DNA from: a virus
Virus record (IMG/VR): IMGVR_UViG_3300009100_000005
Strand: one strand, 5' to 3'
Length of the DNA stretch: 47,766 nt
Shown here piece after piece: positions 1 through 47,766 of this stretch. The notes under the pieces are model-generated. The model worked only from the letters and a program-made list of their open reading frames with translations, made no database searches and was not told the origin of the DNA. Position numbers and translations under genes: made by a program. How positions within the stretch are numbered: the first letter of the stretch is position 1; each line of letters begins with the position of its first letter.

Positions 1-123
1 CGGACGACCGCCAGTAGGTGGCGATGGTGGGTACGGCTAAAACTAAAGTAACTTTAGTAGGAGAATGATATGCAAAATGAAGAAGAGCTGAGACAAATCC
101 TAGCTGGATTACAAGAAAGGCAA
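1..123. repeat. terminal overlap, identical to 47644-47766 (circular closure or terminal redundancy)
   Basis: Read directly: cggacgaccgccagtagg...caagaaaggcaa occurs at both ends; motif 43-57 = 47686-47700 and ATG 70 = ATG 47713. Confidence 0.9.
43..57. repeat. junction palindrome CTAAAGTAACTTTAG
   Basis: Exact; 12 nt upstream of ATG 70. Confidence 0.95.
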
Positions 124-1473
124 CAGCCAGTTCCTATCTGGCAGCGTATCATTGAATCCGTTGCTCGTGGAATAGGTACAGCTGGATCAGAACGCCCTGG
201 CGATGCTTTACTCCAACAGGTTAAAGAGAAAGGTGCTGAGCGACAAGAGCGTAATAGACGGCAGCAAGAGATTGCTAACGTTGCTACTCAATTTCGTCTG
301 ACAGACCTTGCTAATCGGATGGCAGAGAAGCGTCAGATTTCTGCTGAAGGCAGAGGTGAGGCTCGCGATATTGCCAAAGAGCAGAGAGATAAGCAAAGAG
401 ATGTTGAGATGTACAATCTACAACTCTCTGGTCAGAAAACTCTCAAAGGTATGGACAATGACCAAGCTATGAGTATGTTCAATTTGTCCAAAACCTGGGA
501 AAGTCTGATGAGAGAAGAGGATAAAGAATTTGCCCTTCGTCGTGATGAAACACAACGTAAGGGCAATTTTGAGGATCAGTCAAAGATTGCTCAACAGAAT
601 CTTGTCTACAGTCTGATTGCATCGAAGGTTATGGACGGTGGAAAAGTATCCGGTATGATGTCTAAGTTACGCAATGGTGGTGAAGGATTGACTGCCGACG
701 ATATGAAACTGCTCAACAAAGCTGCCGTTCAAATGAGCGATCAGAATTTTACTCGACAGCTTAAGCTTCAAATGGCCCAACGTGATGGTCAGTTTACTGG
801 TATGGAACGAATCCAACACGAGGCTGCTATGGCCGCGATGACTTCTGCCAGAACAGAAGAATTGATCAAGGTGCAAGGTCCAGATGGAGCAAGATTAATT
901 CCTGGCAGAAAAGATGATCTTGGTAAGTACATCATTCCACAAGGCTTTAAGTTTGTAGAGTCAGCAGACTATGGCGAAAGGTTGATGTACTTCTATGATC
1001 AGTTTGGAGTTACTGAAAGATTCAGAGTAGGAAAGAAAGACATAGAGAATCTTGAAGGCAATAACGGACACGACGTTAACCACTTTCTCAATGAAATCAA
1101 AAAAATCAGAGATTCTGGTGGCAACGATGATCAGGTTAAAGCTCAAATGGACATATTGAGTAATAAGTCTCCCAAGTATGCAGATGCTATTAGGTTGGCA
1201 TTGGCTACGGATGAGAACGAAAAACTTAAATCGAAATTTGATGCTAGCAAATCTGCTTTTGATGATACTAGCGGTCCTCTTGGATTTCTTGGTCGAACTT
1301 ATGAAAAGATTACCAAAGAACTTGGTAAACAAGGAACGGCTCGATGGCTTAGACAAGAACTTATCAAAGCTAAGAATAAGAGAGATAGGGCAACTAGCGA
1401 ATCAGATAAACAGGCATTGACAAAATTGATTGCTGAGTTAGAAGGTCGTCTTGATGTAGCAACCAAGAACTAA
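70..1473 (+). CDS. hypothetical charged, coiled-coil-rich protein; putative internal virion protein
   Basis: 467-aa ORF; AGGAG SD and ATG 12 nt after motif 43-57; stop TAA lies inside motif 1470-1484; function inferred only from position after the fibre genes. Confidence 0.75.
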   Translation: MQNEEELRQILAGLQERQQPVPIWQRIIESVARGIGTAGSERPGDALLQQVKEKGAERQERNRRQQEIANVATQFRLTDLANRMAEKRQISAEGRGEARDIAKEQRDKQRDVEMYNLQLSGQKTLKGMDNDQAMSMFNLSKTWESLMREEDKEFALRRDETQRKGNFEDQSKIAQQNLVYSLIASKVMDGGKVSGMMSKLRNGGEGLTADDMKLLNKAAVQMSDQNFTRQLKLQMAQRDGQFTGMERIQHEAAMAAMTSARTEELIKVQGPDGARLIPGRKDDLGKYIIPQGFKFVESADYGERLMYFYDQFGVTERFRVGKKDIENLEGNNGHDVNHFLNEIKKIRDSGGNDDQVKAQMDILSNKSPKYADAIRLALATDENEKLKSKFDASKSAFDDTSGPLGFLGRTYEKITKELGKQGTARWLRQELIKAKNKRDRATSESDKQALTKLIAELEGRLDVATKN

Positions 1474-1484
1474 AGTAACTTTAG
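1470..1484. repeat. junction palindrome CTAAAGTAACTTTAG
   Basis: Exact; holds stop TAA of 70-1473; 9 nt upstream of ATG 1494. Confidence 0.95.
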
Positions 1485-1493
1485 AGGTGTGAA

Positions 1494-4400
1494 ATGCCAC
1501 AAAATGTCTATAAAGCGCAGTTGCCGGTCGAGACTGTGCCACAACCATATCAGGCTCAAGTTCCGTATGAAGCACAATTACCATCTGATGCGGAACCGGC
1601 ACAAGGTTGGGGTGGCGCAGTCCTCTCCACTATTGCTCCGGCATTAGAGTTTATCTCGCGTCCTCAGTATGCCTCAGCCAAGTTTGCCGATAGCTTGGCT
1701 GATCCGTCGAAGTCTATCTTCGATGCGATGCTTGGAGCATTTCAGGAGTTTGTTAGTCCGAAGGATAAACTTTCATACTCTGAAGTTATTAGACGTAGAG
1801 CGCCAGAGTTTGCAAAGATGTATCCTAAAGCTACTTCTGTTATAGGTTTTATGGGAGATGTAGCATTTGATCCAACTACCTATTTAGGTATTGGGTTTGC
1901 TCGACAAGGTTTAACCGTAGGTCGTAAAGTTCTTACAGAGTTTGGTGAACAAACTTTGCACAGACTTGAGAAAGATATAGCACAGCAAGAAATATTGACT
2001 ACGGTTAAGAACAAAGTGAGAACCAATGTTATTGAAGCGGAACGGAAAGGTATACAAGCTCAATCTAGTTTGTTTACTAAGACAGAAGCTAGGCAAAAGT
2101 ATGGCGAGGTTCGTAGTTCGTTCTTACAGGAATTTGATGAACTAGCCAAAGATCCTGAACTTATGCGTAAGCTTCAGAATGGTACTATTGCTAGAAGTCG
2201 AATGAATGATTTGGCTCTTGATGAGTTAAACTCTGCTGGTGCTAAGGCTAAGTTTTCAAAGACTGGATTAGTACAATTGAAAAGACAGAAACCTGTCGAG
2301 TCTGTGATTCGTAAGCTTGCGCCAGAGGAAGTTACCGAAAAGGCAAGCCAGCGTATTCAAAAGTTAGCTGATCTTGATCCTGTTATTGCCTCGAAGTATT
2401 TTAAGCCGCGAGAGATTAACCTTCTTATCGGTCTACCATTCGGTAAACAGAAAGAAGTGTTGAGAATAATGGGTCTTGATTATCTCGACAGCAAGATTGA
2501 TGCTATCGTCAAGTTTAGGGATATGATTGTAGGAAAGAATATTCCTGTAATCAGTGCTGCTCTTGGCGCAGGCATTAAAGCTGGCAGAATGGCAAAGAAT
2601 GCTTTTGTCAGACCAAACGAAGAGCCATACAAGAATGCTATTACCGCTCTTGAGAAAGCTAAAAACTATAACGTAGGAGAAGTACATCGAGAGATTGTCA
2701 AACTATTTGAAGGTGTTGATGAAGCAGGCCGACAAAAGATCAGCAAGCTTGGCGTCGCTATTGACGATGAAAGCAGAGAAGTCGAAGCAAGGATAGGTAG
2801 AAGTCTAACTCAGACAGAAGCAGACAGAATCTATAGGGATGAGCTTTCTAAAGTAACTTTAGCTCCGAAGGAGATGGCTGCTTTTGCTGGTTTGACTCAA
2901 TCATATAAGACAGCAATGGAACTTGAGATGGAAGCTGGACTTCTCAAGAGTGCATTGCTGAATTATTATCCTCGTTATTACAAAGCTTTGGCTGATCCTG
3001 GCGAGATGTCTGTTCTTTTCAAAACTAAAAAAGGATTGTCAACCTCCCTTTCTTCGTCAAAGAAAAGGGAGTTTTTAACTTTACAAGAAGCCGAAGCTAA
3101 TGGATTTGTTCCTGAATTGGATGCTGCCAAGATATACGCTGCTCGTGTTATATCTTCTCGTCGTGCCTTGTCAGTAAAGCAATTTGAAGATTCCTTGAAC
3201 GGCATCTACAACTTGCCACAAGGTACAAAGATTGGTAGCAAAGCATTTAACAAGGTTATCCCTTCTGAAATCAAAGACGATATCAGAACGTTAGGAGAGT
3301 CAGTTTACCCTAGTGGTATGAACTCCACTGTTAATGACTTCTTGTACGCATATGATAGGTTGATGGGATATTTCAGACAAGGTGCAACTATCTTAAAGCC
3401 AGCGTTTGCTGTCAAGCAATTGATTAGCAATACTATGCAAATGGCTTTTGGTACTAATGCTAAAGCCTTTAAGTCTATGGATGGTAGATCATTCCTCGAT
3501 GCATCTATGCTTCTTATGGACTATTACAGAGGCAAACCAATAGAAGGATTACCGGGAGTATTTAAAAGTATCTTGAACAAACATTCTCTATCTGGCGAAG
3601 GTGGCGTTGATGCCATTCTTGCTGGTAGGGTAGCTTTAGAAAGGTTGATTAAAGAAGATGATATTCAATCGTTTGCGAAAGCTATTGAAATCATCCAACC
3701 GTCTGGTATGCGGTATAGCGGGGTTGACGTTGTTCGTCTTGGTAGAGAACACGGAATGGTTGTCAACTTTGACGCATCTGGCGAACAAATGTTCAGGCAA
3801 GTAGATGAGATACTTTCCTATGATCCAAAAAATAAAGTAACTTTATCGAAAGAATTGTTCAAATATTGGAAGATGTCTTCCACGTTTGAAACATATTCTC
3901 GGATGTCTGGTTTCATCCAAGGTTTGCGTATGGGCTATTCGCCTAAGCAAGCTGCCGCTGTAGTCGAAGATAATCTCTTTGATTATCTACACGGTCTGAC
4001 TAAGATAGAGAAAAGTTTTATCAGACGGGTGATGCCATTCTATTCGTTCCAACGCTTTGCTATACCGCAAGTGCTAAGAACGTTAGTACGCCAACCGGGC
4101 AATGCTGCTACTACCAACAAGATAGTTAACTTGATGGAGAAGTTAATTGTACCGGATGCTGAGAAGATGTCGGAGGCTGAAAGGGAAACATTTGGTGATA
4201 CATTACTTGTCGAACAGCCTAGACTATTCACTGGTTTCGACAAAGAAGGTAGAGCCAACTTCAATATCTTCAACAACTTCTCCCCACTAGATGCTTTGTC
4301 TCTTATGGTATATGACCAGAAGACAGATAAACTTGACCTAGAAAGAACAGTTCAAAGAACTTTCTTGGCTGCTCTTGCACCATACCTTAAGATTCCACTT

Positions 4401-4949
4401 GAGATGGCAATAGGCCAGAACTTCTTTACTGGCAAAGCTTTAGAGACTGGTGGTAGGATTGGCCAGTTGTCATACATCACCAATAATACGCCTCAGATTG
4501 TTAAAGACTTTATTGGTTGGGAAGACCGATATAATGAAAGGAGCGGCGAGACTAGAACATACATTAACCCTTACTTTGCACACGTAAGTATGTCTCTATT
4601 TCCTGCTTTACGCGAGTACATCAAACCGCTCGATGCTGAGACTTCTGCTTTAGACAAGGCAATGCAAATGATTGTTGGCAGTGTTAATGTCAAAGCCGAT
4701 TTGAAGGCTCAGTCAGAATGGCAGGCTATGACTAGCAAGGGTAAAGCACAAGAACTAAAGAGTAGCATACGAAAGTCTATGCTTATGGGAAGTGAGAACG
4801 AGTATGAAAAGAACTTGAGGGAATACCAAGAGTATATGACAATGCTCGAAGAGAGTAATAAGAGAAAACAAGCTGGTGATATCCGTGGTGCTGGTCTTGG
4901 TAATCAGATGATGAATGCCGAGCCTGCCATATTTCAAGAGCAAAGATAA
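1494..4949 (+). CDS. large (1151 aa) virion-associated protein, putative ejection/internal core protein
   Basis: Longest ORF and last gene of the structural block, as in the podovirus gene order; ATG 9 nt after motif 1470-1484; carries two in-frame motif copies (2848, 3832); no catalytic motif recognised. Confidence 0.8.
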   Translation: MPQNVYKAQLPVETVPQPYQAQVPYEAQLPSDAEPAQGWGGAVLSTIAPALEFISRPQYASAKFADSLADPSKSIFDAMLGAFQEFVSPKDKLSYSEVIRRRAPEFAKMYPKATSVIGFMGDVAFDPTTYLGIGFARQGLTVGRKVLTEFGEQTLHRLEKDIAQQEILTTVKNKVRTNVIEAERKGIQAQSSLFTKTEARQKYGEVRSSFLQEFDELAKDPELMRKLQNGTIARSRMNDLALDELNSAGAKAKFSKTGLVQLKRQKPVESVIRKLAPEEVTEKASQRIQKLADLDPVIASKYFKPREINLLIGLPFGKQKEVLRIMGLDYLDSKIDAIVKFRDMIVGKNIPVISAALGAGIKAGRMAKNAFVRPNEEPYKNAITALEKAKNYNVGEVHREIVKLFEGVDEAGRQKISKLGVAIDDESREVEARIGRSLTQTEADRIYRDELSKVTLAPKEMAAFAGLTQSYKTAMELEMEAGLLKSALLNYYPRYYKALADPGEMSVLFKTKKGLSTSLSSSKKREFLTLQEAEANGFVPELDAAKIYAARVISSRRALSVKQFEDSLNGIYNLPQGTKIGSKAFNKVIPSEIKDDIRTLGESVYPSGMNSTVNDFLYAYDRLMGYFRQGATILKPAFAVKQLISNTMQMAFGTNAKAFKSMDGRSFLDASMLLMDYYRGKPIEGLPGVFKSILNKHSLSGEGGVDAILAGRVALERLIKEDDIQSFAKAIEIIQPSGMRYSGVDVVRLGREHGMVVNFDASGEQMFRQVDEILSYDPKNKVTLSKELFKYWKMSSTFETYSRMSGFIQGLRMGYSPKQAAAVVEDNLFDYLHGLTKIEKSFIRRVMPFYSFQRFAIPQVLRTLVRQPGNAATTNKIVNLMEKLIVPDAEKMSEAERETFGDTLLVEQPRLFTGFDKEGRANFNIFNNFSPLDALSLMVYDQKTDKLDLERTVQRTFLAALAPYLKIPLEMAIGQNFFTGKALETGGRIGQLSYITNNTPQIVKDFIGWEDRYNERSGETRTYINPYFAHVSMSLFPALREYIKPLDAETSALDKAMQMIVGSVNVKADLKAQSEWQAMTSKGKAQELKSSIRKSMLMGSENEYEKNLREYQEYMTMLEESNKRKQAGDIRGAGLGNQMMNAEPAIFQEQR
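2848..2862. repeat. junction palindrome CTAAAGTAACTTTAG
   Basis: Exact; inside 1494-4949, read as KVTL. Confidence 0.95.
3832..3846. repeat. palindrome variant ATAAAGTAACTTTAT
   Basis: 13-nt core exact; inside 1494-4949, read as KVTL. Confidence 0.9.
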
Positions 4950-4950
4950 A

Positions 4951-4965
4951 CTAAAGTAACTTTAG
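4951..4965. repeat. junction palindrome CTAAAGTAACTTTAG
   Basis: Exact; 1 nt after the stop of 1494-4949. Confidence 0.95.
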
Positions 4966-5042
4966 TATTAAATTAAATCTCATTTACTCTATGTCTCGAT
5001 CTAAGGCTGAAGAATACGATTTCAGTTATCATTCTGGCGCTT

Positions 5043-5148
5043 ATTCTTTGCGATAGGAAAGCCGTGGTAAGGTTTTTCAGCCTTAGTCCATACCGTAGCA
5101 TAGGCCAAATCAACCTAGCACGGCTACATAGTAAAACAAAGGACTTAC
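5043..5148 (+). ncRNA. about 105-nt conserved non-coding element, copy 1 (paralogue of 25591-25696)
   Basis: Shares the blocks TTTGCGAT.G.AAG.CCGTGGTAAG.TTTTT, CCAAATCAA and AAAACAAAGGA at identical spacing with copy 2. Confidence 0.35.
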
Positions 5149-5194
5149 AGCTTTACCGTGTATCATAATGACACACTAGAATCCCCTAATCTTT

Positions 5195-5209
5195 CTAAAG
5201 TAACTTTAG
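5195..5209. repeat. junction palindrome CTAAAGTAACTTTAG
   Basis: Exact; 14 nt upstream of ATG 5224. Confidence 0.95.
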
Positions 5210-5223
5210 TTTGGAGGGATGCA

Positions 5224-5439
5224 ATGAATACGTTATCTGTTGTACTGACTGTGATAGGATGTACAATGGTGTTGGTAACTTCGGTGATCGGAGCGACTTG
5301 GAGATTGGCAGGTAAGATAGCAGACCTCCAAACTGCAATAGCTACTGCTAATGGCAAGATCGAAGGTCTGCAATTGATTATTTCTTCGCTTCAGTCGAGA
5401 ATAATCCACCTTGAGTCACGGTTGGATGCGAAGGGCTAG
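5224..5439 (+). CDS. small membrane protein (N-terminal TM helix plus coiled coil)
   Basis: Track ORF 5158-5439 trimmed to ATG 5224, which follows motif 5195-5209 and a GGAGGG SD; hydrophobic LSVVLTVIGCTMVLVTSVIG; hairpin plus T-run lies downstream. Confidence 0.65.
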   Translation: MNTLSVVLTVIGCTMVLVTSVIGATWRLAGKIADLQTAIATANGKIEGLQLIISSLQSRIIHLESRLDAKG

Positions 5440-5818
5440 TATTTATATCAACCAATTGTTGCAGGAGGTCTTTTACTCCTGCAATTTCTTTTTCTAGCTC
5501 CAATTGCTTAAAGAAGATATCCTTATTGCCTGCCTCGATTCTCACTACCGTTTGGTACATTTCAGGGTATGTGCCGGGTTTAGGTAGATTGTCGGGAGTG
5601 ATCTTGCCCGCTATTCTTTTGGTGAAGATGTCAGGATCGTCTCTATAGACTTTGTGGCCTAACACCGTTCTCTCTTCTACGTTATTGTCGGTTATTCTTT
5701 TCCAGATAAAGCTATCAGAAGCTTCGTATTTGACTCTAAGTTCTTCTCTGGTATAGAACAACTTGCCATCAAGCTTCACGCCGGTCGGTCTTCTCTTCTC
5801 TTCTTTCATCTTGCTCAC
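5378..5818 (-). CDS. hypothetical protein
   Basis: 146-aa ORF; ATG 5818 lies 9 nt after motif 5828-5842 with a GGAGGG SD; its 3' end overlaps convergent gene 5224-5439 by 62 nt. Confidence 0.65.
   Translation of the reverse strand: MSKMKEEKRRPTGVKLDGKLFYTREELRVKYEASDSFIWKRITDNNVEERTVLGHKVYRDDPDIFTKRIAGKITPDNLPKPGTYPEMYQTVVRIEAGNKDIFFKQLELEKEIAGVKDLLQQLVDINTSPSHPTVTQGGLFSTEAKK
5459..5495 (+). terminator. Rho-independent terminator-like hairpin ending the plus-strand late block
   Basis: TTGCAGGAG (5459-5467) pairs with CTCCTGCAA (5476-5484), 8-nt loop, followed by TTTCTTTTTCT; embedded in the 3' coding part of convergent ORF 5378-5818. Confidence 0.55.
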
Positions 5819-6188
5819 CCTCCTGAGCTAAAGTAACTTTAGCATCTAATTCCACGTCCAATTCTGTGCAATCCTTAAATTCATCAATGATAGTGTGCTT
5901 AAGCTCATATGATAGGTTGAAGTTACGCTGTCTTTTCAACTCTACCACTGCCATTAGGGTGTACTTCATCCAACTATAAAGCATTAACTCTTTCAATGGT
6001 GAGGGATACTTGCTATCAATGTAGAAGCATAATGCTCCACAAAGAACGCGAGACATACCTCGCAAAAAATCTTCATTGTTAAGGTCTTCTTCGTTAAGAT
6101 TAGCTTCTACCTCATCTAGTTGTATCTTTAGACAAGATTCGCCAATTCCGTCCAGCTTGATGCCCATTTCTTTTAGCTCATCAAACAT
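5769..6188 (-). CDS. hypothetical protein
   Basis: Track ORF 5769-6215 begins with GTG; I prefer ATG 6188, which overlaps the upstream stop (ATGTTTGA); the C-terminus reads through motif 5828. Confidence 0.55.
   Translation of the reverse strand: MFDELKEMGIKLDGIGESCLKIQLDEVEANLNEEDLNNEDFLRGMSRVLCGALCFYIDSKYPSPLKELMLYSWMKYTLMAVVELKRQRNFNLSYELKHTIIDEFKDCTELDVELDAKVTLAQEGEQDERREEKTDRREA
5828..5842. repeat. junction palindrome CTAAAGTAACTTTAG
   Basis: Exact; 9 nt upstream of minus-strand ATG 5818; read as KVTL in the upstream ORF. Confidence 0.95.
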
Positions 6189-6570
6189 TCTTCTTTGACT
6201 CCAAGTACCTGACACGGCTTTTTTTTCTCTTCAAGATTGCTCTTGCTAGTTGATCAACCGTGATGTAGTCTCGTACCAATATAGGATTGGTTACTATCAC
6301 TATCCAATTACGGATTTGTGCTTCGCCAATCTTCTCATAGTCATTACTAACACCAACTATTGTGGTATGTCCGGTCCTTCCGATATTGCCTTTTGTTTTG
6401 GAATATCGGATGCCATTGTATTCTATAGCCACTTTCAGATCAGTCCAAGCATAGTCGAATCGCCAATCACGGCTATCCATAAACTTATATTCGTACTGAT
6501 CTGGAAGTGGGAGATTTACTTCAGCAATTTGCGTCAGTAGTAAACCTTTGTAATTCACTTTGTCTTTCAC
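6181..6570 (-). CDS. PD-(D/E)XK-type endonuclease (Vsr/DUF559-like pattern)
   Basis: WRFDYAWTDLKVAIEYNG...H...NDYEK...NWIVIV resembles the D...E-x-K core of Vsr/DUF559-like nucleases; GTG start is the last base of motif 6570-6584. Confidence 0.5.
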   Translation of the reverse strand: MKDKVNYKGLLLTQIAEVNLPLPDQYEYKFMDSRDWRFDYAWTDLKVAIEYNGIRYSKTKGNIGRTGHTTIVGVSNDYEKIGEAQIRNWIVIVTNPILVRDYITVDQLARAILKRKKSRVRYLESKKNV

Positions 6571-6584
6571 TAAAGTTACTTTAG
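6570..6584. repeat. junction palindrome CTAAAGTTACTTTAG
   Basis: Exact; its loop is the stop of 6576-6827; its last base is the G of GTG start 6570. Confidence 0.95.
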
Positions 6585-6827
6585 TTTCTTCAGTTCCTTC
6601 TTGATAGCTTTCTTGGCAGCTTTCAAGTGAAACTTTCGTTCTTTTTCGTTTGTAAACTCTCCGGTCAGACTGTCACCAATTGGTGATTTGTATACTTCTT
6701 TGCCAGAACTGTTAGGAAAGCTAGCAGAGAAATATCCATATCTTAACCGAAGGTAGCCAACCAGTTCTTTCTTATGAAAGACATCGTATTGTTCTGGACA
6801 AGCATCGCAAGTCTTGACTAATACCAT
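6576..6827 (-). CDS. hypothetical protein with lysine-rich C-terminus
   Basis: 83-aa ORF; stop TAA is the loop of motif 6570-6584. Confidence 0.65.
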   Translation of the reverse strand: MVLVKTCDACPEQYDVFHKKELVGYLRLRYGYFSASFPNSSGKEVYKSPIGDSLTGEFTNEKERKFHLKAAKKAIKKELKKLK

Positions 6828-6830
6828 ACT

Positions 6831-7136
6831 TTACTTCTTTGGCTTCAGTGAGCCGATTGCTTTGTCAAGCCTATCGTGTACTACAGCCAGTTCTCGCTGT
6901 ACCTCTCTTAGGATATTGATGTTATCGTCAGAGAGTTTCTTTTGTTCCTCTAGCCAAGCATTGATCCAATCTCTCAATTGGATAACTTCTTTAGTCCGAA
7001 GTTTTATTGTGTGTCTATCGTGTAGACCCATACTGTCTAGTCTGATAGCAACACAATCCGATATCAGTTGATCGGAATTAAGATATGTTGTCGTATCAGA
7101 AACTATCGTATTCCTAGTCAAGTGCAAATCTTTCAT
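6831..7136 (-). CDS. hypothetical protein
   Basis: 101-aa ORF; ATG 7 nt after motif 7144-7158, with the SD fused to it (TTTAGGAG). Confidence 0.7.
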   Translation of the reverse strand: MKDLHLTRNTIVSDTTTYLNSDQLISDCVAIRLDSMGLHDRHTIKLRTKEVIQLRDWINAWLEEQKKLSDDNINILREVQRELAVVHDRLDKAIGSLKPKK

Positions 7137-7143
7137 TGTTCTC

Positions 7144-7158
7144 CTAAAGTTACTTTAG
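7144..7158. repeat. junction palindrome CTAAAGTTACTTTAG
   Basis: Exact; fused to AGGAG, 7 nt upstream of ATG 7136 (minus strand). Confidence 0.95.
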
Positions 7159-7248
7159 TTTGTGGCGATAGCTAGTATCGCTGACACAAAGTATCCAACA
7201 GCCAACAGCACAATGGCTGAAAGAAGTAAAAGAGTTACGCATCCTATC

Positions 7249-7662
7249 TTATTCTTCACTTGTAATGTTATCAGCGTCATTAGTTGTTTCGGCAACTGGT
7301 GGATTGCCATCGTTAAACTTTCCAAGTTGATTGACTAGGGAGCAAAATCTGCTCTTAACTGCTGGCGACATAAGATGTATTATGAAGCCTATTCGTGCAT
7401 TGACCACAGAGATATAGAGTAACTGTCTCTCTGAAAGATCAGCCCACGAACAGTGGAGCATCTGGACGTGGAACATACCGACATATGCCTCCACTTCTAG
7501 CCCACTTGGGATATGCCTCATAATACCAGCTCTCCAATGGTCTGGATATGAGTTAAAAACGTCGTGGAATGTTTCTAACAGTTGTGGAGTCATACTCTTA
7601 TATACTTGGACAGCGGCAAAGATTCCATCTTTAGCGTTTTCTTTCTGTTCTATTACTCCCAT
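7249..7662 (-). CDS. hypothetical protein (shares an IPxG...YVGxxH segment with 18669-19001)
   Basis: Track ORF trimmed to ATG 7662, 11 nt after motif 7674-7688 with a GGAGG SD. Confidence 0.65.
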   Translation of the reverse strand: MGVIEQKENAKDGIFAAVQVYKSMTPQLLETFHDVFNSYPDHWRAGIMRHIPSGLEVEAYVGMFHVQMLHCSWADLSERQLLYISVVNARIGFIIHLMSPAVKSRFCSLVNQLGKFNDGNPPVAETTNDADNITSEE

Positions 7663-7673
7663 TTGAATTCCTC

Positions 7674-7688
7674 CTAAAGTTACTTTAG
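7674..7688. repeat. junction palindrome CTAAAGTTACTTTAG
   Basis: Exact; its loop is the stop of 7680-8102; 11 nt upstream of ATG 7662. Confidence 0.95.
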
Positions 7689-8102
7689 TAGATATTGGGC
7701 CAGTGAGTAAGCTAGTATGACGGCTGCTATTCCTAAGCAAAATAGAAAACAGCCCATCTCACTCGCCCAATCTGATTTTACCTTAGCTTCGGCAATGACT
7801 CGTTTTATCATTGCTTCTTGCTGTTGCTCAGTTTGCTGTAAATGTTTAGTAGCATATTCGACGGCATCGTCGAAATCTTTAAGTGAGGCGAAGCAATGCG
7901 GTTTAGCATTTCTCGCATAGTGGTTGTGATTAGGTAGTAATACTACACCGAGTGTGTTCCATTCAGTAAACTTCCATTCTTGTTTACAAAACTCACAATG
8001 ATGAATGATATGTGGTTTTGCTCCATCGGTATCTATATGCTGTTCTCCACATCGAGGACACCATAGTATACATCTTACTGCATCAAATCCTATTTCAGCC
8101 AT
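7680..8102 (-). CDS. zinc-ribbon protein with C-terminal TM anchor
   Basis: CPRCGEQH...HHCEFC cysteine/histidine pairs; hydrophobic C-terminus; stop TAA is the loop of motif 7674-7688. Confidence 0.65.
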   Translation of the reverse strand: MAEIGFDAVRCILWCPRCGEQHIDTDGAKPHIIHHCEFCKQEWKFTEWNTLGVVLLPNHNHYARNAKPHCFASLKDFDDAVEYATKHLQQTEQQQEAMIKRVIAEAKVKSDWASEMGCFLFCLGIAAVILAYSLAQYLLK

Positions 8103-9016
8103 CAGTCCTCCGCTGGATAGAATCCTTCTAAAGTTACTTTAGAAGTATCTTCCATCTCTCTTCTGAACTCCATTTCCTCTTCCTCTTCTTGAGCAAACTT
8201 TGGTCGAGTTGAACCAGTCCAGCAACTATCATAGAAGCGACAGAATTTACACTGGCTAGAGTTAGATCGAGTTTCCTCCTTATGGATAAGGCCCAATGGA
8301 TTCTTTCTTCTGATAGCTCTGATTGTATCTCTTAATCGAAGCAATCTATCCTGAATGAAATTCTCATTAGGCACTATTAGGATTGGCGACATTATATCAG
8401 ACGTAGCCCTATTCTTTATTATCAGATAGAACGGCATTCCCATCGCTTTGGTATACCATTGAATCTGACCGTACCATTGGTCTGATATTTCGCCTGTCCT
8501 CTTTATCTTATCCCACGTATACTTTTTGACTGACTTGATTTCTAAGCCGTAGTTCCTGTCTTTGAAAACAAGAACACCATCAATGTGAGATATGATTTTA
8601 AACTTTACTACGTCTACACTATTAGTTTCTTGGTCTTCTATCTCGCAAGCAATATCTGTTATCTTCTCATATTCCGGCTTATTTCCACAAGCCGCAACGT
8701 GTAACCCTCCTTTTTCTAAATGCTCAAAGACTGTAGCCTCGTGTATATGTCCATCATATAACGATGCTTCGGATTCTGCTCCCCTAATAGATGTACTAAC
8801 ACCATTTGCCATTGCTTGATACAAGCAGAGTTGACAAATATTAAATTCGCTGCCGTGAAAGTGACCTCTTACTTTCGCCGGTTTAGCTTTAGCTGCATTC
8901 ATTCTGCACGCTTGGCAAGGCTGACTTTGATCTGATGTCTTTAGCGCCCCGCCATAATATGCATTACGAATGAACCAAGATGTCTCGTCGTTATGCGGCT
9001 TCAGGCTTACTTGCAT
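8102..9016 (-). CDS. Cas4/RecB-like PD-(D/E)XK exonuclease with Cys cluster
   Basis: HIDGVL...LEIKSVK (D...ExK), QWYGQIQWY (QxxxY), N-terminal CQAC and C-terminal CKFCRFYDSC cysteines. Confidence 0.65.
   Translation of the reverse strand: MQVSLKPHNDETSWFIRNAYYGGALKTSDQSQPCQACRMNAAKAKPAKVRGHFHGSEFNICQLCLYQAMANGVSTSIRGAESEASLYDGHIHEATVFEHLEKGGLHVAACGNKPEYEKITDIACEIEDQETNSVDVVKFKIISHIDGVLVFKDRNYGLEIKSVKKYTWDKIKRTGEISDQWYGQIQWYTKAMGMPFYLIIKNRATSDIMSPILIVPNENFIQDRLLRLRDTIRAIRRKNPLGLIHKEETRSNSSQCKFCRFYDSCWTGSTRPKFAQEEEEEMEFRREMEDTSKVTLEGFYPAED
8128..8142. repeat. junction palindrome CTAAAGTTACTTTAG
   Basis: Exact; read as KVTL near the end of 8102-9016; 25 nt upstream of ATG 8102. Confidence 0.95.
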
Positions 9017-9293
9017 TTTTATTCAAGTTGTACACAATAGGCGACAACTGCATATTAGTAGGAGTAACTTCTAGCACTGGAATCTCCTGAGCTACTAAAG
9101 TTACTTTATCCAGTAAGTCGCCTATGTTTTCGGCTTGTACTGTTTCTAACATTCGTATCTCTCCAAACCTAAAAAACCCTAAAGTAAATTTTCCATCTTT
9201 AAATCTGATAACTAGATTGTTAGACAATAGCAGAACAGACAGTTTTTCTAACTTGCTTTTAATTACGTTAGTGCTAATCCAATTCATCGTCAT
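8991..9293 (-). CDS. hypothetical protein
   Basis: 100-aa ORF in the operon orientation; internal motif copy at 9095. Confidence 0.55.
   Translation of the reverse strand: MTMNWISTNVIKSKLEKLSVLLLSNNLVIRFKDGKFTLGFFRFGEIRMLETVQAENIGDLLDKVTLVAQEIPVLEVTPTNMQLSPIVYNLNKNASKPEAA
9095..9109. repeat. palindrome variant CTAAAGTTACTTTAT
   Basis: Core exact; inside 8991-9293. Confidence 0.9.
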
Positions 9294-9492
9294 CGTCCTC
9301 TGGAGTTAGATAAGTTGAAAGACCAGCAGCACCCGATAAGAGTGCTGCCAGTCCCCAAAAGATCCAAACGTCATCCCATCTGTTCAATGCTACCATCAGT
9401 AATGATAGACTGACGCTTACGCTGACAAATATCACAGTAACAAATTGTGTGTACCGGATCAGTTTCTTCAATGTATGGTTCAGGTTGCGCAT
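9274..9492 (-). CDS. small two-TM membrane protein with acidic tail (overlapping ORF)
   Basis: ATG 9492; two clear hydrophobic helices (FVTVIFVSVSVSLSLLMVAL, IFWGLAALLSGAAGL); nested out of frame in the 3' end of 9371-9715. Confidence 0.4.
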   Translation of the reverse strand: MRNLNHTLKKLIRYTQFVTVIFVSVSVSLSLLMVALNRWDDVWIFWGLAALLSGAAGLSTYLTPEDDDDELD

Positions 9493-9715
9493 CTTCACCC
9501 ATCTCAAATTCTATAGTAACATTTTCCGCTAAAGTAACTTTAGCTCTTAAATCACTGACGGTTTGTCGTGATAGTCTCAAGTCGTATATTCTTTTCTGTG
9601 CAATGTTGATTGATTTCTCAAGGTCTTGCGCCTTTAATTCGTATATGTCACCAACTTGCTCAAGGGCACTTAAGATATCATTATGCTCTTCTTCAGACAG
9701 TAGAACTTGCTTCAT
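9371..9715 (-). CDS. hypothetical protein (C-terminal CxCxxC)
   Basis: 114-aa ORF; internal motif at 9529; its last 122 nt overlap ORF 9274-9492 out of frame. Confidence 0.55.
   Translation of the reverse strand: MKQVLLSEEEHNDILSALEQVGDIYELKAQDLEKSINIAQKRIYDLRLSRQTVSDLRAKVTLAENVTIEFEMGEDAQPEPYIEETDPVHTICYCDICQRKRQSIITDGSIEQMG
9529..9543. repeat. junction palindrome CTAAAGTAACTTTAG
   Basis: Exact; inside 9371-9715. Confidence 0.95.
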
Positions 9716-10034
9716 TCTTCCTCTCGAAAGAAACTCCGTACTCGTCTTCGCTTTGTTTTTCTTTGCGGACGAATTCGACTTTGTAAAAGTCGTTGTGAAA
9801 TTGTGTTAGAAATTCATCCACAGTCTCTTCTACTGCATCATAGTTTGGGATAATACCTTTCCATCTATGATTGTCAAGGTACTCAATTGCAGCAACTATA
9901 AACTCTTTTTCGGTAACAAATTCTTTTGGAGGATGATCGAATCCAGCCACGACCATTTCTCCACATTCAGGACAATGAAACATACCTATTGGCTTTCCTA
10001 AATAGGTTTTTGGGTCGAAGCTGCATTCTTTCAT
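9693..10034 (-). CDS. zinc-ribbon protein
   Basis: 113-aa ORF with HCPECGEM; ATGA overlap with the upstream stop. Confidence 0.6.
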   Translation of the reverse strand: MKECSFDPKTYLGKPIGMFHCPECGEMVVAGFDHPPKEFVTEKEFIVAAIEYLDNHRWKGIIPNYDAVEETVDEFLTQFHNDFYKVEFVRKEKQSEDEYGVSFERKNEASSTV

Positions 10035-10405
10035 AGCAGTATACTCGACCCTCTCTTCTGAGACACCTTGTTGAATTTCCTTCTAATTTCTTCTTCCAAT
10101 CTGTATCCCTGGGAAGTTAGAAGTAGATCAGCATATGTTACTGCATCCGCTATCTCTTCTGCTAAGGCATCCTGCATTCTGGCATACCCATCAACTGGAT
10201 CAGTACCGTCTTGCATTCTCCTGATCTTTTTGAGTATGTTCATTGCTTCGCCAACTTCACCAACAAAAGCAATTGACCAATCGAACAAACCCCAATGATG
10301 AATAGGATGAAAAACATCTTCACATCTCCTTAAATTCTGCAATCTAAAATGATCGAACGTAATGCTATCTGTGGTTGCTATCCTGTCAATCTCTTCTGGA
10401 TTCAT
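10031..10405 (-). CDS. MazG-like nucleoside triphosphate pyrophosphohydrolase
   Basis: FVGEVGEAMNILKK and LAEEIADAVTYADLL match the EXXE/acidic helix pattern of the MazG family; ATG 6 nt after motif 10412-10426. Confidence 0.65.
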   Translation of the reverse strand: MNPEEIDRIATTDSITFDHFRLQNLRRCEDVFHPIHHWGLFDWSIAFVGEVGEAMNILKKIRRMQDGTDPVDGYARMQDALAEEIADAVTYADLLLTSQGYRLEEEIRRKFNKVSQKRGSSILL

Positions 10406-10411
10406 TTTCTT

Positions 10412-10426
10412 CTAAAGTAACTTTAG
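10412..10426. repeat. junction palindrome CTAAAGTAACTTTAG
   Basis: Exact; 6 nt upstream of ATG 10405 (minus strand). Confidence 0.95.
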
Positions 10427-10550
10427 TTGTTCGGCTTTATCCTTAGTAAGCTCGAACTTCCTTTTTGGCATAAGCCAATCCGAAAAGGTAAACCTCTTCG
10501 GATTGACTATACGTTTAGCCCTTATTATTTCTATAACCGATTTGGTCCAA

Positions 10551-11687
10551 TCAAAAGGGAATGTCGTCGTCTTCCTCATCTGGCGGAGCAAACGATTGTT
10601 TGTTACTTACTTCAAGTTCAACTTCTGCATCTTCTTTGTCCAGTTGTGCCTTAACTATAGCTTCCACTTCAGCTAACGCAGCTTTGCGAGATTGTGCGTC
10701 TTGCTTCTGCAATTCCTTTTCCTTTTCCTCATAGCTTGAGTCTTCTCCACTAAACTCAAATCCTATGCTGTGCAAGGCCGCCGCCCAATATCGTTTAGCG
10801 ACCTTGATACAGTCTTGATAAGGTTGGAATGTGCCAGCTTCGATATCCGAAACTAGATCGTAAACAACAATCTCAGACGGTACTGATATGGTATAACTTC
10901 CATCTTCTAGTTTTTGTCTAAACCATTTGATCCCAGGTTTGCCACTAACCTGATAAGAGTAAGTGCGTCCTGTCTTTCCTTCGCCTTCTGCGCGTACCGA
11001 AAGGTTTACTCCCTGATACGGATCAAGTGGATTCTCGATAGGTACTTGCTCTTCTTCACCATCTTCATTCTTCGAGCCATATCTTGCTGTTGTTATTGTA
11101 GTTAAAATACTATTCTTAGCTCTAGCAGATGTCAACGTCCAGAGATATAATCCCGGTTCTATCAGCTTAGGTGTCCCTGGTGTTGCGTCATCCTCTTTAG
11201 GATTGCTGCGCCTTACATAATACGAATTAAGATAATAGTTATGTTTAAATTGTATTCTATCTAAAATATCTTTATCGGCATTGGCAGAATGAAGTGCCTT
11301 ACGCCCTTCGCATATTGGACATCCATATTTCTTTGCGAGAGCATAATCAGTCTTCGTTAGCTTACCGTTCTTTGCAAGGAATGATCGAAGTGATCCTTCA
11401 ACTGGTCGCTTCTCGTCGTCTGGTTTCTGCTGAGAGAGTAACCGATCTTCGTGATCGTTTATCATATACTCCCAACATACTACCTTGCGATAATCCTTAC
11501 CTGCTCCGAAGTCGTGTGTTTTACTGTAACGGTAGAAAGTATCGTCAGACTCGTTTCCCAAAGGAAGGAGTCTGACGATGTGAGTTCCCTGAGTGAATTT
11601 CAGGTGTTTAACTTTAGTATATTGTTGATCCGTGAATGATTTCTCTTGCTCGATTATCTTTTCAAGCTTTGAATAATCAACAACCAC
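10551..11687 (-). CDS. T4 gp32-like single-stranded DNA-binding protein with bacterial SSB-type C-terminal tip
   Basis: HIVRLLPLGNE..F, CPICEGRKALH zinc site, YYLNSYYVRR, LYLWTLTS and GVNLSVRAEG run parallel to gp32 blocks; acidic tail ends ...EEDDDIPF. Confidence 0.7.
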   Translation of the reverse strand: MVVDYSKLEKIIEQEKSFTDQQYTKVKHLKFTQGTHIVRLLPLGNESDDTFYRYSKTHDFGAGKDYRKVVCWEYMINDHEDRLLSQQKPDDEKRPVEGSLRSFLAKNGKLTKTDYALAKKYGCPICEGRKALHSANADKDILDRIQFKHNYYLNSYYVRRSNPKEDDATPGTPKLIEPGLYLWTLTSARAKNSILTTITTARYGSKNEDGEEEQVPIENPLDPYQGVNLSVRAEGEGKTGRTYSYQVSGKPGIKWFRQKLEDGSYTISVPSEIVVYDLVSDIEAGTFQPYQDCIKVAKRYWAAALHSIGFEFSGEDSSYEEKEKELQKQDAQSRKAALAEVEAIVKAQLDKEDAEVELEVSNKQSFAPPDEEDDDIPF

Positions 11688-12025
11688 TATTCATCCTCAT
11701 CGAATTGCCACTTCGTACCCTTGTACAGAAGTTCTTCTTGGTCCAAACGAGTTTCTAAAGTAACTTTAGTCTCAGATTCTTTTGCTTTTACCTCAAGTTC
11801 TTTATGTAAGTTAGGGTTAGCCAGCGGCCAGACAATATCTCTGACCGTGATCATTTGCTCTATGAGTTTGTTCATCACCACAACGCTTTCGATGATGAAC
11901 CATCTGCCGCCTACTGCAATGATAACATATCTACCGTTTTCCTCGTACCCAATGATTTCAATATCTGCGTTGTGGGTACGATTTTGGTTTTGAATATGTA
12001 TCGAGACTAGCACCTGTTTTGACAT
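11687..12025 (-). CDS. hypothetical protein
   Basis: 112-aa ORF; internal motif at 11755; stop overlaps the GTG start of the SSB gene. Confidence 0.6.
   Translation of the reverse strand: MSKQVLVSIHIQNQNRTHNADIEIIGYEENGRYVIIAVGGRWFIIESVVVMNKLIEQMITVRDIVWPLANPNLHKELEVKAKESETKVTLETRLDQEELLYKGTKWQFDEDE
11755..11769. repeat. junction palindrome CTAAAGTAACTTTAG
   Basis: Exact; inside 11687-12025. Confidence 0.95.
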
Positions 12026-12572
12026 CTTCTGCTATCTTCTCTACCATTGATGAGAACATATCAGCAATTGATTGTTCGGTTTTGACCATATCAAATCCCT
12101 TAACTTCCATCTCATCATCTTCAATTTTATCATCTAACTTAGCTTCAACATCAAAGGCAATCCTAGAAGGTATCGCAGGAACGTCAGGTTTTGGTTTACT
12201 TTCCGTAACTATCGGAGGAAAGTTCATCTTAGCCAATCTATCAATGAGTTCGTCTTTCGCCTTGTCAGGCAAAGAATGCGCCCAATCAACGCCAGGATGA
12301 TCTACCCAAGATGGTCTGCCATACACGATAAGCCTGTCAACTTCCTCGGATTCGTATCGAAGGATATCGTTTATCTCTACAAAATCTTTTTCAGAGATTA
12401 CGAATTGTGGACCACTTTTCAGTAAGACATCCCATCTAGGTTTCTTATCGACGTATGATACGGGTGTGTATCTGGTGAAGTTGATTTCACTTATCCGTAT
12501 CATCGAGCCGTTCTCAAGCTGGTAGAACTTTAATCGTTTCACTTTCTGGTGGACGACCGTTTGATCCTTCAT
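11958..12572 (-). CDS. hypothetical protein
   Basis: 204-aa ORF; ATG 9 nt after motif 12582-12596 with a fused AGGAG. Confidence 0.65.
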   Translation of the reverse strand: MKDQTVVHQKVKRLKFYQLENGSMIRISEINFTRYTPVSYVDKKPRWDVLLKSGPQFVISEKDFVEINDILRYESEEVDRLIVYGRPSWVDHPGVDWAHSLPDKAKDELIDRLAKMNFPPIVTESKPKPDVPAIPSRIAFDVEAKLDDKIEDDEMEVKGFDMVKTEQSIADMFSSMVEKIAEDVKTGASLDTYSKPKSYPQRRY

Positions 12573-12792
12573 CCAATTCTCCTAAAGTTACTTTAGCCTG
12601 ATCTATCACAGGAAATATGGTTATATTCAAGTGATACTTTGCAGGCTGTCTCTCGTTAGAGTATCCGACTTCTATACTTAGTATGTCGGAATCCATAATC
12701 TCTGGAAGATTAACGTTAGCATCAGCAGAAAGCTCTGCCGGTACTTTTTCAAGGAATGGTGCTATCTTCGCAAAAAACTCTCTTACTCTCAT
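12514..12792 (-). CDS. hypothetical protein
   Basis: 92-aa ORF immediately after the polymerase stop; reads through motif 12582 as KVTL. Confidence 0.55.
   Translation of the reverse strand: MRVREFFAKIAPFLEKVPAELSADANVNLPEIMDSDILSIEVGYSNERQPAKYHLNITIFPVIDQAKVTLGELDEGSNGRPPESETIKVLPA
12582..12596. repeat. junction palindrome CTAAAGTTACTTTAG
   Basis: Exact; fused AGGAG, 9 nt upstream of ATG 12572. Confidence 0.95.
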
Positions 12793-12793
12793 C

Positions 12794-14743
12794 TTACTCC
12801 CATCTATTCAATAATTTAAGATCAATCTCCATTGGGACATTGATGGAGAACTTAAACACGTTACGAATGTAATCCTTAACAGAATGAGTAGAAATGTATC
12901 TAATATCATCTTTGATCTGCTGCATTCTGCTACTGCTACACAACCGTAATTCTGTTAATACGCTGTCGTGGACGGACAGGATTACGTGTCCGTCAACCTC
13001 TGGTATACCAGAAAAATAATGGTCAACTAGGACCATATTTATCAGAGTGTACCATCCTGCGGTACTCTGAATTATGAAGTTGACAGCTTCTCTTAGGGCG
13101 TGTCTTCCCTCGCCAGTTTTGAAATCAGCTAATGGTAGTCGTCGTCTCGACCCTAAAGGGTTTACAATCTCTTTGTATTGGACAACGAATTGCTCTACGC
13201 CTCTTTTCCATTTTACTATGTTTGGATACCGTTCTCGCCAAGCATCGAGCATTTCTTTGCATTGCTCAACGGTCCATTCTACATCATTTTTCGCTAGCTC
13301 TCTTTGGATTCGTTCTGCTGTCGCGCCATAAGCTATACCAAAGTTAACGTTCTTGATGCCTACCCTTAAATTCTTCCACTTCATATAGTTAGGATTGGAA
13401 GAATCTCTGAGCAAGTTTACCATATCGCTATAATCTTGCTTATATATGTCACACAAGACAGCGGTATGAATATCAAGACCGTCTTTAAACATCTGAATCA
13501 TCTTCGGCTCTTTAGCTAGAGCAGCGATGATTCTCATTTCAATCTGCGCAAAGTCCCATTCCATAAACACATAACCGGGAGTGGGAACGAAGATACCTCG
13601 AAAGTCTGATCCTCGTTTCTGATTCTGCATATTCGGCTTCTCTGATGAAAGCCGATTAGTCTCAGTTCCGGTTATGTTAAATGTCGTGTGTACTCTGCCA
13701 TCCCGTTGCAACCATTCTGGTATCTTATTATAATATGTATGATTTAGTTTGAAGTCCTTTTTAAACTTCAGCAACAGATCAACAAACTTAGTATCTTGCT
13801 TGTTCTTTTTAAGATGAACTTGCAAAGACTTGATTGCTTCATAATCTGTGCTTGCAGCTTGAGATAAAGTTACTTTAGGGATTTGGTAGCCGTACTTTCC
13901 GTACAGAATGCCAGCAACTTGATCGTTAGAGTTAGGTGAAAAGGTTGATCCGGCTTGCTCTTTGAGTGCAAATCTAGTCTCCACAAGACCACGTTGGAGT
14001 TCGCCTTGCTTCTTTTTAGCGTACTCACGATCAACTGCGATCCCTCTGTTCTCCATTTTGATAAGAACGGGATAGACTTGTGATGATGCATTGATAACAG
14101 CCTTTAATTTCTGTTCCTCTAATTCCTTATTAAGATCATTCTTCAGACGTAGTGCTGAATCAGCATCGCGTATATTGTAAAGAAGTAGATCCCTTATAGG
14201 CGTCATCTCTGTCTTCTTACGGTCTACGCTTTTTTTGTATTCTACTGGTATGTCAGCATATCTATCTGGAAATCTGTATCTATATCGAGCTACTAAATTG
14301 TCAAGACTAATCCTCTTCTCGTCTTCGTGCAAGAAGTAATTAGCAACCATCGTGTCGTATAACATACAGTTAAGTTCGTGATCGGGTATCTGAAGCTTTT
14401 GCATCAGAAACTTGATGTCGAACTTAATGTAGTGACCGACAAACATTACCGTATCTTCGGCCAGCAACCGTCTCAGACACTCTAATCCAACTAAAGCTAC
14501 TTTAGAAGGATTTACACCCACATAAAAGCCAAATCCTTTGCCTTCTTCGGTTGCAAAACTAATCGAGAGAATGTGTTCTCTTGGACTGAACATATTGAGG
14601 TCAGTCGTCTCTATGTCCAGTCCAGAGACTCTCGGCATTAACTCAAAGCATTTTCTTATTTGATCTAAGTCTTCTGCAAAAGTGTAACCTTCCGGCCACT
14701 TATCTAATGAGGGATAATCAAGACCTAGATATGCTTGCTTCAT
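12794..14743 (-). CDS. family A DNA polymerase with 3'-5' exonuclease domain
   Basis: GLDIETTDL (Exo I), YNIRDADSALRL (Exo III), DFAQIEMRIIA (motif A), NFGIAYGAT (motif B), ILSVHDSVLTE (motif C). Confidence 0.92.
   Translation of the reverse strand: MKQAYLGLDYPSLDKWPEGYTFAEDLDQIRKCFELMPRVSGLDIETTDLNMFSPREHILSISFATEEGKGFGFYVGVNPSKVALVGLECLRRLLAEDTVMFVGHYIKFDIKFLMQKLQIPDHELNCMLYDTMVANYFLHEDEKRISLDNLVARYRYRFPDRYADIPVEYKKSVDRKKTEMTPIRDLLLYNIRDADSALRLKNDLNKELEEQKLKAVINASSQVYPVLIKMENRGIAVDREYAKKKQGELQRGLVETRFALKEQAGSTFSPNSNDQVAGILYGKYGYQIPKVTLSQAASTDYEAIKSLQVHLKKNKQDTKFVDLLLKFKKDFKLNHTYYNKIPEWLQRDGRVHTTFNITGTETNRLSSEKPNMQNQKRGSDFRGIFVPTPGYVFMEWDFAQIEMRIIAALAKEPKMIQMFKDGLDIHTAVLCDIYKQDYSDMVNLLRDSSNPNYMKWKNLRVGIKNVNFGIAYGATAERIQRELAKNDVEWTVEQCKEMLDAWRERYPNIVKWKRGVEQFVVQYKEIVNPLGSRRRLPLADFKTGEGRHALREAVNFIIQSTAGWYTLINMVLVDHYFSGIPEVDGHVILSVHDSVLTELRLCSSSRMQQIKDDIRYISTHSVKDYIRNVFKFSINVPMEIDLKLLNRWE
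13864..13878. repeat. palindrome variant ATAAAGTTACTTTAG
   Basis: Core exact; inside the DNA polymerase gene (IPKVTLSQ). Confidence 0.9.
14491..14505. repeat. degenerate copy CTAAAGCTACTTTAG
   Basis: One mismatch next to the centre; inside the DNA polymerase gene (KVAL). Confidence 0.6.
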
Positions 14744-15177
14744 CGTATCAACATCATTATTAGTCTAGCTATAACGTTAATAGCAGAAGCAGCCAATATC
14801 ACTAAAAGAATGTATTCTATCCAATCCCTTGCAGTCAAAAACTTTTCTATCCTAGCTTTAATTGTAGCTAAAGATATTTTATTCACATCCCTCCTGATAG
14901 GTCTATCTGGAAATTTAGTTAACAAGAACTCAAGTGCGTCAATTGCGCCATCAGCACGCCAATAAAGTCTCTGGCCAGTTTCGGTCGGGCTTTCGCAATA
15001 TTGGGCAGCAGTTTGTTCGCATTCTAACTGATAATCTATTATTATCTTTCTAGCATTGGCGTTGAAGTGGTTCAGCCTTTCCACCAAGTTTATTATTTGC
15101 TTGGCTTGGTGCCGTATCTTCCAGCGCTTTTGCTTCCATTTGTTTTTATTTCTAGGAACTAAAGTTACTTTATTCAT
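14740..15177 (-). CDS. hypothetical protein with C-terminal TM anchor
   Basis: Track ORF starts at TTG 15183; the first ATG is at 15177 and overlaps the upstream stop; motif 15159 is read as KVTL at codons 3-6. Confidence 0.6.
   Translation of the reverse strand: MNKVTLVPRNKNKWKQKRWKIRHQAKQIINLVERLNHFNANARKIIIDYQLECEQTAAQYCESPTETGQRLYWRADGAIDALEFLLTKFPDRPIRRDVNKISLATIKARIEKFLTARDWIEYILLVILAASAINVIARLIMMLIR
15159..15173. repeat. palindrome variant CTAAAGTTACTTTAT
   Basis: Core exact; holds the stop of 15170-15388. Confidence 0.9.
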
Positions 15178-15388
15178 TTTCAAACTGTTCCGTGATTACC
15201 ACGGTTTGTATCTCGCCAGTTGATTTAGATTGAACCTCTATGTCTACCCTCTTAATCGTCATTCCTTGTGGAACAGGTTTGTATATCACATTACTTCTCA
15301 GTATCTGCAACAAGCCTGCCTTCAATTCAGCATCTTCGATTGTGTAAGTTCTCCTTGCGATAGTCTGAAATTGCTCTTTTACTAACAC
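15170..15388 (-). CDS. hypothetical protein
   Basis: 72-aa ORF; GTG start 9 nt after motif 15398-15412 with a fused AGGAG. Confidence 0.65.
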   Translation of the reverse strand: MLVKEQFQTIARRTYTIEDAELKAGLLQILRSNVIYKPVPQGMTIKRVDIEVQSKSTGEIQTVVITEQFENE

Positions 15389-15397
15389 CGTAATCTC

Positions 15398-15412
15398 CTA
15401 AAGTTACTTTAG
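15398..15412. repeat. junction palindrome CTAAAGTTACTTTAG
   Basis: Exact; fused AGGAG, 9 nt upstream of GTG 15388. Confidence 0.95.
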
Positions 15413-15550
15413 TTATAGACCGTTCTTTTTTATGTAGTCGAACAGCCCTTTCATTGCTAACCAACCAAAGAACCAAAAGCCCAATAACATTACGATTAGT
15501 AATGTTATGATTGAACCTATCACGACGATCAAATACCAATACCATTCCAT
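15413..15550 (-). CDS. small hydrophobic membrane protein (45 aa, below track cutoff)
   Basis: My translation is MEWYWYLIVVIGSIITLLIVMLLGFWFFGWLAMKGLFDYIKKNGL; GGTGGAG SD 6 nt upstream; stop TAA directly abuts motif 15398-15412. Confidence 0.5.
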   Translation of the reverse strand: MEWYWYLIVVIGSIITLLIVMLLGFWFFGWLAMKGLFDYIKKNGL

Positions 15551-15753
15551 TGTTCTCTCCACCTTCTGAATCGCTCAGAAGTCTTGTAATAGATACTGTT
15601 GACTGTTGCCATTGGCATAGCATATCTCTTTGCTATGCCTTCCTTAATCTCTTTGCCAGAAGCGTGCCAAGTATGCGCAATTTCGCAATAGATCAGAATG
15701 TTTCTGATTGCGACAGCCCTGTTATCTACCTTTTTGCCAGGGTATGCTGGCAA
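15529..15753 (-). CDS. small helix-turn-helix protein (putative transcription regulator)
   Basis: GKEIKEGIAKRYAMPMATVNSIYYKTSERF resembles an HTH (sigma region-4/LuxR-like); 74 aa. Confidence 0.45.
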   Translation of the reverse strand: MPAYPGKKVDNRAVAIRNILIYCEIAHTWHASGKEIKEGIAKRYAMPMATVNSIYYKTSERFRRWREQWNGIGI

Positions 15754-15820
15754 ATAGTTGGATTGTGATAGCTGAATTGCATACTCTTAACTCTGCCTCG
15801 ACTTGTTCCCACTGAATTCT

Positions 15821-15835
15821 TTAAAGTTACTTTAC
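15821..15835. repeat. palindrome variant TTAAAGTTACTTTAC
   Basis: Core exact; intergenic, just after the primase-helicase stop. Confidence 0.9.
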
Positions 15836-15842
15836 GCCCCAT

Positions 15843-17459
15843 TTAACCTCTCATTGTTACCGTTGCCGGGATTATTCTCTGGTGAGCATAATCAATCTTG
15901 AATAGCTTGTTAATAAGCGGTCCTCTAGTATTCTTCGTCACTGTCAATGACATTGTATCAACAAAATCAGCCTTGCCGAGCTTGATACATTGTTGACTAC
16001 TAAATTCTATTTGACCACTACCCTGAAACATATGGCCAGTATCCTTGTCATATGCGGAGACAGGCATACGGTTAATACATATGATAATCTTACCATAGTC
16101 ATTAACCATAGTAGTAAGGTATTCCAGATGACCATCGATTCTAATTCTTTCGTCCTTCTCTTTGGACTTGATTTTTTGCAGATAGTCAATGATGAATACA
16201 TCATAGTATTTCTTTGCATAGAAGATTTCTTCTATGGTCAATAGCCCTGTAATGTTTACTTTTTGAAGTAGAATATCAGTTTTCTGTCTGACACTCTCTT
16301 CGACGATGTTGCAGTCTCGCTCAATCTCAGTCCAGCTATACTTAGAGTCATAAGATTGTATGCGGGCGAATATTTGTTCGTGGGGCAATTCGCCATTCAT
16401 ATACAATACTTTCGCTCCCTGGTTAGCAAAGTATCTCAATAGAGCCAATGATAAAGTTGTCTTACCAATACCAGATTTGCCAGTGATCGAATGCAATCCA
16501 ACGGTAAAGGCAAGTTCCTGGATTGGTGAATTAAAGTAGCGTAGATTCTCTGATTTAAAATACTTCTTTCGATAGTATGTGACACTAGACGATGAGTACC
16601 TAGCAAGCACGTCAGAGAACCAGACACAGAAGTATTCGGCGTCGCGCGACAGGTGGTAGTTGATGTCTTGTTTTTCATCTATCCCTTCTTTTTGATAAAT
16701 CTCTATGGGAATCGGAACCCCTTTGTATTTGCGAATCTTATCTACCGCTCCGATGTCTTTCTCATACGTTCCAGTGTAACCCTCAAAGTCAGTATGGAAA
16801 ACAACGAATACAGTCTTGCCACGTAGTAAATAAGCTTGGCGATCAGTAAGACTTGCACCAAAAGAGCAAACAACATTTTCATATGCGTATTGTCTAAGTG
16901 AAAGCCAGTCTGTTACGCTTTCAACTAAGATAATCTCCTCGAATTTCTTTATGTTTTCTTGACCTAATAAGCCTTTTTCTCCATTTGAGTTTTCATATCG
17001 GGGCTTATCCTTATCGTCCGTAAGTCGTCTTGCAACCCAACAGCCATCACCATATTCAAAAGTGAGATAACCATTCTTATCTACAAAACCACCCAACCTT
17101 GAAATCGTATCAATTCCAATACCCTTTTCTTCAATAAACCTTTCGAGAGCTATTAGGAGATGGTCGCTAACCGTAGCAACCCGCCTTTCTTTTGAGACTA
17201 AAGTAACTTTAGTCGTATCTACCGGAATTGGAATGCCCTCTCTGATAAAAGCCATAAACCTTTTTAGGCTTACAACTTTATTGCATCCGTGACAACCATA
17301 TACACCATTACCAGCGGTATCGAATTTGACGTAAGCACTAGGACTGCTATCATTATGGTCAGGTAATCTACATCGAATAGAGTAGAGTCTACTAGACTCT
17401 ACTCTATTCGCGTCGAAACCAAGATACTCAGCTACCTCCCTCTGCAAGCCTGTCAGCAT
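15843..17459 (-). CDS. bifunctional primase-helicase (T7 gp4-like)
   Basis: CHGCNKV zinc finger, TOPRIM-like ILVESVTDWLSL, Walker A ITGKSGIGKTT, Walker B DVFIIDYLQ. Confidence 0.9.
   Translation of the reverse strand: MLTGLQREVAEYLGFDANRVESSRLYSIRCRLPDHNDSSPSAYVKFDTAGNGVYGCHGCNKVVSLKRFMAFIREGIPIPVDTTKVTLVSKERRVATVSDHLLIALERFIEEKGIGIDTISRLGGFVDKNGYLTFEYGDGCWVARRLTDDKDKPRYENSNGEKGLLGQENIKKFEEIILVESVTDWLSLRQYAYENVVCSFGASLTDRQAYLLRGKTVFVVFHTDFEGYTGTYEKDIGAVDKIRKYKGVPIPIEIYQKEGIDEKQDINYHLSRDAEYFCVWFSDVLARYSSSSVTYYRKKYFKSENLRYFNSPIQELAFTVGLHSITGKSGIGKTTLSLALLRYFANQGAKVLYMNGELPHEQIFARIQSYDSKYSWTEIERDCNIVEESVRQKTDILLQKVNITGLLTIEEIFYAKKYYDVFIIDYLQKIKSKEKDERIRIDGHLEYLTTMVNDYGKIIICINRMPVSAYDKDTGHMFQGSGQIEFSSQQCIKLGKADFVDTMSLTVTKNTRGPLINKLFKIDYAHQRIIPATVTMRG
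17198..17212. repeat. junction palindrome CTAAAGTAACTTTAG
   Basis: Exact; inside the primase-helicase gene (aa 84-87, after the zinc finger). Confidence 0.95.
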
Positions 17460-17745
17460 CGGTTTCTTGTTCTAACTCTTTCTTGACCTCTTCCCAAGGA
17501 ACAGTCTTTAACTTCCAGCTTTCCGCAAGCACACGTAATTCCTTCATTATTCTCTCGACGAAAAGCTTATGAGATAGAGTTACTCTCTCTTCGGCTTCCC
17601 ACAGATCAAGGTTAGCTTCCAGAAGTTTTCTAGCTTCGTCTTTGCCAACCGAAATGCCAGATTCCAATGCTACCTTTATTTCTTTAGACCTTTCTCCGGC
17701 TTCTATCTTCTTCTCGATATCCTTCATTGATATCTCACCGCCCAT
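17428..17745 (-). CDS. hypothetical charged helical protein
   Basis: Track ORF trimmed to ATG 17745, 8 nt after motif 17754-17768 with a GGAGG SD. Confidence 0.6.
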   Translation of the reverse strand: MGGEISMKDIEKKIEAGERSKEIKVALESGISVGKDEARKLLEANLDLWEAEERVTLSHKLFVERIMKELRVLAESWKLKTVPWEEVKKELEQETDADRLAEGGS

Positions 17746-17753
17746 TATTCCTC

Positions 17754-17768
17754 CTAAAGTTACTTTAG
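17754..17768. repeat. junction palindrome CTAAAGTTACTTTAG
   Basis: Exact; fused GGAGG, 8 nt upstream of ATG 17745. Confidence 0.95.
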
Positions 17769-17914
17769 AAACTTCTCTGTATCTTTGAGAAGTTCCTGTT
17801 GGCGTTTGTCTTCTAACATTAACAGCTTGATACCTAGATACTTTCCTAGATACCAAGCTGCCACTATGCCGGAAGGCAAACACATAAGAACGATTGCCAC
17901 CAGCATTATTCTGA

Positions 17915-18718
17915 TCATTGCCTTAATTGAAGTTGGGTTGGCTGATTGCCTTCGATCATAGTCAAGGTTTGACCTCTGAAGTTCGCTACTCCATTGGCCT
18001 TAGCTTGCTCGATCTGTAGCCTTAATTCCAATAACTTTATCTGTAACAAGGCGGGATTAGCAAAGCTTTGTGCCTCTATCTGCTTTCTTTCAGCATCTAC
18101 CTTTGCTGTAGCTAGCGCAGCTTCGGCACCCTCTTTGCCTTTTTGATTAGCCACTACTTGTGACGCAGCATTCTCGATATTATCTGGTAGGTCTGGTCTA
18201 CCGATAATTTGAATTGATTCCAATTCCAGCCACATCTGAGATTTCAAAACAGGCTTAAGAGAATCGGTTATCTTTTTCTGAATGCTCTCTTGATTAGCAA
18301 GAATACCATAAGCATCAAACTCAGCTATAGCGTTCTTAGCTTCGGTATTGACTCTCGCGTGAAGTAGTGGTTCAAGTCTGCTCTTTCTTGCTTCTGAATC
18401 CAAACCAAACTTGGTAACAAAAGCAGAGATGTCAGCATCGCTCTGTGGAGGATCAGCCGTAAACTGAATCTTCATACTGACTTGAACATTATCTTTAGTA
18501 GACCCTTGAACGTCTTCTGTTAGTGTAAACGTCTTGGCGTCATACTCGTATTCGGTTTGAGCAGGATTCATCGTTGAGACAAATCCATTCTCTGGTTTAA
18601 CTATCTGGCTGATACCAGTAGAGTTAGTCAGAATTAGTCTTGTTCCTACATCAGCGCTCTTGCAACCACTAATTAGGGTTGTCAGAACTAAAAAAACTCC
18701 GACGATAATCTTTCCCAT
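17915..18718 (-). CDS. lipoprotein with SPFH/band-7 (prohibitin/HflC-like) domain
   Basis: Signal peptide plus lipobox LISGC; Ala/Gln/Glu-rich helical C-terminal region typical of the SPFH family; ATG 9 nt after motif 18728. Confidence 0.55.
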   Translation of the reverse strand: MGKIIVGVFLVLTTLISGCKSADVGTRLILTNSTGISQIVKPENGFVSTMNPAQTEYEYDAKTFTLTEDVQGSTKDNVQVSMKIQFTADPPQSDADISAFVTKFGLDSEARKSRLEPLLHARVNTEAKNAIAEFDAYGILANQESIQKKITDSLKPVLKSQMWLELESIQIIGRPDLPDNIENAASQVVANQKGKEGAEAALATAKVDAERKQIEAQSFANPALLQIKLLELRLQIEQAKANGVANFRGQTLTMIEGNQPTQLQLRQ

Positions 18719-19001
18719 CGTTTTCTCCTAAAGTTACTTTACTCACCAATTCGTTGATCAATCTGACAAATTCCTCAATAGAATTAGTCTTGCTTATCTC
18801 ATAGCAGATTCTAGCTCCAACATCTGAGCTTTCTGCTATATGCATCGCACCCACATAAAAGTCTATCGGCATACCTGCCGGTATTATCCTTTCGAGTTGG
18901 TAACGGTAATGCTTTGGTAGAGTATCATAATACTCTGTCCCTTGCATAACCCAATCTTCATCTATCGTAGCAGTTATGTAAGCAATAGGTTTTGTGTCCA
19001 T
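18669..19001 (-). CDS. hypothetical protein (paralogue-like to 7249-7662)
   Basis: 110-aa ORF; ATG 7 nt after motif 19009-19023 with GGAGG; C-terminus reads through motif 18728. Confidence 0.6.
   Translation of the reverse strand: MDTKPIAYITATIDEDWVMQGTEYYDTLPKHYRYQLERIIPAGMPIDFYVGAMHIAESSDVGARICYEISKTNSIEEFVRLINELVSKVTLGENDGKDYRRSFFSSDNPN
18728..18742. repeat. palindrome variant CTAAAGTTACTTTAC
   Basis: Core exact; fused AGGAG, 9 nt upstream of ATG 18718. Confidence 0.9.
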
Positions 19002-19008
19002 TTTCCTC

Positions 19009-19023
19009 CTAAAGTTACTTTAG
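19009..19023. repeat. junction palindrome CTAAAGTTACTTTAG
   Basis: Exact; holds the stop of 19020-19442; 7 nt upstream of ATG 19001. Confidence 0.95.
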
Positions 19024-19442
19024 ATATCCTTGCGGTACTTCTCAAGGTACTTTATGATAATATGGTAGGCATCAACCCACCGTTTAAGAGGCAAGTTGAT
19101 GCCCATTAGAGTCGGTCGAAAGTAAACTTTTGGATTCTCGTGTTCTCCATAAGTTACTTTTTCGTAAGCTCGAATGTCAATGTATTTCCGTCTTTCAATC
19201 CTATGAAACCATACCTTAACAATGATATGGATCATACCCTCAGACGTAAATAGAGGTATCGGTCTTGACGATTCGAGTTCTTCCATCAACTCTTTTCTGT
19301 TGGTGTTAACACCAATAACTTGTGTTTTATCAGCAAGTTGACAGAGAGAATCCCAATCATATAACCACTGCTTAACCAGCGGATTGCCAGCGTGAGTACG
19401 CCGCAAGTGCCGCCGTAAGGCTTCGCGGTCTAGCTGTTTCAA
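19020..19442 (-). CDS. PC4/p15-like ssDNA-binding protein
   Basis: RKYIDIRAYEK...FRPTLMGINLPLKRW matches the vDiReY...kGIsL...W pattern of the PC4 family (a homologue is known in phage T5); stop TAA lies in motif 19009. Confidence 0.5.
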   Translation of the reverse strand: MKQLDREALRRHLRRTHAGNPLVKQWLYDWDSLCQLADKTQVIGVNTNRKELMEELESSRPIPLFTSEGMIHIIVKVWFHRIERRKYIDIRAYEKVTYGEHENPKVYFRPTLMGINLPLKRWVDAYHIIIKYLEKYRKDI

Positions 19443-19734
19443 AGGTCTGATCCAAGCTGTGAAACATTCTTTCGTTTACGTACTCACCTCTTTCTATTTT
19501 AAGATCAATCTCTGCCATAGTCTTCTGTAAGCTAGCACCCTTACGCTTGCGGTAGCCCTTTGGGACATCTAGTTTATAGAAAACCTTTGAGTCGAATGTG
19601 TCATTTTCAAGATTAAGTTCATCGGTATGTTTAATACGACCATAATGATCCCAATTAGCACTATATGATTGATCTAGTTCATCCCAAGATAGGCTTTCGG
19701 GATCAATTTTACCGATGAGTTCATCCATTGACAT
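19372..19734 (-). CDS. hypothetical protein
   Basis: 120-aa ORF; overlaps the next gene by 71 nt. Confidence 0.55.
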   Translation of the reverse strand: MSMDELIGKIDPESLSWDELDQSYSANWDHYGRIKHTDELNLENDTFDSKVFYKLDVPKGYRKRKGASLQKTMAEIDLKIERGEYVNERMFHSLDQTFETARPRSLTAALAAYSRWQSAG

Positions 19735-19999
19735 TCTCCGTCTGAATTCGACCAGTAGTAACCGCGTCTAAAGTTACTTTAGTCTTGTCTTCGCCCTCGC
19801 GGCGATTGCGCTCGGCACATTTAGTACAGATCCTGGAAACGTCGTAATTCATCTTCTCCCAGGCTTCGACTATTGGGACAACGTAACCGAGAAAATTAAG
19901 TTCGTTAACGGTGTTGTTCTCTTCTCCCTTTTCCATTATTGCATTGATGGCGGCGAGAAAAGACTCATTCTCTTCTTCTGTTTGAATCACTAGAACCAC
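19721..19999 (-). CDS. hypothetical protein
   Basis: 92-aa ORF; GTG start preceded by a strong AAGGAGG; internal motif at 19768. Confidence 0.6.
   Translation of the reverse strand: MVLVIQTEEENESFLAAINAIMEKGEENNTVNELNFLGYVVPIVEAWEKMNYDVSRICTKCAERNRREGEDKTKVTLDAVTTGRIQTENVNG
19768..19782. repeat. junction palindrome CTAAAGTTACTTTAG
   Basis: Exact; inside 19721-19999. Confidence 0.95.
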
Positions 20000-20010
20000 T
20001 ATTATCCTCC

Positions 20011-20544
20011 TTAGATAACCAATCCTAAGTGTCTAGCTACTTCTTTCGTTAATTCTTCTGTATCATAAACTTTCTTGCCAAAAGGACTGCATACCGGGAT
20101 TCTCCACGGACTTTCCTTTTGTCTGTATCTATCTGGACCGCAGATAAAGTTGCCGTTTTTATCTTTGGTCCAATGTAATGCTTCGTGGACAATCGCCACT
20201 ATAGTAAAGTTTTCAGACCAATCTATCCTCGTATTGAACCACATCGTTGGTGTGCCATTCACATTAGGATAGACCCAAGCTTGAATTGATTTGTCTCTTT
20301 CAGCAAAGCCAAAAGTGAACTCTTCAATAGTGGGAATTGTGCTTGCTAAGATGCAATCTGTATGAAAGTCTCTCAGCATAACCAAGGTTAATTGTTTACG
20401 CTGTTCAAAACTTTGCATTACCGGATAAGATAATTTCATCGTCTGTCCTTTGACCATCTTAGTAATGATGACAGCCAGAGCGATGATAACTATCAAACTA
20501 GCAATGACCTCAAGAGCGGACATTCTGTGTTTGTAGGTTGACAT
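20011..20544 (-). CDS. membrane-anchored protein with HExxH zinc-metallopeptidase motif
   Basis: N-terminal TM helix (VIASLIVIIALAVIITKMV); IVAIVHEALHW; ATG 9 nt after motif 20554-20568. Confidence 0.55.
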   Translation of the reverse strand: MSTYKHRMSALEVIASLIVIIALAVIITKMVKGQTMKLSYPVMQSFEQRKQLTLVMLRDFHTDCILASTIPTIEEFTFGFAERDKSIQAWVYPNVNGTPTMWFNTRIDWSENFTIVAIVHEALHWTKDKNGNFICGPDRYRQKESPWRIPVCSPFGKKVYDTEELTKEVARHLGLVI

Positions 20545-20553
20545 ATTTCTCTC

Positions 20554-20568
20554 CTAAAGTTACTTTAG
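20554..20568. repeat. junction palindrome CTAAAGTTACTTTAG
   Basis: Exact; fused AGGAG, 9 nt upstream of ATG 20544. Confidence 0.95.
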
Positions 20569-20670
20569 TTTATCGCCATAGAGTATGAAGAAGACTGCTG
20601 CTCCTAACAATACTCCAAGTAGGAGTCCAAAGAACAATAATGTTGCTATGGACTTCGATCTATCTCTCAT
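20560..20670 (-). CDS. tiny single-pass membrane protein (36 aa, below track cutoff)
   Basis: My translation is MRDRSKSIATLLFFGLLLGVLLGAAVFFILYGDKLK; ATG lies 1 nt after the upstream TGA; stop TAA is the loop of motif 20554. Confidence 0.4.
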   Translation of the reverse strand: MRDRSKSIATLLFFGLLLGVLLGAAVFFILYGDKLK

Positions 20671-20671
20671 A

Positions 20672-20770
20672 TCAACAGTATGCGACGACTATCGTAGCCA
20701 CCGCAATGGCAAATGCTCCCAACAGCCAAAGCAGTGGAGTTGGTTGTTTCTTGTTATTGTTTTCACTCAT
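20672..20770 (-). CDS. tiny single-pass membrane protein (32 aa)
   Basis: Internal ATG of track ORF 20672-20857 (MSENNNKKQPTPLLWLLGAFAIAVATIVVAYC) with an AGGGAG SD; begins 5 nt after the stop of 20776-20994. Confidence 0.4.
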   Translation of the reverse strand: MSENNNKKQPTPLLWLLGAFAIAVATIVVAYC

Positions 20771-20775
20771 AAGCT

Positions 20776-20994
20776 TTATCTCCCTTGATTGTCGAGGATC
20801 TTTTCCTCGATCCATTTTGGTGTATGACCAAGATGCCAATGTCCACAGAATTGGCAAATATATGGTCGCATCAACCCTTGCTCTGCTTTTCTCTTTCTTG
20901 CTTTAATTTGTGCCGATAATTCAGAAGAATATCTCGTTTTGCCTTCGCATTGCTTCTTCTTAAGAACTCGGCGTAACCTCCTTTTGCTTGCCAT
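20776..20994 (-). CDS. small basic zinc-binding protein
   Basis: 72 aa, Arg/Lys-rich, with CEGK...CQFCGHWH; GGAGG SD. Confidence 0.55.
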   Translation of the reverse strand: MASKRRLRRVLKKKQCEGKTRYSSELSAQIKARKRKAEQGLMRPYICQFCGHWHLGHTPKWIEEKILDNQGR

Positions 20995-21481
20995 CGTGAT
21001 CCTCCAATTCTGAGATTGTCACGTTTTTAAGATAAGCCGGTTTTACCTCATCTGCATCTACCCATTCGTCGTCTGATTCATTATATGGTTCAAGCCTCCT
21101 TTCTTGTACTGATTCTCTCTTAGGTCTAACATCATCAGATTCGTATGTAAGAGCATAACTAAGAGCGCGCCATCTATTCTCATCATTTATGATATCATAA
21201 TCAATCTTATCGCCAGTTCTCGTTTGAACTTCAACCAATGAAAGATATTCTGCAAACATACGTTCGCTATTAAAGTGGTGTATTAGATCGTAATGCTCAA
21301 ATGCCAATATTCTCTTGTTAATGCTCTGCCAGATTTCCTCTAAAGTTACTTTAGAAAGTTTTTCAAGTGCCCTTCTCATCTGATTGGTTACACTTGGTAT
21401 TTCAACCCGCCCTGCACACTTGGTACAGAGCGGGTTGTTATTCTCCCAACTATATTTCAAGCACAGAATGCATTTAAGCAT
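20960..21481 (-). CDS. hypothetical protein (N-terminal Cys4 zinc ribbon)
   Basis: CILC...CTKC; internal motif at 21340. Confidence 0.6.
   Translation of the reverse strand: MLKCILCLKYSWENNNPLCTKCAGRVEIPSVTNQMRRALEKLSKVTLEEIWQSINKRILAFEHYDLIHHFNSERMFAEYLSLVEVQTRTGDKIDYDIINDENRWRALSYALTYESDDVRPKRESVQERRLEPYNESDDEWVDADEVKPAYLKNVTISELEDHDGKQKEVTPSS
21340..21354. repeat. junction palindrome CTAAAGTTACTTTAG
   Basis: Exact; inside 20960-21481. Confidence 0.95.
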
Positions 21482-22262
21482 TCACTGTCTCAGCCACCTC
21501 CTTTGATTGATCTGTTGGTGTCTCTTCAAATTGTGCGATGTGTTCTTTGATTTCTTCGAGAACCTTCTCGCCTTCGACAACTGGATCAAACGACTCGACA
21601 ATCTCTTCAACCTTTAGCTTATCAACCTGTGGTTCTGGATCAGGATCACCCTGGCATATGCTGTCGTGTGGTTCGATAACCATCGGCACTGGCGTTGACT
21701 TAGCCAACCAACCACGTTGATAGGCAATACGGCGAGCTAAAGTTACTCTAGCGCCTTCTTCGTCGTTGTTGGTTTCTGGATACTGTTCCTTGGCCTCTTG
21801 CAAAGTTAGTTGCCGACAACCGCCGGTAATAATAGCTTGGCCATTTTCGTATGATAGCACGACTTTATAGCCCCTAGCTGTCATACCAAGGTCAACTATA
21901 TTTGCACCTTTGAGTGTGCAGGAATCCATTGAAATTTGACCGGCGTGAGTCTGCTCCCACTTAGTGTAGTCCAAGTTGCATTGTCGCATAACCGTACGAT
22001 ACGTTGGACAATGATTAAAAGTTGCATCCTCGAAATGGCAGGTATCGAAGATCGTTTTTTGAAGTCTAGCTTTGTTAAAGTTAGCCCTCGTAAAGACGCA
22101 GTTAGAAAACGTAATGCCTTCCAAATCGAAAAGGGTGAAGTCTACGTCTGTGAAATCAGTGATACCGTAGGCTAATGCTTCTTTCATCAAAGCGTTTCTG
22201 CTAATGGCATTTTTGTTCTCGAAAATCGTTTTAGGATTCTCGCCAAGGGTGTTGATTTTCAT
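21474..22262 (-). CDS. pentapeptide-repeat protein
   Basis: About 100 aa of tandem A(D/N)LxX-like pentads: FSNCVFTRANFNKARLQKTIFDTCHFEDATFNHC...CNLDYTKWEQTHAGQISMDSCTLKGANIVDL. Confidence 0.75.
   Translation of the reverse strand: MKINTLGENPKTIFENKNAISRNALMKEALAYGITDFTDVDFTLFDLEGITFSNCVFTRANFNKARLQKTIFDTCHFEDATFNHCPTYRTVMRQCNLDYTKWEQTHAGQISMDSCTLKGANIVDLGMTARGYKVVLSYENGQAIITGGCRQLTLQEAKEQYPETNNDEEGARVTLARRIAYQRGWLAKSTPVPMVIEPHDSICQGDPDPEPQVDKLKVEEIVESFDPVVEGEKVLEEIKEHIAQFEETPTDQSKEVAETVNA
21737..21751. repeat. degenerate copy CTAAAGTTACTCTAG
   Basis: One mismatch; inside the pentapeptide-repeat gene (RVTL). Confidence 0.6.
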
Positions 22263-22280
22263 CTGTTTTCCTTTCAGTGG

Positions 22281-22568
22281 TTAATCAGTTAATTCGTAAT
22301 GCTCGGCAGCGTACCTAGCACAGTTTGAGCAAACTCGAAGAGCTACTAATTCTTCGATACTGTCTCCGACTCTTGGAATGCATATCAAATGTGTCCAAAC
22401 CATATGGACCATTCCGCACCAAGAAACATCGTCATTGTGTAACGACGGGATGTGAATTTTGACCCAAGCTGTTCTTGTTGGCAGAGGCTTGGCTTTTATA
22501 CCAGTCCTACGTGTTGATTTGCGTCTTTTGGCGATGCCCTTCACTGGCTTTGCCTTTTGTCGTGACAT
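22281..22568 (-). CDS. hypothetical protein with highly basic N-terminus
   Basis: 95 aa; ATG 9 nt after motif 22578-22592 with a fused AGGAG. Confidence 0.6.
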   Translation of the reverse strand: MSRQKAKPVKGIAKRRKSTRRTGIKAKPLPTRTAWVKIHIPSLHNDDVSWCGMVHMVWTHLICIPRVGDSIEELVALRVCSNCARYAAEHYELTD

Positions 22569-22577
22569 AACTTTCTC

Positions 22578-22592
22578 CTAAAGTTACTTTAG
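22578..22592. repeat. junction palindrome CTAAAGTTACTTTAG
   Basis: Exact; its loop is the stop of 22584-22823; 9 nt upstream of ATG 22568. Confidence 0.95.
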
Positions 22593-22823
22593 TTCGTTCT
22601 TGTATACCGAATAAGCCGCATTGCCTTTGACAGATACTCTGTATATAGCAAATCTGCTATTCGATTTCATACTCACATACTTCGCTCGAAGTAGTGTGGA
22701 AAGGGCAGAACCCAAGTTAGCAGGTTTTGCCTTAGTTCGCAATTGCAAATCCGAGAAACTTAACTCATATTCATTCGTCAACTCTCTCAGAATTAAAGCT
22801 TTAAGACTATGTTTCAGAAGCAT
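22584..22823 (-). CDS. winged-helix DNA-binding protein, PadR/MarR-like (paralogue 3 of 3)
   Basis: SLKALILRELT...LSFSDLQ...LSTLLRAKYVSM...FAIYRVSVKGNAAY follows the PadR-like wHTH pattern; stop lies in the loop of motif 22578. Confidence 0.6.
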   Translation of the reverse strand: MLLKHSLKALILRELTNEYELSFSDLQLRTKAKPANLGSALSTLLRAKYVSMKSNSRFAIYRVSVKGNAAYSVYKNELK

Positions 22824-22835
22824 CTCTCGATCCTC

Positions 22836-23087
22836 CTAGAGTCCCATCTCTCTCAGATACGCCTGAAAAGCTTCATTGCCTCTTGGCGTTACCATATAGG
22901 CTGTTTGGTGACAACCTTTTACTTTCGAGATGAACTTCACTTCTATCAGTCTATCAATCGCTATCTGAAATAACCCTGGTTCGTGTCGTGCTAACTCATT
23001 CTGCATCTGATCAGAATATAGAGCGCCGTGACGAACCAAGTCTCTCAAGATATACGCTCGAAGGCTATGTTTGAGGGTTTCAGCCAT
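22836..23087 (-). CDS. winged-helix DNA-binding protein, PadR/MarR-like (paralogue 2 of 3)
   Basis: SLRAYILRDL...IDRLIEVKFISK...TAYMVTPRGNEAF; ATG 6 nt after motif 23094. Confidence 0.6.
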   Translation of the reverse strand: MAETLKHSLRAYILRDLVRHGALYSDQMQNELARHEPGLFQIAIDRLIEVKFISKVKGCHQTAYMVTPRGNEAFQAYLREMGL

Positions 23088-23093
23088 ATACTC

Positions 23094-23108
23094 CTAAAGT
23101 TACTTTAG
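23094..23108. repeat. junction palindrome CTAAAGTTACTTTAG
   Basis: Exact; holds the stop of 23105-23350; 6 nt upstream of ATG 23087. Confidence 0.95.
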
Positions 23109-23350
23109 TCCATCAATTGTCTGACGTACCATTCAAAGACAGCTTTGCCTTTGATAGTTATTCGATAGATTGTGAGTCTATCTACGTTTGGAACTTTGGT
23201 TATGTAACCATCGAAAAGCAATGAAAGTAGAGATTGGTAGATATTACCTTCTGTTACGTTGAGCAATCCTACCAACTCCATAAACGTAAGGTCATTGCCA
23301 TCTTTCAATGCTTTCAGAATAAAAACTTTAAGACTGTGGTTGCGAAGCAT
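23105..23350 (-). CDS. winged-helix DNA-binding protein, PadR/MarR-like (paralogue 1 of 3)
   Basis: SLKVFILKAL...GNIYQSLLSLLFDGYITK...LTIYRITIKGKAVF; stop lies in motif 23094. Confidence 0.6.
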   Translation of the reverse strand: MLRNHSLKVFILKALKDGNDLTFMELVGLLNVTEGNIYQSLLSLLFDGYITKVPNVDRLTIYRITIKGKAVFEWYVRQLMD

Positions 23351-23364
23351 CTTTGCCTCCGAAT

Positions 23365-23625
23365 TTACTTTATGGTTAATCTTACCCTAATCCCTGGTGG
23401 ATTAGCGTCGAACTGTCTGAGTGATGGTTCCTGATAGTCGTGGAAATCCCAAATGTAATGATACTCTTTAGCATCAAAATCAGCTTTGGCTACTGACCAC
23501 TTCCTAGCAAGGTGGTTTGTTAGTTTGTCAATATAGTCTATATGAGTATGATCAGTAGCTTGATCATAGTGTATGATCAACCTAACAGAGATATGCATTA
23601 ACTCGTTGATCGGTGAGGGATGCAT
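23365..23625 (-). CDS. hypothetical protein
   Basis: 86-aa ORF in the operon orientation; weak SD. Confidence 0.5.
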   Translation of the reverse strand: MHPSPINELMHISVRLIIHYDQATDHTHIDYIDKLTNHLARKWSVAKADFDAKEYHYIWDFHDYQEPSLRQFDANPPGIRVRLTIK

Positions 23626-23701
23626 ACGCGGGAAATCCTTTCGTGATGAACCCTCTGGTTCGTACTATCCTGTGTTTGCTCCTAAGACCATATTATTAGC
23701 T

Positions 23702-23929
23702 TCAGAGTTTTGGTTTACTCCGAGCAGAACGTTTTTGGGGTTTATCCTGTTCGGCGTCAGTAATATCGGTGTCCTCTCTTACCTCTCTAACAAAGTAGAA
23801 ATAGTATAGATGAACATCTCGATCAAAAACTATACTTGTTAAGAGCCAACCCTCAAATCCAAGTTCATTACATAGTCTCTCAGATATGATAGTGGGAGAG
23901 CCTAACACTTTGTACTCTATGATCATCAT
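23702..23929 (-). CDS. hypothetical protein
   Basis: 75-aa ORF; ATG overlaps the end of motif 23928-23942. Confidence 0.55.
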   Translation of the reverse strand: MMIIEYKVLGSPTIISERLCNELGFEGWLLTSIVFDRDVHLYYFYFVREVREDTDITDAEQDKPQKRSARSKPKL

Positions 23930-23942
23930 AAAGTAACTTTAG
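23928..23942. repeat. palindrome variant ATAAAGTAACTTTAG
   Basis: Core exact; overlaps ATG 23929 and the stop of 23939-24322. Confidence 0.9.
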
Positions 23943-24322
23943 TGGATTACTCCGTAGAAATCCATCAAACGTTCCGAGAAGTCGGGCAGCTCTATATCTT
24001 CCGGCCAAATTGGATCGTTGTCTGCCAGAACTGCCGCCACTACTTCTTCGTGTCCCTTCTCTGCTGATTCCCACGATGTGTAGTATCGTTCCTTCATATG
24101 ATGGTCGCCTCCGACTATCATAGTCTGAAACGTCTGTGGGTTTTGTTTATCCGAGAATGGCGTACTATGCGCCAAGAATACTGTTAGGATATACGTCCCA
24201 TCGTCCAGTTCAGTTGACGCAACGGTACGATTCTCCATATTCTTCTGTAGCCATTGGACCCATACGTCGAATGAATCCGCAAGAATAGGCTTCTTTACTT
24301 CATTCAAGACATAAAGCCACAT
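23939..24322 (-). CDS. hypothetical protein
   Basis: 127-aa ORF with a GGAGG SD; stop TAA lies in motif 23928. Confidence 0.6.
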   Translation of the reverse strand: MWLYVLNEVKKPILADSFDVWVQWLQKNMENRTVASTELDDGTYILTVFLAHSTPFSDKQNPQTFQTMIVGGDHHMKERYYTSWESAEKGHEEVVAAVLADNDPIWPEDIELPDFSERLMDFYGVIH

Positions 24323-24331
24323 AGTGACCTC

Positions 24332-24532
24332 CTATTTTTTTGATTGTTGTTTGATACGCATTACTGTTAAAGCGATTAAGTCTCTACCAGTAACCGCTTT
24401 ATCACCACGTTCGACAAGGCCGTCGCAGACCAATTTCATTTGATCTAAGGCGTACAAATAGTCCACATTCGCTTCTTTGGCTACGTGAACTAATATTGAT
24501 CTTACGGCGGCCTCAAGGATTTTATCATCCAT
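24332..24532 (-). CDS. hypothetical protein
   Basis: 66-aa ORF; ATG 13 nt after motif 24546-24560 with GGAGG. Confidence 0.55.
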   Translation of the reverse strand: MDDKILEAAVRSILVHVAKEANVDYLYALDQMKLVCDGLVERGDKAVTGRDLIALTVMRIKQQSKK

Positions 24533-24545
24533 AAAGCCTCCAAGA

Positions 24546-24560
24546 CTAAAGTTACTTTAG
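24546..24560. repeat. junction palindrome CTAAAGTTACTTTAG
   Basis: Exact; holds the stop of 24557-24952; 13 nt upstream of ATG 24532. Confidence 0.95.
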
Positions 24561-24952
24561 CCTGCGATTGCTGCTTTTGTTAGTGGTTTATCTTTGCAGG
24601 TATTGCACACTCGCTGTAGGTAAAACGGTTCCCCTATCGGATACGACTTATTGTTGCGCAGAATATTGATGGCTTGAAAGTATCCGCAGCAATCTGCATA
24701 GTAAGGGATGCCCTTGACTCTGGTTGATGCATTAGCCCCGTATACTTTCCTAGCAACAAAGATTGCTGCTTGGTCGTAAGAGATAGCAAGAACGGTTGAT
24801 AGATTTTTGGGATTAGTACCTACACGAAATGTATATCGAACTTGGTGTGTTCTACTAGGAAGGGTATTGTCTAAGGTATGCCCGTCTACCGGACGGACGG
24901 ATGAACTTATGCTCGTTTGACTTGTCATTGTAACTTCTCCGCTAAAGACCAT
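24557..24952 (-). CDS. hypothetical protein (first gene after the 0.94-kb non-coding gap)
   Basis: 131-aa ORF; ATG 12 nt after motif 24965-24979; stop lies in motif 24546. Confidence 0.6.
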   Translation of the reverse strand: MVFSGEVTMTSQTSISSSVRPVDGHTLDNTLPSRTHQVRYTFRVGTNPKNLSTVLAISYDQAAIFVARKVYGANASTRVKGIPYYADCCGYFQAINILRNNKSYPIGEPFYLQRVCNTCKDKPLTKAAIAG

Positions 24953-24964
24953 AAGAGGGAAATC

Positions 24965-24979
24965 CTAAAGTTACTTTAG
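24965..24979. repeat. junction palindrome CTAAAGTTACTTTAG
   Basis: Exact; 12 nt upstream of ATG 24952. Confidence 0.95.
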
Positions 24980-25006
24980 CAAAAAAGATTTGGGATGTGA
25001 GGTGGG

Positions 25007-25295
25007 AACGGTACAGGCTAATCCGTGTGACATCTGCTAGAATGAGGCACGGATTAAACTCACCGATACCTGTACCGTTGCCCATAAAGGACATAGACAC
25101 CATAGGTTCCCTCGATTACAAATCTGCGCCGATCTGCGAATCGCACTATGGTGCCTATGCCAGTTATTACTAGCCGCACAGCCCCTGTTAATATAACCAT
25201 ACGGCTAGCACCTAATGGATGGTTGCAATCGCGCTGCCTGTCCCAAGACCGTGGATGTTTTAGCCCAAAGAATTAGCAGCCCGTCCAATCCATTA
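25007..25295. ncRNA. about 290-nt array of four long hairpins (candidate structured RNA or origin element)
   Basis: Pairings: AACGGTACAGG 25007-25017 / CCTGTACCGTT 25069-25079; TAATCCGTG 25019-25027 / CACGGATTA 25048-25056; 25089-25105 / 25146-25161; CTAGCCG 25170-25176 / CGGCTAG 25202-25208; TAATGGAT 25213-25220 / ATCCATTA 25288-25295. Confidence 0.35.
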
Positions 25296-25306
25296 AGATC
25301 GAATAA

Positions 25307-25321
25307 ATAAAGTTACTTTAG
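25307..25321. repeat. palindrome variant ATAAAGTTACTTTAG
   Basis: Core exact; non-coding. Confidence 0.9.
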
Positions 25322-25416
25322 TTGACAATCGCCTCGTAAGAGGATCACAGCTTGTGTCATACTGTGACTCGTCATTTCTAACCGAGGGTGAGGCGTTATC
25401 GTATCGCGCTTGCGAA

Positions 25417-25431
25417 CTAAAGTAACTTTAC
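25417..25431. repeat. palindrome variant CTAAAGTAACTTTAC
   Basis: Core exact; non-coding. Confidence 0.9.
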
Positions 25432-25486
25432 TATCCGAACGCAGTCTCCAAGCGTATCGTAATGATACACTAAAGATTAGAATTTG

Positions 25487-25537
25487 TCAACTACAAAATG
25501 TAGTATGTAGATTACTACATACACTATATGTTGTGGT
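25487..25537. repeat. about 51-nt dyad element, copy A (TCAACTACAAAAT...ACACTATATGTTGTGGT)
   Basis: Shares both ends with 27539-27590, including the identical 17-mer ACACTATATGTTGTGGT (25521-25537); the two ends are imperfect inverted repeats of each other. Confidence 0.7.
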
Positions 25538-25590
25538 ATTGTCCTTGCTGATCGTTTCCAGACCTTGCAAGTATCATCTACAGACGGCAT

Positions 25591-25696
25591 TTCTTTTGCG
25601 ATTAGAAGACCGTGGTAAGCTTTTTATACCGTTGCCTATGCCCTACTATGGACCAAATCAAATGGTATCGGTAACGTAAGAAAACAAAGGAGTTAT
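25591..25696 (+). ncRNA. about 105-nt conserved non-coding element, copy 2
   Basis: Same three blocks with 43-nt and 28-nt spacing, as at 5043-5148. Confidence 0.35.
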
Positions 25697-25758
25697 AGCC
25701 ACACTATGCAATGCATTATAATGAATATGGTAGTAATCTACATAGTACCAAAACTTGT

Positions 25759-25773
25759 CTAAAGTTACTTTAT
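25759..25773. repeat. palindrome variant CTAAAGTTACTTTAT
   Basis: Core exact; non-coding. Confidence 0.9.
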
Positions 25774-25840
25774 TTTCTAAGAGTCTTAGACCTCGCAAGG
25801 TTAGCTTATTGTCTAAGACCTGTCGGGAGGGTAATTTGGA

Positions 25841-25881
25841 CAAAAAAATAGGCTACCCACAACCCTCCTTGTAGGTAGCCT
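25841..25881 (-). terminator. Rho-independent terminator-like hairpin after gene 25891-26115
   Basis: AGGCTACC 25850-25857 pairs with GGTAGCCT 25874-25881; on the minus strand it is followed by ATTTTTTTG; the 16-nt loop makes it weak. Confidence 0.45.
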
Positions 25882-25890
25882 TGAGTTTGC

Positions 25891-26115
25891 TCATCGGACA
25901 TCTTTGATCGAACATATCCAATCGTTTTCGTTTTTGATGTATACGAAATAAACACCAAACGAAAATCGGTAAGACGTAGCAAAAAACCATTCTATGCCAA
26001 GCGCTGTCGCTATTGCAAGAGGATAAGTAACCACGCCATTTTCAAAGTAGTAAATCTTGAAGTTTTGGACATCACAAACCAGATTGCCTTCGACGATTTT
26101 TAGGTCGAAATCCAT
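25891..26115 (-). CDS. hypothetical protein
   Basis: 74-aa ORF with a GAGGGA SD; motif 26135 lies upstream; terminator-like hairpin lies downstream. Confidence 0.5.
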   Translation of the reverse strand: MDFDLKIVEGNLVCDVQNFKIYYFENGVVTYPLAIATALGIEWFFATSYRFSFGVYFVYIKNENDWICSIKDVR

Positions 26116-26134
26116 ATCATTTTTCCCTCAAAAA

Positions 26135-26149
26135 CTAAAGTAACTTTAT
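26135..26149. repeat. palindrome variant CTAAAGTAACTTTAT
   Basis: Core exact; between the ParB-like stop and ATG 26115. Confidence 0.9.
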
Positions 26150-26194
26150 AAAATGAGGGATGGAGTGTATACCGCACACTCCATCCCAATTGAT

Positions 26195-27391
26195 TTAGCT
26201 TTCCTGATCGTCCTCGTACTCCCACGAATTCAACTCGCCGTCGGATTCGTCGTCGTCGTGTGCGTCAGGATGCGTCCGCTCTAATTCAGCAGTATCGCCC
26301 TTGACGGTCGGAGGATTAGTAAGCTTGTCCATTTCCTTCTGTTCATTCGCAGCATTCAAAGCCGCCGCGCGCCGTTTATCGGCGAGGATTTCTTTCTTTG
26401 AACGGAAATCAATCGTTTTGATCCATTCCAAATCCTTACAAATAGCAAGAACTTCGGATTTGGAATAATGCTCTTTACCTAACAGAGCGCCGATAAACAT
26501 CTTGAATGGCAATGGAATCTGAATACCTACTTCGGACGCAAACATCTTTTTCAAGTCGTCACGGCTGAAAGCAGATTTCGGCGTTCCTTTGCCGCCGTCA
26601 GGTGAAGCCACTTGCTTCATATGTGAACGGACGGCATTGCGCGAAAGAGCCTTACCTTGTGTAACCATTTCATCGAGGATAGGCTGAACTTTTGCTTTCA
26701 GCTTGTTATCGTCGATTTTTTTGGTGGTTGGATCACGGAACGCATCAAGAAAGTCTTTTTGCGCAAACTGATCAGAACAAGTGTCGAGGGAAATAATCTC
26801 ATCCTTAACCAGGCTTGCCAAGTATGGCGACTCGTCAACACGCGCAACCTTTGAAATCCACATTTCAGATTTCTTGAGCAATTGCGCGATTTCCTTGTTT
26901 TTCTTGTTCATACCGCGAAATCCTCTGATATACGCGGCAATGGACATAAAAGACTCTTCCACGGTCTTATCATTGATGATAAATTGGGAAGCGAGAAGCT
27001 TATCCATTTCATCCTCTTTGATAACGCAAACGGGAAAGGTCTTATCAAGGAATAGTTGCTCACGTCTGCGAGCAACGTCTACCAGACCGCGACGTTGACG
27101 ACCGGAAATCAGGTAGAAATTACCATCTTTCCTCAGAAAACCTTGCGTCGGTACGCGAATGTAATTCTCTTTTATGTCGAGATACATTTCGGTAAGGTTA
27201 TCGTAAACCTCTTTCTTCAAAGACATTTTAGAGTCTTTGTCGAAATACATACGCTCCCAAATGGAAACGTACTCATCGCGTTCACTGCCAAGCTGCGGAA
27301 TGACATCCGTAGCAGATTTGACATTATCAAACGGAACGTTTACGAAATCGCCCGGTCGAATGATATTCTTTTGCGTCTTTTCTGTAGCCAT
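26195..27391 (-). CDS. ParB/KorB-like protein (ParB N-terminal domain plus HTH)
   Basis: Track ORF trimmed to ATG 27391 (AAGGAG SD); YLISGRQRRGL resembles the ParB GxRR box; NKEIAQLLKKSEMWISKV resembles the ParB HTH; acidic C-terminus. Confidence 0.55.
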   Translation of the reverse strand: MATEKTQKNIIRPGDFVNVPFDNVKSATDVIPQLGSERDEYVSIWERMYFDKDSKMSLKKEVYDNLTEMYLDIKENYIRVPTQGFLRKDGNFYLISGRQRRGLVDVARRREQLFLDKTFPVCVIKEDEMDKLLASQFIINDKTVEESFMSIAAYIRGFRGMNKKNKEIAQLLKKSEMWISKVARVDESPYLASLVKDEIISLDTCSDQFAQKDFLDAFRDPTTKKIDDNKLKAKVQPILDEMVTQGKALSRNAVRSHMKQVASPDGGKGTPKSAFSRDDLKKMFASEVGIQIPLPFKMFIGALLGKEHYSKSEVLAICKDLEWIKTIDFRSKKEILADKRRAAALNAANEQKEMDKLTNPPTVKGDTAELERTHPDAHDDDESDGELNSWEYEDDQES

Positions 27392-27417
27392 TTCTATTCT
27401 CCTTAAGGAAAAAAGGA

Positions 27418-27432
27418 CTAAAGTAACTTTAT
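27418..27432. repeat. palindrome variant CTAAAGTAACTTTAT
   Basis: Core exact; 26 nt upstream of the ParB-like ATG 27391. Confidence 0.9.
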
Positions 27433-27468
27433 TATTTGCTCTCAGGCACAAGCGTATGCGCCTTGCAA

Positions 27469-27483
27469 ATAAAGTAACTTTAG
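27469..27483. repeat. palindrome variant ATAAAGTAACTTTAG
   Basis: Core exact; upstream of the ParB-like gene. Confidence 0.9.
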
Positions 27484-27538
27484 TCAAATTGTCAAATATC
27501 TGATCTAAAAAAGAGCATACGCTCTAATTTAGTGGCTG

Positions 27539-27607
27539 TCAACCACAAAATATGGTAGTGTAAACAATCGTTGACACTATATGTTGTGGTGTAAACAATC
27601 GTTTACA
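27539..27607. repeat. about 52-nt dyad element, copy B, plus GTGTAAACAATCGTT direct repeat
   Basis: TCAACCACAAAAT at 27539-27551; 17-mer at 27574-27590; GTGTAAACAATCGTT at 27558-27572 and 27589-27603; the second copy forms the palindrome TGTAAAC-aatc-GTTTACA (27590-27607). Confidence 0.7.
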
Positions 27608-27695
27608 CATACATACTCTGTGATTAAATTGATAAAGAACTGTGAGCAAACCACTTTATTCAACACAGGCAAGTTTGCTCTATCCTGTGGACGCC

Positions 27696-27710
27696 CTAAA
27701 GTTACTTTAG
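27696..27710. repeat. junction palindrome CTAAAGTTACTTTAG
   Basis: Exact; non-coding. Confidence 0.95.
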
Positions 27711-27877
27711 AGCGTTTCTGTTTAACGCCAAAACAACGGAAAGCTAATCATAAGCTTTACCTTGCCAATTCTAAACCATTTGGTATAAGTCTTGCTAGGC
27801 TTAAGAAAATAGTTCTTAACTGGCGCGGTACGATAGCCTTTGTTCATAGGCACATAGAAATGGTTAAGCATATTTCC

Positions 27878-28132
27878 TCATTCGTCAAATGCGAAATCTT
27901 CGCCATTTATGGCGTAGACAGCGCGAAACGTTTTGATTGTAAATCCATCTAACAGATAATCATTTACCATATCTTGTGTAACGTGGTAACTCTTATCGTC
28001 AGACGAATTACGCTCTAATACAATAAGCTTAACGGCAGACTCGAATTCAATGAAGTATTCGACGCCGTTACGCTCGCGGCATCTGATAGAAATAGCTTCT
28101 GCCATTTCTTTTTCTATTTTTGGCATAAGCAT
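27878..28132 (-). CDS. hypothetical protein (first gene of the leftward block)
   Basis: 84-aa ORF with an AAGGAT SD. Confidence 0.5.
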   Translation of the reverse strand: MLMPKIEKEMAEAISIRCRERNGVEYFIEFESAVKLIVLERNSSDDKSYHVTQDMVNDYLLDGFTIKTFRAVYAINGEDFAFDE

Positions 28133-28409
28133 ATCCTTTCGTTTTTCAATGTTAAAAAATAGTGGGAGTGATGATACTTCATCGTGTTAGCGATCTACTC
28201 AATCTATCTAAGCTAGTAGACTCAATTGTCAGATACGCATCAGATACTTCGCGTTAATCACTTCCCACTAAATATCAACGAGCGCTATTCGCGCTTTCGC
28301 GCGACAAACGGGTTATCCAAGCTATTGCTTTTTGTTGTCCCGCTTGCACAATGGTAATAAGCAACGTATGTGCCACAATATGAAATCATTGATAGCAATA
28401 GACTTAGGA

Positions 28410-28424
28410 CTAAAGTTACTTTAT
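28410..28424. repeat. palindrome variant CTAAAGTTACTTTAT
   Basis: Core exact; non-coding divergent region. Confidence 0.9.
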
Positions 28425-28582
28425 TTCTGGCCTGTTATTACACCATATCGTATGCTCATTTAGCTATCAAATGAACAAACACAGCTTATCATCAATAAAC
28501 ACAAATAGTTACAGAATATACCAAATGGTAGATTATGTACACCAAATAGTTTAGAGAAAATAAATATATGAGAATAAAGGAA

Positions 28583-28597
28583 ATAAAGTAACTTTAT
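28583..28597. repeat. palindrome variant ATAAAGTAACTTTAT
   Basis: Core exact; non-coding AT-rich region. Confidence 0.9.
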
Positions 28598-28910
28598 CGA
28601 ATGCTTATAAGGATAGTGGGATTGACACAAATGTTTCATAGATGAGATTCTACAGGTGCGCGGTAAGACATACCAAGTTAATTGTTATGTTTATTAGCTT
28701 TATGGTGTATATGGTCGTATGCGTCAAGTGGAGTGTACCATAAGATTAACATATGTAACTGTAATAAAACAAGTAAGATAACCCATTAGATATAGCTACT
28801 TTATTGCTAATATGATGCTATGTAGTAAGCTATATGATGTAACATAAAACTCATTATCAGACGCAACTAATAGATCATATAATAATGAAGAAAGTAGACA
28901 TCTACATAGG

Positions 28911-28925
28911 GTAAAGTAACTTTAG
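28911..28925. repeat. palindrome variant GTAAAGTAACTTTAG
   Basis: Core exact; non-coding. Confidence 0.9.
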
Positions 28926-28973
28926 TACCATAATAATGAAGCCACTACCCATTGACCCATCACCCCTTCTTTG

Positions 28974-29216
28974 ATGTTGACCATCGCTGATATCCCACCA
29001 AAAAAAAATTATATGAGAAAGACAAGTTTAAAGAAGTATGATCTATTAGGTAAAAGATTATCTGATCTAACATTTGAAGAATATGCTTACTTTGCTTCAC
29101 TCCCACTAGAGAAGAGAAGACAAATAGTATTAGATAATTACTTACTACTATATCCTAATACATTATATGCTAATCAAATAATAATGGATAGAAGTAAGAA
29201 GAAAAAGATAAAGTAA
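28974..29216 (+). CDS. hypothetical lysine-rich protein (uncertain)
   Basis: 80-aa ORF in the AT-rich region; no clear SD; stop TAA is the loop of motif 29208-29222. Confidence 0.3.
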   Translation: MLTIADIPPKKNYMRKTSLKKYDLLGKRLSDLTFEEYAYFASLPLEKRRQIVLDNYLLLYPNTLYANQIIMDRSKKKKIK

Positions 29217-29222
29217 CTTTAT
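29208..29222. repeat. palindrome variant ATAAAGTAACTTTAT
   Basis: Core exact; its loop is the stop of ORF 28974-29216. Confidence 0.9.
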
Positions 29223-29353
29223 GGAAAAGTGTTAATAAATTATTCTTCCTTAATAGTCCCACCTTTAATCCTTCCACATTAGAATTCCAAATAATTAGTA
29301 ATTTACACACTGTATGTATGGTGTGATAGTTTATTTATATAAGCCATACGAGT

Positions 29354-29368
29354 CTAAAGTAACTTTAG
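29354..29368. repeat. junction palindrome CTAAAGTAACTTTAG
   Basis: Exact; non-coding. Confidence 0.95.
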
Positions 29369-29386
29369 GTTTTTATTCGTTTTTCC

Positions 29387-29401
29387 CTAAAGTTACTTTA
29401 T
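29387..29401. repeat. palindrome variant CTAAAGTTACTTTAT
   Basis: Core exact; 18 nt after copy 29354. Confidence 0.9.
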
Positions 29402-29438
29402 TCCTTTCGTTGAGGGTTTAGGTTTTGCGCACTGGTAT

Positions 29439-29476
29439 GGAGAGGGAAGATTACAAGTTTTCTCTCTCCTATTTTT
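29439..29476 (+). terminator. terminator/attenuator-like hairpin just upstream of the first late-block gene
   Basis: GGAGAGGGAA 29439-29448 pairs with TTCTCTCTCC 29460-29469 (10 bp, including one G-U that exists only on the plus strand), followed by TATTTTT. Confidence 0.45.
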
Positions 29477-29491
29477 CTAAAGTTACTTTAG
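29477..29491. repeat. junction palindrome CTAAAGTTACTTTAG
   Basis: Exact; 11 nt upstream of ATG 29503. Confidence 0.95.
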
Positions 29492-29502
29492 AGGGAGGTA
29501 AT

Positions 29503-29832
29503 ATGACAAATAGTGGAATAGAAGCTAGATTGAATCTACTTCACGATCAAGTTCTGGTGTTAAAGAGAGACAATCCTAAGATACTAGAACATTTGACCAA
29601 TATTGACAAACAGTTAACTGAGATATGGTCAAAGATAATTCAATTGCAATTTGACGTTGCAAGAATCCGTGGAGGTATACCAGGGAGAGCTTACGTTCAC
29701 AACTTCACTCTGGTAGACAACGATGAAGCGAAGAAACTTTCTAAAGGGATTGTTGACCGCGACACTGAGTTCAATACTCCCACTAAAGAAGCGTACAACC
29801 GTCAACGTAGCGAAAGTGATCCAGAATGCTAA
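29503..29832 (+). CDS. hypothetical coiled-coil protein
   Basis: Track ORF trimmed to ATG 29503, 11 nt after motif 29477-29491 with a GGGAGG SD. Confidence 0.6.
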   Translation: MTNSGIEARLNLLHDQVLVLKRDNPKILEHLTNIDKQLTEIWSKIIQLQFDVARIRGGIPGRAYVHNFTLVDNDEAKKLSKGIVDRDTEFNTPTKEAYNRQRSESDPEC

Positions 29833-29945
29833 TGACGAGTTTTACGTTCAAAGAATAAGTCCAATAGTATGGACGGAAAAAGGTGTTTATTTTTACTATA
29901 ACTCGTTTATCGCAGGTAAACCATCAGGAAGGATGAATAATATCA

Positions 29946-30089
29946 ATGGATAACGAAGAACGAAAGATGCAGCAATGCAAGATAGATCAGTTGCAAAAGC
30001 TTATTGATAGACTGGAATGGGTACAAATTCTGATGTCAGTATATTGTGGGTTAATTACTTTGCTACTGATCATACTGATTCAGAAATAA
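29946..30089 (+). CDS. small C-terminally anchored membrane protein (47 aa, below track cutoff)
   Basis: My translation is MDNEERKMQQCKIDQLQKLIDRLEWVQILMSVYCGLITLLLIILIQK; stop TAA lies in the left arm of motif 30086-30100. Confidence 0.35.
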   Translation: MDNEERKMQQCKIDQLQKLIDRLEWVQILMSVYCGLITLLLIILIQK

Positions 30090-30100
30090 AGTTACTTTAG
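30086..30100. repeat. palindrome variant ATAAAGTTACTTTAG
   Basis: Core exact; fused AGGAG, 8 nt upstream of ATG 30109. Confidence 0.9.
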
Positions 30101-30108
30101 GAGAGAAT

Positions 30109-30345
30109 ATGCCACTTGATCTTTACAATAAAAAAACATCAGAACAAATGAGATGTGGATTCTTTTGGAGAAAAGGTAAGCTTGTTGGTTTTATCGGTGT
30201 TGAGAGTACGATGAATCCAACATTAAGAGGATTCTACACATTTACTGATATGGATCAAGTTAAAGAGTTAAGAACATTTCTGGAAGAATGGGAAAAAGAG
30301 TATAAGGAGAAAAATGAGCGAACCACATCTGCCAATTCCGCCTGA
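30109..30345 (+). CDS. hypothetical protein
   Basis: 78-aa ORF; ATG 8 nt after motif 30086-30100 with a fused AGGAG. Confidence 0.65.
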   Translation: MPLDLYNKKTSEQMRCGFFWRKGKLVGFIGVESTMNPTLRGFYTFTDMDQVKELRTFLEEWEKEYKEKNERTTSANSA

Positions 30346-30982
30346 AGGTTATAGATATTATGTTGCTACCATATTGGGAGTACCATTAAGAGGTATCGAG
30401 ATTTATCAGATAAAAGACCCAGGATATGCTGAGCCTATTACACAATTGGTCGTGCGCGACTTAACGTCTTTGGCCAAGTTGCATCAAGCTTTGTTCAGCT
30501 TGAATATGACTGTTACTAAAGAAAAAGAAGAAGCCAAAAAGATGGGTATCTCTCTTAGTGAGTACCACGCTGTATTGTGTAAGCAAGATGCTGAAAGAAT
30601 GCAGAAAGAATGGGAGGAAGAAGATACTAAAGTTACTTTAGAAGAACATATCAAGCATCTCGAAGATCACTTTGAATTGGAGCGGGAGAGACAAAAGAAA
30701 TTCGCAGCTATAGCTTTCCCACTATTCAATGAGTTATGGATTGCCAGTGTTCGTGGTCCAGAACAACTAATCAAAGCTTTTGGTGTTAGTGAAGAAGTCT
30801 ATGATGAATTGAAGAAAGCGTCTGGAGAAGGCGATACCAATTACGAAGAATATGCCAGAGGCAAAGAAGTCGAGTTTGAGATATACTATAAGCGTGTCCC
30901 TATTGTGATTGAGAACAAAGCATTAGGAAGACAGGTAATTCCAATTTACAGATATGGAAGACTTCCCACTACAAAAATATGA
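30314..30982 (+). CDS. hypothetical protein
   Basis: 222-aa ORF with an AAGGAG SD; internal motif at 30627. Confidence 0.65.
   Translation: MSEPHLPIPPEGYRYYVATILGVPLRGIEIYQIKDPGYAEPITQLVVRDLTSLAKLHQALFSLNMTVTKEKEEAKKMGISLSEYHAVLCKQDAERMQKEWEEEDTKVTLEEHIKHLEDHFELERERQKKFAAIAFPLFNELWIASVRGPEQLIKAFGVSEEVYDELKKASGEGDTNYEEYARGKEVEFEIYYKRVPIVIENKALGRQVIPIYRYGRLPTTKI
30627..30641. repeat. junction palindrome CTAAAGTTACTTTAG
   Basis: Exact; inside 30314-30982. Confidence 0.95.
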
Positions 30983-31433
30983 TAATTATGACGCGCTTGA
31001 ACGCAAGAGATTGGAAGTGGAGATTGCTTCCGCTGTATCCGATAACCAAGTCTCCACTGCGAATGATATAGCAGATCAGTTTGGCATTGATGTTATGGAC
31101 GCTATACGTCTTTTGGGAAGCGATGAATTCTTGGAGACTGTCACGCTGTTCACAAATGCCAAGTTGACTTTGTTATGGCACGGCGAGGCTATTAACAAGT
31201 TACGCGATATTCTCAGAACCGGCGATAATAAAGAGAAGCTCTCTGCGATCAATACTTTGGGCAAGATCAAAGGCGCATTGAAAAGCGGAGTCGAACTCAA
31301 TCTCAATCTGGAAAGGTTGCTGGACGAAGCACACGATAAACCAGTTACTAAAGTTACTTTAGATGAAGACGACGACGTAACAGACTTGTTTCCTGATGAA
31401 AAAGGAACTTACGGTAGAAAGGATCGCAGATGA
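30954..31433 (+). CDS. putative terminase small subunit (HTH protein)
   Basis: N-terminal HTH-like STANDIADQFGIDVMDAIRLL; lies two genes upstream of the large terminase; internal motif at 31348; assignment is positional. Confidence 0.45.
   Translation: MEDFPLQKYDNYDALERKRLEVEIASAVSDNQVSTANDIADQFGIDVMDAIRLLGSDEFLETVTLFTNAKLTLLWHGEAINKLRDILRTGDNKEKLSAINTLGKIKGALKSGVELNLNLERLLDEAHDKPVTKVTLDEDDDVTDLFPDEKGTYGRKDRR
31348..31362. repeat. junction palindrome CTAAAGTTACTTTAG
   Basis: Exact; inside 30954-31433. Confidence 0.95.
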
Positions 31434-31798
31434 CAAATAACATTGGACTTTTTCTAGTTGGTTCAACAGACGATATTGATGCCGAATCAACAGGTTCGAC
31501 AGTTATTACCGATACAGAAGACGACCAATGCCATCCTATGGTTGCTCAGATTGAGGCCGTCGAAGTTGATACGGTAATTACTCCGGCCGTGATTAGCATA
31601 GGTACTAATTCTCCCAATTACGATAATATAGTTCCTGTTGCTTATCTTGGCGTAGTACCATTTGTTGTGCAGAATTTTACTATATCGGCAGTTAGAGTCC
31701 CTGCCAATACTGAAATAAAGGCCAGAGTCGTAACCGCTTCCATTGCCACTGCTCATAAGTTTAGAGTTGCGTTGATGGGGCACAGAGGATTTCCGTGA
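31430..31798 (+). CDS. hypothetical protein
   Basis: 122-aa ORF; ATGA overlap with the upstream gene. Confidence 0.55.
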   Translation: MTNNIGLFLVGSTDDIDAESTGSTVITDTEDDQCHPMVAQIEAVEVDTVITPAVISIGTNSPNYDNIVPVAYLGVVPFVVQNFTISAVRVPANTEIKARVVTASIATAHKFRVALMGHRGFP

Positions 31799-32091
31799 TG
31801 AAGATGTTCTTGATGCCAGAATTGGTTTGCGAATGCGGATCGCACTTGTATAGAGAAAGTCGTGGCGAAACTATGTACTTTGCTTGCGTCTCTATGGCTT
31901 GTCCCGATTACGGAGTGTTCAAGATCGTTAAGTCAATCGAGATTCCGCATACCGTATCTCCCACTAGAGCAGATGTGGTATACCAAGACCTTGATCTTGG
32001 CGAACAAGAAGCTCAGAAGCAACGTGAAGAGAATGACAGGTTGCAAAAGGAGCACAGACAAGTAAAAGACTTGCGTATGTTCAGCGGCTAA
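31798..32091 (+). CDS. zinc-ribbon protein
   Basis: CECGSH...CVSMACPDYG; track start GTG 31795 moved to ATG 31798 (TGATG overlap); stop lies in motif 32088. Confidence 0.55.
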   Translation: MKMFLMPELVCECGSHLYRESRGETMYFACVSMACPDYGVFKIVKSIEIPHTVSPTRADVVYQDLDLGEQEAQKQREENDRLQKEHRQVKDLRMFSG

Positions 32092-32102
32092 AGTAACTTT
32101 AT
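32088..32102. repeat. palindrome variant CTAAAGTAACTTTAT
   Basis: Core exact; holds the upstream stop; its last two bases are the AT of terminase ATG 32101. Confidence 0.9.
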
Positions 32103-33984
32103 GGTTCGTAACGAAGTAGTAAAGAAATATCTGCCGAAGTTAATTGCTAGTTTTGCATTATACGCGAAGTTTAACCTTTGGATTACTGACAAGAAGATGC
32201 AACTTGTCAGGCTGGTTCTTAATAGAGCGCAGCGTTACGTAGTTCGGGAAATTCTGCGAAAGATCGCAGCGGGCATACCAGTCCGAATGTACGTGATCAA
32301 AGGTCGGCAGTTAGGCTTTACTACTTTGTTCACGGCCTTTATTTACTGGCTTTGTTCTTTGAATAAAAATAGGCGATTCCTCTTCGTTTCGCACGATATG
32401 GCGTCTGCCCAAAACATATGCGATAGGTTACAGAGCTACTATTACCATTCACATCCGGTATTACAACCGGAATTTAAGAAGATGAACCGAGAAATGGTTC
32501 ACTTTGCTACTCCTATTAAGAGTATCAATAATGGTAAAGAGGTCAGAAAAGACATAGGACTAGACTCCTTTATGATGGTGCGTACTGCCGATAATGAACA
32601 TCTCGGCAAGTCTTACACCTTCCAAGGAGCGCATCTGACCGAGTTTTGCTCGTGGCCTACACTTGGAATTGATGTTCCGAAGCGTATGATTTCGCTCCAA
32701 CAGGCGATTCCGAAGCTCCCGAATACCTTTATTTTCATCGAGAGTACGGCTCAAGGTGAGAATTATGGCAAGGAATTCTGGGATGATCCTGACAATGGGT
32801 ACGATAAGATATTCGTTTCGTGGCTTGCAGACGACGAATATAGAACTAAAGTTACTTTAGTAGATTACTTCGAGCTTTCTGTAAATCCTGAATCCAAGTA
32901 CGGAGATGAGATTTCAGAGCGAGAAAGAATCATATCGCAGCTTCAGTTCTGGTATCCAGAGATGGATTATTATAGCGAAAACTGTGATTTTCCAGATCAA
33001 GAAGGCGAAGATTACGAGGTTTGGCTGCAAAAAGAGTCAATGTGTCGGTTGCTCTGGCGTCGTGGGAAGATTGATACTGAATGTCTTGGCAACAAATGGG
33101 CATTCAAACAAGAGTATCCAACTATTCCCGAAGACGCTTGGGGTATGAAAACTCAATCCATCTTCTCCGCTCAACGATTGATTGAGATGGATGAGTATCG
33201 GAAGAAAGTACAAAAGCCAACACGCTATAGATATAGACACGACCATTCGGTTAGAGATTGTAACTTAAAGTTTCAAGAGCAATCGTATGGACACTTGCAA
33301 ATATTTAAACCACCTGAAAAGGAGAAGGTTTATGTCGCAGGCGCAGACGGGGCACAGGGAGTTAAAGGAGGTGATCACAGTTCGGTGGTGGTACTGGAAC
33401 TCCCCACTTTGGAAGAGGTTGCCACATTTAGCGATGTCATTCAGCCTGCCGAGTTCGCAGGTGTATGTAATTTTCTTGGCGAGTTGTACAACTGGTGCAA
33501 ACTCGGAGTCGAGCGAAACGACAAAGGAGGGTACGCAGCATTAGAGTATCTTCTGAAGAATTATCGGTATCCGAATCTTTACTACTATTTGCATCCATTT
33601 AAAGTTGCAATTAGTGGTGATGTGCAATGGGGTTATATCACTAATGATGACACAAAACAGATTATGGCTAGAGATGCTATGTACGCTGTTGACAATATGG
33701 ATGTTGTTGTTAACTCAGAAGAGTTGCTTTCGCAAATGAAATCCTTCGTGGAACATCCTAAGACGAAAGTGCTTGCGGCTTCTCCAGGTAAACACGATGA
33801 TATTGTTATGGCTTGGATGATTGCCATCCAAATGGCCAAGGACATTAAGATTCGTGCTTCTTCTCCGCCTCCGAAAACTGTCGGACTAACTCACGGTTAT
33901 ATGCGACAGCTAGTAGAGAAAAGAGATGGCAGAAGCAATTATGAGCGAGCCTTGAACAAACAAAGACGTAGGATTTCGTACTAA
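32101..33984 (+). CDS. terminase large subunit
   Basis: Walker-A-like VIKGRQLGFTT, FIESTAQGENYG, nuclease-domain GKHDDIVMAWMIA; 627 aa; directly upstream of the portal region. Confidence 0.88.
   Translation: MVRNEVVKKYLPKLIASFALYAKFNLWITDKKMQLVRLVLNRAQRYVVREILRKIAAGIPVRMYVIKGRQLGFTTLFTAFIYWLCSLNKNRRFLFVSHDMASAQNICDRLQSYYYHSHPVLQPEFKKMNREMVHFATPIKSINNGKEVRKDIGLDSFMMVRTADNEHLGKSYTFQGAHLTEFCSWPTLGIDVPKRMISLQQAIPKLPNTFIFIESTAQGENYGKEFWDDPDNGYDKIFVSWLADDEYRTKVTLVDYFELSVNPESKYGDEISERERIISQLQFWYPEMDYYSENCDFPDQEGEDYEVWLQKESMCRLLWRRGKIDTECLGNKWAFKQEYPTIPEDAWGMKTQSIFSAQRLIEMDEYRKKVQKPTRYRYRHDHSVRDCNLKFQEQSYGHLQIFKPPEKEKVYVAGADGAQGVKGGDHSSVVVLELPTLEEVATFSDVIQPAEFAGVCNFLGELYNWCKLGVERNDKGGYAALEYLLKNYRYPNLYYYLHPFKVAISGDVQWGYITNDDTKQIMARDAMYAVDNMDVVVNSEELLSQMKSFVEHPKTKVLAASPGKHDDIVMAWMIAIQMAKDIKIRASSPPPKTVGLTHGYMRQLVEKRDGRSNYERALNKQRRRISY
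32846..32860. repeat. junction palindrome CTAAAGTTACTTTAG
   Basis: Exact; inside the large terminase gene (RTKVTLVD). Confidence 0.95.
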
Positions 33985-33995
33985 AGTAACTTTAG
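33981..33995. repeat. junction palindrome CTAAAGTAACTTTAG
   Basis: Exact; holds the terminase stop; 11 nt upstream of ATG 34007. Confidence 0.95.
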
Positions 33996-34006
33996 TAGGA
34001 AGTTAG

Positions 34007-34216
34007 ATGGACAATGTATATGAGCCGATGATGCAATTCTTCGAGTATTCGCATTTGCCGATAGATTTGCAAACAGTTAGTTATCAGTTTTATAGCGTGG
34101 CTAATTGGATAGTCAATAGCCTTCCTCGTAATCCAGAAAGAACTGTTGCTTTGAGAAAGCTACTCGAAGCTAAAGATTGTGCAGTTAGGGCAAAGATTTA
34201 TAAAGATAATAACTAA
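34007..34216 (+). CDS. hypothetical protein
   Basis: 69-aa ORF flanked by motifs 33981 and 34213. Confidence 0.6.
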   Translation: MDNVYEPMMQFFEYSHLPIDLQTVSYQFYSVANWIVNSLPRNPERTVALRKLLEAKDCAVRAKIYKDNN

Positions 34217-34227
34217 AGTAACTTTAG
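34213..34227. repeat. junction palindrome CTAAAGTAACTTTAG
   Basis: Exact; holds the stop of 34007-34216; 18 nt upstream of ATG 34246. Confidence 0.95.
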
Positions 34228-34245
34228 TAGGATTTAGGAGAGCAA

Positions 34246-36093
34246 ATGTCACCGTTAGAACAAGAAGCAAAAACAGGAGCAGATGCATACAACCTGTGGG
34301 CCGCTAGGATTCAAACGGCCATCTTCTGGCGTGCGAATCTGTGGAACGGTGACGCTCTCTGGAAGCGAGCATACCGGGATTACAAAGGTATGCAGTGGAA
34401 CGAGATGGTAGATGAAGGCCAGGATAAGGCATCGGATAATCCGGCAGATCAGATTACGATCAATATCCTGGCTTCTCAGATAATGACTCTTGCTCCATTT
34501 CTGGTTAATACAAATCCTGAGTACAAGGGTAAGGCCAGAAAGCCGGATGGTTATGTATCGTCAATGATTCAAGAAGCGGTACTTAACTACGAATGCGATA
34601 GAAAGAAAGTCTTCGATCAATTGCTGAAATCTGTTTACGATGATCTTATCATCGGTCACGGTGTAGCCAAAACGGGATTCACCCGTAAGATTGACGAAGC
34701 GACATTAGCTGCTGCTGGCGATATAGTTTATGAGGATTATATTGCTGATGAGTCAGTCTATGCAAAAAGAGTCAGACCGTTCGATTTTTTCTTTGATCCA
34801 AATGCCTCTGAGCGTAACTTGGAGACGGCAAGGTGGTGTTGTGAACGTTACTACAAATATGCAACAGACGTTGCGGTTAATGATGCTTACAAGTCGTCAG
34901 TTACTCGCAAGTTGCGTAGTGGTGAATACAAGCTCAACACTAAAAACCTTGTCTACCCTGAGTACAGCAGTGATCAGGTGCCAGGATATCCAAGCGGAGC
35001 TACTGAAGAGACATACATCAATCCAGAATCTGAGCTTGCGATTCTGTATGAGATTTGGGATAAGAAGCATAACAAGTATTACGTATTTGCTGATGGCGTG
35101 CCTGAGCCTTTGCTTGAGGCGAGGTCGCCATACGACTACTTGAAGGGAGAATTCCCCTATAAGAAAGTTGATTTTGTTCTGTTGCCTGACGAATGGTATG
35201 GTGTTGGTGTACACTATATGATCCAAGATCAGGCATATGAATTGAACCGACACAGAACGTTTAGCTTCCATCACAGACGCAGATTTTCTGCTAGAAAGTA
35301 TGAAGCTTTAAACTCAATAGAGAATGACGAACTTGAAAAGCTTGCTGGCGGTGAAGATGGGGCATACATAAAAGTTCCTGCAACTGGATCGGTTAAGCCT
35401 ATCGAAGATGTTCCTATGCCACAAGATTATATCTTGGTGGAACAACTGATTAAGGCTGATATCGAAACAATGACTGGCGTGGATCAATTGATTCGTGGTG
35501 GTCAACTTCCAAGCAGAACAACTGCCGGTGAAGTAGGGACAAGAGTTAACGTCTTTACTTCTAAGCTTGCGCACAAGATTAAATCGGTTGACGATTTCTA
35601 TCTTGGAATAGGAATGCAGCTAAATACTCATATTGCTGCCAACTATTCAAGGTCGCAAGTTGTACGTGTTGTCGGTGCCCAAGGTGAGTTCTTTGTTGAA
35701 TACTCTCCACAAGACCTCAAGGATGAAATCATCATTGAGATGGAGACTATCAGCGCGCCTAAGTATGATCCGGCTGTTGATAAGAATCAGCGTATACAGT
35801 TGTTTCAGATCATTGCTCAGATGTGGCAGACAGCTATGCAAGCTGGACAACAGTTACCGATTAACTTTCAAGAGTTGTTTAAATGGGTCATTGAGGCGTT
35901 TGATTATAAGGATATTGGTAGGTTCTTTGCTCCGGCGAATCAACCTATTCAACCTCCACAAGTAATTACGTCTAGTCAGTTGGGACAACAGTTACCACAA
36001 CAACAGACAATGAATTCGCAAGACTTGTTAAGACAAATTTCTGGCCAAGCAACTGCTGCTGGTGGCCAAAACGGAAATCCATCAGGAATTTAG
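34246..36093 (+). CDS. putative portal protein
   Basis: 615-aa ORF downstream of the terminase and upstream of scaffold/capsid; Gln-rich C-terminus; call rests on position and size. Confidence 0.6.
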   Translation: MSPLEQEAKTGADAYNLWAARIQTAIFWRANLWNGDALWKRAYRDYKGMQWNEMVDEGQDKASDNPADQITINILASQIMTLAPFLVNTNPEYKGKARKPDGYVSSMIQEAVLNYECDRKKVFDQLLKSVYDDLIIGHGVAKTGFTRKIDEATLAAAGDIVYEDYIADESVYAKRVRPFDFFFDPNASERNLETARWCCERYYKYATDVAVNDAYKSSVTRKLRSGEYKLNTKNLVYPEYSSDQVPGYPSGATEETYINPESELAILYEIWDKKHNKYYVFADGVPEPLLEARSPYDYLKGEFPYKKVDFVLLPDEWYGVGVHYMIQDQAYELNRHRTFSFHHRRRFSARKYEALNSIENDELEKLAGGEDGAYIKVPATGSVKPIEDVPMPQDYILVEQLIKADIETMTGVDQLIRGGQLPSRTTAGEVGTRVNVFTSKLAHKIKSVDDFYLGIGMQLNTHIAANYSRSQVVRVVGAQGEFFVEYSPQDLKDEIIIEMETISAPKYDPAVDKNQRIQLFQIIAQMWQTAMQAGQQLPINFQELFKWVIEAFDYKDIGRFFAPANQPIQPPQVITSSQLGQQLPQQQTMNSQDLLRQISGQATAAGGQNGNPSGI

Positions 36094-36095
36094 GA

Positions 36096-36110
36096 CTAAA
36101 GTTACTTTAG
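36096..36110. repeat. junction palindrome CTAAAGTTACTTTAG
   Basis: Exact; 13 nt upstream of ATG 36124. Confidence 0.95.
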
Positions 36111-36123
36111 TCGAAAGGGAGAT

Positions 36124-36621
36124 ATGAAAAATCTATTCGCGGTTCTTAGTTTGGTTCTGGCGTTTGGTGTAGTAGCGAACGCTCAACAGTTTCGATTTAA
36201 CGTTTCTGCTCTTAATAAGGAGCAGTATAGACCGGAGGCACTGAATCCGAAAAATATCGTCGAGTACGCGCAAGCCGTTTCTGCCGAGGTTGAAGCAAGG
36301 GCTGTCCAAGCTGGCGAGTTTAGCTTTGCCGGTGTTGGAACTTATCAGCGAGACTTTAGTAACGATCTTAACACTGTTCTGGTCGGAGCAAGATTGAGAT
36401 ATAAGAAAAGTTTCTTCAGTCCGTTTGCAAGTTTTCACGTTGGATACGAGTCGGCGGATGGTCTTGAGAAAGAGTTCTGCCGTGAAATCCAATTCGGCGC
36501 AGACCTTGACTTCGGACGATTCACCGTTCGGCCTTTGGCCTATGGCCAGAAGCGAAAGGGCGCATTGCTATCGCCTGCCGAGAATAGATTCTATTCCGGC
36601 ATTGGTATCAATATTAAATAA
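36124..36621 (+). CDS. secreted outer-membrane beta-barrel protein (OmpX/OmpW-size moron)
   Basis: Signal peptide MKNLFAVLSLVLAFGVVANA/QQ; 165 aa with alternating hydrophobic strands; sits between the portal gene and the tRNA island. Confidence 0.55.
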   Translation: MKNLFAVLSLVLAFGVVANAQQFRFNVSALNKEQYRPEALNPKNIVEYAQAVSAEVEARAVQAGEFSFAGVGTYQRDFSNDLNTVLVGARLRYKKSFFSPFASFHVGYESADGLEKEFCREIQFGADLDFGRFTVRPLAYGQKRKGALLSPAENRFYSGIGINIK

Positions 36622-36626
36622 GTTAT

Positions 36627-36703
36627 GTCGGGTGGTGTATGACGCACGCTCTCCATTCCTGAAAGGAGGGAAGAGTAGGGTTTAAATCCCTGCCCCGATG
36701 CCA
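36627..36703 (+). ncRNA. tRNA-like element with encoded CCA but no canonical D-arm (possible pseudo-tRNA, GAA-type loop)
   Basis: Acceptor GTCGGGT / CCCCGAT (one G-U, one mismatch); T-arm TAGGG-TTTAAAT-CCCTG; 5-nt variable region; loop CTGAAAG; 3' G-CCA at 36700-36703. Confidence 0.25.
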
Positions 36704-36911
36704 AGCTAGCCGTCTTATTCTCCGTCTTCCTGTTCTCGAAAGAGTACCAACGGAGTTGGCGGCTACCATTGGGCCGAACCGCTGTGTTATGTGGCAGCGC
36801 TAGGCGACAGAGGGCATAGGCCACGTAACGTCTATGCCCTCCAGTTCAGGAGCGAATGCTCGTAGGAACTACATTCTATCATTCTGAATGTTTCTACACC
36901 TCTAGTCGCTC
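36704..36911 (+). ncRNA. densely structured non-coding segment (nested helices, GAAA tetraloop)
   Basis: Pairings: TAGCCG 36707-12 / CGGCTA 36760-65; CTCCGT 36720-25 / ACGGAG 36750-55; CTC-GAAA-GAG 36735-44; CGCTG 36780-84 / CAGCG 36795-99; AGGGCATAG 36811-19 / CTATGCCCT 36832-40; GGAGCGA 36849-55 / TCGCTCC 36906-12. Confidence 0.35.
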
Positions 36912-36926
36912 CTAAAGTTACTTTAG
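36912..36926. repeat. junction palindrome CTAAAGTTACTTTAG
   Basis: Exact; ends 1 nt before tRNA-Tyr. Confidence 0.95.
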
Positions 36927-36927
36927 T

Positions 36928-37013
36928 GCCATTGTTGGGAAGTTGGTATCCCGACCCGTCTGTAAAACGGGTGTTCTTGACAGGACGTGAGAGTTCGAGT
37001 CTCTCCAATGGCA
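36928..37013 (+). tRNA. tRNA-Tyr (anticodon GTA), class II with long variable arm
   Basis: Acceptor GCCATTG / CAATGGC; D-arm GGGA-AGTTGGTA-TCCC; anticodon arm CCCGT-CTGTAAA-ACGGG; 17-nt variable arm; T-arm GAGAG-TTCGAGT-CTCTC; discriminator A; no encoded CCA; starts 1 nt after motif 36912-36926. Confidence 0.85.
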
Positions 37014-37037
37014 TAGGGCGAATGCTTTAGGGAGTAC

Positions 37038-37119
37038 ATCCTAAACTTTAGGTCGTTGGTTCGAGTCCAACCCCGTGCCCATTTTATGGTACGGGTAGCT
37101 CAGTTGGCAGAGCGAAAGT
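37038..37119 (+). tRNA. circularly permuted (3' half before 5' half) tRNA-Arg(CCT)-like gene
   Basis: 3' half is 37038-37079: loop ATCCTAA, ACTTT, variable AGGTC, T-arm GTTGG-TTCGAGT-CCAAC, acceptor CCCGTGC. 5' half is 37089-37119: GTACGGG-TA-GCTC-AGTTGGCA-GAGC-G-AAAGT. All four stems form only when the halves are joined in permuted order. Confidence 0.5.
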
Positions 37120-37214
37120 GTTATCTCTCTATTACTCTTGTCGCCCTTAAGTTTGAGACGAATCTCAAATACTTGTCGTCTCAATTAGTTTCTGGCGTAA
37201 ATGCCAGATAAGAG

Positions 37215-37229
37215 CTAAAGTAACTTTGG
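37215..37229. repeat. degenerate copy CTAAAGTAACTTTGG
   Basis: One mismatch; followed by TGCC, as is copy 36912. Confidence 0.6.
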
Positions 37230-37239
37230 TGCCCTCTCG

Positions 37240-37254
37240 CTAAAGTTACTTTAG
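37240..37254. repeat. junction palindrome CTAAAGTTACTTTAG
   Basis: Exact; 23 nt upstream of ATG 37278; enclosed by the CCCTCTC/GAGAGGG stem. Confidence 0.95.
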
Positions 37255-37277
37255 CTTCTGATAGAGAGGGTAATACT

Positions 37278-37802
37278 ATGCCAATGTATGAATTTTATTG
37301 CGAGTGTTGCAAAAATAGATGGGAAGAGTGGTATCCCTGGAAGCATAATGATGGTGTCACCTATACGGATGATCCCACTATGCAGGAGTGCCACGAGGAT
37401 TCTGAGCATAAGGTAGAATTCCTTGATTCTCTTTACTCTCCACGACCAGATGATATGTGGATGGGAGTAATGACAGACGTAGGATACTTTACTGATAAAA
37501 AGAAATGGGATGATGCAAGACATCGTGATAGATTTGGCAATAAGCGTGAGTTGTACGATGTGACTAATAGAGGTGATCGTGAGTACCTTACTAAACACGT
37601 CGAGAGGGAAAAGAAAGAGCAAGAAGAGAAAGATTTTAATCAGATTGAAAAGGTTGTTGCTAAGAATGTTATGGATCACGATTTTAGTCCTGACAATACT
37701 CATATCATTCGAGGTCAGCCTGAAGCCTTTGCCGAAGATGTGGATATTGTCGAAATGAAACAAGACGGTTTTACCGAACAGCAAATCGCTGCTTACAAGT
37801 AA
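37278..37802 (+). CDS. FmdB-type zinc-ribbon protein
   Basis: N-terminal MPMYEFYCECCKNRWE matches the MPxYEYxCxxCG FmdB/CxxC_CxxC_SSSS pattern; its SD GAGAGGG can pair with CCCTCTC 37232-37238. Confidence 0.55.
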   Translation: MPMYEFYCECCKNRWEEWYPWKHNDGVTYTDDPTMQECHEDSEHKVEFLDSLYSPRPDDMWMGVMTDVGYFTDKKKWDDARHRDRFGNKRELYDVTNRGDREYLTKHVEREKKEQEEKDFNQIEKVVAKNVMDHDFSPDNTHIIRGQPEAFAEDVDIVEMKQDGFTEQQIAAYK

Positions 37803-37811
37803 GGAGGCGTT

Positions 37812-38429
37812 ATGGGTGGATATGTCCATTATGATAGAATTGATGTGGGTTATCCAAAACCACAAACAATCATTTCAGATTCATTGAAGAAAGAGTTTAA
37901 TGATATGCCGGAAGATCGCAAGGAAAAAGTTATCAATCTTCTCCAAGCTAAGATTCGTCTGCTTGAGCAGAAGTGGATTGCTGATGTGAATATGTATGAG
38001 ACTCAGCAAGCAGAGGAAGATCGTAAATTCTTTCTCCATTATCGCAAGCCTACTAAACTAGAGCGAGAGGTGTTGATGAATGCCAGTGATAACATCGATG
38101 AGGTACTTCCGTATAAGCCTGTCGAAGATACTATCAAGAGAAACATCTTTGATAGGAGTGCTGCGTTTGACAGTCTGTTTGGTCTGAAAACTGATACAGT
38201 GTGTATGGGTCACGATGATGATCTATACGAATCTTTGGATATGACTCCCGTAGAGCCATTACCGACTAAAGTAACTTTAGTTGAGCAGCTCAACAAAGAA
38301 TTGGATCAGCTGACTATGCTCGTCGAAAGGATGGGTAATGTTTGTATTGTCGTTAATAAGAGAACACATAATATCGTATACAGTAACGAAACTGAAGATA
38401 CGGTAACAATCACATTCGAGAGGAAGTAA
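37812..38429 (+). CDS. hypothetical protein
   Basis: 205-aa ORF with an AAGGAGG SD; internal motif at 38266. Confidence 0.65.
   Translation: MGGYVHYDRIDVGYPKPQTIISDSLKKEFNDMPEDRKEKVINLLQAKIRLLEQKWIADVNMYETQQAEEDRKFFLHYRKPTKLEREVLMNASDNIDEVLPYKPVEDTIKRNIFDRSAAFDSLFGLKTDTVCMGHDDDLYESLDMTPVEPLPTKVTLVEQLNKELDQLTMLVERMGNVCIVVNKRTHNIVYSNETEDTVTITFERK
38266..38280. repeat. junction palindrome CTAAAGTAACTTTAG
   Basis: Exact; inside 37812-38429. Confidence 0.95.
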
Positions 38430-38430
38430 T

Positions 38431-39192
38431 ATGTCAAAGTTCGATGTAGATTCGATCAAGAGTATGACTATGACTGACGATGGCATCCAGTTTGAACTCG
38501 ATGAGTCAGAGGAAGAAGACAAGGATGTAGGAGAAGAGGAAGAGGAACAAGAGTATGAGCTAGCCGACGATGATAGCTCGACAGGCGAAGATGACGAAGA
38601 GGAAGTGGAAGAAAAACCCTCTCGATCAAAGTCTAAATCGGACGACAACATCGAGGCCAGATTCAATCGGATTGAAGGTCTGATTGATAAGATGGCTACT
38701 GCCATCGTTGACGGTAGGGGTAAGGCCAAAGTCACTGAAGAAGAAGAGGAAGATTTAGAGGATTTAGATGATCCGAAGAAACTTCTTTCCACCATCGAAA
38801 AGAGAGTTGCTAAGCTTATTGACAATCGTTTAGCACCACATCAGGACGCTATGCAGGCCGCTACCGTTCGGTCACAGTTCGACGCTGCGGCTGGCAGATA
38901 TGGTCAAACGTTCATTGATGCTGCTCCGCTTGTTGCTAGATTGATGCTTGCGTCAAAAGGTTCGATGTCTGTTGAAGAGGCTTATTCTACGTTGAAAGAA
39001 AACGGGATGGTTAAGTCTACTCCACGAAAGACCAAGCAACAGGTTATCAAGGAGAAGAAGCAAGTTAAGAGTGATGCAGACGATGAGGAAGTGGTTACTA
39101 CTGGTAATCGCGTACCTCTTAGAAAGAAAGGTCGTAGCGTTAAAGAGAGTGCTATGGAAGCTTTAAAGAAATTAAGTCGTGGTGAACTCTAG
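38431..39192 (+). CDS. putative scaffolding protein (highly acidic)
   Basis: 253 aa with long Glu/Asp runs, immediately upstream of the capsid gene; positional inference. Confidence 0.5.
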   Translation: MSKFDVDSIKSMTMTDDGIQFELDESEEEDKDVGEEEEEQEYELADDDSSTGEDDEEEVEEKPSRSKSKSDDNIEARFNRIEGLIDKMATAIVDGRGKAKVTEEEEEDLEDLDDPKKLLSTIEKRVAKLIDNRLAPHQDAMQAATVRSQFDAAAGRYGQTFIDAAPLVARLMLASKGSMSVEEAYSTLKENGMVKSTPRKTKQQVIKEKKQVKSDADDEEVVTTGNRVPLRKKGRSVKESAMEALKKLSRGEL

Positions 39193-39193
39193 G

Positions 39194-39208
39194 CTAAAGT
39201 AACTTTAG
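39194..39208. repeat. junction palindrome CTAAAGTAACTTTAG
   Basis: Exact; 1 nt after the scaffold stop; 40 nt upstream of capsid ATG 39249. Confidence 0.95.
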
Positions 39209-39248
39209 TCCAATATCAACCAAGAGAGGGAGAAAGCAATGTTTAGAA

Positions 39249-40295
39249 ATGCCGAACGTAAACTTCGAGCAATTGGCAACGACCACGTTGCGTCTGCACA
39301 GACCCGAACTTGCCGATAATATCACCGGCAAGAACGCGGCTATTGTTCAAATGAAACAGCGTGGTTTCGTTGAGGAAGAGGAAGGCGCTCTTTCCTACAA
39401 CGAACCCATCCTGTTTGACGAGAACAGTACAACTGGTTCCTATCGAGATTGGGACCCAATTGATCTGACTCCGCAAGACGGTATGACCAACGCTGAGTTC
39501 TTGATTGCTCAGCTTGCAGGATCTTTGATGATTTCTGGTCGTCAGGAGTTCATCAACAGCGGTAATCGTACCCGTATCATCAATCTTCTTACAGCCAAGA
39601 CGATGCAGCTTCAGAAGTCCCTGACTCTGCTCGTTAACCGTCAGTCCCACGGTGACGGTACTGGAAATAGCGGTAAAGACCTGACTGGCTTCGCTGCCCT
39701 AGTTGAGAGCGGTGCGGGTGGTCTGTGGTCTGTCGTTGGTGGCATTGACTCCCAAACTGATGTTTGGTGGAGGAATCAATGGCTAGACTTCGACGTTGCT
39801 TTGACCAGTGCTGCCGGTCTTTCCTTTGGTAACGTCCAAGATATGGCTGAGTTCCGCCGTTTCGTAACCACAATGGTTAACGCTGCGATGCGTAACTCTG
39901 AGCGTACTACGCTTCTTCTGTCAGACCAGATGGTTCACGAGTATATGGAATCCACCATTACTCAGAACGAACGGTATGTCAAAGAAGGTTCGATGGCTGA
40001 TGCTAATCTGGCTAACGCTGGATTCGTCAACATCTTCTTCAAAAACATTCCCTGGGTGATGGATGACGATATGCCTGGATTCTCTTTGGTTGCCGGTTCT
40101 GACAATCACGAAATCCTTGGTCTGAACAACGACTTTCTCCATCTTAAGATTGGTAAAGGCAAGAACTTCGTCGTGACTCCTTTCGTCCGTCCGCCTGACA
40201 AAGACGGTAAGGTTGCACAAGTCCTGTTCTACGCTAACTATACGATTGCGAATCGTCAGCGTCAGTTCAGAATTGATAACATTGACTTCGCATAA
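39249..40295 (+). CDS. putative major capsid protein
   Basis: 348-aa ORF following the scaffold-like gene; size, position and composition are typical of HK97-fold capsid proteins; not verified by homology. Confidence 0.65.
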   Translation: MPNVNFEQLATTTLRLHRPELADNITGKNAAIVQMKQRGFVEEEEGALSYNEPILFDENSTTGSYRDWDPIDLTPQDGMTNAEFLIAQLAGSLMISGRQEFINSGNRTRIINLLTAKTMQLQKSLTLLVNRQSHGDGTGNSGKDLTGFAALVESGAGGLWSVVGGIDSQTDVWWRNQWLDFDVALTSAAGLSFGNVQDMAEFRRFVTTMVNAAMRNSERTTLLLSDQMVHEYMESTITQNERYVKEGSMADANLANAGFVNIFFKNIPWVMDDDMPGFSLVAGSDNHEILGLNNDFLHLKIGKGKNFVVTPFVRPPDKDGKVAQVLFYANYTIANRQRQFRIDNIDFA

Positions 40296-40296
40296 A

Positions 40297-40311
40297 CTAA
40301 AGTTACTTTAG
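40297..40311. repeat. junction palindrome CTAAAGTTACTTTAG
   Basis: Exact; 1 nt after the capsid stop; 19 nt upstream of ATG 40331. Confidence 0.95.
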
Positions 40312-40330
40312 TTTGGAGAAAGGACAAGAA

Positions 40331-40909
40331 ATGGCTGGTACAACTAATATTCTCGATATTGATCGAGTGACTACTGCCCAAGAGCACGATCTTAGTACGA
40401 TTATGGATGACCCTAGAGGTAAATTTGGGGTCATCACTATCAATCGTGTCATTGCTGGTTCTGTAGTTACTGAAACAGTTCGCTATTCTCCTGGCGGACA
40501 GTTTATGTATGTGCAAGCAGGGTCTACCATTGTTGGTGCTGATGCGGCTGCTGGCGGTGATGCTTTAATGATAAGCAATGCCGGTTCCGATACGCTTAAG
40601 CCTGGACTGGTAATTCCTACTGCTGGCGTTACTGATGTTGTTGCAGGTATAGCTCGCGTATCTCAAGCAACCAGCTCCTTTGGCTGGATGCAAATCAGAG
40701 GTCGCGTATACAATTGTAAGGTGGCTGATGGTTTTGCCGAAGGTGATGCTTTGGGTGCCTCTGCTACTGCTGGAAGACTTGTACTTCTTACTGCTACCAC
40801 GCCAACAACTGCGGAAGTTATAGCGGCTATTCGTTTCGCTGCCGGTCGTCGCGCATTCGGTTTGGTGGATACTGGTGCTAACCTCGGTGACGTTAACCTT
40901 GCGGGGTAA
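40331..40909 (+). CDS. putative head decoration/accessory protein (Ala/Gly-rich)
   Basis: Track ORF trimmed to ATG 40331, 19 nt after motif 40297-40311 with a GGAG SD; positional inference. Confidence 0.45.
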   Translation: MAGTTNILDIDRVTTAQEHDLSTIMDDPRGKFGVITINRVIAGSVVTETVRYSPGGQFMYVQAGSTIVGADAAAGGDALMISNAGSDTLKPGLVIPTAGVTDVVAGIARVSQATSSFGWMQIRGRVYNCKVADGFAEGDALGASATAGRLVLLTATTPTTAEVIAAIRFAAGRRAFGLVDTGANLGDVNLAG

Positions 40910-40911
40910 TT

Positions 40912-41199
40912 ATGCAAAAGAAAAGTGTTGGTCAGCCTTTAGCTAAACAAGTAAAGGCTGACCAAGAATTTACGCTTGCAGATGATTATAGTGAAGAGTA
41001 TCTTGAAGCTAAAGTAACTTTAGTCGAAGAAGAGAAATACAATCTCGGAGAGGGTGAGGCCAAAGAATCAGTAGCTCTTGCAAAGCCGTATAGCAGGAAG
41101 AAACAGCATAAGCTTGTTAATCAAGATTCTGTTGAAGAAATCCTTCCTACGGCATACCAACCGGGATTACTTGTTAGGAGATTAAAGAAAAATGCCTAG
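40912..41199 (+). CDS. hypothetical protein
   Basis: 95-aa ORF; internal motif at 41009. Confidence 0.55.
   Translation: MQKKSVGQPLAKQVKADQEFTLADDYSEEYLEAKVTLVEEEKYNLGEGEAKESVALAKPYSRKKQHKLVNQDSVEEILPTAYQPGLLVRRLKKNA
41009..41023. repeat. junction palindrome CTAAAGTAACTTTAG
   Basis: Exact; inside 40912-41199. Confidence 0.95.
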
Positions 41200-41737
41200 A
41201 CGGATGCAACTTGGCGTTGAGCCTGATATAGAACTCGATGAAACGTTAGGGCAAGGTAGGGGCACTGCTGCTCCTACCTTAGCTGATATGCAAGATGTTC
41301 AAGGCTTCGCTCTTGATGAAGACGACGAGGGAGTGGAACTAGATCCGACTCCTAGATTGGACGCCTTGTTCACGCAAGATGATATTAACTTTCTTCAGGA
41401 AAGCCGACAAGCCCCTGGCTTCTCTTATGATAGCATACTGCAACCAGAGCCAGTACAAGAGGAAGCGGAGTTTAAGGCTAAGAATATCAAAGTAAATCAT
41501 CTGCTCGTAATTAGGAAACCAATTAAGGTTACACCTAGTATGTGCAGAGCGGTTGGTTGCAACTATGATTCTGCCGTTAGCAATGGGTTTCCTGCTGGAT
41601 GGGAGTCTGTGCCAAAAGCTAGACGCCATATCTTTACCGAATTGGTGAAGCAGCATACTACTAAGTACCACAGCGGTATAGAATCCCATATCATCAAGCA
41701 GAATCAGTTGCCGAAACATTGGCTGCATAAAAGCTAG
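41192..41737 (+). CDS. hypothetical protein
   Basis: 181-aa ORF overlapping the upstream gene by 8 nt. Confidence 0.55.
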   Translation: MPRRMQLGVEPDIELDETLGQGRGTAAPTLADMQDVQGFALDEDDEGVELDPTPRLDALFTQDDINFLQESRQAPGFSYDSILQPEPVQEEAEFKAKNIKVNHLLVIRKPIKVTPSMCRAVGCNYDSAVSNGFPAGWESVPKARRHIFTELVKQHTTKYHSGIESHIIKQNQLPKHWLHKS

Positions 41738-41745
41738 AGTAATCG

Positions 41746-41760
41746 CTAAAGTTACTTTAG
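41746..41760. repeat. junction palindrome CTAAAGTTACTTTAG
   Basis: Exact; 21 nt upstream of ATG 41782. Confidence 0.95.
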
Positions 41761-41781
41761 CTCGATAACTCTAGGGGTTTT

Positions 41782-42468
41782 ATGACCGTCAATCAGTTAG
41801 CTCAGATTTTGGTTCGTGAGCAAGCCGAGAAGCAGAGCGATGCCAATTTTATCTCAATGGTTGAAAATTGGATCGCTTCTGCTCTCAAGGTAATTGCTCT
41901 TAAATCGAACTGGAAATTCTTCAAGAAAGAATTTTCTTTTGCTACCGTTGCGCTTCAGCAAGAATATAACCTGCCAGAGGAAGCGCGACAAGTAATATGG
42001 CTTCAGATTGCAAACACAGATACTAAGCTTATTTATCGAGATAAGCGAAAGCAGGCTGAACTTAGAGTTGACTTTGAACAGCAAGGTACTCCTAAGTTCT
42101 GGTCTTATGCTGACAACATCGTCGTTGCAACTAATCCTCTGAGGCGTATTTCTGTACAGCCTATTCCACCTTCGATAATTACCATCATCGGAGAATATTA
42201 TTTCCATCCTGTCAACATCGGTTCTTCTTATGAGATTCCGTTGGATGAAAGCTTTGACGAGATTATCCAATGTTATGTCAGATCGAAGATGATGAAGGTA
42301 GACAAGAACTATGCAGGTGCATCTATCGAGATGCAAGACTTCAATGGTTTATTGGCTACCGCTATTATGATGGAGAGACAGAAGCCAGCTGAAGAACCAG
42401 TAAATGAACCTACTGATATTCCATCGGCTAGGATGTATAACCACAGACTAAGATACACCTGGGAGTAA
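41782..42468 (+). CDS. putative head-tail adaptor/tail tubular protein
   Basis: 228-aa ORF in the position of podovirus adaptor/tubular genes; motif 41746 lies upstream. Confidence 0.45.
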   Translation: MTVNQLAQILVREQAEKQSDANFISMVENWIASALKVIALKSNWKFFKKEFSFATVALQQEYNLPEEARQVIWLQIANTDTKLIYRDKRKQAELRVDFEQQGTPKFWSYADNIVVATNPLRRISVQPIPPSIITIIGEYYFHPVNIGSSYEIPLDESFDEIIQCYVRSKMMKVDKNYAGASIEMQDFNGLLATAIMMERQKPAEEPVNEPTDIPSARMYNHRLRYTWE

Positions 42469-42469
42469 T

Positions 42470-42772
42470 ATGGCATTTGGATCAGGCAACTTAAACCTCG
42501 TTGACAGCGACGGAGCTAAGCATCTCGATCAGATCATAACTCCAACAGGATCATCGTTTACATACGTTAAGATTAGCGCTATTAAGATTGGTGCCAAAGA
42601 TGCTGGTGCAATCGTAGTAGGCGCTACTGGTCTAACAGGATCTAACTACGGATATGCTATTAAAGTGGGAGAAAGCTTGGAACTTATATTCCAAACTGCT
42701 GTCGCTGCTGCTCAGATATTCGTAAGAAATCCTGATACGACTTCGGTTAAGGTGGCAGTAATCGGGGGCTAA
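42470..42772 (+). CDS. hypothetical protein
   Basis: 100-aa ORF with a GGGAG SD; stop lies in motif 42769. Confidence 0.55.
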   Translation: MAFGSGNLNLVDSDGAKHLDQIITPTGSSFTYVKISAIKIGAKDAGAIVVGATGLTGSNYGYAIKVGESLELIFQTAVAAAQIFVRNPDTTSVKVAVIGG

Positions 42773-42783
42773 AGTAACTTTAG
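42769..42783. repeat. junction palindrome CTAAAGTAACTTTAG
   Basis: Exact; holds the upstream stop; 2 nt upstream of ATG 42786. Confidence 0.95.
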
Positions 42784-42785
42784 TT

Positions 42786-44474
42786 ATGGCATTCACTCAA
42801 ATAGAAGACATCAGATTGACTCCATTTAGCCAGCAGAAGTTTTCTGGTGGGATCAATACTTCTACGCCTGCTCCCACTATAGAAGACGATGAGGTAGTTG
42901 ATCAGCTAAACTTGATGCTGGATCAAGGCGATAACTTAGTTACAAGATCGGGTGTTTCTGGCGCTGGTGGTGCTTCTCTTTGGGGTAGTGCTATTTGGGG
43001 TACAAGTCTTTGGAGTAATACCACGTATACTCAGCGCATAACGAGTATGCTCAACTTCCAGAATGAGTCTGGATTCGTTGGTGTTCTCTATACTACTGGA
43101 ACCAAGCTCATTTCAAGGGCGTTAAATGGTAACATAACCGATATAACTGGTAGCTTGACATTACCCGACGATGTATTTTGGCAATGGCAGATAATGAACG
43201 GTATTGCTGTTGGAGTTAATAAGGCTACTTCTGGAAGCAATCCCGTTAAGGTTGTTGGGCCTGCTCCCGGTACTGCTTCAGCATTGGGTGGCAGTCCACC
43301 AAGAGCTAAATATGTTACTTTGTGGAATAGCAGGTTATGGATTGTGCGTGCTGACCAACCAAATCAGATTCAATGTTCTGATCTTGGTAATCCTGAATCG
43401 TGGAACACCGACGGTGGTGCAATTACTTCTCACGGTGCGATCTTTGACAGAGACACAGATGACGGAGATGTAATAACCGGCATTCACGCAACTAGGAAAA
43501 GATTGTTTGTCTTTAAGCGCAGATCAATTCACGTTGCGATAATGGTAAGCGAACCAGTAACTAATTTGAATTTTATCCATTGGGATTTATACTCGGATCA
43601 AATTGGTTGCGTTGCTCCTTATACAATTAAGACGGTAGCGAATGATGTTCTATTCCTTTCCGAGACTGGTGTTGCCAGCTTATCGGCTGTGGAGACTGTG
43701 GCAGATTTCGAGGAATCATTGCTTAGCCGTAAAGTTAGAGATATTTCCTTGATTAGTAAGAACGTTGAGGAAATTTCGGCTGGTGTGTTTGATGATGTTA
43801 CTCAGTATTGGCTATCTATTCCTCAAGTAGCTTCACCTGTAGGCAGGAACATTACATATGTTATGGACTACAGACGAATCTTTGAGAATAAAATTCGCTG
43901 GACTACTTTCGACGGTGGTGCCTGGGGTACTTGCTTTGAGAAGGTTCGCAATGGCAATAACATTGAATATCTTATTGGTGGACAGGATGGTACGGATTTC
44001 TATGTTGGTACATACAAACCGCTTGCCGTTGATAAGATTTATTCAGATGGATCAAAAGCTTATCGTAAGTATTTCAGGACTAAGGCATATGACTTCTCGA
44101 TGCCGAATATTAGGAAGGAATACTTTGAATGGACTATCATATTCTTGATTCGTACTGTTAGTTGTTCTATAGCTGTCAATTACTATTTCGATGATGAACA
44201 ATCAGAGGCTAACGGTAATTATTCGTTCAATTACTCGATTAACGTGACTGGTACGTTGTGGGACCAAGCGCAATGGGATGATGGCGTATACGATCTGACA
44301 TCGAAACCAATTCGTAAGGTAGCACGGAAAGGATTTCTGTTTAATGATGATGGCAGGAAGGCAACTTCCGTGGCATTTGATGTTTTGAATGCGCAATTAG
44401 ATCAAGCTTTTGAAGTGCTTAACTTGTCGGTATACTACTTGCCATTGACATCGGATCTTACGGGAATTGACTAA
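42786..44474 (+). CDS. putative tail (nozzle/tubular) protein
   Basis: 562-aa ORF between the adaptor-like and fibre genes; ATG 2 nt after motif 42769-42783; contains a motif relic at 43306. Confidence 0.5.
   Translation: MAFTQIEDIRLTPFSQQKFSGGINTSTPAPTIEDDEVVDQLNLMLDQGDNLVTRSGVSGAGGASLWGSAIWGTSLWSNTTYTQRITSMLNFQNESGFVGVLYTTGTKLISRALNGNITDITGSLTLPDDVFWQWQIMNGIAVGVNKATSGSNPVKVVGPAPGTASALGGSPPRAKYVTLWNSRLWIVRADQPNQIQCSDLGNPESWNTDGGAITSHGAIFDRDTDDGDVITGIHATRKRLFVFKRRSIHVAIMVSEPVTNLNFIHWDLYSDQIGCVAPYTIKTVANDVLFLSETGVASLSAVETVADFEESLLSRKVRDISLISKNVEEISAGVFDDVTQYWLSIPQVASPVGRNITYVMDYRRIFENKIRWTTFDGGAWGTCFEKVRNGNNIEYLIGGQDGTDFYVGTYKPLAVDKIYSDGSKAYRKYFRTKAYDFSMPNIRKEYFEWTIIFLIRTVSCSIAVNYYFDDEQSEANGNYSFNYSINVTGTLWDQAQWDDGVYDLTSKPIRKVARKGFLFNDDGRKATSVAFDVLNAQLDQAFEVLNLSVYYLPLTSDLTGID
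43306..43322. repeat. motif relic CTAAA-TAT-GTTACTTTG
   Basis: Looks like a copy split by a 3-nt insertion (read as AKYVTLW) inside 42786-44474. Confidence 0.4.
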
Positions 44475-44485
44475 AGTTACTTTAG
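44471..44485. repeat. junction palindrome CTAAAGTTACTTTAG
   Basis: Exact; holds the stop of 42786-44474; fused GGAGG, 9 nt upstream of ATG 44495. Confidence 0.95.
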
Positions 44486-44494
44486 GAGGAAAAT

Positions 44495-44629
44495 ATGCCA
44501 AAAGGTGATCCGGCAGGATATTTGCCAAATGTGAAGAAGTCGAGAAAGAAAGCAACAAAGAAGAAAAAAGGGAAGAAGAATTTATCCTCTGTAAGAGAGA
44601 AGTTCGTTAAGACTGCAATGGGTTACTAA
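44495..44629 (+). CDS. small highly basic protein (44 aa, below track cutoff)
   Basis: My translation is MPKGDPAGYLPNVKKSRKKATKKKKGKKNLSSVREKFVKTAMGY; bracketed by motifs 44471 (fused GGAGG SD) and 44626 (supplies the stop). Confidence 0.4.
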   Translation: MPKGDPAGYLPNVKKSRKKATKKKKGKKNLSSVREKFVKTAMGY

Positions 44630-44640
44630 AGTAACTTTAG
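44626..44640. repeat. junction palindrome CTAAAGTAACTTTAG
   Basis: Exact; fused AGGAG, 8 nt upstream of ATG 44649. Confidence 0.95.
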
Positions 44641-44648
44641 GAGAATAT

Positions 44649-45398
44649 ATGTCATTACCAGCAAGAATTACCGACTTCCAGCCATTGGCTACGATTTTGA
44701 GTAGCGAGGTTGATAGCGAATTTAATAATCTGGTCAATATCTTGAATGGTACTGACCAGACTAAAAACATTCGTGTACGCAGCAACGATAACTCTTTTGC
44801 TGTAGCTAGATTCGATCAACTTGCATCAAGTGCCAATATCTTAGAGTTTTTTTCTGGCGGCGTTGAGGTCGGTAGAGTAGAGAAAGATGGCGATCTAGTC
44901 TGTCTTGGATTATCTGGTGCTGCTGGCATATACACGTTCAGTAGTATTCCTGTTGGTCCAAGTTCTAACCCTACTACCGATAATCAATTCGCCAGAAAGA
45001 AGTATGTTGATGACAAGATTGCTCCTTTTGTTATTACATATAAGATTGACGATCCTTCGACTTTCGGAATAAATGACAACGTTGTATTGCCATTTGTGAG
45101 AATACCTGCGATTACAGGTGGTTTCATAAATAAAATACATATTTGGTATCAATCTGGAAGTCATACTTCGGGGGGAAGCGTTACCTTTAAGCCTAGTATT
45201 TCAGGCGTTGGCAACATTGGTAGTGGCGTCTCGTTCAACAATAGCAACGCTACTATATTCACTGTATATACTGACGACTTTACCGATCAGTCTATATCGG
45301 AAGGTAGTATGCTAAATGCAGTTATAAGTGCCAGGAGTGGAGTTATAACAGAAAGAGATGTCTCTATTAACATAGAAGGATTTAGGAAACTATCTTAA
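44649..45398 (+). CDS. tail fibre/receptor-binding protein 1
   Basis: Its N-terminal roughly 40 aa are paralogous to 45936-46688 (ITDFQPLATILSSEVDSEFNNLVNILNGTD vs LNDFVAGTLILDSQVDSEFNQLVGALNGTD); divergent C-terminus. Confidence 0.55.
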   Translation: MSLPARITDFQPLATILSSEVDSEFNNLVNILNGTDQTKNIRVRSNDNSFAVARFDQLASSANILEFFSGGVEVGRVEKDGDLVCLGLSGAAGIYTFSSIPVGPSSNPTTDNQFARKKYVDDKIAPFVITYKIDDPSTFGINDNVVLPFVRIPAITGGFINKIHIWYQSGSHTSGGSVTFKPSISGVGNIGSGVSFNNSNATIFTVYTDDFTDQSISEGSMLNAVISARSGVITERDVSINIEGFRKLS

Positions 45399-45399
45399 T

Positions 45400-45897
45400 A
45401 TGATTACTGTAAATCCAACTTCAAATCAATCTCCCGATGCTACTCTAGGTGGATTGGCAGTAACTACGCCTAGCAATACGGGGCACGCTCTAACGCAAAC
45501 TGTATCTAACGATGGCGGTTCTACCACTAAGACTATAAGATGGTTTAGTTTTCCTGTAGTGAATGGAACTAAGAAACTGGTTACACTCAAGATAGATCAC
45601 AATACTGAAGGTGTATTGGTAGGCGGTGGCGCTCTCAATGACTATCTTTTGGAACACAGTACCAATGGTGGAAGCTCTTGGTCAACTACTGTACACAGAG
45701 CCAATCTTACTAGCCAAGTAGTAGCAACAGTATCTGTACCTTTATCTGTTGGGCAAGACATATCGCAAGTTCAAGTTCGAGAAACTAACTTTGCATTTAC
45801 GGTGGACCCTGGAGAATCAGCACAAGTTGCTTCGACTACATCGAACGTTAGAGTTGAGATTGAGTTTGTGAATCAAGCGATAATAGTTATGATGTAG
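45400..45897 (+). CDS. hypothetical protein (Ser/Thr/Gly-rich, possible fibre accessory)
   Basis: 165-aa ORF starting 2 nt after the upstream stop. Confidence 0.5.
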   Translation: MITVNPTSNQSPDATLGGLAVTTPSNTGHALTQTVSNDGGSTTKTIRWFSFPVVNGTKKLVTLKIDHNTEGVLVGGGALNDYLLEHSTNGGSSWSTTVHRANLTSQVVATVSVPLSVGQDISQVQVRETNFAFTVDPGESAQVASTTSNVRVEIEFVNQAIIVMM

Positions 45898-45909
45898 TAC
45901 GGTAATTAA

Positions 45910-45924
45910 CTAAAGTAACTTTAG
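45910..45924. repeat. junction palindrome CTAAAGTAACTTTAG
   Basis: Exact; fused AGGAG, 11 nt upstream of ATG 45936. Confidence 0.95.
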
Positions 45925-45935
45925 GAGAAAATACA

Positions 45936-46688
45936 ATGGCACTTGCTAGACTAAATGATTTCGTTGCCGGAACTCTTATCTTAGATTCGCAGGTAGACTC
46001 CGAGTTCAACCAACTTGTTGGAGCACTTAATGGTACAGACTCGATTGAAATATTGCATAAGTTCTCCCACGCGACTACTCCCGTTATAAACGCAAATCAA
46101 CTCAATACTGCCGTAACTGCCCTGATTGTAAAAGGTCAACAGAACTCAGTAGATACCTTTAAAATCAAAGCTAATGGGTACATTGTTGGCTATCCTAAGA
46201 CTATTAACTCGGCTTTGCCTAGCGTTGGCAATGTTGGTGCTGGTGTTGATACATTGTTATCGTATGATATTCCCATAAATAGTCTAGCAGCTGATCTGGA
46301 TTACTTTGAAGCTGAATTTGGTGGCATTTTTGCTACTAATAACAACGACAAGAGGGTTGTAATCAGTATTGGTGGGGTCACGTTTGAAGACACAGGCGTA
46401 ATAGACATAGACGGTCTTGCTTGGAATTTTAGGGTGAAAGGGATAAGAGCAAGCTCTACTTCTTTGATTTTAAATGGTTGTTTTGAGGGAGCATTATTGC
46501 AAACGGATAGCGCAGGTACTAACGCTGCTACAGGGATAGGCGGTAGATTTGATGCCAGAGTTTCTAATCCTACTGGTTTAGCTAACCTTGGTTCCAACGT
46601 ATTAAATCTACTTGTTCAGGCAGAAGGCGTTGCCGACAACGATATAACTATCAGATCGGTCAAGGTTGCTGTTTGCCAGATGAGCTAA
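45936..46688 (+). CDS. tail fibre/receptor-binding protein 2
   Basis: Shares its N-terminal module with 44649-45398; motif 45910 lies upstream with a fused AGGAG; stop lies in motif 46685. Confidence 0.55.
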   Translation: MALARLNDFVAGTLILDSQVDSEFNQLVGALNGTDSIEILHKFSHATTPVINANQLNTAVTALIVKGQQNSVDTFKIKANGYIVGYPKTINSALPSVGNVGAGVDTLLSYDIPINSLAADLDYFEAEFGGIFATNNNDKRVVISIGGVTFEDTGVIDIDGLAWNFRVKGIRASSTSLILNGCFEGALLQTDSAGTNAATGIGGRFDARVSNPTGLANLGSNVLNLLVQAEGVADNDITIRSVKVAVCQMS

Positions 46689-46699
46689 AGTAACTTTAG
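46685..46699. repeat. junction palindrome CTAAAGTAACTTTAG
   Basis: Exact; holds the stop of 45936-46688; fused GGAGG, 9 nt upstream of ATG 46709. Confidence 0.95.
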
Positions 46700-46708
46700 G
46701 AGGAAATT

Positions 46709-47683
46709 ATGGCGTTGAATGCCTTTCAAACAGAAGTCCAAAAGCTTGCCAAAAAGCTAGGACTGCAAGGCTCTGACGAACAGAGAGTTTACGCCAGTCC
46801 TGAGTATAGCCAATTGGTCGGCAAGTATTTTGGCCAGATTGACTTACCGGCAGGAGTTACCGAAGATATGGTAACTTTCAGAACTCCTTTCGGTATTGAG
46901 TATAAAGATCAATATGGCTACATCCATAAGCTCGAAAGGAATATGGATGCCAGATCGCCACAACTTGGTCAAGTTAATGAGAAGACTACTGATCGCCCTG
47001 CCATACTCCCACTAGAGAAGACAAACCCTGGGATAGCAGAAGCGATGAAGCTTTTGACTGAGAGAACATCTCAGCCTATGTCGTCAGGATTGCCTAAGCT
47101 TGATCCAGATACTCTGGCAGAATTGCAAGCTATAGCTAAGGGCAATCAAGATCAGCTTGACCAGTTGTTCGAGAGGGGCAGAGGCGATCTGATTACTGGT
47201 TTGTATGGTAGTGGCAATAACCGTTCTACTCTGGCTAATGATGCTTCTGCTAGGTTACTGCAAGAACAAGGTATAGTTCAATCTGATAAACTTGGTAAGG
47301 ATGCCGAAAGAGAATTGGCAGCTAGGGCAGGATCGAGAGATGCAGCAATAAACTTGAGAGGTCAAGATATTCAATACTTGATGGGATTGCTTGGTCAAGA
47401 TACTGCTCGTGCTGTTCCTTCTGCTCAATTGTCTCAACAGCAATCTGAATTGAGAGAGAACTCAAGACAGTTCGATTTACAATATTTGTTAGAGCAAGAG
47501 AAGATGAAGCAGCAACAGCGTAGTGGTCTTATGAGTGCATTGGCTGGAATTGCTAGTGCTGGTCTATCGTTGATACCGGGTGTTGGTCCAATCTTAGGTG
47601 CTGCTTCTAGCTCTATCTTTGGTGGATTAACCGGAGGAAAAGCCGGACGACCGCCAGTAGGTGGCGATGGTGGGTACGGCTAA
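46709..47683 (+). CDS. hypothetical protein with Gly-rich hydrophobic C-terminus; putative internal virion protein
   Basis: 324-aa ORF; ATG 9 nt after motif 46685-46699 with GGAGG; the C-terminal SGLMSALAGIASAGLSLIPGVGPILGAASS segment runs into the terminal overlap. Confidence 0.65.
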   Translation: MALNAFQTEVQKLAKKLGLQGSDEQRVYASPEYSQLVGKYFGQIDLPAGVTEDMVTFRTPFGIEYKDQYGYIHKLERNMDARSPQLGQVNEKTTDRPAILPLEKTNPGIAEAMKLLTERTSQPMSSGLPKLDPDTLAELQAIAKGNQDQLDQLFERGRGDLITGLYGSGNNRSTLANDASARLLQEQGIVQSDKLGKDAERELAARAGSRDAAINLRGQDIQYLMGLLGQDTARAVPSAQLSQQQSELRENSRQFDLQYLLEQEKMKQQQRSGLMSALAGIASAGLSLIPGVGPILGAASSSIFGGLTGGKAGRPPVGGDGGYG

Positions 47684-47766
47684 AACTAAAGTAACTTTAG
47701 TAGGAGAATGATATGCAAAATGAAGAAGAGCTGAGACAAATCCTAGCTGGATTACAAGAAAGGCAA
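47644..47766. repeat. terminal overlap, identical to 1-123
   Basis: Same 123 nt as the window start; genome unit is 47,643 bp. Confidence 0.9.
47686..47700. repeat. junction palindrome CTAAAGTAACTTTAG
   Basis: Exact; the same physical copy as 43-57 (terminal overlap). Confidence 0.95.

Follow-up and report, generated by a model that had tools for sequence, protein, structure and literature searches.

A compact cluster of apparent Y RNA and tRNA-Tyr genes in an accessory slot of an SU10-like podophage

The non-coding island at positions 36622-37277 of this phage genome is best read as a series of distinct small RNA genes and not as one ornate RNA of 650 nt. Along the strand it includes a degenerate tRNA-like element, three hairpins, a hairpin Y RNA (Y1), a palindrome, a tRNA-Tyr(GUA) gene, a Y RNA of the YrlA type (Y2), a possible third Y RNA (Y3), a small hairpin and palindrome hairpins. 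This reading rests on the occurrence of the Y RNA and tRNA modules as free-standing units in other phages and on the palindrome at 36912, which splits the island; the tRNA-like element and the three upstream hairpins have no such free-standing counterparts. Y RNAs normally work with the protein Ro60 in RNA surveillance, and this system has been conserved all the way from bacteria to humans. We consider it probable that the small non-coding RNA genes of the island, clustered compactly, are transcribed together and cut by tRNA-processing enzymes, and that its Y RNAs would engage the Ro60 and PNPase of the host.

Coding potential, folding and the upstream third of the island

The island is bounded by the TAA (36619-36621) of a 165-aa signal-peptide (OMP-like) gene and the ATG (37278) of the next gene. 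Inspection of its open reading frames disclosed only overlapping frames of 30-77 aa, none of them supported, and no credible gene, which bears out the view of an earlier note on this DNA that 36622-37277 is non-coding. The same note described the segment as helix-dense, and this also holds. The minimum free energy (MFE) of 36622-36926 is -116.9 kcal/mol compared to -90.8 +/- 4.4 for shuffled sequences (z -5.96, with none of 100 shuffles equalling it), and that of 37015-37277 is -101.5 compared to -67.3 (z -6.90). All of the hairpin coordinates it listed are exact on direct reading of the sequence. Its interpretation of the segment as a structured non-coding RNA region containing a tRNA and tRNA-derived parts can be retained, but the RNA classes that it named cannot: it had proposed a large ornate RNA or an intron-like element, and a cmsearch with the Rfam 15 models for group I intron, GOLLD, ROOL, HEARO, RNase P and tmRNA, suggested there as a check, gave no match at E<=10 over 36400-37500 and 36600-36926. 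GOLLD, ROOL and HEARO are also absent at gathering score across the entire window (the whole stretch of 47,766 nt analysed), and ARAGORN, with its intron search included, found no credible tmRNA or intron-containing tRNA in the island. Both the centroid fold and separate folds of the modules consist of independent local hairpins without long-range helices, and the MFE fold of 36622-36926 includes a long-range pairing of 36626-36631 with 36805-36810. No promoter or terminator was detected inside the cluster.

The upstream ~220 nt (36627-36846) have homologues nowhere in our searches, and when 36622-36848 was compared by blastn with phage loci totalling 2.7 Mb and with 120 bacterial loci, nothing besides the Y1 motif was returned. 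The first element (36627-36703, + strand) starts 5 nt past the stop codon of the upstream gene and adopts a cloverleaf in the centroid fold, with a z of only -1.9. Its acceptor/T-arm minihelix is good and a 3' GCCA is encoded; the T loop reads UUUAAAU, the D arm is poor and the anticodon stem is imperfect. ARAGORN calls it 'tRNA-Phe(gaa)' only at the 80% threshold (-ps80), default thresholds not being passed; there is no Rfam tRNA match at E<=10, and the sole Rfam match, to mascRNA, is not significant (E 7.7). It counts as tRNA-like and not as a tRNA gene. A role as an integration site (attP) was considered and rejected, as the UUUAAAU T loop is unlike those of real tRNAs and no integrase was found among the scanned ORFs of the phage.

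Three hairpins follow on the + strand. Hairpin a (36704-36772; -23.3 kcal/mol, z -2.6) has an 8-bp basal stem (36707-36714/36758-36765) followed by a 6-bp middle stem, and ends in a CUC-GAAA-GAG tip at 36735-36744; the GAAA-capped hairpin reported previously is this tip, carried within the long hairpin 36707-36765. Hairpin b (36773-36805; GCC / CGCUGU-loop-GCAGCG / GGC; -14.8 kcal/mol, z -1.8), like hairpin a, has no homologue in the 2.7 Mb of phage loci and no Rfam match. Hairpin c (36810-36841; -21.7 kcal/mol, z -6.8) is a perfect 12-bp G+C-rich stem with an 8-nt loop. It lacks a U tract, is not called as a terminator and could be a processing or stability element.

A copy of a 15-nt palindrome (CTAAAGTTACTTTAG, 36912-36926) overlaps Y1 by 2 nt and abuts the 5' end of the tRNA-Tyr gene. 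The motif noted earlier at 36912 is therefore present, although it is not specific to the island, being one copy of a genome-wide palindrome found ~69 times in the genome, mostly just 5' of gene starts. Two neighbouring copies, 37215-37229 and 37240-37254, lie within 37212-37259 (-36.6 kcal/mol, z -8.9) and can pair into a hairpin of ~20 bp just 5' of the next gene's ribosome-binding site. Across IMG/VR, nearly all matches to the palindrome are single chance matches. One 41-kb IMG/VR contig has several near-matches, with no tRNA or Y RNA in its examined parts.

tRNA-Tyr and the Y RNAs

The tRNA-Tyr recognised in the earlier note is real: ARAGORN places the gene, with anticodon GUA, at 36927-37014 on the + strand, and the Rfam tRNA model scores it at 49.8 bits for a gathering score of 29. 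It has a long variable arm, CCA is not encoded, and it is the only tRNA in the phage genome, located within the accessory slot described below.

Y2 (37015-37150, + strand) begins right after the tRNA 3' end (37014/37015). It matches the YrlA family, Rfam RF02553, over the full length of the model (1-114) at 59.8 bits (E 7.9e-13, calculated over 1.1 kb), a score below the gathering score of 69, and is absent from gathering-mode output; YrlA-like RNAs of other phages score 38-58 bits with the same model. YrlA is a tRNA-mimicking bacterial Y RNA found in Salmonella, Mycobacterium smegmatis and >250 other species, and the features of YrlA and YrlB, as well as cleavage of YrlA by RNase P, have been described (PMC4201824). 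Y2 shares with YrlA a closing stem in which the 5' end pairs with the 3' end and which carries the GNCGAAN0-1G motif, a second stem, and a tRNA-like domain in which the T arm comes first and the acceptor-like stem-loop and then the D arm follow. Its closing stem (GGGCGA/UCGCCC) pairs 37015-37021 with 37141-37147, with the second stem inside, and GGCGAAUG at 37017-37024 conforms to GNCGAAN0-1G near the 5' end. The tRNA-like domain (~37052-37113) is formed by the T arm (GUUGG-UUCGAGU-CCAAC), an 8-bp acceptor-like stem-loop (CCCGUGCC/GGUACGGG) and the D arm (AGCUCAGUUGGCAGAGC), with a T loop of the UUCGA type and GG in the D arm, and has no anticodon arm. The fold has a z of -4.0. Among 10 phage homologues (Y2 and nine others; RNAalifold), compensatory changes affect 20 of the 28 pairs and include the closing stem, stem 2, the T arm and the acceptor-like stem; covariation in the two Y stems is partly by construction, since the comparison set came from a window-derived, pairing-filtered pattern, and that in the T arm and acceptor stem is free of this selection bias. 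Y2 differs from known YrlA RNAs in its sub-threshold score, in its head-to-tail fusion to tRNA-Tyr and in the absence of an adjoining Ro60 gene, there being no Ro60 (Rsr) gene on the same strand within ~4 kb, the distance used in PMC4201824 to search for such RNAs. In M. smegmatis YrlA, a 7-bp acceptor-like stem permits RNase P cleavage, and Y2, with 8 bp, may also be split by this enzyme.

The 'permuted tRNA halves' to which the earlier note drew attention correspond to this domain. T arm, acceptor-like stem-loop and D arm are indeed present, but they do not represent a split tRNA needing splicing or circularisation: as judged from its sequence, the 'permuted tRNA' belongs to a YrlA-type Y RNA (RF02553), of which it forms the tRNA-like module, set within a stem of the Ro60-binding type.

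Y1 (36848-36913, + strand) appears as a YrlB-like hairpin Y RNA from its module layout, its match to the CM R1 and its fold (z -4.5). In the closing stem AGGAGCGA pairs with UCGCUCCU; an internal loop (AUGCUC / ACCUCUAG) leads to the second stem, GUAGGAAC with GUUUCUAC, which is capped by a pyrimidine-rich loop, UAUCAUUCU. Y1 and Y2 share the CGAAUGC...UGUCGC closing stem, and the 5' half of Y1 agrees with the Rfam YrlA consensus ...CgaAUGCuuggGgaaCUAc. The layout of Y1, N4-CGA / AUGC.. / stem 2 / ..CUUG / UCG-N4, is that of 21 Y RNAs in other phage contigs. In the motif AGCGAAUG the first G is replaced by A, a variant which also occurs in the Ro60-adjacent Y RNA of another phage locus, L265. 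With YrlB and Yrn2 (PMC4201824) and with Yrl1 and Yrl2 of Thermus phage phiLo (PMC12135203), Y1 has in common a closing stem whose 5' strand contains CGAA, a stem-bulge-stem structure and a small pyrimidine-rich loop. Like YrlB it is a long hairpin encoded beside a YrlA, lying 100 nt 5' of Y2. However, YrlB, Yrn2 and the Yrl RNAs are defined by Ro60 binding and are Ro60-adjacent, whereas Y1 is known from its sequence and structure and stands without a Ro60 gene.

A minimal Y-type stem at 37153-37184 (+ strand; UUGAGACGA / UCGUCUCAA, loop AUCUCAAAUACUUG) is tentatively designated Y3. It has a 9-bp closing stem and, of the Y RNA motifs, retains ACGAAU and ACUUG-UCG, but it has no second stem and lacks the final G of GNCGAAN0-1G. 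Two alternative hairpins had been pointed out here, TTGAGA-cgaa-TCTCAA at 37153-37168 and TTGAGACG (37153-37160) with CGTCTCAA (37177-37184). Both exist exactly at these positions; the latter is the Y3 stem, and the MFE fold of 37153-37184 prefers this longer pairing (z -3.5). The small hairpin UCUGGC-GUAAAU-GCCAGA, evident from sequence and fold, lies on the + strand at 37191-37208, precisely where TCTGGC-gtaaat-GCCAGA had been placed.

The CM R1 was built from other phages, without window sequences. MAFFT mis-aligned the 3' strands of full-length hairpin Y RNAs; trimmed, length-normalised constructs were used instead, which makes R1 short and weak. In a search of 95 kb, its two best matches were Y3 and Y1, both on the + strand within the island. 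In the whole window, Y3 is the best match (16.8 bits, E 0.039) and Y1 the second-best (14.8 bits, E 0.13), both values being marginal and obtained with a short model.

Genomic context and related loci

The phage is a complete 47.6-kb SU10-like podophage, and the island is located in its late (+ strand) operon, where it fills a variable accessory slot; intergenic gaps in this phage are usually <100 nt. Relatives were collected from portal homologues in a 5.8-billion-protein search and reach at most 69% identity. In those with a 48-63% identical portal the island is missing and the slot is taken up by other cargo, including an Acb2/Tad1-type anti-defence gene, and the relatives whose contigs span the slot have no tRNAs; the contig of the closest (69% portal identity) stops ~300 nt past the portal gene, ahead of the slot. 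A portal-based IMG/VR scan for island homologues found nothing. Two Logan/ENA copies of the locus each differ by one SNP, both outside the island, and are identical over the island itself.

The phage appears to have no Ro60 gene. TROVE, vWA_Ro60, DUF2828 and DUF7788 were not detected by Pfam scans covering every ORF >=151 aa other than the major capsid gene, which PHROGs identified, and searches of the genome with phage Ro60 queries by tblastn, hmmsearch and hhalign were all negative. No Ro60 was found for four unannotated ORFs of 378-562 aa in a PDB sequence search. The AlphaFold2 model of an unannotated 467-aa ORF is all-helical and of low confidence (pLDDT 54).

The 21 comparison Y RNAs were found with a window-derived pattern and then filtered for pairing. 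A first Y-stem pattern had matched seven loci, six of which were coding-sequence coincidences; a looser one gave 197 matches, only ~15-30 of which survived the pairing filters. Of 14 phage loci examined from IMG/VR, 9 have their Y RNAs in or beside tRNA arrays, with a spacing to the flanking tRNA of mostly 0-11 nt. At L169 and L265 a Y RNA lies directly 5' of a phage Ro60 gene (TROVE + vWA_Ro60), and this identifies Y RNAs of the island type as likely Ro60 partners. A jumbo-phage locus carries two hairpin Y RNAs, the nearer one 7 nt before a tRNA-Tyr, followed by YrlA copies, and so has the same order as the window (hairpin Y RNA, tRNA-Tyr, YrlA). Among 50,697 phage genomes compared with the island by BLAST, a single match of 71 nt emerged. 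It falls in the tRNA-like core of a YrlA that is not annotated in Klebsiella phage KP13-26, a cultured phage with unannotated Y RNAs between a Ro60-like gene and a tRNA array. Bacterial loci with this YrlA subtype are found in many Acidobacteriota and also in Proteobacteria and others. The best bacterial YrlA match, in Sphingomonas (72.5%), is uninformative on the host.

Phage modules of Ro60 and Y RNA have been described in mycobacteriophages, CcrColossus, Bacillus phage G, phiLo, Listeria phage CKA15 and Bas63 (gp130) (PMC4201824, PMC12135203, PMC12282133, PMC11482910). Their Y RNAs, as here, are often near tRNA genes, an arrangement also found in L169, L265 and KP13-26. A phage Ro60 with its Yrl RNAs binds host PNPase (PMC12135203), and a defence system is countered by a Ro60-like phage protein whose gene adjoins a tRNA array (PMC11482910). 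In the described cases, mostly large phages, the Y RNAs are always accompanied by a phage Ro60 or Ro60-like protein, whereas this 47.6-kb podophage carries the RNAs alone.

Alternative readings, mode of action and significance

A single RNA of ~650 nt enclosing the tRNA, whether GOLLD-, ROOL- or HEARO-like or of a new class, is very improbable. It would accommodate the very strong predicted structure across the whole segment and the ~220 nt without an assigned role, and it has a precedent in GOLLD, which sits in tRNA arrays according to a reference cited within PMC9569102. However, no large-RNA model matches at E<=10, local hairpins predominate with the one long-range pairing confined to the MFE fold, Y1, tRNA-Tyr and YrlA have free-standing homologues in other phages, the gene-start palindrome divides the island, and relatives do without it. 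Structured non-coding RNA beside a phage tRNA is what the island shares with GOLLD, ROOL and the group I introns of tRNAs; it differs from them in consisting of small independent modules with no model match. Still less credible is an intron, of group I or otherwise, or a tRNA gene in split or permuted form requiring splicing or circularisation. The order of T arm, acceptor-like stem and D arm does resemble a circular permutation, but the module has no anticodon arm and is enclosed, as in YrlA, by a Y stem carrying GGCGAAUG, while no intron model matched at E<=10 and the ARAGORN intron search yielded nothing credible.

It is unlikely, though less so, that tRNA-Tyr alone is functional and that the rest represents decaying remnants of an acquired tRNA/Y-RNA array, useless without a phage Ro60. 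The clearly degenerate tRNA-like element, the truncated Y3, the YrlA score below gathering threshold, the absence of a Ro60 gene and the relatives which manage without the island all fit such decay. Y1 and Y2 nevertheless keep perfect closing stems, the CGAAUGC motif and intact second stems, the T- and D-loop sequences of Y2 are canonical, and the island persists in a tightly packed 47.6-kb genome (gaps typically <100 nt) and is identical in independently assembled copies (the two Logan/ENA contigs). Clearly more plausible than these, if still tentative, is the suggestion that 36627-36846 comprises cis-acting elements of the preceding mRNA and not RNA genes, which is compatible with our main reading for the remainder of the island. 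The 3' end of that mRNA would then be formed by RNase P recruited to the tRNA-like element, in the manner of mascRNA for MALAT1, and the hairpins would serve as exonuclease protection or processing sites. Its position 5 nt past a stop codon, its good acceptor/T minihelix and encoded CCA combined with poor D and anticodon arms, and the very stable 12-bp hairpin c (z -6.8) are in keeping with this; the mascRNA match, on the other hand, is non-significant.

For the small RNA gene cluster that we favour, the following mode of action may be proposed. The cluster would be transcribed together with the late genes, and host RNase P would cut at the 5' ends of tRNA-Tyr and of the tRNA-like element, while 3' tRNA processing at 37014/37015 would generate the 5' end of the YrlA-type RNA. 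This appears to resemble the tRNA punctuation of polycistronic transcripts and mascRNA/MALAT1, in which tRNAs or tRNA-like structures lie flush against RNAs whose ends are set by RNase P and 3'-end enzymes; the island is not a member of the mascRNA class, the only similarity being the match at E 7.7. Once freed, the Y RNAs would bind host Ro60 (Rsr) through their CGAA-containing closing stems, and their tRNA-like or loop modules could make contact with PNPase or with tRNA enzymes. During infection the RNA decay and repair of the host might thereby be redirected or soaked up. As the phage has no Ro60 gene, its Y RNAs probably act on the RNA-decay and repair machinery of the host. The tRNA-Tyr might supply or replace tRNA destroyed by several anti-phage systems. 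Retron-Eco7 and Septu target tRNA-Tyr, and phage-borne tRNA-Tyr, present in T5 and T6 as it is here, rescues infection by T5 against the former and T6 against the latter (PMC11555353, PMC13096335); unlike in those cases, the counter-defence role of tRNA-Tyr here is one that we infer.

A more far-reaching version of this proposal, which we advance tentatively, is that the island is an RNA-only cassette of tRNA-Tyr and two or three Y RNAs, matured by tRNA enzymes, which captures or decoys host Ro60/PNPase, and possibly RtcB, as a counter-defence against tRNA-targeting immunity. Y RNAs would then belong regularly to the tRNA arrays of phages, where they have been overlooked, and their ends would be set by the flanking tRNAs. 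Their position flush against tRNAs in phage arrays implies that tRNA-processing enzymes generate the ends of Y RNAs, and their presence in or beside tRNA arrays at 9 of 14 loci, together with KP13-26, suggests that phage tRNA clusters are routinely under-annotated. The occurrence of Y RNAs without a phage Ro60, fused to a tRNA-Tyr, points to RNA-only exploitation or disarming of host Ro60/PNPase, and the association of Y RNAs with tRNA arrays may matter more widely than the island itself.

Y RNAs of the island

The structure-dense island at 36622-37277 is crossed by short overlapping ORFs alone (30–77 aa), in keeping with the earlier note, which had seen no credible ORF there; every helix listed in that note is present at the coordinates given there, and the two halves of the island form much more stable folds than dinucleotide shuffles do (36622-36926, z −5.96; 37015-37277, z −6.90). 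ARAGORN and Rfam concur on a single tRNA, tRNA-Tyr(GTA), at 36927-37014, and the tRNA model is the sole Rfam match at gathering thresholds. The proposal of a large ornate RNA or an intron was not borne out: at E ≤ 10, Rfam gave no match to the group I intron, GOLLD, ROOL, HEARO, RNase P or tmRNA models.

The same Rfam search, over 36400-37500, did give a full-length match to the Y RNA YrlA (RF02553) at 37015-37150 (59.8 bits, E 7.9e-13; the gathering score of the family is 69). The earlier note had read this segment as parts of a permuted tRNA. A T arm, an acceptor-like stem-loop and a D arm are indeed present in permuted order, and the molecule they belong to is YrlA. In this bacterial Y RNA the 5′ and 3′ ends pair to form the Ro60-binding stem, with GNCGAAN0-1G, and the body mimics a tRNA in the order T arm, acceptor-like stem-loop, D arm (PMC4201824). 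The RNA found here shares all of these features: GGCGAAUG, the T arm GUUGG-UUCGAGU-CCAAC, an 8-bp acceptor-like stem and AGCUCAGUUGGCAGAGC. Its junction with tRNA-Tyr is flush, at 37014/37015.

For comparison, IMG/VR phage contigs were retrieved with patterns from the shared Y motif and filtered for a paired closing stem and second stem, leaving about 25 Y RNA modules at 14 loci. RNAalifold of the YrlA described here and nine phage homologues revealed compensatory changes at 20 of 28 pairs and supported the closing stem, stem 2, the T arm and the acceptor-like stem. Covariation in the latter two is independent of the selection filter, of which neither helix is part.

Two hairpins resemble the Y stem. 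That at 36848-36913 starts with AGGAGCGAAUGCUCGUAGGAACUACAU and ends with CUCUAGUCGCUCCU, nearly identical to the closing stem and internal loop of YrlA (AGGGCGAAUGCUUUAGGGAGUACAU...CUCUUGUCGCCCU). Its body is a simple stem with a pyrimidine-rich loop where YrlA has the tRNA-like body, as in the second Y RNA of each bacterium studied (YrlB, Yrn2; PMC4201824). The other, at 37153-37184 (UUGAGACGA-AUCUCAAAUACUUG-UCGUCUCAA), is the longer alternative hairpin of the earlier note and comprises the closing stem and both flanks of the Y internal loop without the second stem. From 21 trimmed modules, all of other phages, we built a 45-position covariance model of the Y stem and ran it against the entire window with search filters disabled. 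The top two matches fell on the plus strand within the island, at 37153-37184 (16.8 bits, E 0.039) and 36848-36913 (14.8 bits, E 0.13), E-values that are marginal by themselves. For this reason, and because the covariation count on the trimmed alignment is inflated by the pairing filter, we regard 36848-36913 as a probable Y RNA and 37153-37184 as a tentative one.

Y RNAs in other phages and the absence of a phage Ro60

At two of the loci (L169, L265) the Y RNAs lie directly upstream of TROVE and vWA_Ro60 genes and are therefore genuine Ro60 partners. At nine of the 14, Y RNAs occur within or beside tRNA arrays, most 0–11 nt from the flanking tRNA; both YrlA-like and hairpin types were seen inside such arrays (L129, L183, L256, L283, L289, L169, L242, L247), L283 having four Y RNA genes. 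The order in L129, a 424-kb phage, is two hairpin Y RNAs, tRNA-Tyr and two YrlA copies, and matches that of the island (IMGVR_UViG_3300049049_000146; array 635-3164, minus strand, five Y RNA genes). We found no published description of Y RNA genes in phage tRNA arrays, although one preprint speculates so for Bas63. In cultured Klebsiella phage KP13-26 (OP617743.1, 70247-72380), a 476-aa 'hypothetical protein' with DUF2828, DUF7788 and weak vWA_Ro60 matches is followed by about 700 unannotated bases, in which two YrlA-like RNAs score 40.1 and 32.5 bits, and then by a 13-tRNA array. In the segment 11728-12938 of L159, one hairpin-type and two YrlA-like Y RNAs stand in tandem ahead of a stand-alone 264-aa von Willebrand A protein without TROVE.

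The phage Y RNAs in PMC4201824, PMC12135203, PMC12282133 and PMC11482910 all accompany a phage Ro60 or Ro60-like protein. A phage Ro60 is absent from the genome studied here. Pfam gave no TROVE, vWA_Ro60 or DUF2828/DUF7788 (the domains of divergent phage Ro60-like proteins of the KP13-26 type) in any ORF of at least 151 aa, the PHROGs-identified major capsid gene excepted. The L169 and L265 Ro60 proteins found no match in the window by tblastn, hmmsearch or hhalign (top hhalign probability 0.9%), and phmmer against PDB sequences revealed no Ro60 among four unannotated ORFs of 378–562 aa. The single-sequence AlphaFold model of a 467-aa ORF is all-helical, with low confidence.

Genomic setting and upstream third

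The window is a complete phage genome from a circularly closed assembly: bases 1-123 are repeated exactly at 47644-47766 (direct terminal repeat), giving a 47,643-bp circular unit. Other independent assemblies of this phage (Logan, JGI, ENA) are of 47,645 and 47,787 nt, and its other copies are near-identical, each differing by a single SNP that lies outside the island. The phage is a podovirus of the SU10/P22-portal type. Its minus strand encodes a family A DNA polymerase and a primase-helicase; on the plus strand are the genes for the large terminase (32101-33984), the portal (34246-36093), an SU10-type adaptor and the major capsid protein (39249-40295; PHROGs). The island lies in the plus-strand late operon. 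The gene before it (36124-36621) specifies a protein of 165 aa that has a typical signal peptide, and the gene after it (37278-37802) a zinc-ribbon protein; neither a plus-strand sigma-70-like promoter nor an intrinsic terminator was detected in 36000-37900. The upstream neighbour resembles a gene for an outer-membrane protein of the moron type within the structural operon; the 175-aa counterpart of its product in L124 has a weak OMP beta-barrel Pfam match. Further accessory-looking genes, on the minus strand, specify an SPFH/Band 7 protein (17915-18718), a pentapeptide-repeat protein (21474-22262), a Cas4/PD-(D/E)XK-like exonuclease (8102-9016) and a protein of 430 aa, one segment of which is ParB-like (26195-27487).

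Among relatives whose portals are 48–63% identical, none has a tRNA or a large gap behind the portal gene; in a 69% relative the contig stops about 300 nt past that gene, leaving the slot unreadable. In the former, variable small genes occupy the slot: OMP beta-barrel protein (after portal in L124, upstream of terminase in L323), Acb2/Tad1-hairpin anti-defence protein and endonuclease VII. The Acb2/Tad1-hairpin gene of L324 (6353-6601, post-portal) is anti-CBASS/Thoeris sponge-like. Since this cargo is variable and the island is missing in these relatives, the island is cargo specific to its lineage, and it occupies a hot spot where counter-defence genes are found elsewhere.

The fold of 36627-36703 is a cloverleaf: it has a sound acceptor/T-arm minihelix, an encoded GCCA, a T loop UUUAAAU, a poor D arm and an imperfect anticodon stem. 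ARAGORN calls it at the 80% threshold only, the Rfam tRNA model does not, and its sole Rfam match is mascRNA (E 7.7, non-significant). Three hairpins follow, at 36704-36772 (GAAA tip), 36773-36805 and 36810-36841 (perfect 12-bp stem, z −6.8), for which no homologues were found among the fetched phage and bacterial loci or in Rfam (E ≤ 10). This upstream third could plausibly act in RNase P-directed 3′-end formation and stabilisation of the preceding mRNA.

A 15-nt palindrome, CTAAAGT(A/T)ACTTTAG, is present about 69 times in each 47.6-kb genome, against an expectation of about 2.5 even when 3 mismatches are allowed; copies lie, for example, at 43-57, 36096-36110, 36912-36926, 37215-37254 and 46685-46699. 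For 48 copies an ORF starts within the next 40 nt downstream, and the Shine-Dalgarno sequence is often directly adjacent. Related phages (L121-L124, L325) each have their own 7-N-7 palindrome at similar density (CTAGAGT-N-ACTCTAG, CTGAAGT-N-ACTTCAG, TTAAACT-N-AGTTTAA, TTCAAAT-N-ATTTGAA), so that the two arms change in concert from lineage to lineage, suggesting either a hairpin or a dimeric binding protein that co-evolves with the site.

Possible functions

The island would be co-transcribed with the late genes, and RNase P and 3′ tRNA processing would free the separate RNAs. The CGAA stems of the Y RNAs may then bind host Ro60, while their tRNA-like and loop modules may engage PNPase or tRNA enzymes and so divert the host's RNA decay and repair or titrate them. 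Damaged tRNAs elicit a response of the bacterial rsr-yrlA-rtcBA operon (PMC7790460), and Retron-Eco7 and Septu cleave tRNA-Tyr, infection being rescued by phage tRNA-Tyr (PMC11555353, PMC13096335). That the lone tRNA-Tyr and the Y RNAs form a kit against tRNA-directed immunity is a possibility to which we give rather less than even weight. At its core the island consists of members of a known family, the Y RNAs; what is new is the context, a small podophage without Ro60 in which they are fused to a tRNA.

What the first reader, a model, noticed from the sequence alone, without database searches (positions are those of the whole stretch)
37014..37147. A tRNA-Arg(CCU)-like gene in circularly permuted order (3' half upstream of 5' half) with base-pairing flanks
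Segment 37038-37079 reads as follows: anticodon loop ATCCTAA (U33, anticodon CCT, A37), ACTTT, 5-nt variable AGGTC, canonical T-arm GTTGG-TTCGAGT-CCAAC, then acceptor 3' strand CCCGTGC. After a 10-nt linker (ccattttatg), segment 37089-37119 reads GTACGGG-TA-GCTC-AGTTGGCA-GAGC-G-AAAGT. That is an acceptor 5' strand that pairs with CCCGTGC (one G-U), U8, a canonical D-arm, and an anticodon-stem 5' strand complementary to ACTTT. All four cloverleaf stems form perfectly, but only if the downstream segment is treated as the 5' half. No complementary partners exist in the normal order. The outer flanks also pair with each other: AGGGCGA 37015-37021 with TCGCCCT 37141-37147, and GAGTA 37032-37036 with TACTC 37133-37137. 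This would bring the two open ends of the anticodon loop together. Permuted tRNA genes are established in the red alga Cyanidioschyzon merolae and a few other algae, where they mature through a circular intermediate. Split tRNAs are known in Nanoarchaeum. I know of none in bacteria or phages. A permuted intron-exon (self-splicing) arrangement, or ligation by a host RtcB-type ligase, would be a possible maturation route.
Basis: partly seen in the sequence, partly recalled or inferred. Interest (0 to 1): 0.85.

Follow-up and report, generated by a model that had tools for sequence, protein, structure and literature searches.

The report
Phage Y RNA mimicking a tRNA
The "scrambled tRNA-Arg gene" is real as a sequence pattern, but it is a YrlA-type bacterial Y RNA, a known small RNA whose middle imitates a tRNA and whose paired ends bind the Ro60 protein; the unusual point is that this phage has no Ro60 gene of its own.

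Summary
Joining 37089-37119 to 37038-37079 gives a sequence that ARAGORN calls tRNA-Arg(CCU), and the outer flanks pair.

The interpretation does not hold. The element at 37014-37148 (+) is a YrlA-type Y RNA, a family described in 2014 in bacteria and phages. It has:
- the Ro60-binding motif GNCGAAN0-1G in a terminal stem;
- the conserved UAC kink;
- a T arm placed 5' of a D arm;
- a closed 7-bp acceptor-like stem.

Rfam YrlA matches full length (59.8 bits, E=1.4e-12, below the gathering score of 69). A covariance model built from 40 other YrlA-like elements scores it at 102.9 bits (E=1.3e-27).

The 7-nt "anticodon loop" is not conserved in homologues. No ligase, intron or bulge-helix-bulge motif is present.

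The element belongs to a small cluster: a short Y RNA (36848-36913), tRNA-Tyr (36927-37014), YrlA, and a minimal Ro-stem hairpin (37154-37183, weak).

The genome is a complete circular assembly and encodes no Ro60. Published phage Y RNAs, and most of the relatives found here, sit beside a Ro60 gene. The phage's closest relatives lack the cluster.

Verdict: a new member of a known kind, of modest interest.

The parts
37014..37148 (+). YrlA-type Y RNA, whole element
   Evidence: Rfam RF02553 matches model positions 1-114 of 114 at 59.8 bits, E=1.4e-12. Own model R1, built without the window, matches positions 1-131 of 131 at 102.9 bits, E=1.3e-27.
37015..37024 (+). 5' strand of the terminal stem P1 (AGGGCGA 37015-37021), overlapping the Ro60-binding motif GNCGAAN0-1G (GGCGAAUG, 37017-37024)
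   Evidence: Read from the sequence. The motif is defined in PMC4201824. These columns are invariant in alignment A4.
37141..37147 (+). 3' strand of P1 (UCGCCCU), preceded by the conserved CUUG
   Evidence: Pairs with 37015-37021 in the MFE fold. P1 pairs covary in A4.
37028..37037 (+). 5' strand of stem P2 (UAGGGAG 37028-37034), then the conserved UAC (37035-37037) that corresponds to the YUAY kink motif
   Evidence: MFE fold. P2 pairs covary in A4 and UACA is invariant. The kink role of UA is described in bioRxiv 10.1101/312249.
37125..37131 (+). 3' strand of P2 (CUCUCUA)
37038..37054 (+). Either ACUUU 37045-49 pairs with AAAGU 37115-19, or a local hairpin forms at 37040-37052.
   Evidence: The two folds differ by about 4.5 kcal/mol. 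A 5-bp stem in this register occurs in 11 of 124 homologues against 1.1 expected, and it covaries. The loop is not conserved.
37055..37071 (+). T arm (GUUGG-UUCGAGU-CCAAC)
37072..37095 (+). Acceptor-like stem (CCCGUGC / GUACGGG, 7 bp, plus a possible C37079-G37088 pair), closed by a loop rather than having free ends
   Evidence: The 7-bp stem covaries strongly in A4.
37096..37119 (+). UA linker, D arm (GCUC-AGUUGGCA-GAGC), G, then AAAGU
36927..37014 (+). Ordinary tRNA-Tyr(GUA) with a long variable arm. Its 3' end abuts the YrlA 5' end.
   Evidence: ARAGORN. Rfam tRNA at 49.8 bits.
36848..36913 (+). Short Y RNA: P1 GGAGCGA/UCGCUCC with GCGAAUG, P2 GUAGGAAC/GUUUCUAC and CUACAU. A short hairpin replaces the tRNA-like domain.
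   Evidence: R1 gives 41.1 bits, E=6.8e-10 over the whole window. The fold z-score is -4.47. The same 65-75 nt class lies beside YrlAs in other loci.
37154..37183 (+). Minimal hairpin holding only the Ro-type stem (GAGACGA AUCUCAAAUACUUG UCGUCUC). Weak candidate.
   Evidence: R1 with filters off gives 16.7 bits, E=1.3e-4 over 901 nt. The fold z-score is -3.24.
37213..37257 (+). 20-bp hairpin made of two inverted copies of the genome's junction palindrome. It lies between the RNA cluster and ORF 37278.
   Evidence: Fold at -36.6 kcal/mol, z = -5.3. Palindrome hits at 37215 and 37240.

Best explanation
The element at 37014-37148 is a phage-encoded YrlA-type Y RNA.

Shown here:
- Its two ends pair into a stem that carries the Ro60-binding motif GNCGAAN0-1G.
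- A second stem and the conserved UAC lead into a tRNA-shaped module: variable region, T arm, closed 7-bp acceptor-like stem, D arm. The nucleotides needed for the tRNA elbow are present (U8, A14, G18 G19, G15:C48, U54-A58).
- It is one of two, possibly three, RNAs with a Ro-type stem clustered around a tRNA-Tyr, in the structural-gene block of a complete 47.6-kb podovirus-like genome that has no Ro60 gene.

Inferred:
- The cluster is read through from the upstream late genes, since no sigma-70-like promoter was found on this strand.
- tRNA processing cuts the transcript: RNase P at the tRNA-Tyr 5' end, and 3' processing of tRNA-Tyr one base before the Y RNA stem.
- The Y RNAs then bind the host's Ro60 (Rsr). 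They either tether it through the tRNA-like module to an effector such as PNPase, or occupy it as gates or sponges. Either way the phage would bend host RNA decay and repair to its own use.
- Because the acceptor-like stem has 7 bp, RNase P cleavage in the closing loop followed by CCA repair is possible, as shown for Mycobacterium smegmatis YrlA.

It is not a gene for a decoding tRNA-Arg.
For: - Rfam YrlA matches full length, E=1.4e-12.
- Model R1, built from 40 bacterial, phage and metagenomic YrlA-like elements without the window, scores it at 102.9 bits, E=1.3e-27. That is within the range of those elements themselves.
- 24 of the 30 model pairs show compensatory changes.
- All motifs of the published definition are present.
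- Homologues found by DNA pattern lie directly beside Ro60 genes (TROVE plus vWA_Ro60 domains) in L007, L018, L019, L026, L035, L037 and L038, and near RtcB in L040.
- More than 120 bacterial loci carry the same GCGAAUGC...UACAU...GGUUCGA architecture.
- Short Y RNAs accompany YrlAs in many of these loci, as they do here.
- A phage Ro60 with phage Y RNA-like RNAs and host PNPase forms a RYPER-like complex (PMC12135203).
Against: - The Rfam score is below the curated gathering score (59.8 against 69). Ro60-adjacent phage copies also score below it, at 32-65 bits.
- No Ro60 is encoded in the genome. This was tested with Pfam on all ORFs of at least 110 aa, and with tblastn and an HMM built from four phage Ro60s. 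The binding partner must therefore be a host protein.
- The host is unknown. The nearest cultured-phage terminase is 27% identical.
- Expression, processing and Ro60 binding are all untested.
- The element is known only from this one phage (three assemblies, identical sequence where the element is covered). Selection on this particular copy therefore cannot be shown.
Confidence: 0.85

Rival explanations
1. It is a true circularly permuted tRNA-Arg(CCU) gene. The transcript is circularised or trans-ligated at the anticodon loop and opened at the acceptor end, giving a decoding tRNA.
For: The rejoined halves make a complete cloverleaf with a 7-nt loop, U33 and A37. AGG makes up 15% of the phage's Arg codons. 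The 7-bp acceptor stem could be an RNase P substrate.
Against: - The flanks are the conserved Ro60-binding module of a known RNA family.
- Homologues with the same stems have 5-16 nt of non-anticodon-like sequence in the loop position. The UAC just before it is the family's conserved kink motif.
- There is no bulge-helix-bulge motif (sequence).
- Rfam finds no group I intron at E up to 10.
- Pfam finds no RtcB, Rnl or kinase domain in any ORF of at least 110 aa.
- AGA, not AGG, is the dominant Arg codon.
- A competing local hairpin is at least as stable as the anticodon stem.
Confidence: 0.03
2. It is a decaying remnant of two tandem tRNA genes (3' part of one, spacer, 5' part of the next) with no function.
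For: YrlAs are proposed to have arisen from dimeric tRNA transcripts. The element sits next to a tRNA. The closest relatives of the phage lack it.
Against: A remnant would not carry an intact GNCGAAN0-1G stem, P2, the UAC motif and every tRNA tertiary-contact nucleotide, nor score 102.9 bits on a family model. It is also accompanied by a second RNA, and possibly a third, with the same Ro-type stem.
Confidence: 0.03
3. It is a YrlA homologue that works without Ro60. It could act as a tRNA-shaped decoy for host tRNA-directed enzymes or defence nucleases, or as a signal that interferes with the RtcR-controlled RNA-repair response.
For: There is no Ro60 gene in a complete genome. The tRNA mimic is unusually complete, with a 5-bp anticodon-stem analogue and a 7-nt loop-like bulge. 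Nicked or damaged tRNAs regulate the rsr-yrlBA-rtcBA operon (abstracts of PMC7790460 and PMC10159003).
Against: The Ro60-binding stem is kept intact in two RNAs, and possibly a third, of the cluster, which argues that Ro60 binding matters. There is no direct evidence for any decoy target.
Confidence: 0.09

Closest known systems
Salmonella Typhimurium YrlA (Rfam RF02553; crystal structure of the tRNA-like domain, PDB 6CU1 as cited in bioRxiv 10.1101/312249)
   Same: A terminal stem with GNCGAAN0-1G, a second stem, the YUAY/UA kink, a T arm 5' of the D arm, a closed acceptor-like stem and conserved tertiary-contact nucleotides. The model aligns full length.
   Different: Salmonella YrlA has a 6-bp acceptor-like stem and a 3-4-bp anticodon-stem analogue, and it lies in the rsr-yrlBA-rtcBA operon. 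The window copy has 7 bp and 5 bp, carries about 10 extra nt after UAC, scores below the Rfam gathering score, and has no Ro60 or RtcB gene nearby.
Mycobacterium smegmatis YrlA (PMC4201824)
   Same: [quoted passage not shown]
   Different: It is encoded just upstream of the cell's own Ro60. Cleavage of the window RNA is untested.
Phage Y RNAs encoded beside phage Ro60 (mycobacteriophages, Caulobacter phage CcrColossus, Bacillus phage G, Thermus phage phiLo Yrl1/Yrl2; PMC4201824, PMC12135203)
   Same: They are phage-borne Y RNA-like genes, often several per locus. In the IMG/VR and metagenome loci fetched here, such genes are often embedded in tRNA clusters beside a Ro60 gene.
   Different: Every published case, and most loci found here, have a Ro60 gene within about 4 kb. 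This complete 47.6-kb genome has none.
Circularly permuted tRNA genes of Cyanidioschyzon merolae and other algae (from my own knowledge)
   Same: The 3' half is encoded upstream of the 5' half, and the acceptor strands are joined by a short linker.
   Different: Those genes carry a bulge-helix-bulge motif at the termini, are cut by the tRNA splicing endonuclease, pass through a circular intermediate and yield decoding tRNAs. Here the termini form a Ro60-binding stem, no such motif is present, and the bacterial-type tRNA-Tyr points to a bacterial host.
Two-piece, circularly permuted tmRNA genes of Alphaproteobacteria and some cyanobacteria (from my own knowledge)
   Same: A bacterial precedent for a tRNA-like domain encoded in permuted order.
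   Different: tmRNA has a tag reading frame and free, aminoacylatable ends. ARAGORN finds no tmRNA in the window.

Membership tests
YrlA Y RNA family (sequence and structure homology) | Match to the curated Rfam model RF02553 at or above its gathering score | tested here: inconclusive
   The match is full length at 59.8 bits, E=1.4e-12, but the gathering score is 69. YrlA-like RNAs in viral contigs also fall below it, at 32-65 bits, including the two copies beside the Ro60 gene in L007 (50.3 and 42.2 bits). The cutoff is therefore conservative for this clade.
YrlA Y RNA family (sequence and structure homology) | GNCGAAN0-1G motif near the 5' end, within a stem formed with the 3' end | tested here: met
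   GGCGAAUG at 37017-37024. P1 is 37015-37021 / 37141-37147. The definition is in PMC4201824.
YrlA Y RNA family (sequence and structure homology) | tRNA-like domain with the T arm 5' of the D arm, separated by a closed acceptor-like stem-loop | tested here: met
   T arm 37055-37071, acceptor-like stem 37072-37095, D arm 37098-37113.
YrlA Y RNA family (sequence and structure homology) | Conserved YUAY/UA kink motif between the second stem and the variable region | tested here: met
   GUAC at 37034-37037. UACA is invariant in 40 homologues. The first position is G here rather than a pyrimidine.
YrlA Y RNA family (sequence and structure homology) | Nucleotides for tRNA tertiary contacts (U8, A14, G18 G19, 15:48 Levitt pair, U54-A58, C56) | tested here: met
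   U37096, the D loop AGUUGGCA, G15 with C48 of AGGUC, and the T loop UUCGAGU are read directly from the sequence. The criteria come from PMC4201824.
YrlA Y RNA family (sequence and structure homology) | Scores as a member on an independent covariance model of the family | tested here: met
   R1, built from 40 sequences without the window, gives 102.9 bits, E=1.3e-27, and is the top hit in 47.8 kb.
Y RNA (functional definition) | Encoded within about 4 kb of a Ro60 ortholog and on the same strand (the operational criterion of Chen et al. 2014) | tested here: not met
   No TROVE or vWA_Ro60 domain was found in any ORF of at least 110 aa. tblastn and an HMM from four phage Ro60s gave nothing better than E=0.24. 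The genome is a complete circular assembly.
Y RNA (functional definition) | Bound by Ro60 in vivo | not testable with these tools
   This needs immunoprecipitation or EMSA with the host Rsr. The host is unknown.
Circularly permuted tRNA gene (algal type) | 3' half upstream of 5' half, with rejoining giving a full cloverleaf | tested here: met
   ARAGORN calls tRNA-Arg(cct) on the rejoined sequence.
Circularly permuted tRNA gene (algal type) | Bulge-helix-bulge motif formed by the transcript termini at the junction | tested here: not met
   The strands between the anticodon-stem analogue and P2 are 10 nt (UACAUCCUAA) and 5 nt (GUUAU). There is no 3-nt bulge / 4-bp helix / 3-nt bulge.
Circularly permuted tRNA gene (algal type) | Anticodon loop conserved among homologues | tested here: not met
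   Homologues with the same 5-bp stem have 5-7 nt after UAC with no U33/A37 pattern, apart from one other 7-nt case. Others have longer inserts or a hairpin.
Permuted intron-exon (group I) arrangement | Group I intron halves flanking the exons | tested here: not met
   cmscan of 36000-37900 at E up to 10 finds no intron family. Only 24 nt separate tRNA-Tyr from the 3' half.
Two-piece permuted tmRNA | tRNA-like domain plus a tag-peptide reading frame | tested here: not met
   ARAGORN and Rfam find no tmRNA in the window.

The most novel reading that the evidence does not exclude
A phage with no Ro60 gene carries its own small battery of Ro60-binding RNAs: a full YrlA, a short Y RNA and possibly a bare Ro stem, co-transcribed with a tRNA. 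It would use them to capture or retarget the host's Ro60/PNPase RNA-surveillance machinery, or the unusually complete tRNA mimic would serve as a decoy for tRNA-directed host defences. This would be the first case of "orphan" viral Y RNAs acting on a host protein.
Probability: 0.3. Interest if true: 0.55.

Novelty: new member of a known kind. Interest (0 to 1): 0.3.

Why it matters
It removes an apparent first (a permuted tRNA gene in a phage) by placing the element in a family known since 2014.

What remains of interest:
- Y RNA genes can travel without Ro60, as a compact cassette with a tRNA, into a small podovirus-like genome whose relatives lack them. This suggests that phages may manipulate host Ro60-dependent RNA decay or repair with RNA alone.
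- Published searches for bacterial Y RNAs looked only in genomes that encode Ro60, so such orphan copies would have been missed.
- The curated Rfam threshold misses the YrlA-like copies found here in viral contigs (32-65 bits against 69).

Tried and rejected
- An exact 46-nt junction search in IMG/VR found nothing. A portal-based locus search in IMG/VR also found nothing.
- blastn against cultured phages gave only a 69-nt hit in Klebsiella phage KP13-26. This led to a separate side observation.
- A literature search for "permuted tRNA" plus "phage" found no phage case.
- Group I intron, permuted intron-exon and tmRNA readings were rejected on the Rfam and ARAGORN results.
- A phage-encoded ligase route was rejected because no RtcB, Rnl or kinase domains were found.
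- I tried to decide between the 5-bp anticodon-stem analogue and the local hairpin at 37040-37052. The energies are too close (-44.5 against -49.0 kcal/mol) and the homologues are split between the two architectures, so this is unresolved.
- Host inference failed. The terminase search found no relative above 27% identity among cultured phages.
- Codon usage (AGG is 15% of Arg) was uninformative.

Full report
**Observation**

In genomic order, ARAGORN and Rfam's tRNA model find only an ordinary tRNA-Tyr(GTA) at 36927-37014. When 37089-37119 is placed in front of 37038-37080, ARAGORN calls a tRNA-Arg(cct) with all four stems. The outer flanks AGGGCGA / TCGCCCT pair in the minimum-free-energy fold, which is 4 standard deviations more stable than shuffles.

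Folding and comparison both give UAGGGAG 37028-37034 with CUCUCUA 37125-37131.

**Identity**

A permissive Rfam scan of 36000-37900 matches RF02553, YrlA ("Y RNA-like"), at 37015-37150 over the whole model: 59.8 bits, E=1.4e-12, against a gathering score of 69.

YrlA RNAs were described by Chen et al. 2014 (PMC4201824). Their features are:
- a GNCGAAN0-1G motif near the 5' end that marks the Ro60 (Rsr) binding site;
- a conserved YUAY;
- a central domain in which a T arm precedes a D arm, with a closed "acceptor" stem-loop between them;
- an optional "V" hairpin upstream of the T arm.

The crystal structure shows a genuine tRNA L-shape with a kink at the conserved UA and no anticodon loop. The family is proposed to descend from dimeric tRNA transcripts (bioRxiv 10.1101/312249).

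The window element has GGCGAAUG at 37017-37024, UAC at 37035-37037, the T and D arms, UA at positions 8-9, G18 G19, G15 with C48, and a closed 7-bp acceptor-like stem. So the "permuted tRNA with pairing flanks" is the standard anatomy of this family.

**Independent test**

DNA-pattern scans for GCGAATGC...TACAT...GGTTCGA found the following:
- about 17 such elements in IMG/VR contigs;
- 9 metagenome contigs;
- more than 120 bacterial genome loci across Acidobacteriota, Planctomycetota, Verrucomicrobiota and Proteobacteria, often in tandem.

Forty of these, without the window, align well. RNAalifold gives P1, P2, the T stem, a 7-bp acceptor stem and the D stem, with compensatory changes in 24 of 30 pairs. 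The covariance model built from them (R1) scores the window element at 102.9 bits, E=1.3e-27, full length. This is the best hit in 47.8 kb and lies within the range of the family's own members.

Many homologues lie directly next to Ro60 genes with TROVE and vWA_Ro60 domains (L007, L018, L019, L026, L035, L037, L038) or near RtcB (L040). That confirms these are Y RNA loci. In viral contigs these RNAs score only 32-65 bits on the Rfam model, including the two copies beside the Ro60 gene in L007 (50.3 and 42.2 bits). The sub-threshold Rfam score therefore reflects a conservative cutoff.

**The "anticodon" part**

I parsed 124 homologues by their T arm, acceptor stem and D arm. A 5-bp stem in the tRNA anticodon-stem register is perfect in 11, against 1.1 expected when partners are swapped. 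It covaries (CUCAU/AUGAG, UCUGC/GCAGA, CCUGG/CCAGG, ACUUU/GAAGU), so this stem is real for a subset that includes the window.

The strand between UAC and that stem is 5-7 nt in those members and has no conserved U33/A37 pattern. Other members have a small hairpin or longer inserts there.

In the window a local hairpin (CCUAA-ACU-UUAGG, 37040-37052) competes with the stem. Energies are -49.0 kcal/mol against -44.5 with the stem forced. I could not decide between them.

Either way, a 7-nt "anticodon loop" reading CCU is a peculiarity of this copy, not a family feature.

**Surroundings**

The window is a complete circular assembly. The first 123 nt equal the last 123 nt, giving a unique length of 47,643. 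Independent assemblies of 47.6-47.8 kb start at different points.

It is a podovirus-like phage with these genes:
- P22-type portal, 34246-36093;
- SU10-type adaptor;
- major head protein, 39249-40295;
- terminase, 32101-33984;
- family A DNA polymerase;
- primase-helicase.

The 656-nt gap between ORF 36124-36621 and ORF 37278-37802 holds the RNA cluster. R1 also finds a short Y RNA at 36848-36913 (41.1 bits, E=6.8e-10). It has P1 with GCGAAUG, P2 and CUACAU, but a short hairpin in place of the tRNA-like domain. This 65-75 nt class recurs beside YrlAs elsewhere.

With filters off there is also a weak third hit at 37154-37183, which is only a Ro-type stem (16.7 bits, E=1.3e-4).

tRNA-Tyr sits between the short Y RNA and YrlA, and its discriminator base is one nucleotide from P1. 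Its long variable arm is the bacterial type (my own knowledge), so the host is a bacterium.

No sigma-70-like promoter or intrinsic terminator was found on the + strand.

**No Ro60**

- Pfam found no TROVE, vWA_Ro60, DUF2828, RtcB, RNA ligase or polynucleotide kinase domain in any ORF of at least 110 aa.
- tblastn and an HMM from four phage Ro60s gave nothing better than E=0.24.
- The closest relatives of the phage (portal 53-63% identical; L004-L006) have only about 100 nt at this position and no Y RNA or tRNA. The cluster is therefore an acquisition of this lineage.
- The nearest YrlA sequences are 65-70% identical and come from tRNA-array contigs with Ro60.

**Mechanism**

Shown: the family membership, the architecture, the cluster and the absence of Ro60.

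Inferred:
- The cluster is co-transcribed with the late genes and cut out by tRNA processing enzymes.
- The RNAs bind the host's Rsr through the GNCGAA stem. They then either tether it to an effector through the tRNA-like elbow, as in the Rsr-Y RNA-PNPase complex, or gate or sequester it (PMC4201824; PMC12135203).
- RNase P cleavage of the 7-bp acceptor-like stem with CCA repair is plausible by analogy with M. smegmatis YrlA.

**Rivals**

- A decoding permuted tRNA: about 3%.
- A dead tandem-tRNA remnant: about 3%.
- A Ro60-independent tRNA decoy: about 9%.

**Comparison and novelty**

Published phage Y RNAs are all reported beside a phage Ro60 gene, and the 2014 survey searched only genomes that encode Ro60. 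A complete phage genome with two, possibly three, Ro-type RNAs and no Ro60 is therefore a new situation for a known family, not a new kind of element. The interest is modest.

Noticed in passing
whole window, e.g. 1470-1484, 36096-36110, 36912-36926, 37215-37229, 37240-37254, 42769-42783: The 15-nt palindrome CTAAAGT(A/T)ACTTTAG occurs 70 times with up to 2 mismatches, against 0.32 expected. That is about one per gene junction in both gene blocks. It often supplies the stop codon of the upstream ORF. Related phages carry symmetric variants: CTAGAGTWACTCTAG in L004/L005 and CTGAAGTWACTTCAG in L006. This fits a hairpin, or a dimeric-protein site co-evolving with its reader.
   Followed up: partly
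37041-37051: The stretch read as the anticodon loop and stem (CTAAA-C-TTTAG) carries both 5-nt arms of the genome's junction palindrome, with a shortened centre. It is the only CTAAA-N(1-3)-TTTAG in the genome, against 0.47 expected genome-wide. Whether this is chance or a captured junction element is unresolved.
   Followed up: partly
L034 (Klebsiella phage KP13-26, OP617743.1) 2971-3093 and 3130-3237: Two unannotated tRNA-like modules in the same permuted order (T arm, closed stem, D arm), but without the GNCGAA motif. They lie in a tRNA cluster just downstream of a 476-aa DUF2828/DUF7788 protein with a weak vWA_Ro60 match. Rfam YrlA gives 40 and 32 bits; R1 gives 52.9 and 31.5 bits.
   Followed up: partly
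L035-L043 (metagenome contigs), L009, L014, L030, L039: YrlA-like and short Y RNA genes occur in multiple copies inside large tRNA gene arrays (7-23 tRNAs per 2-10 kb). Some have Ro60 or RtcB genes in the gaps. L010 has a YrlA next to a tmRNA gene.
   Followed up: partly
36810-36841: A 10-bp hairpin, GAGGGCAUAG...CUAUGCCCUC, lies just upstream of the short Y RNA. There is also a weak R1 hit at 36638-36717 (5.6 bits, E=0.2) in the otherwise unexplained 225 nt after ORF 36124-36621.
   Followed up: no
1-123 and 47644-47766: The first and last 123 nt are identical, so the window is a circular (or terminally redundant) complete assembly of 47,643 unique bases.
   Followed up: yes
leftward gene block, about 5.3-24.9 kb: Among the smaller ORFs, one has an SPFH/Band 7 domain and one is a pentapeptide-repeat protein. 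The call reports family counts only, so I did not assign either to an ORF. The 430-aa ORF at 26195-27487 has a weak ParB-like match.
   Followed up: no
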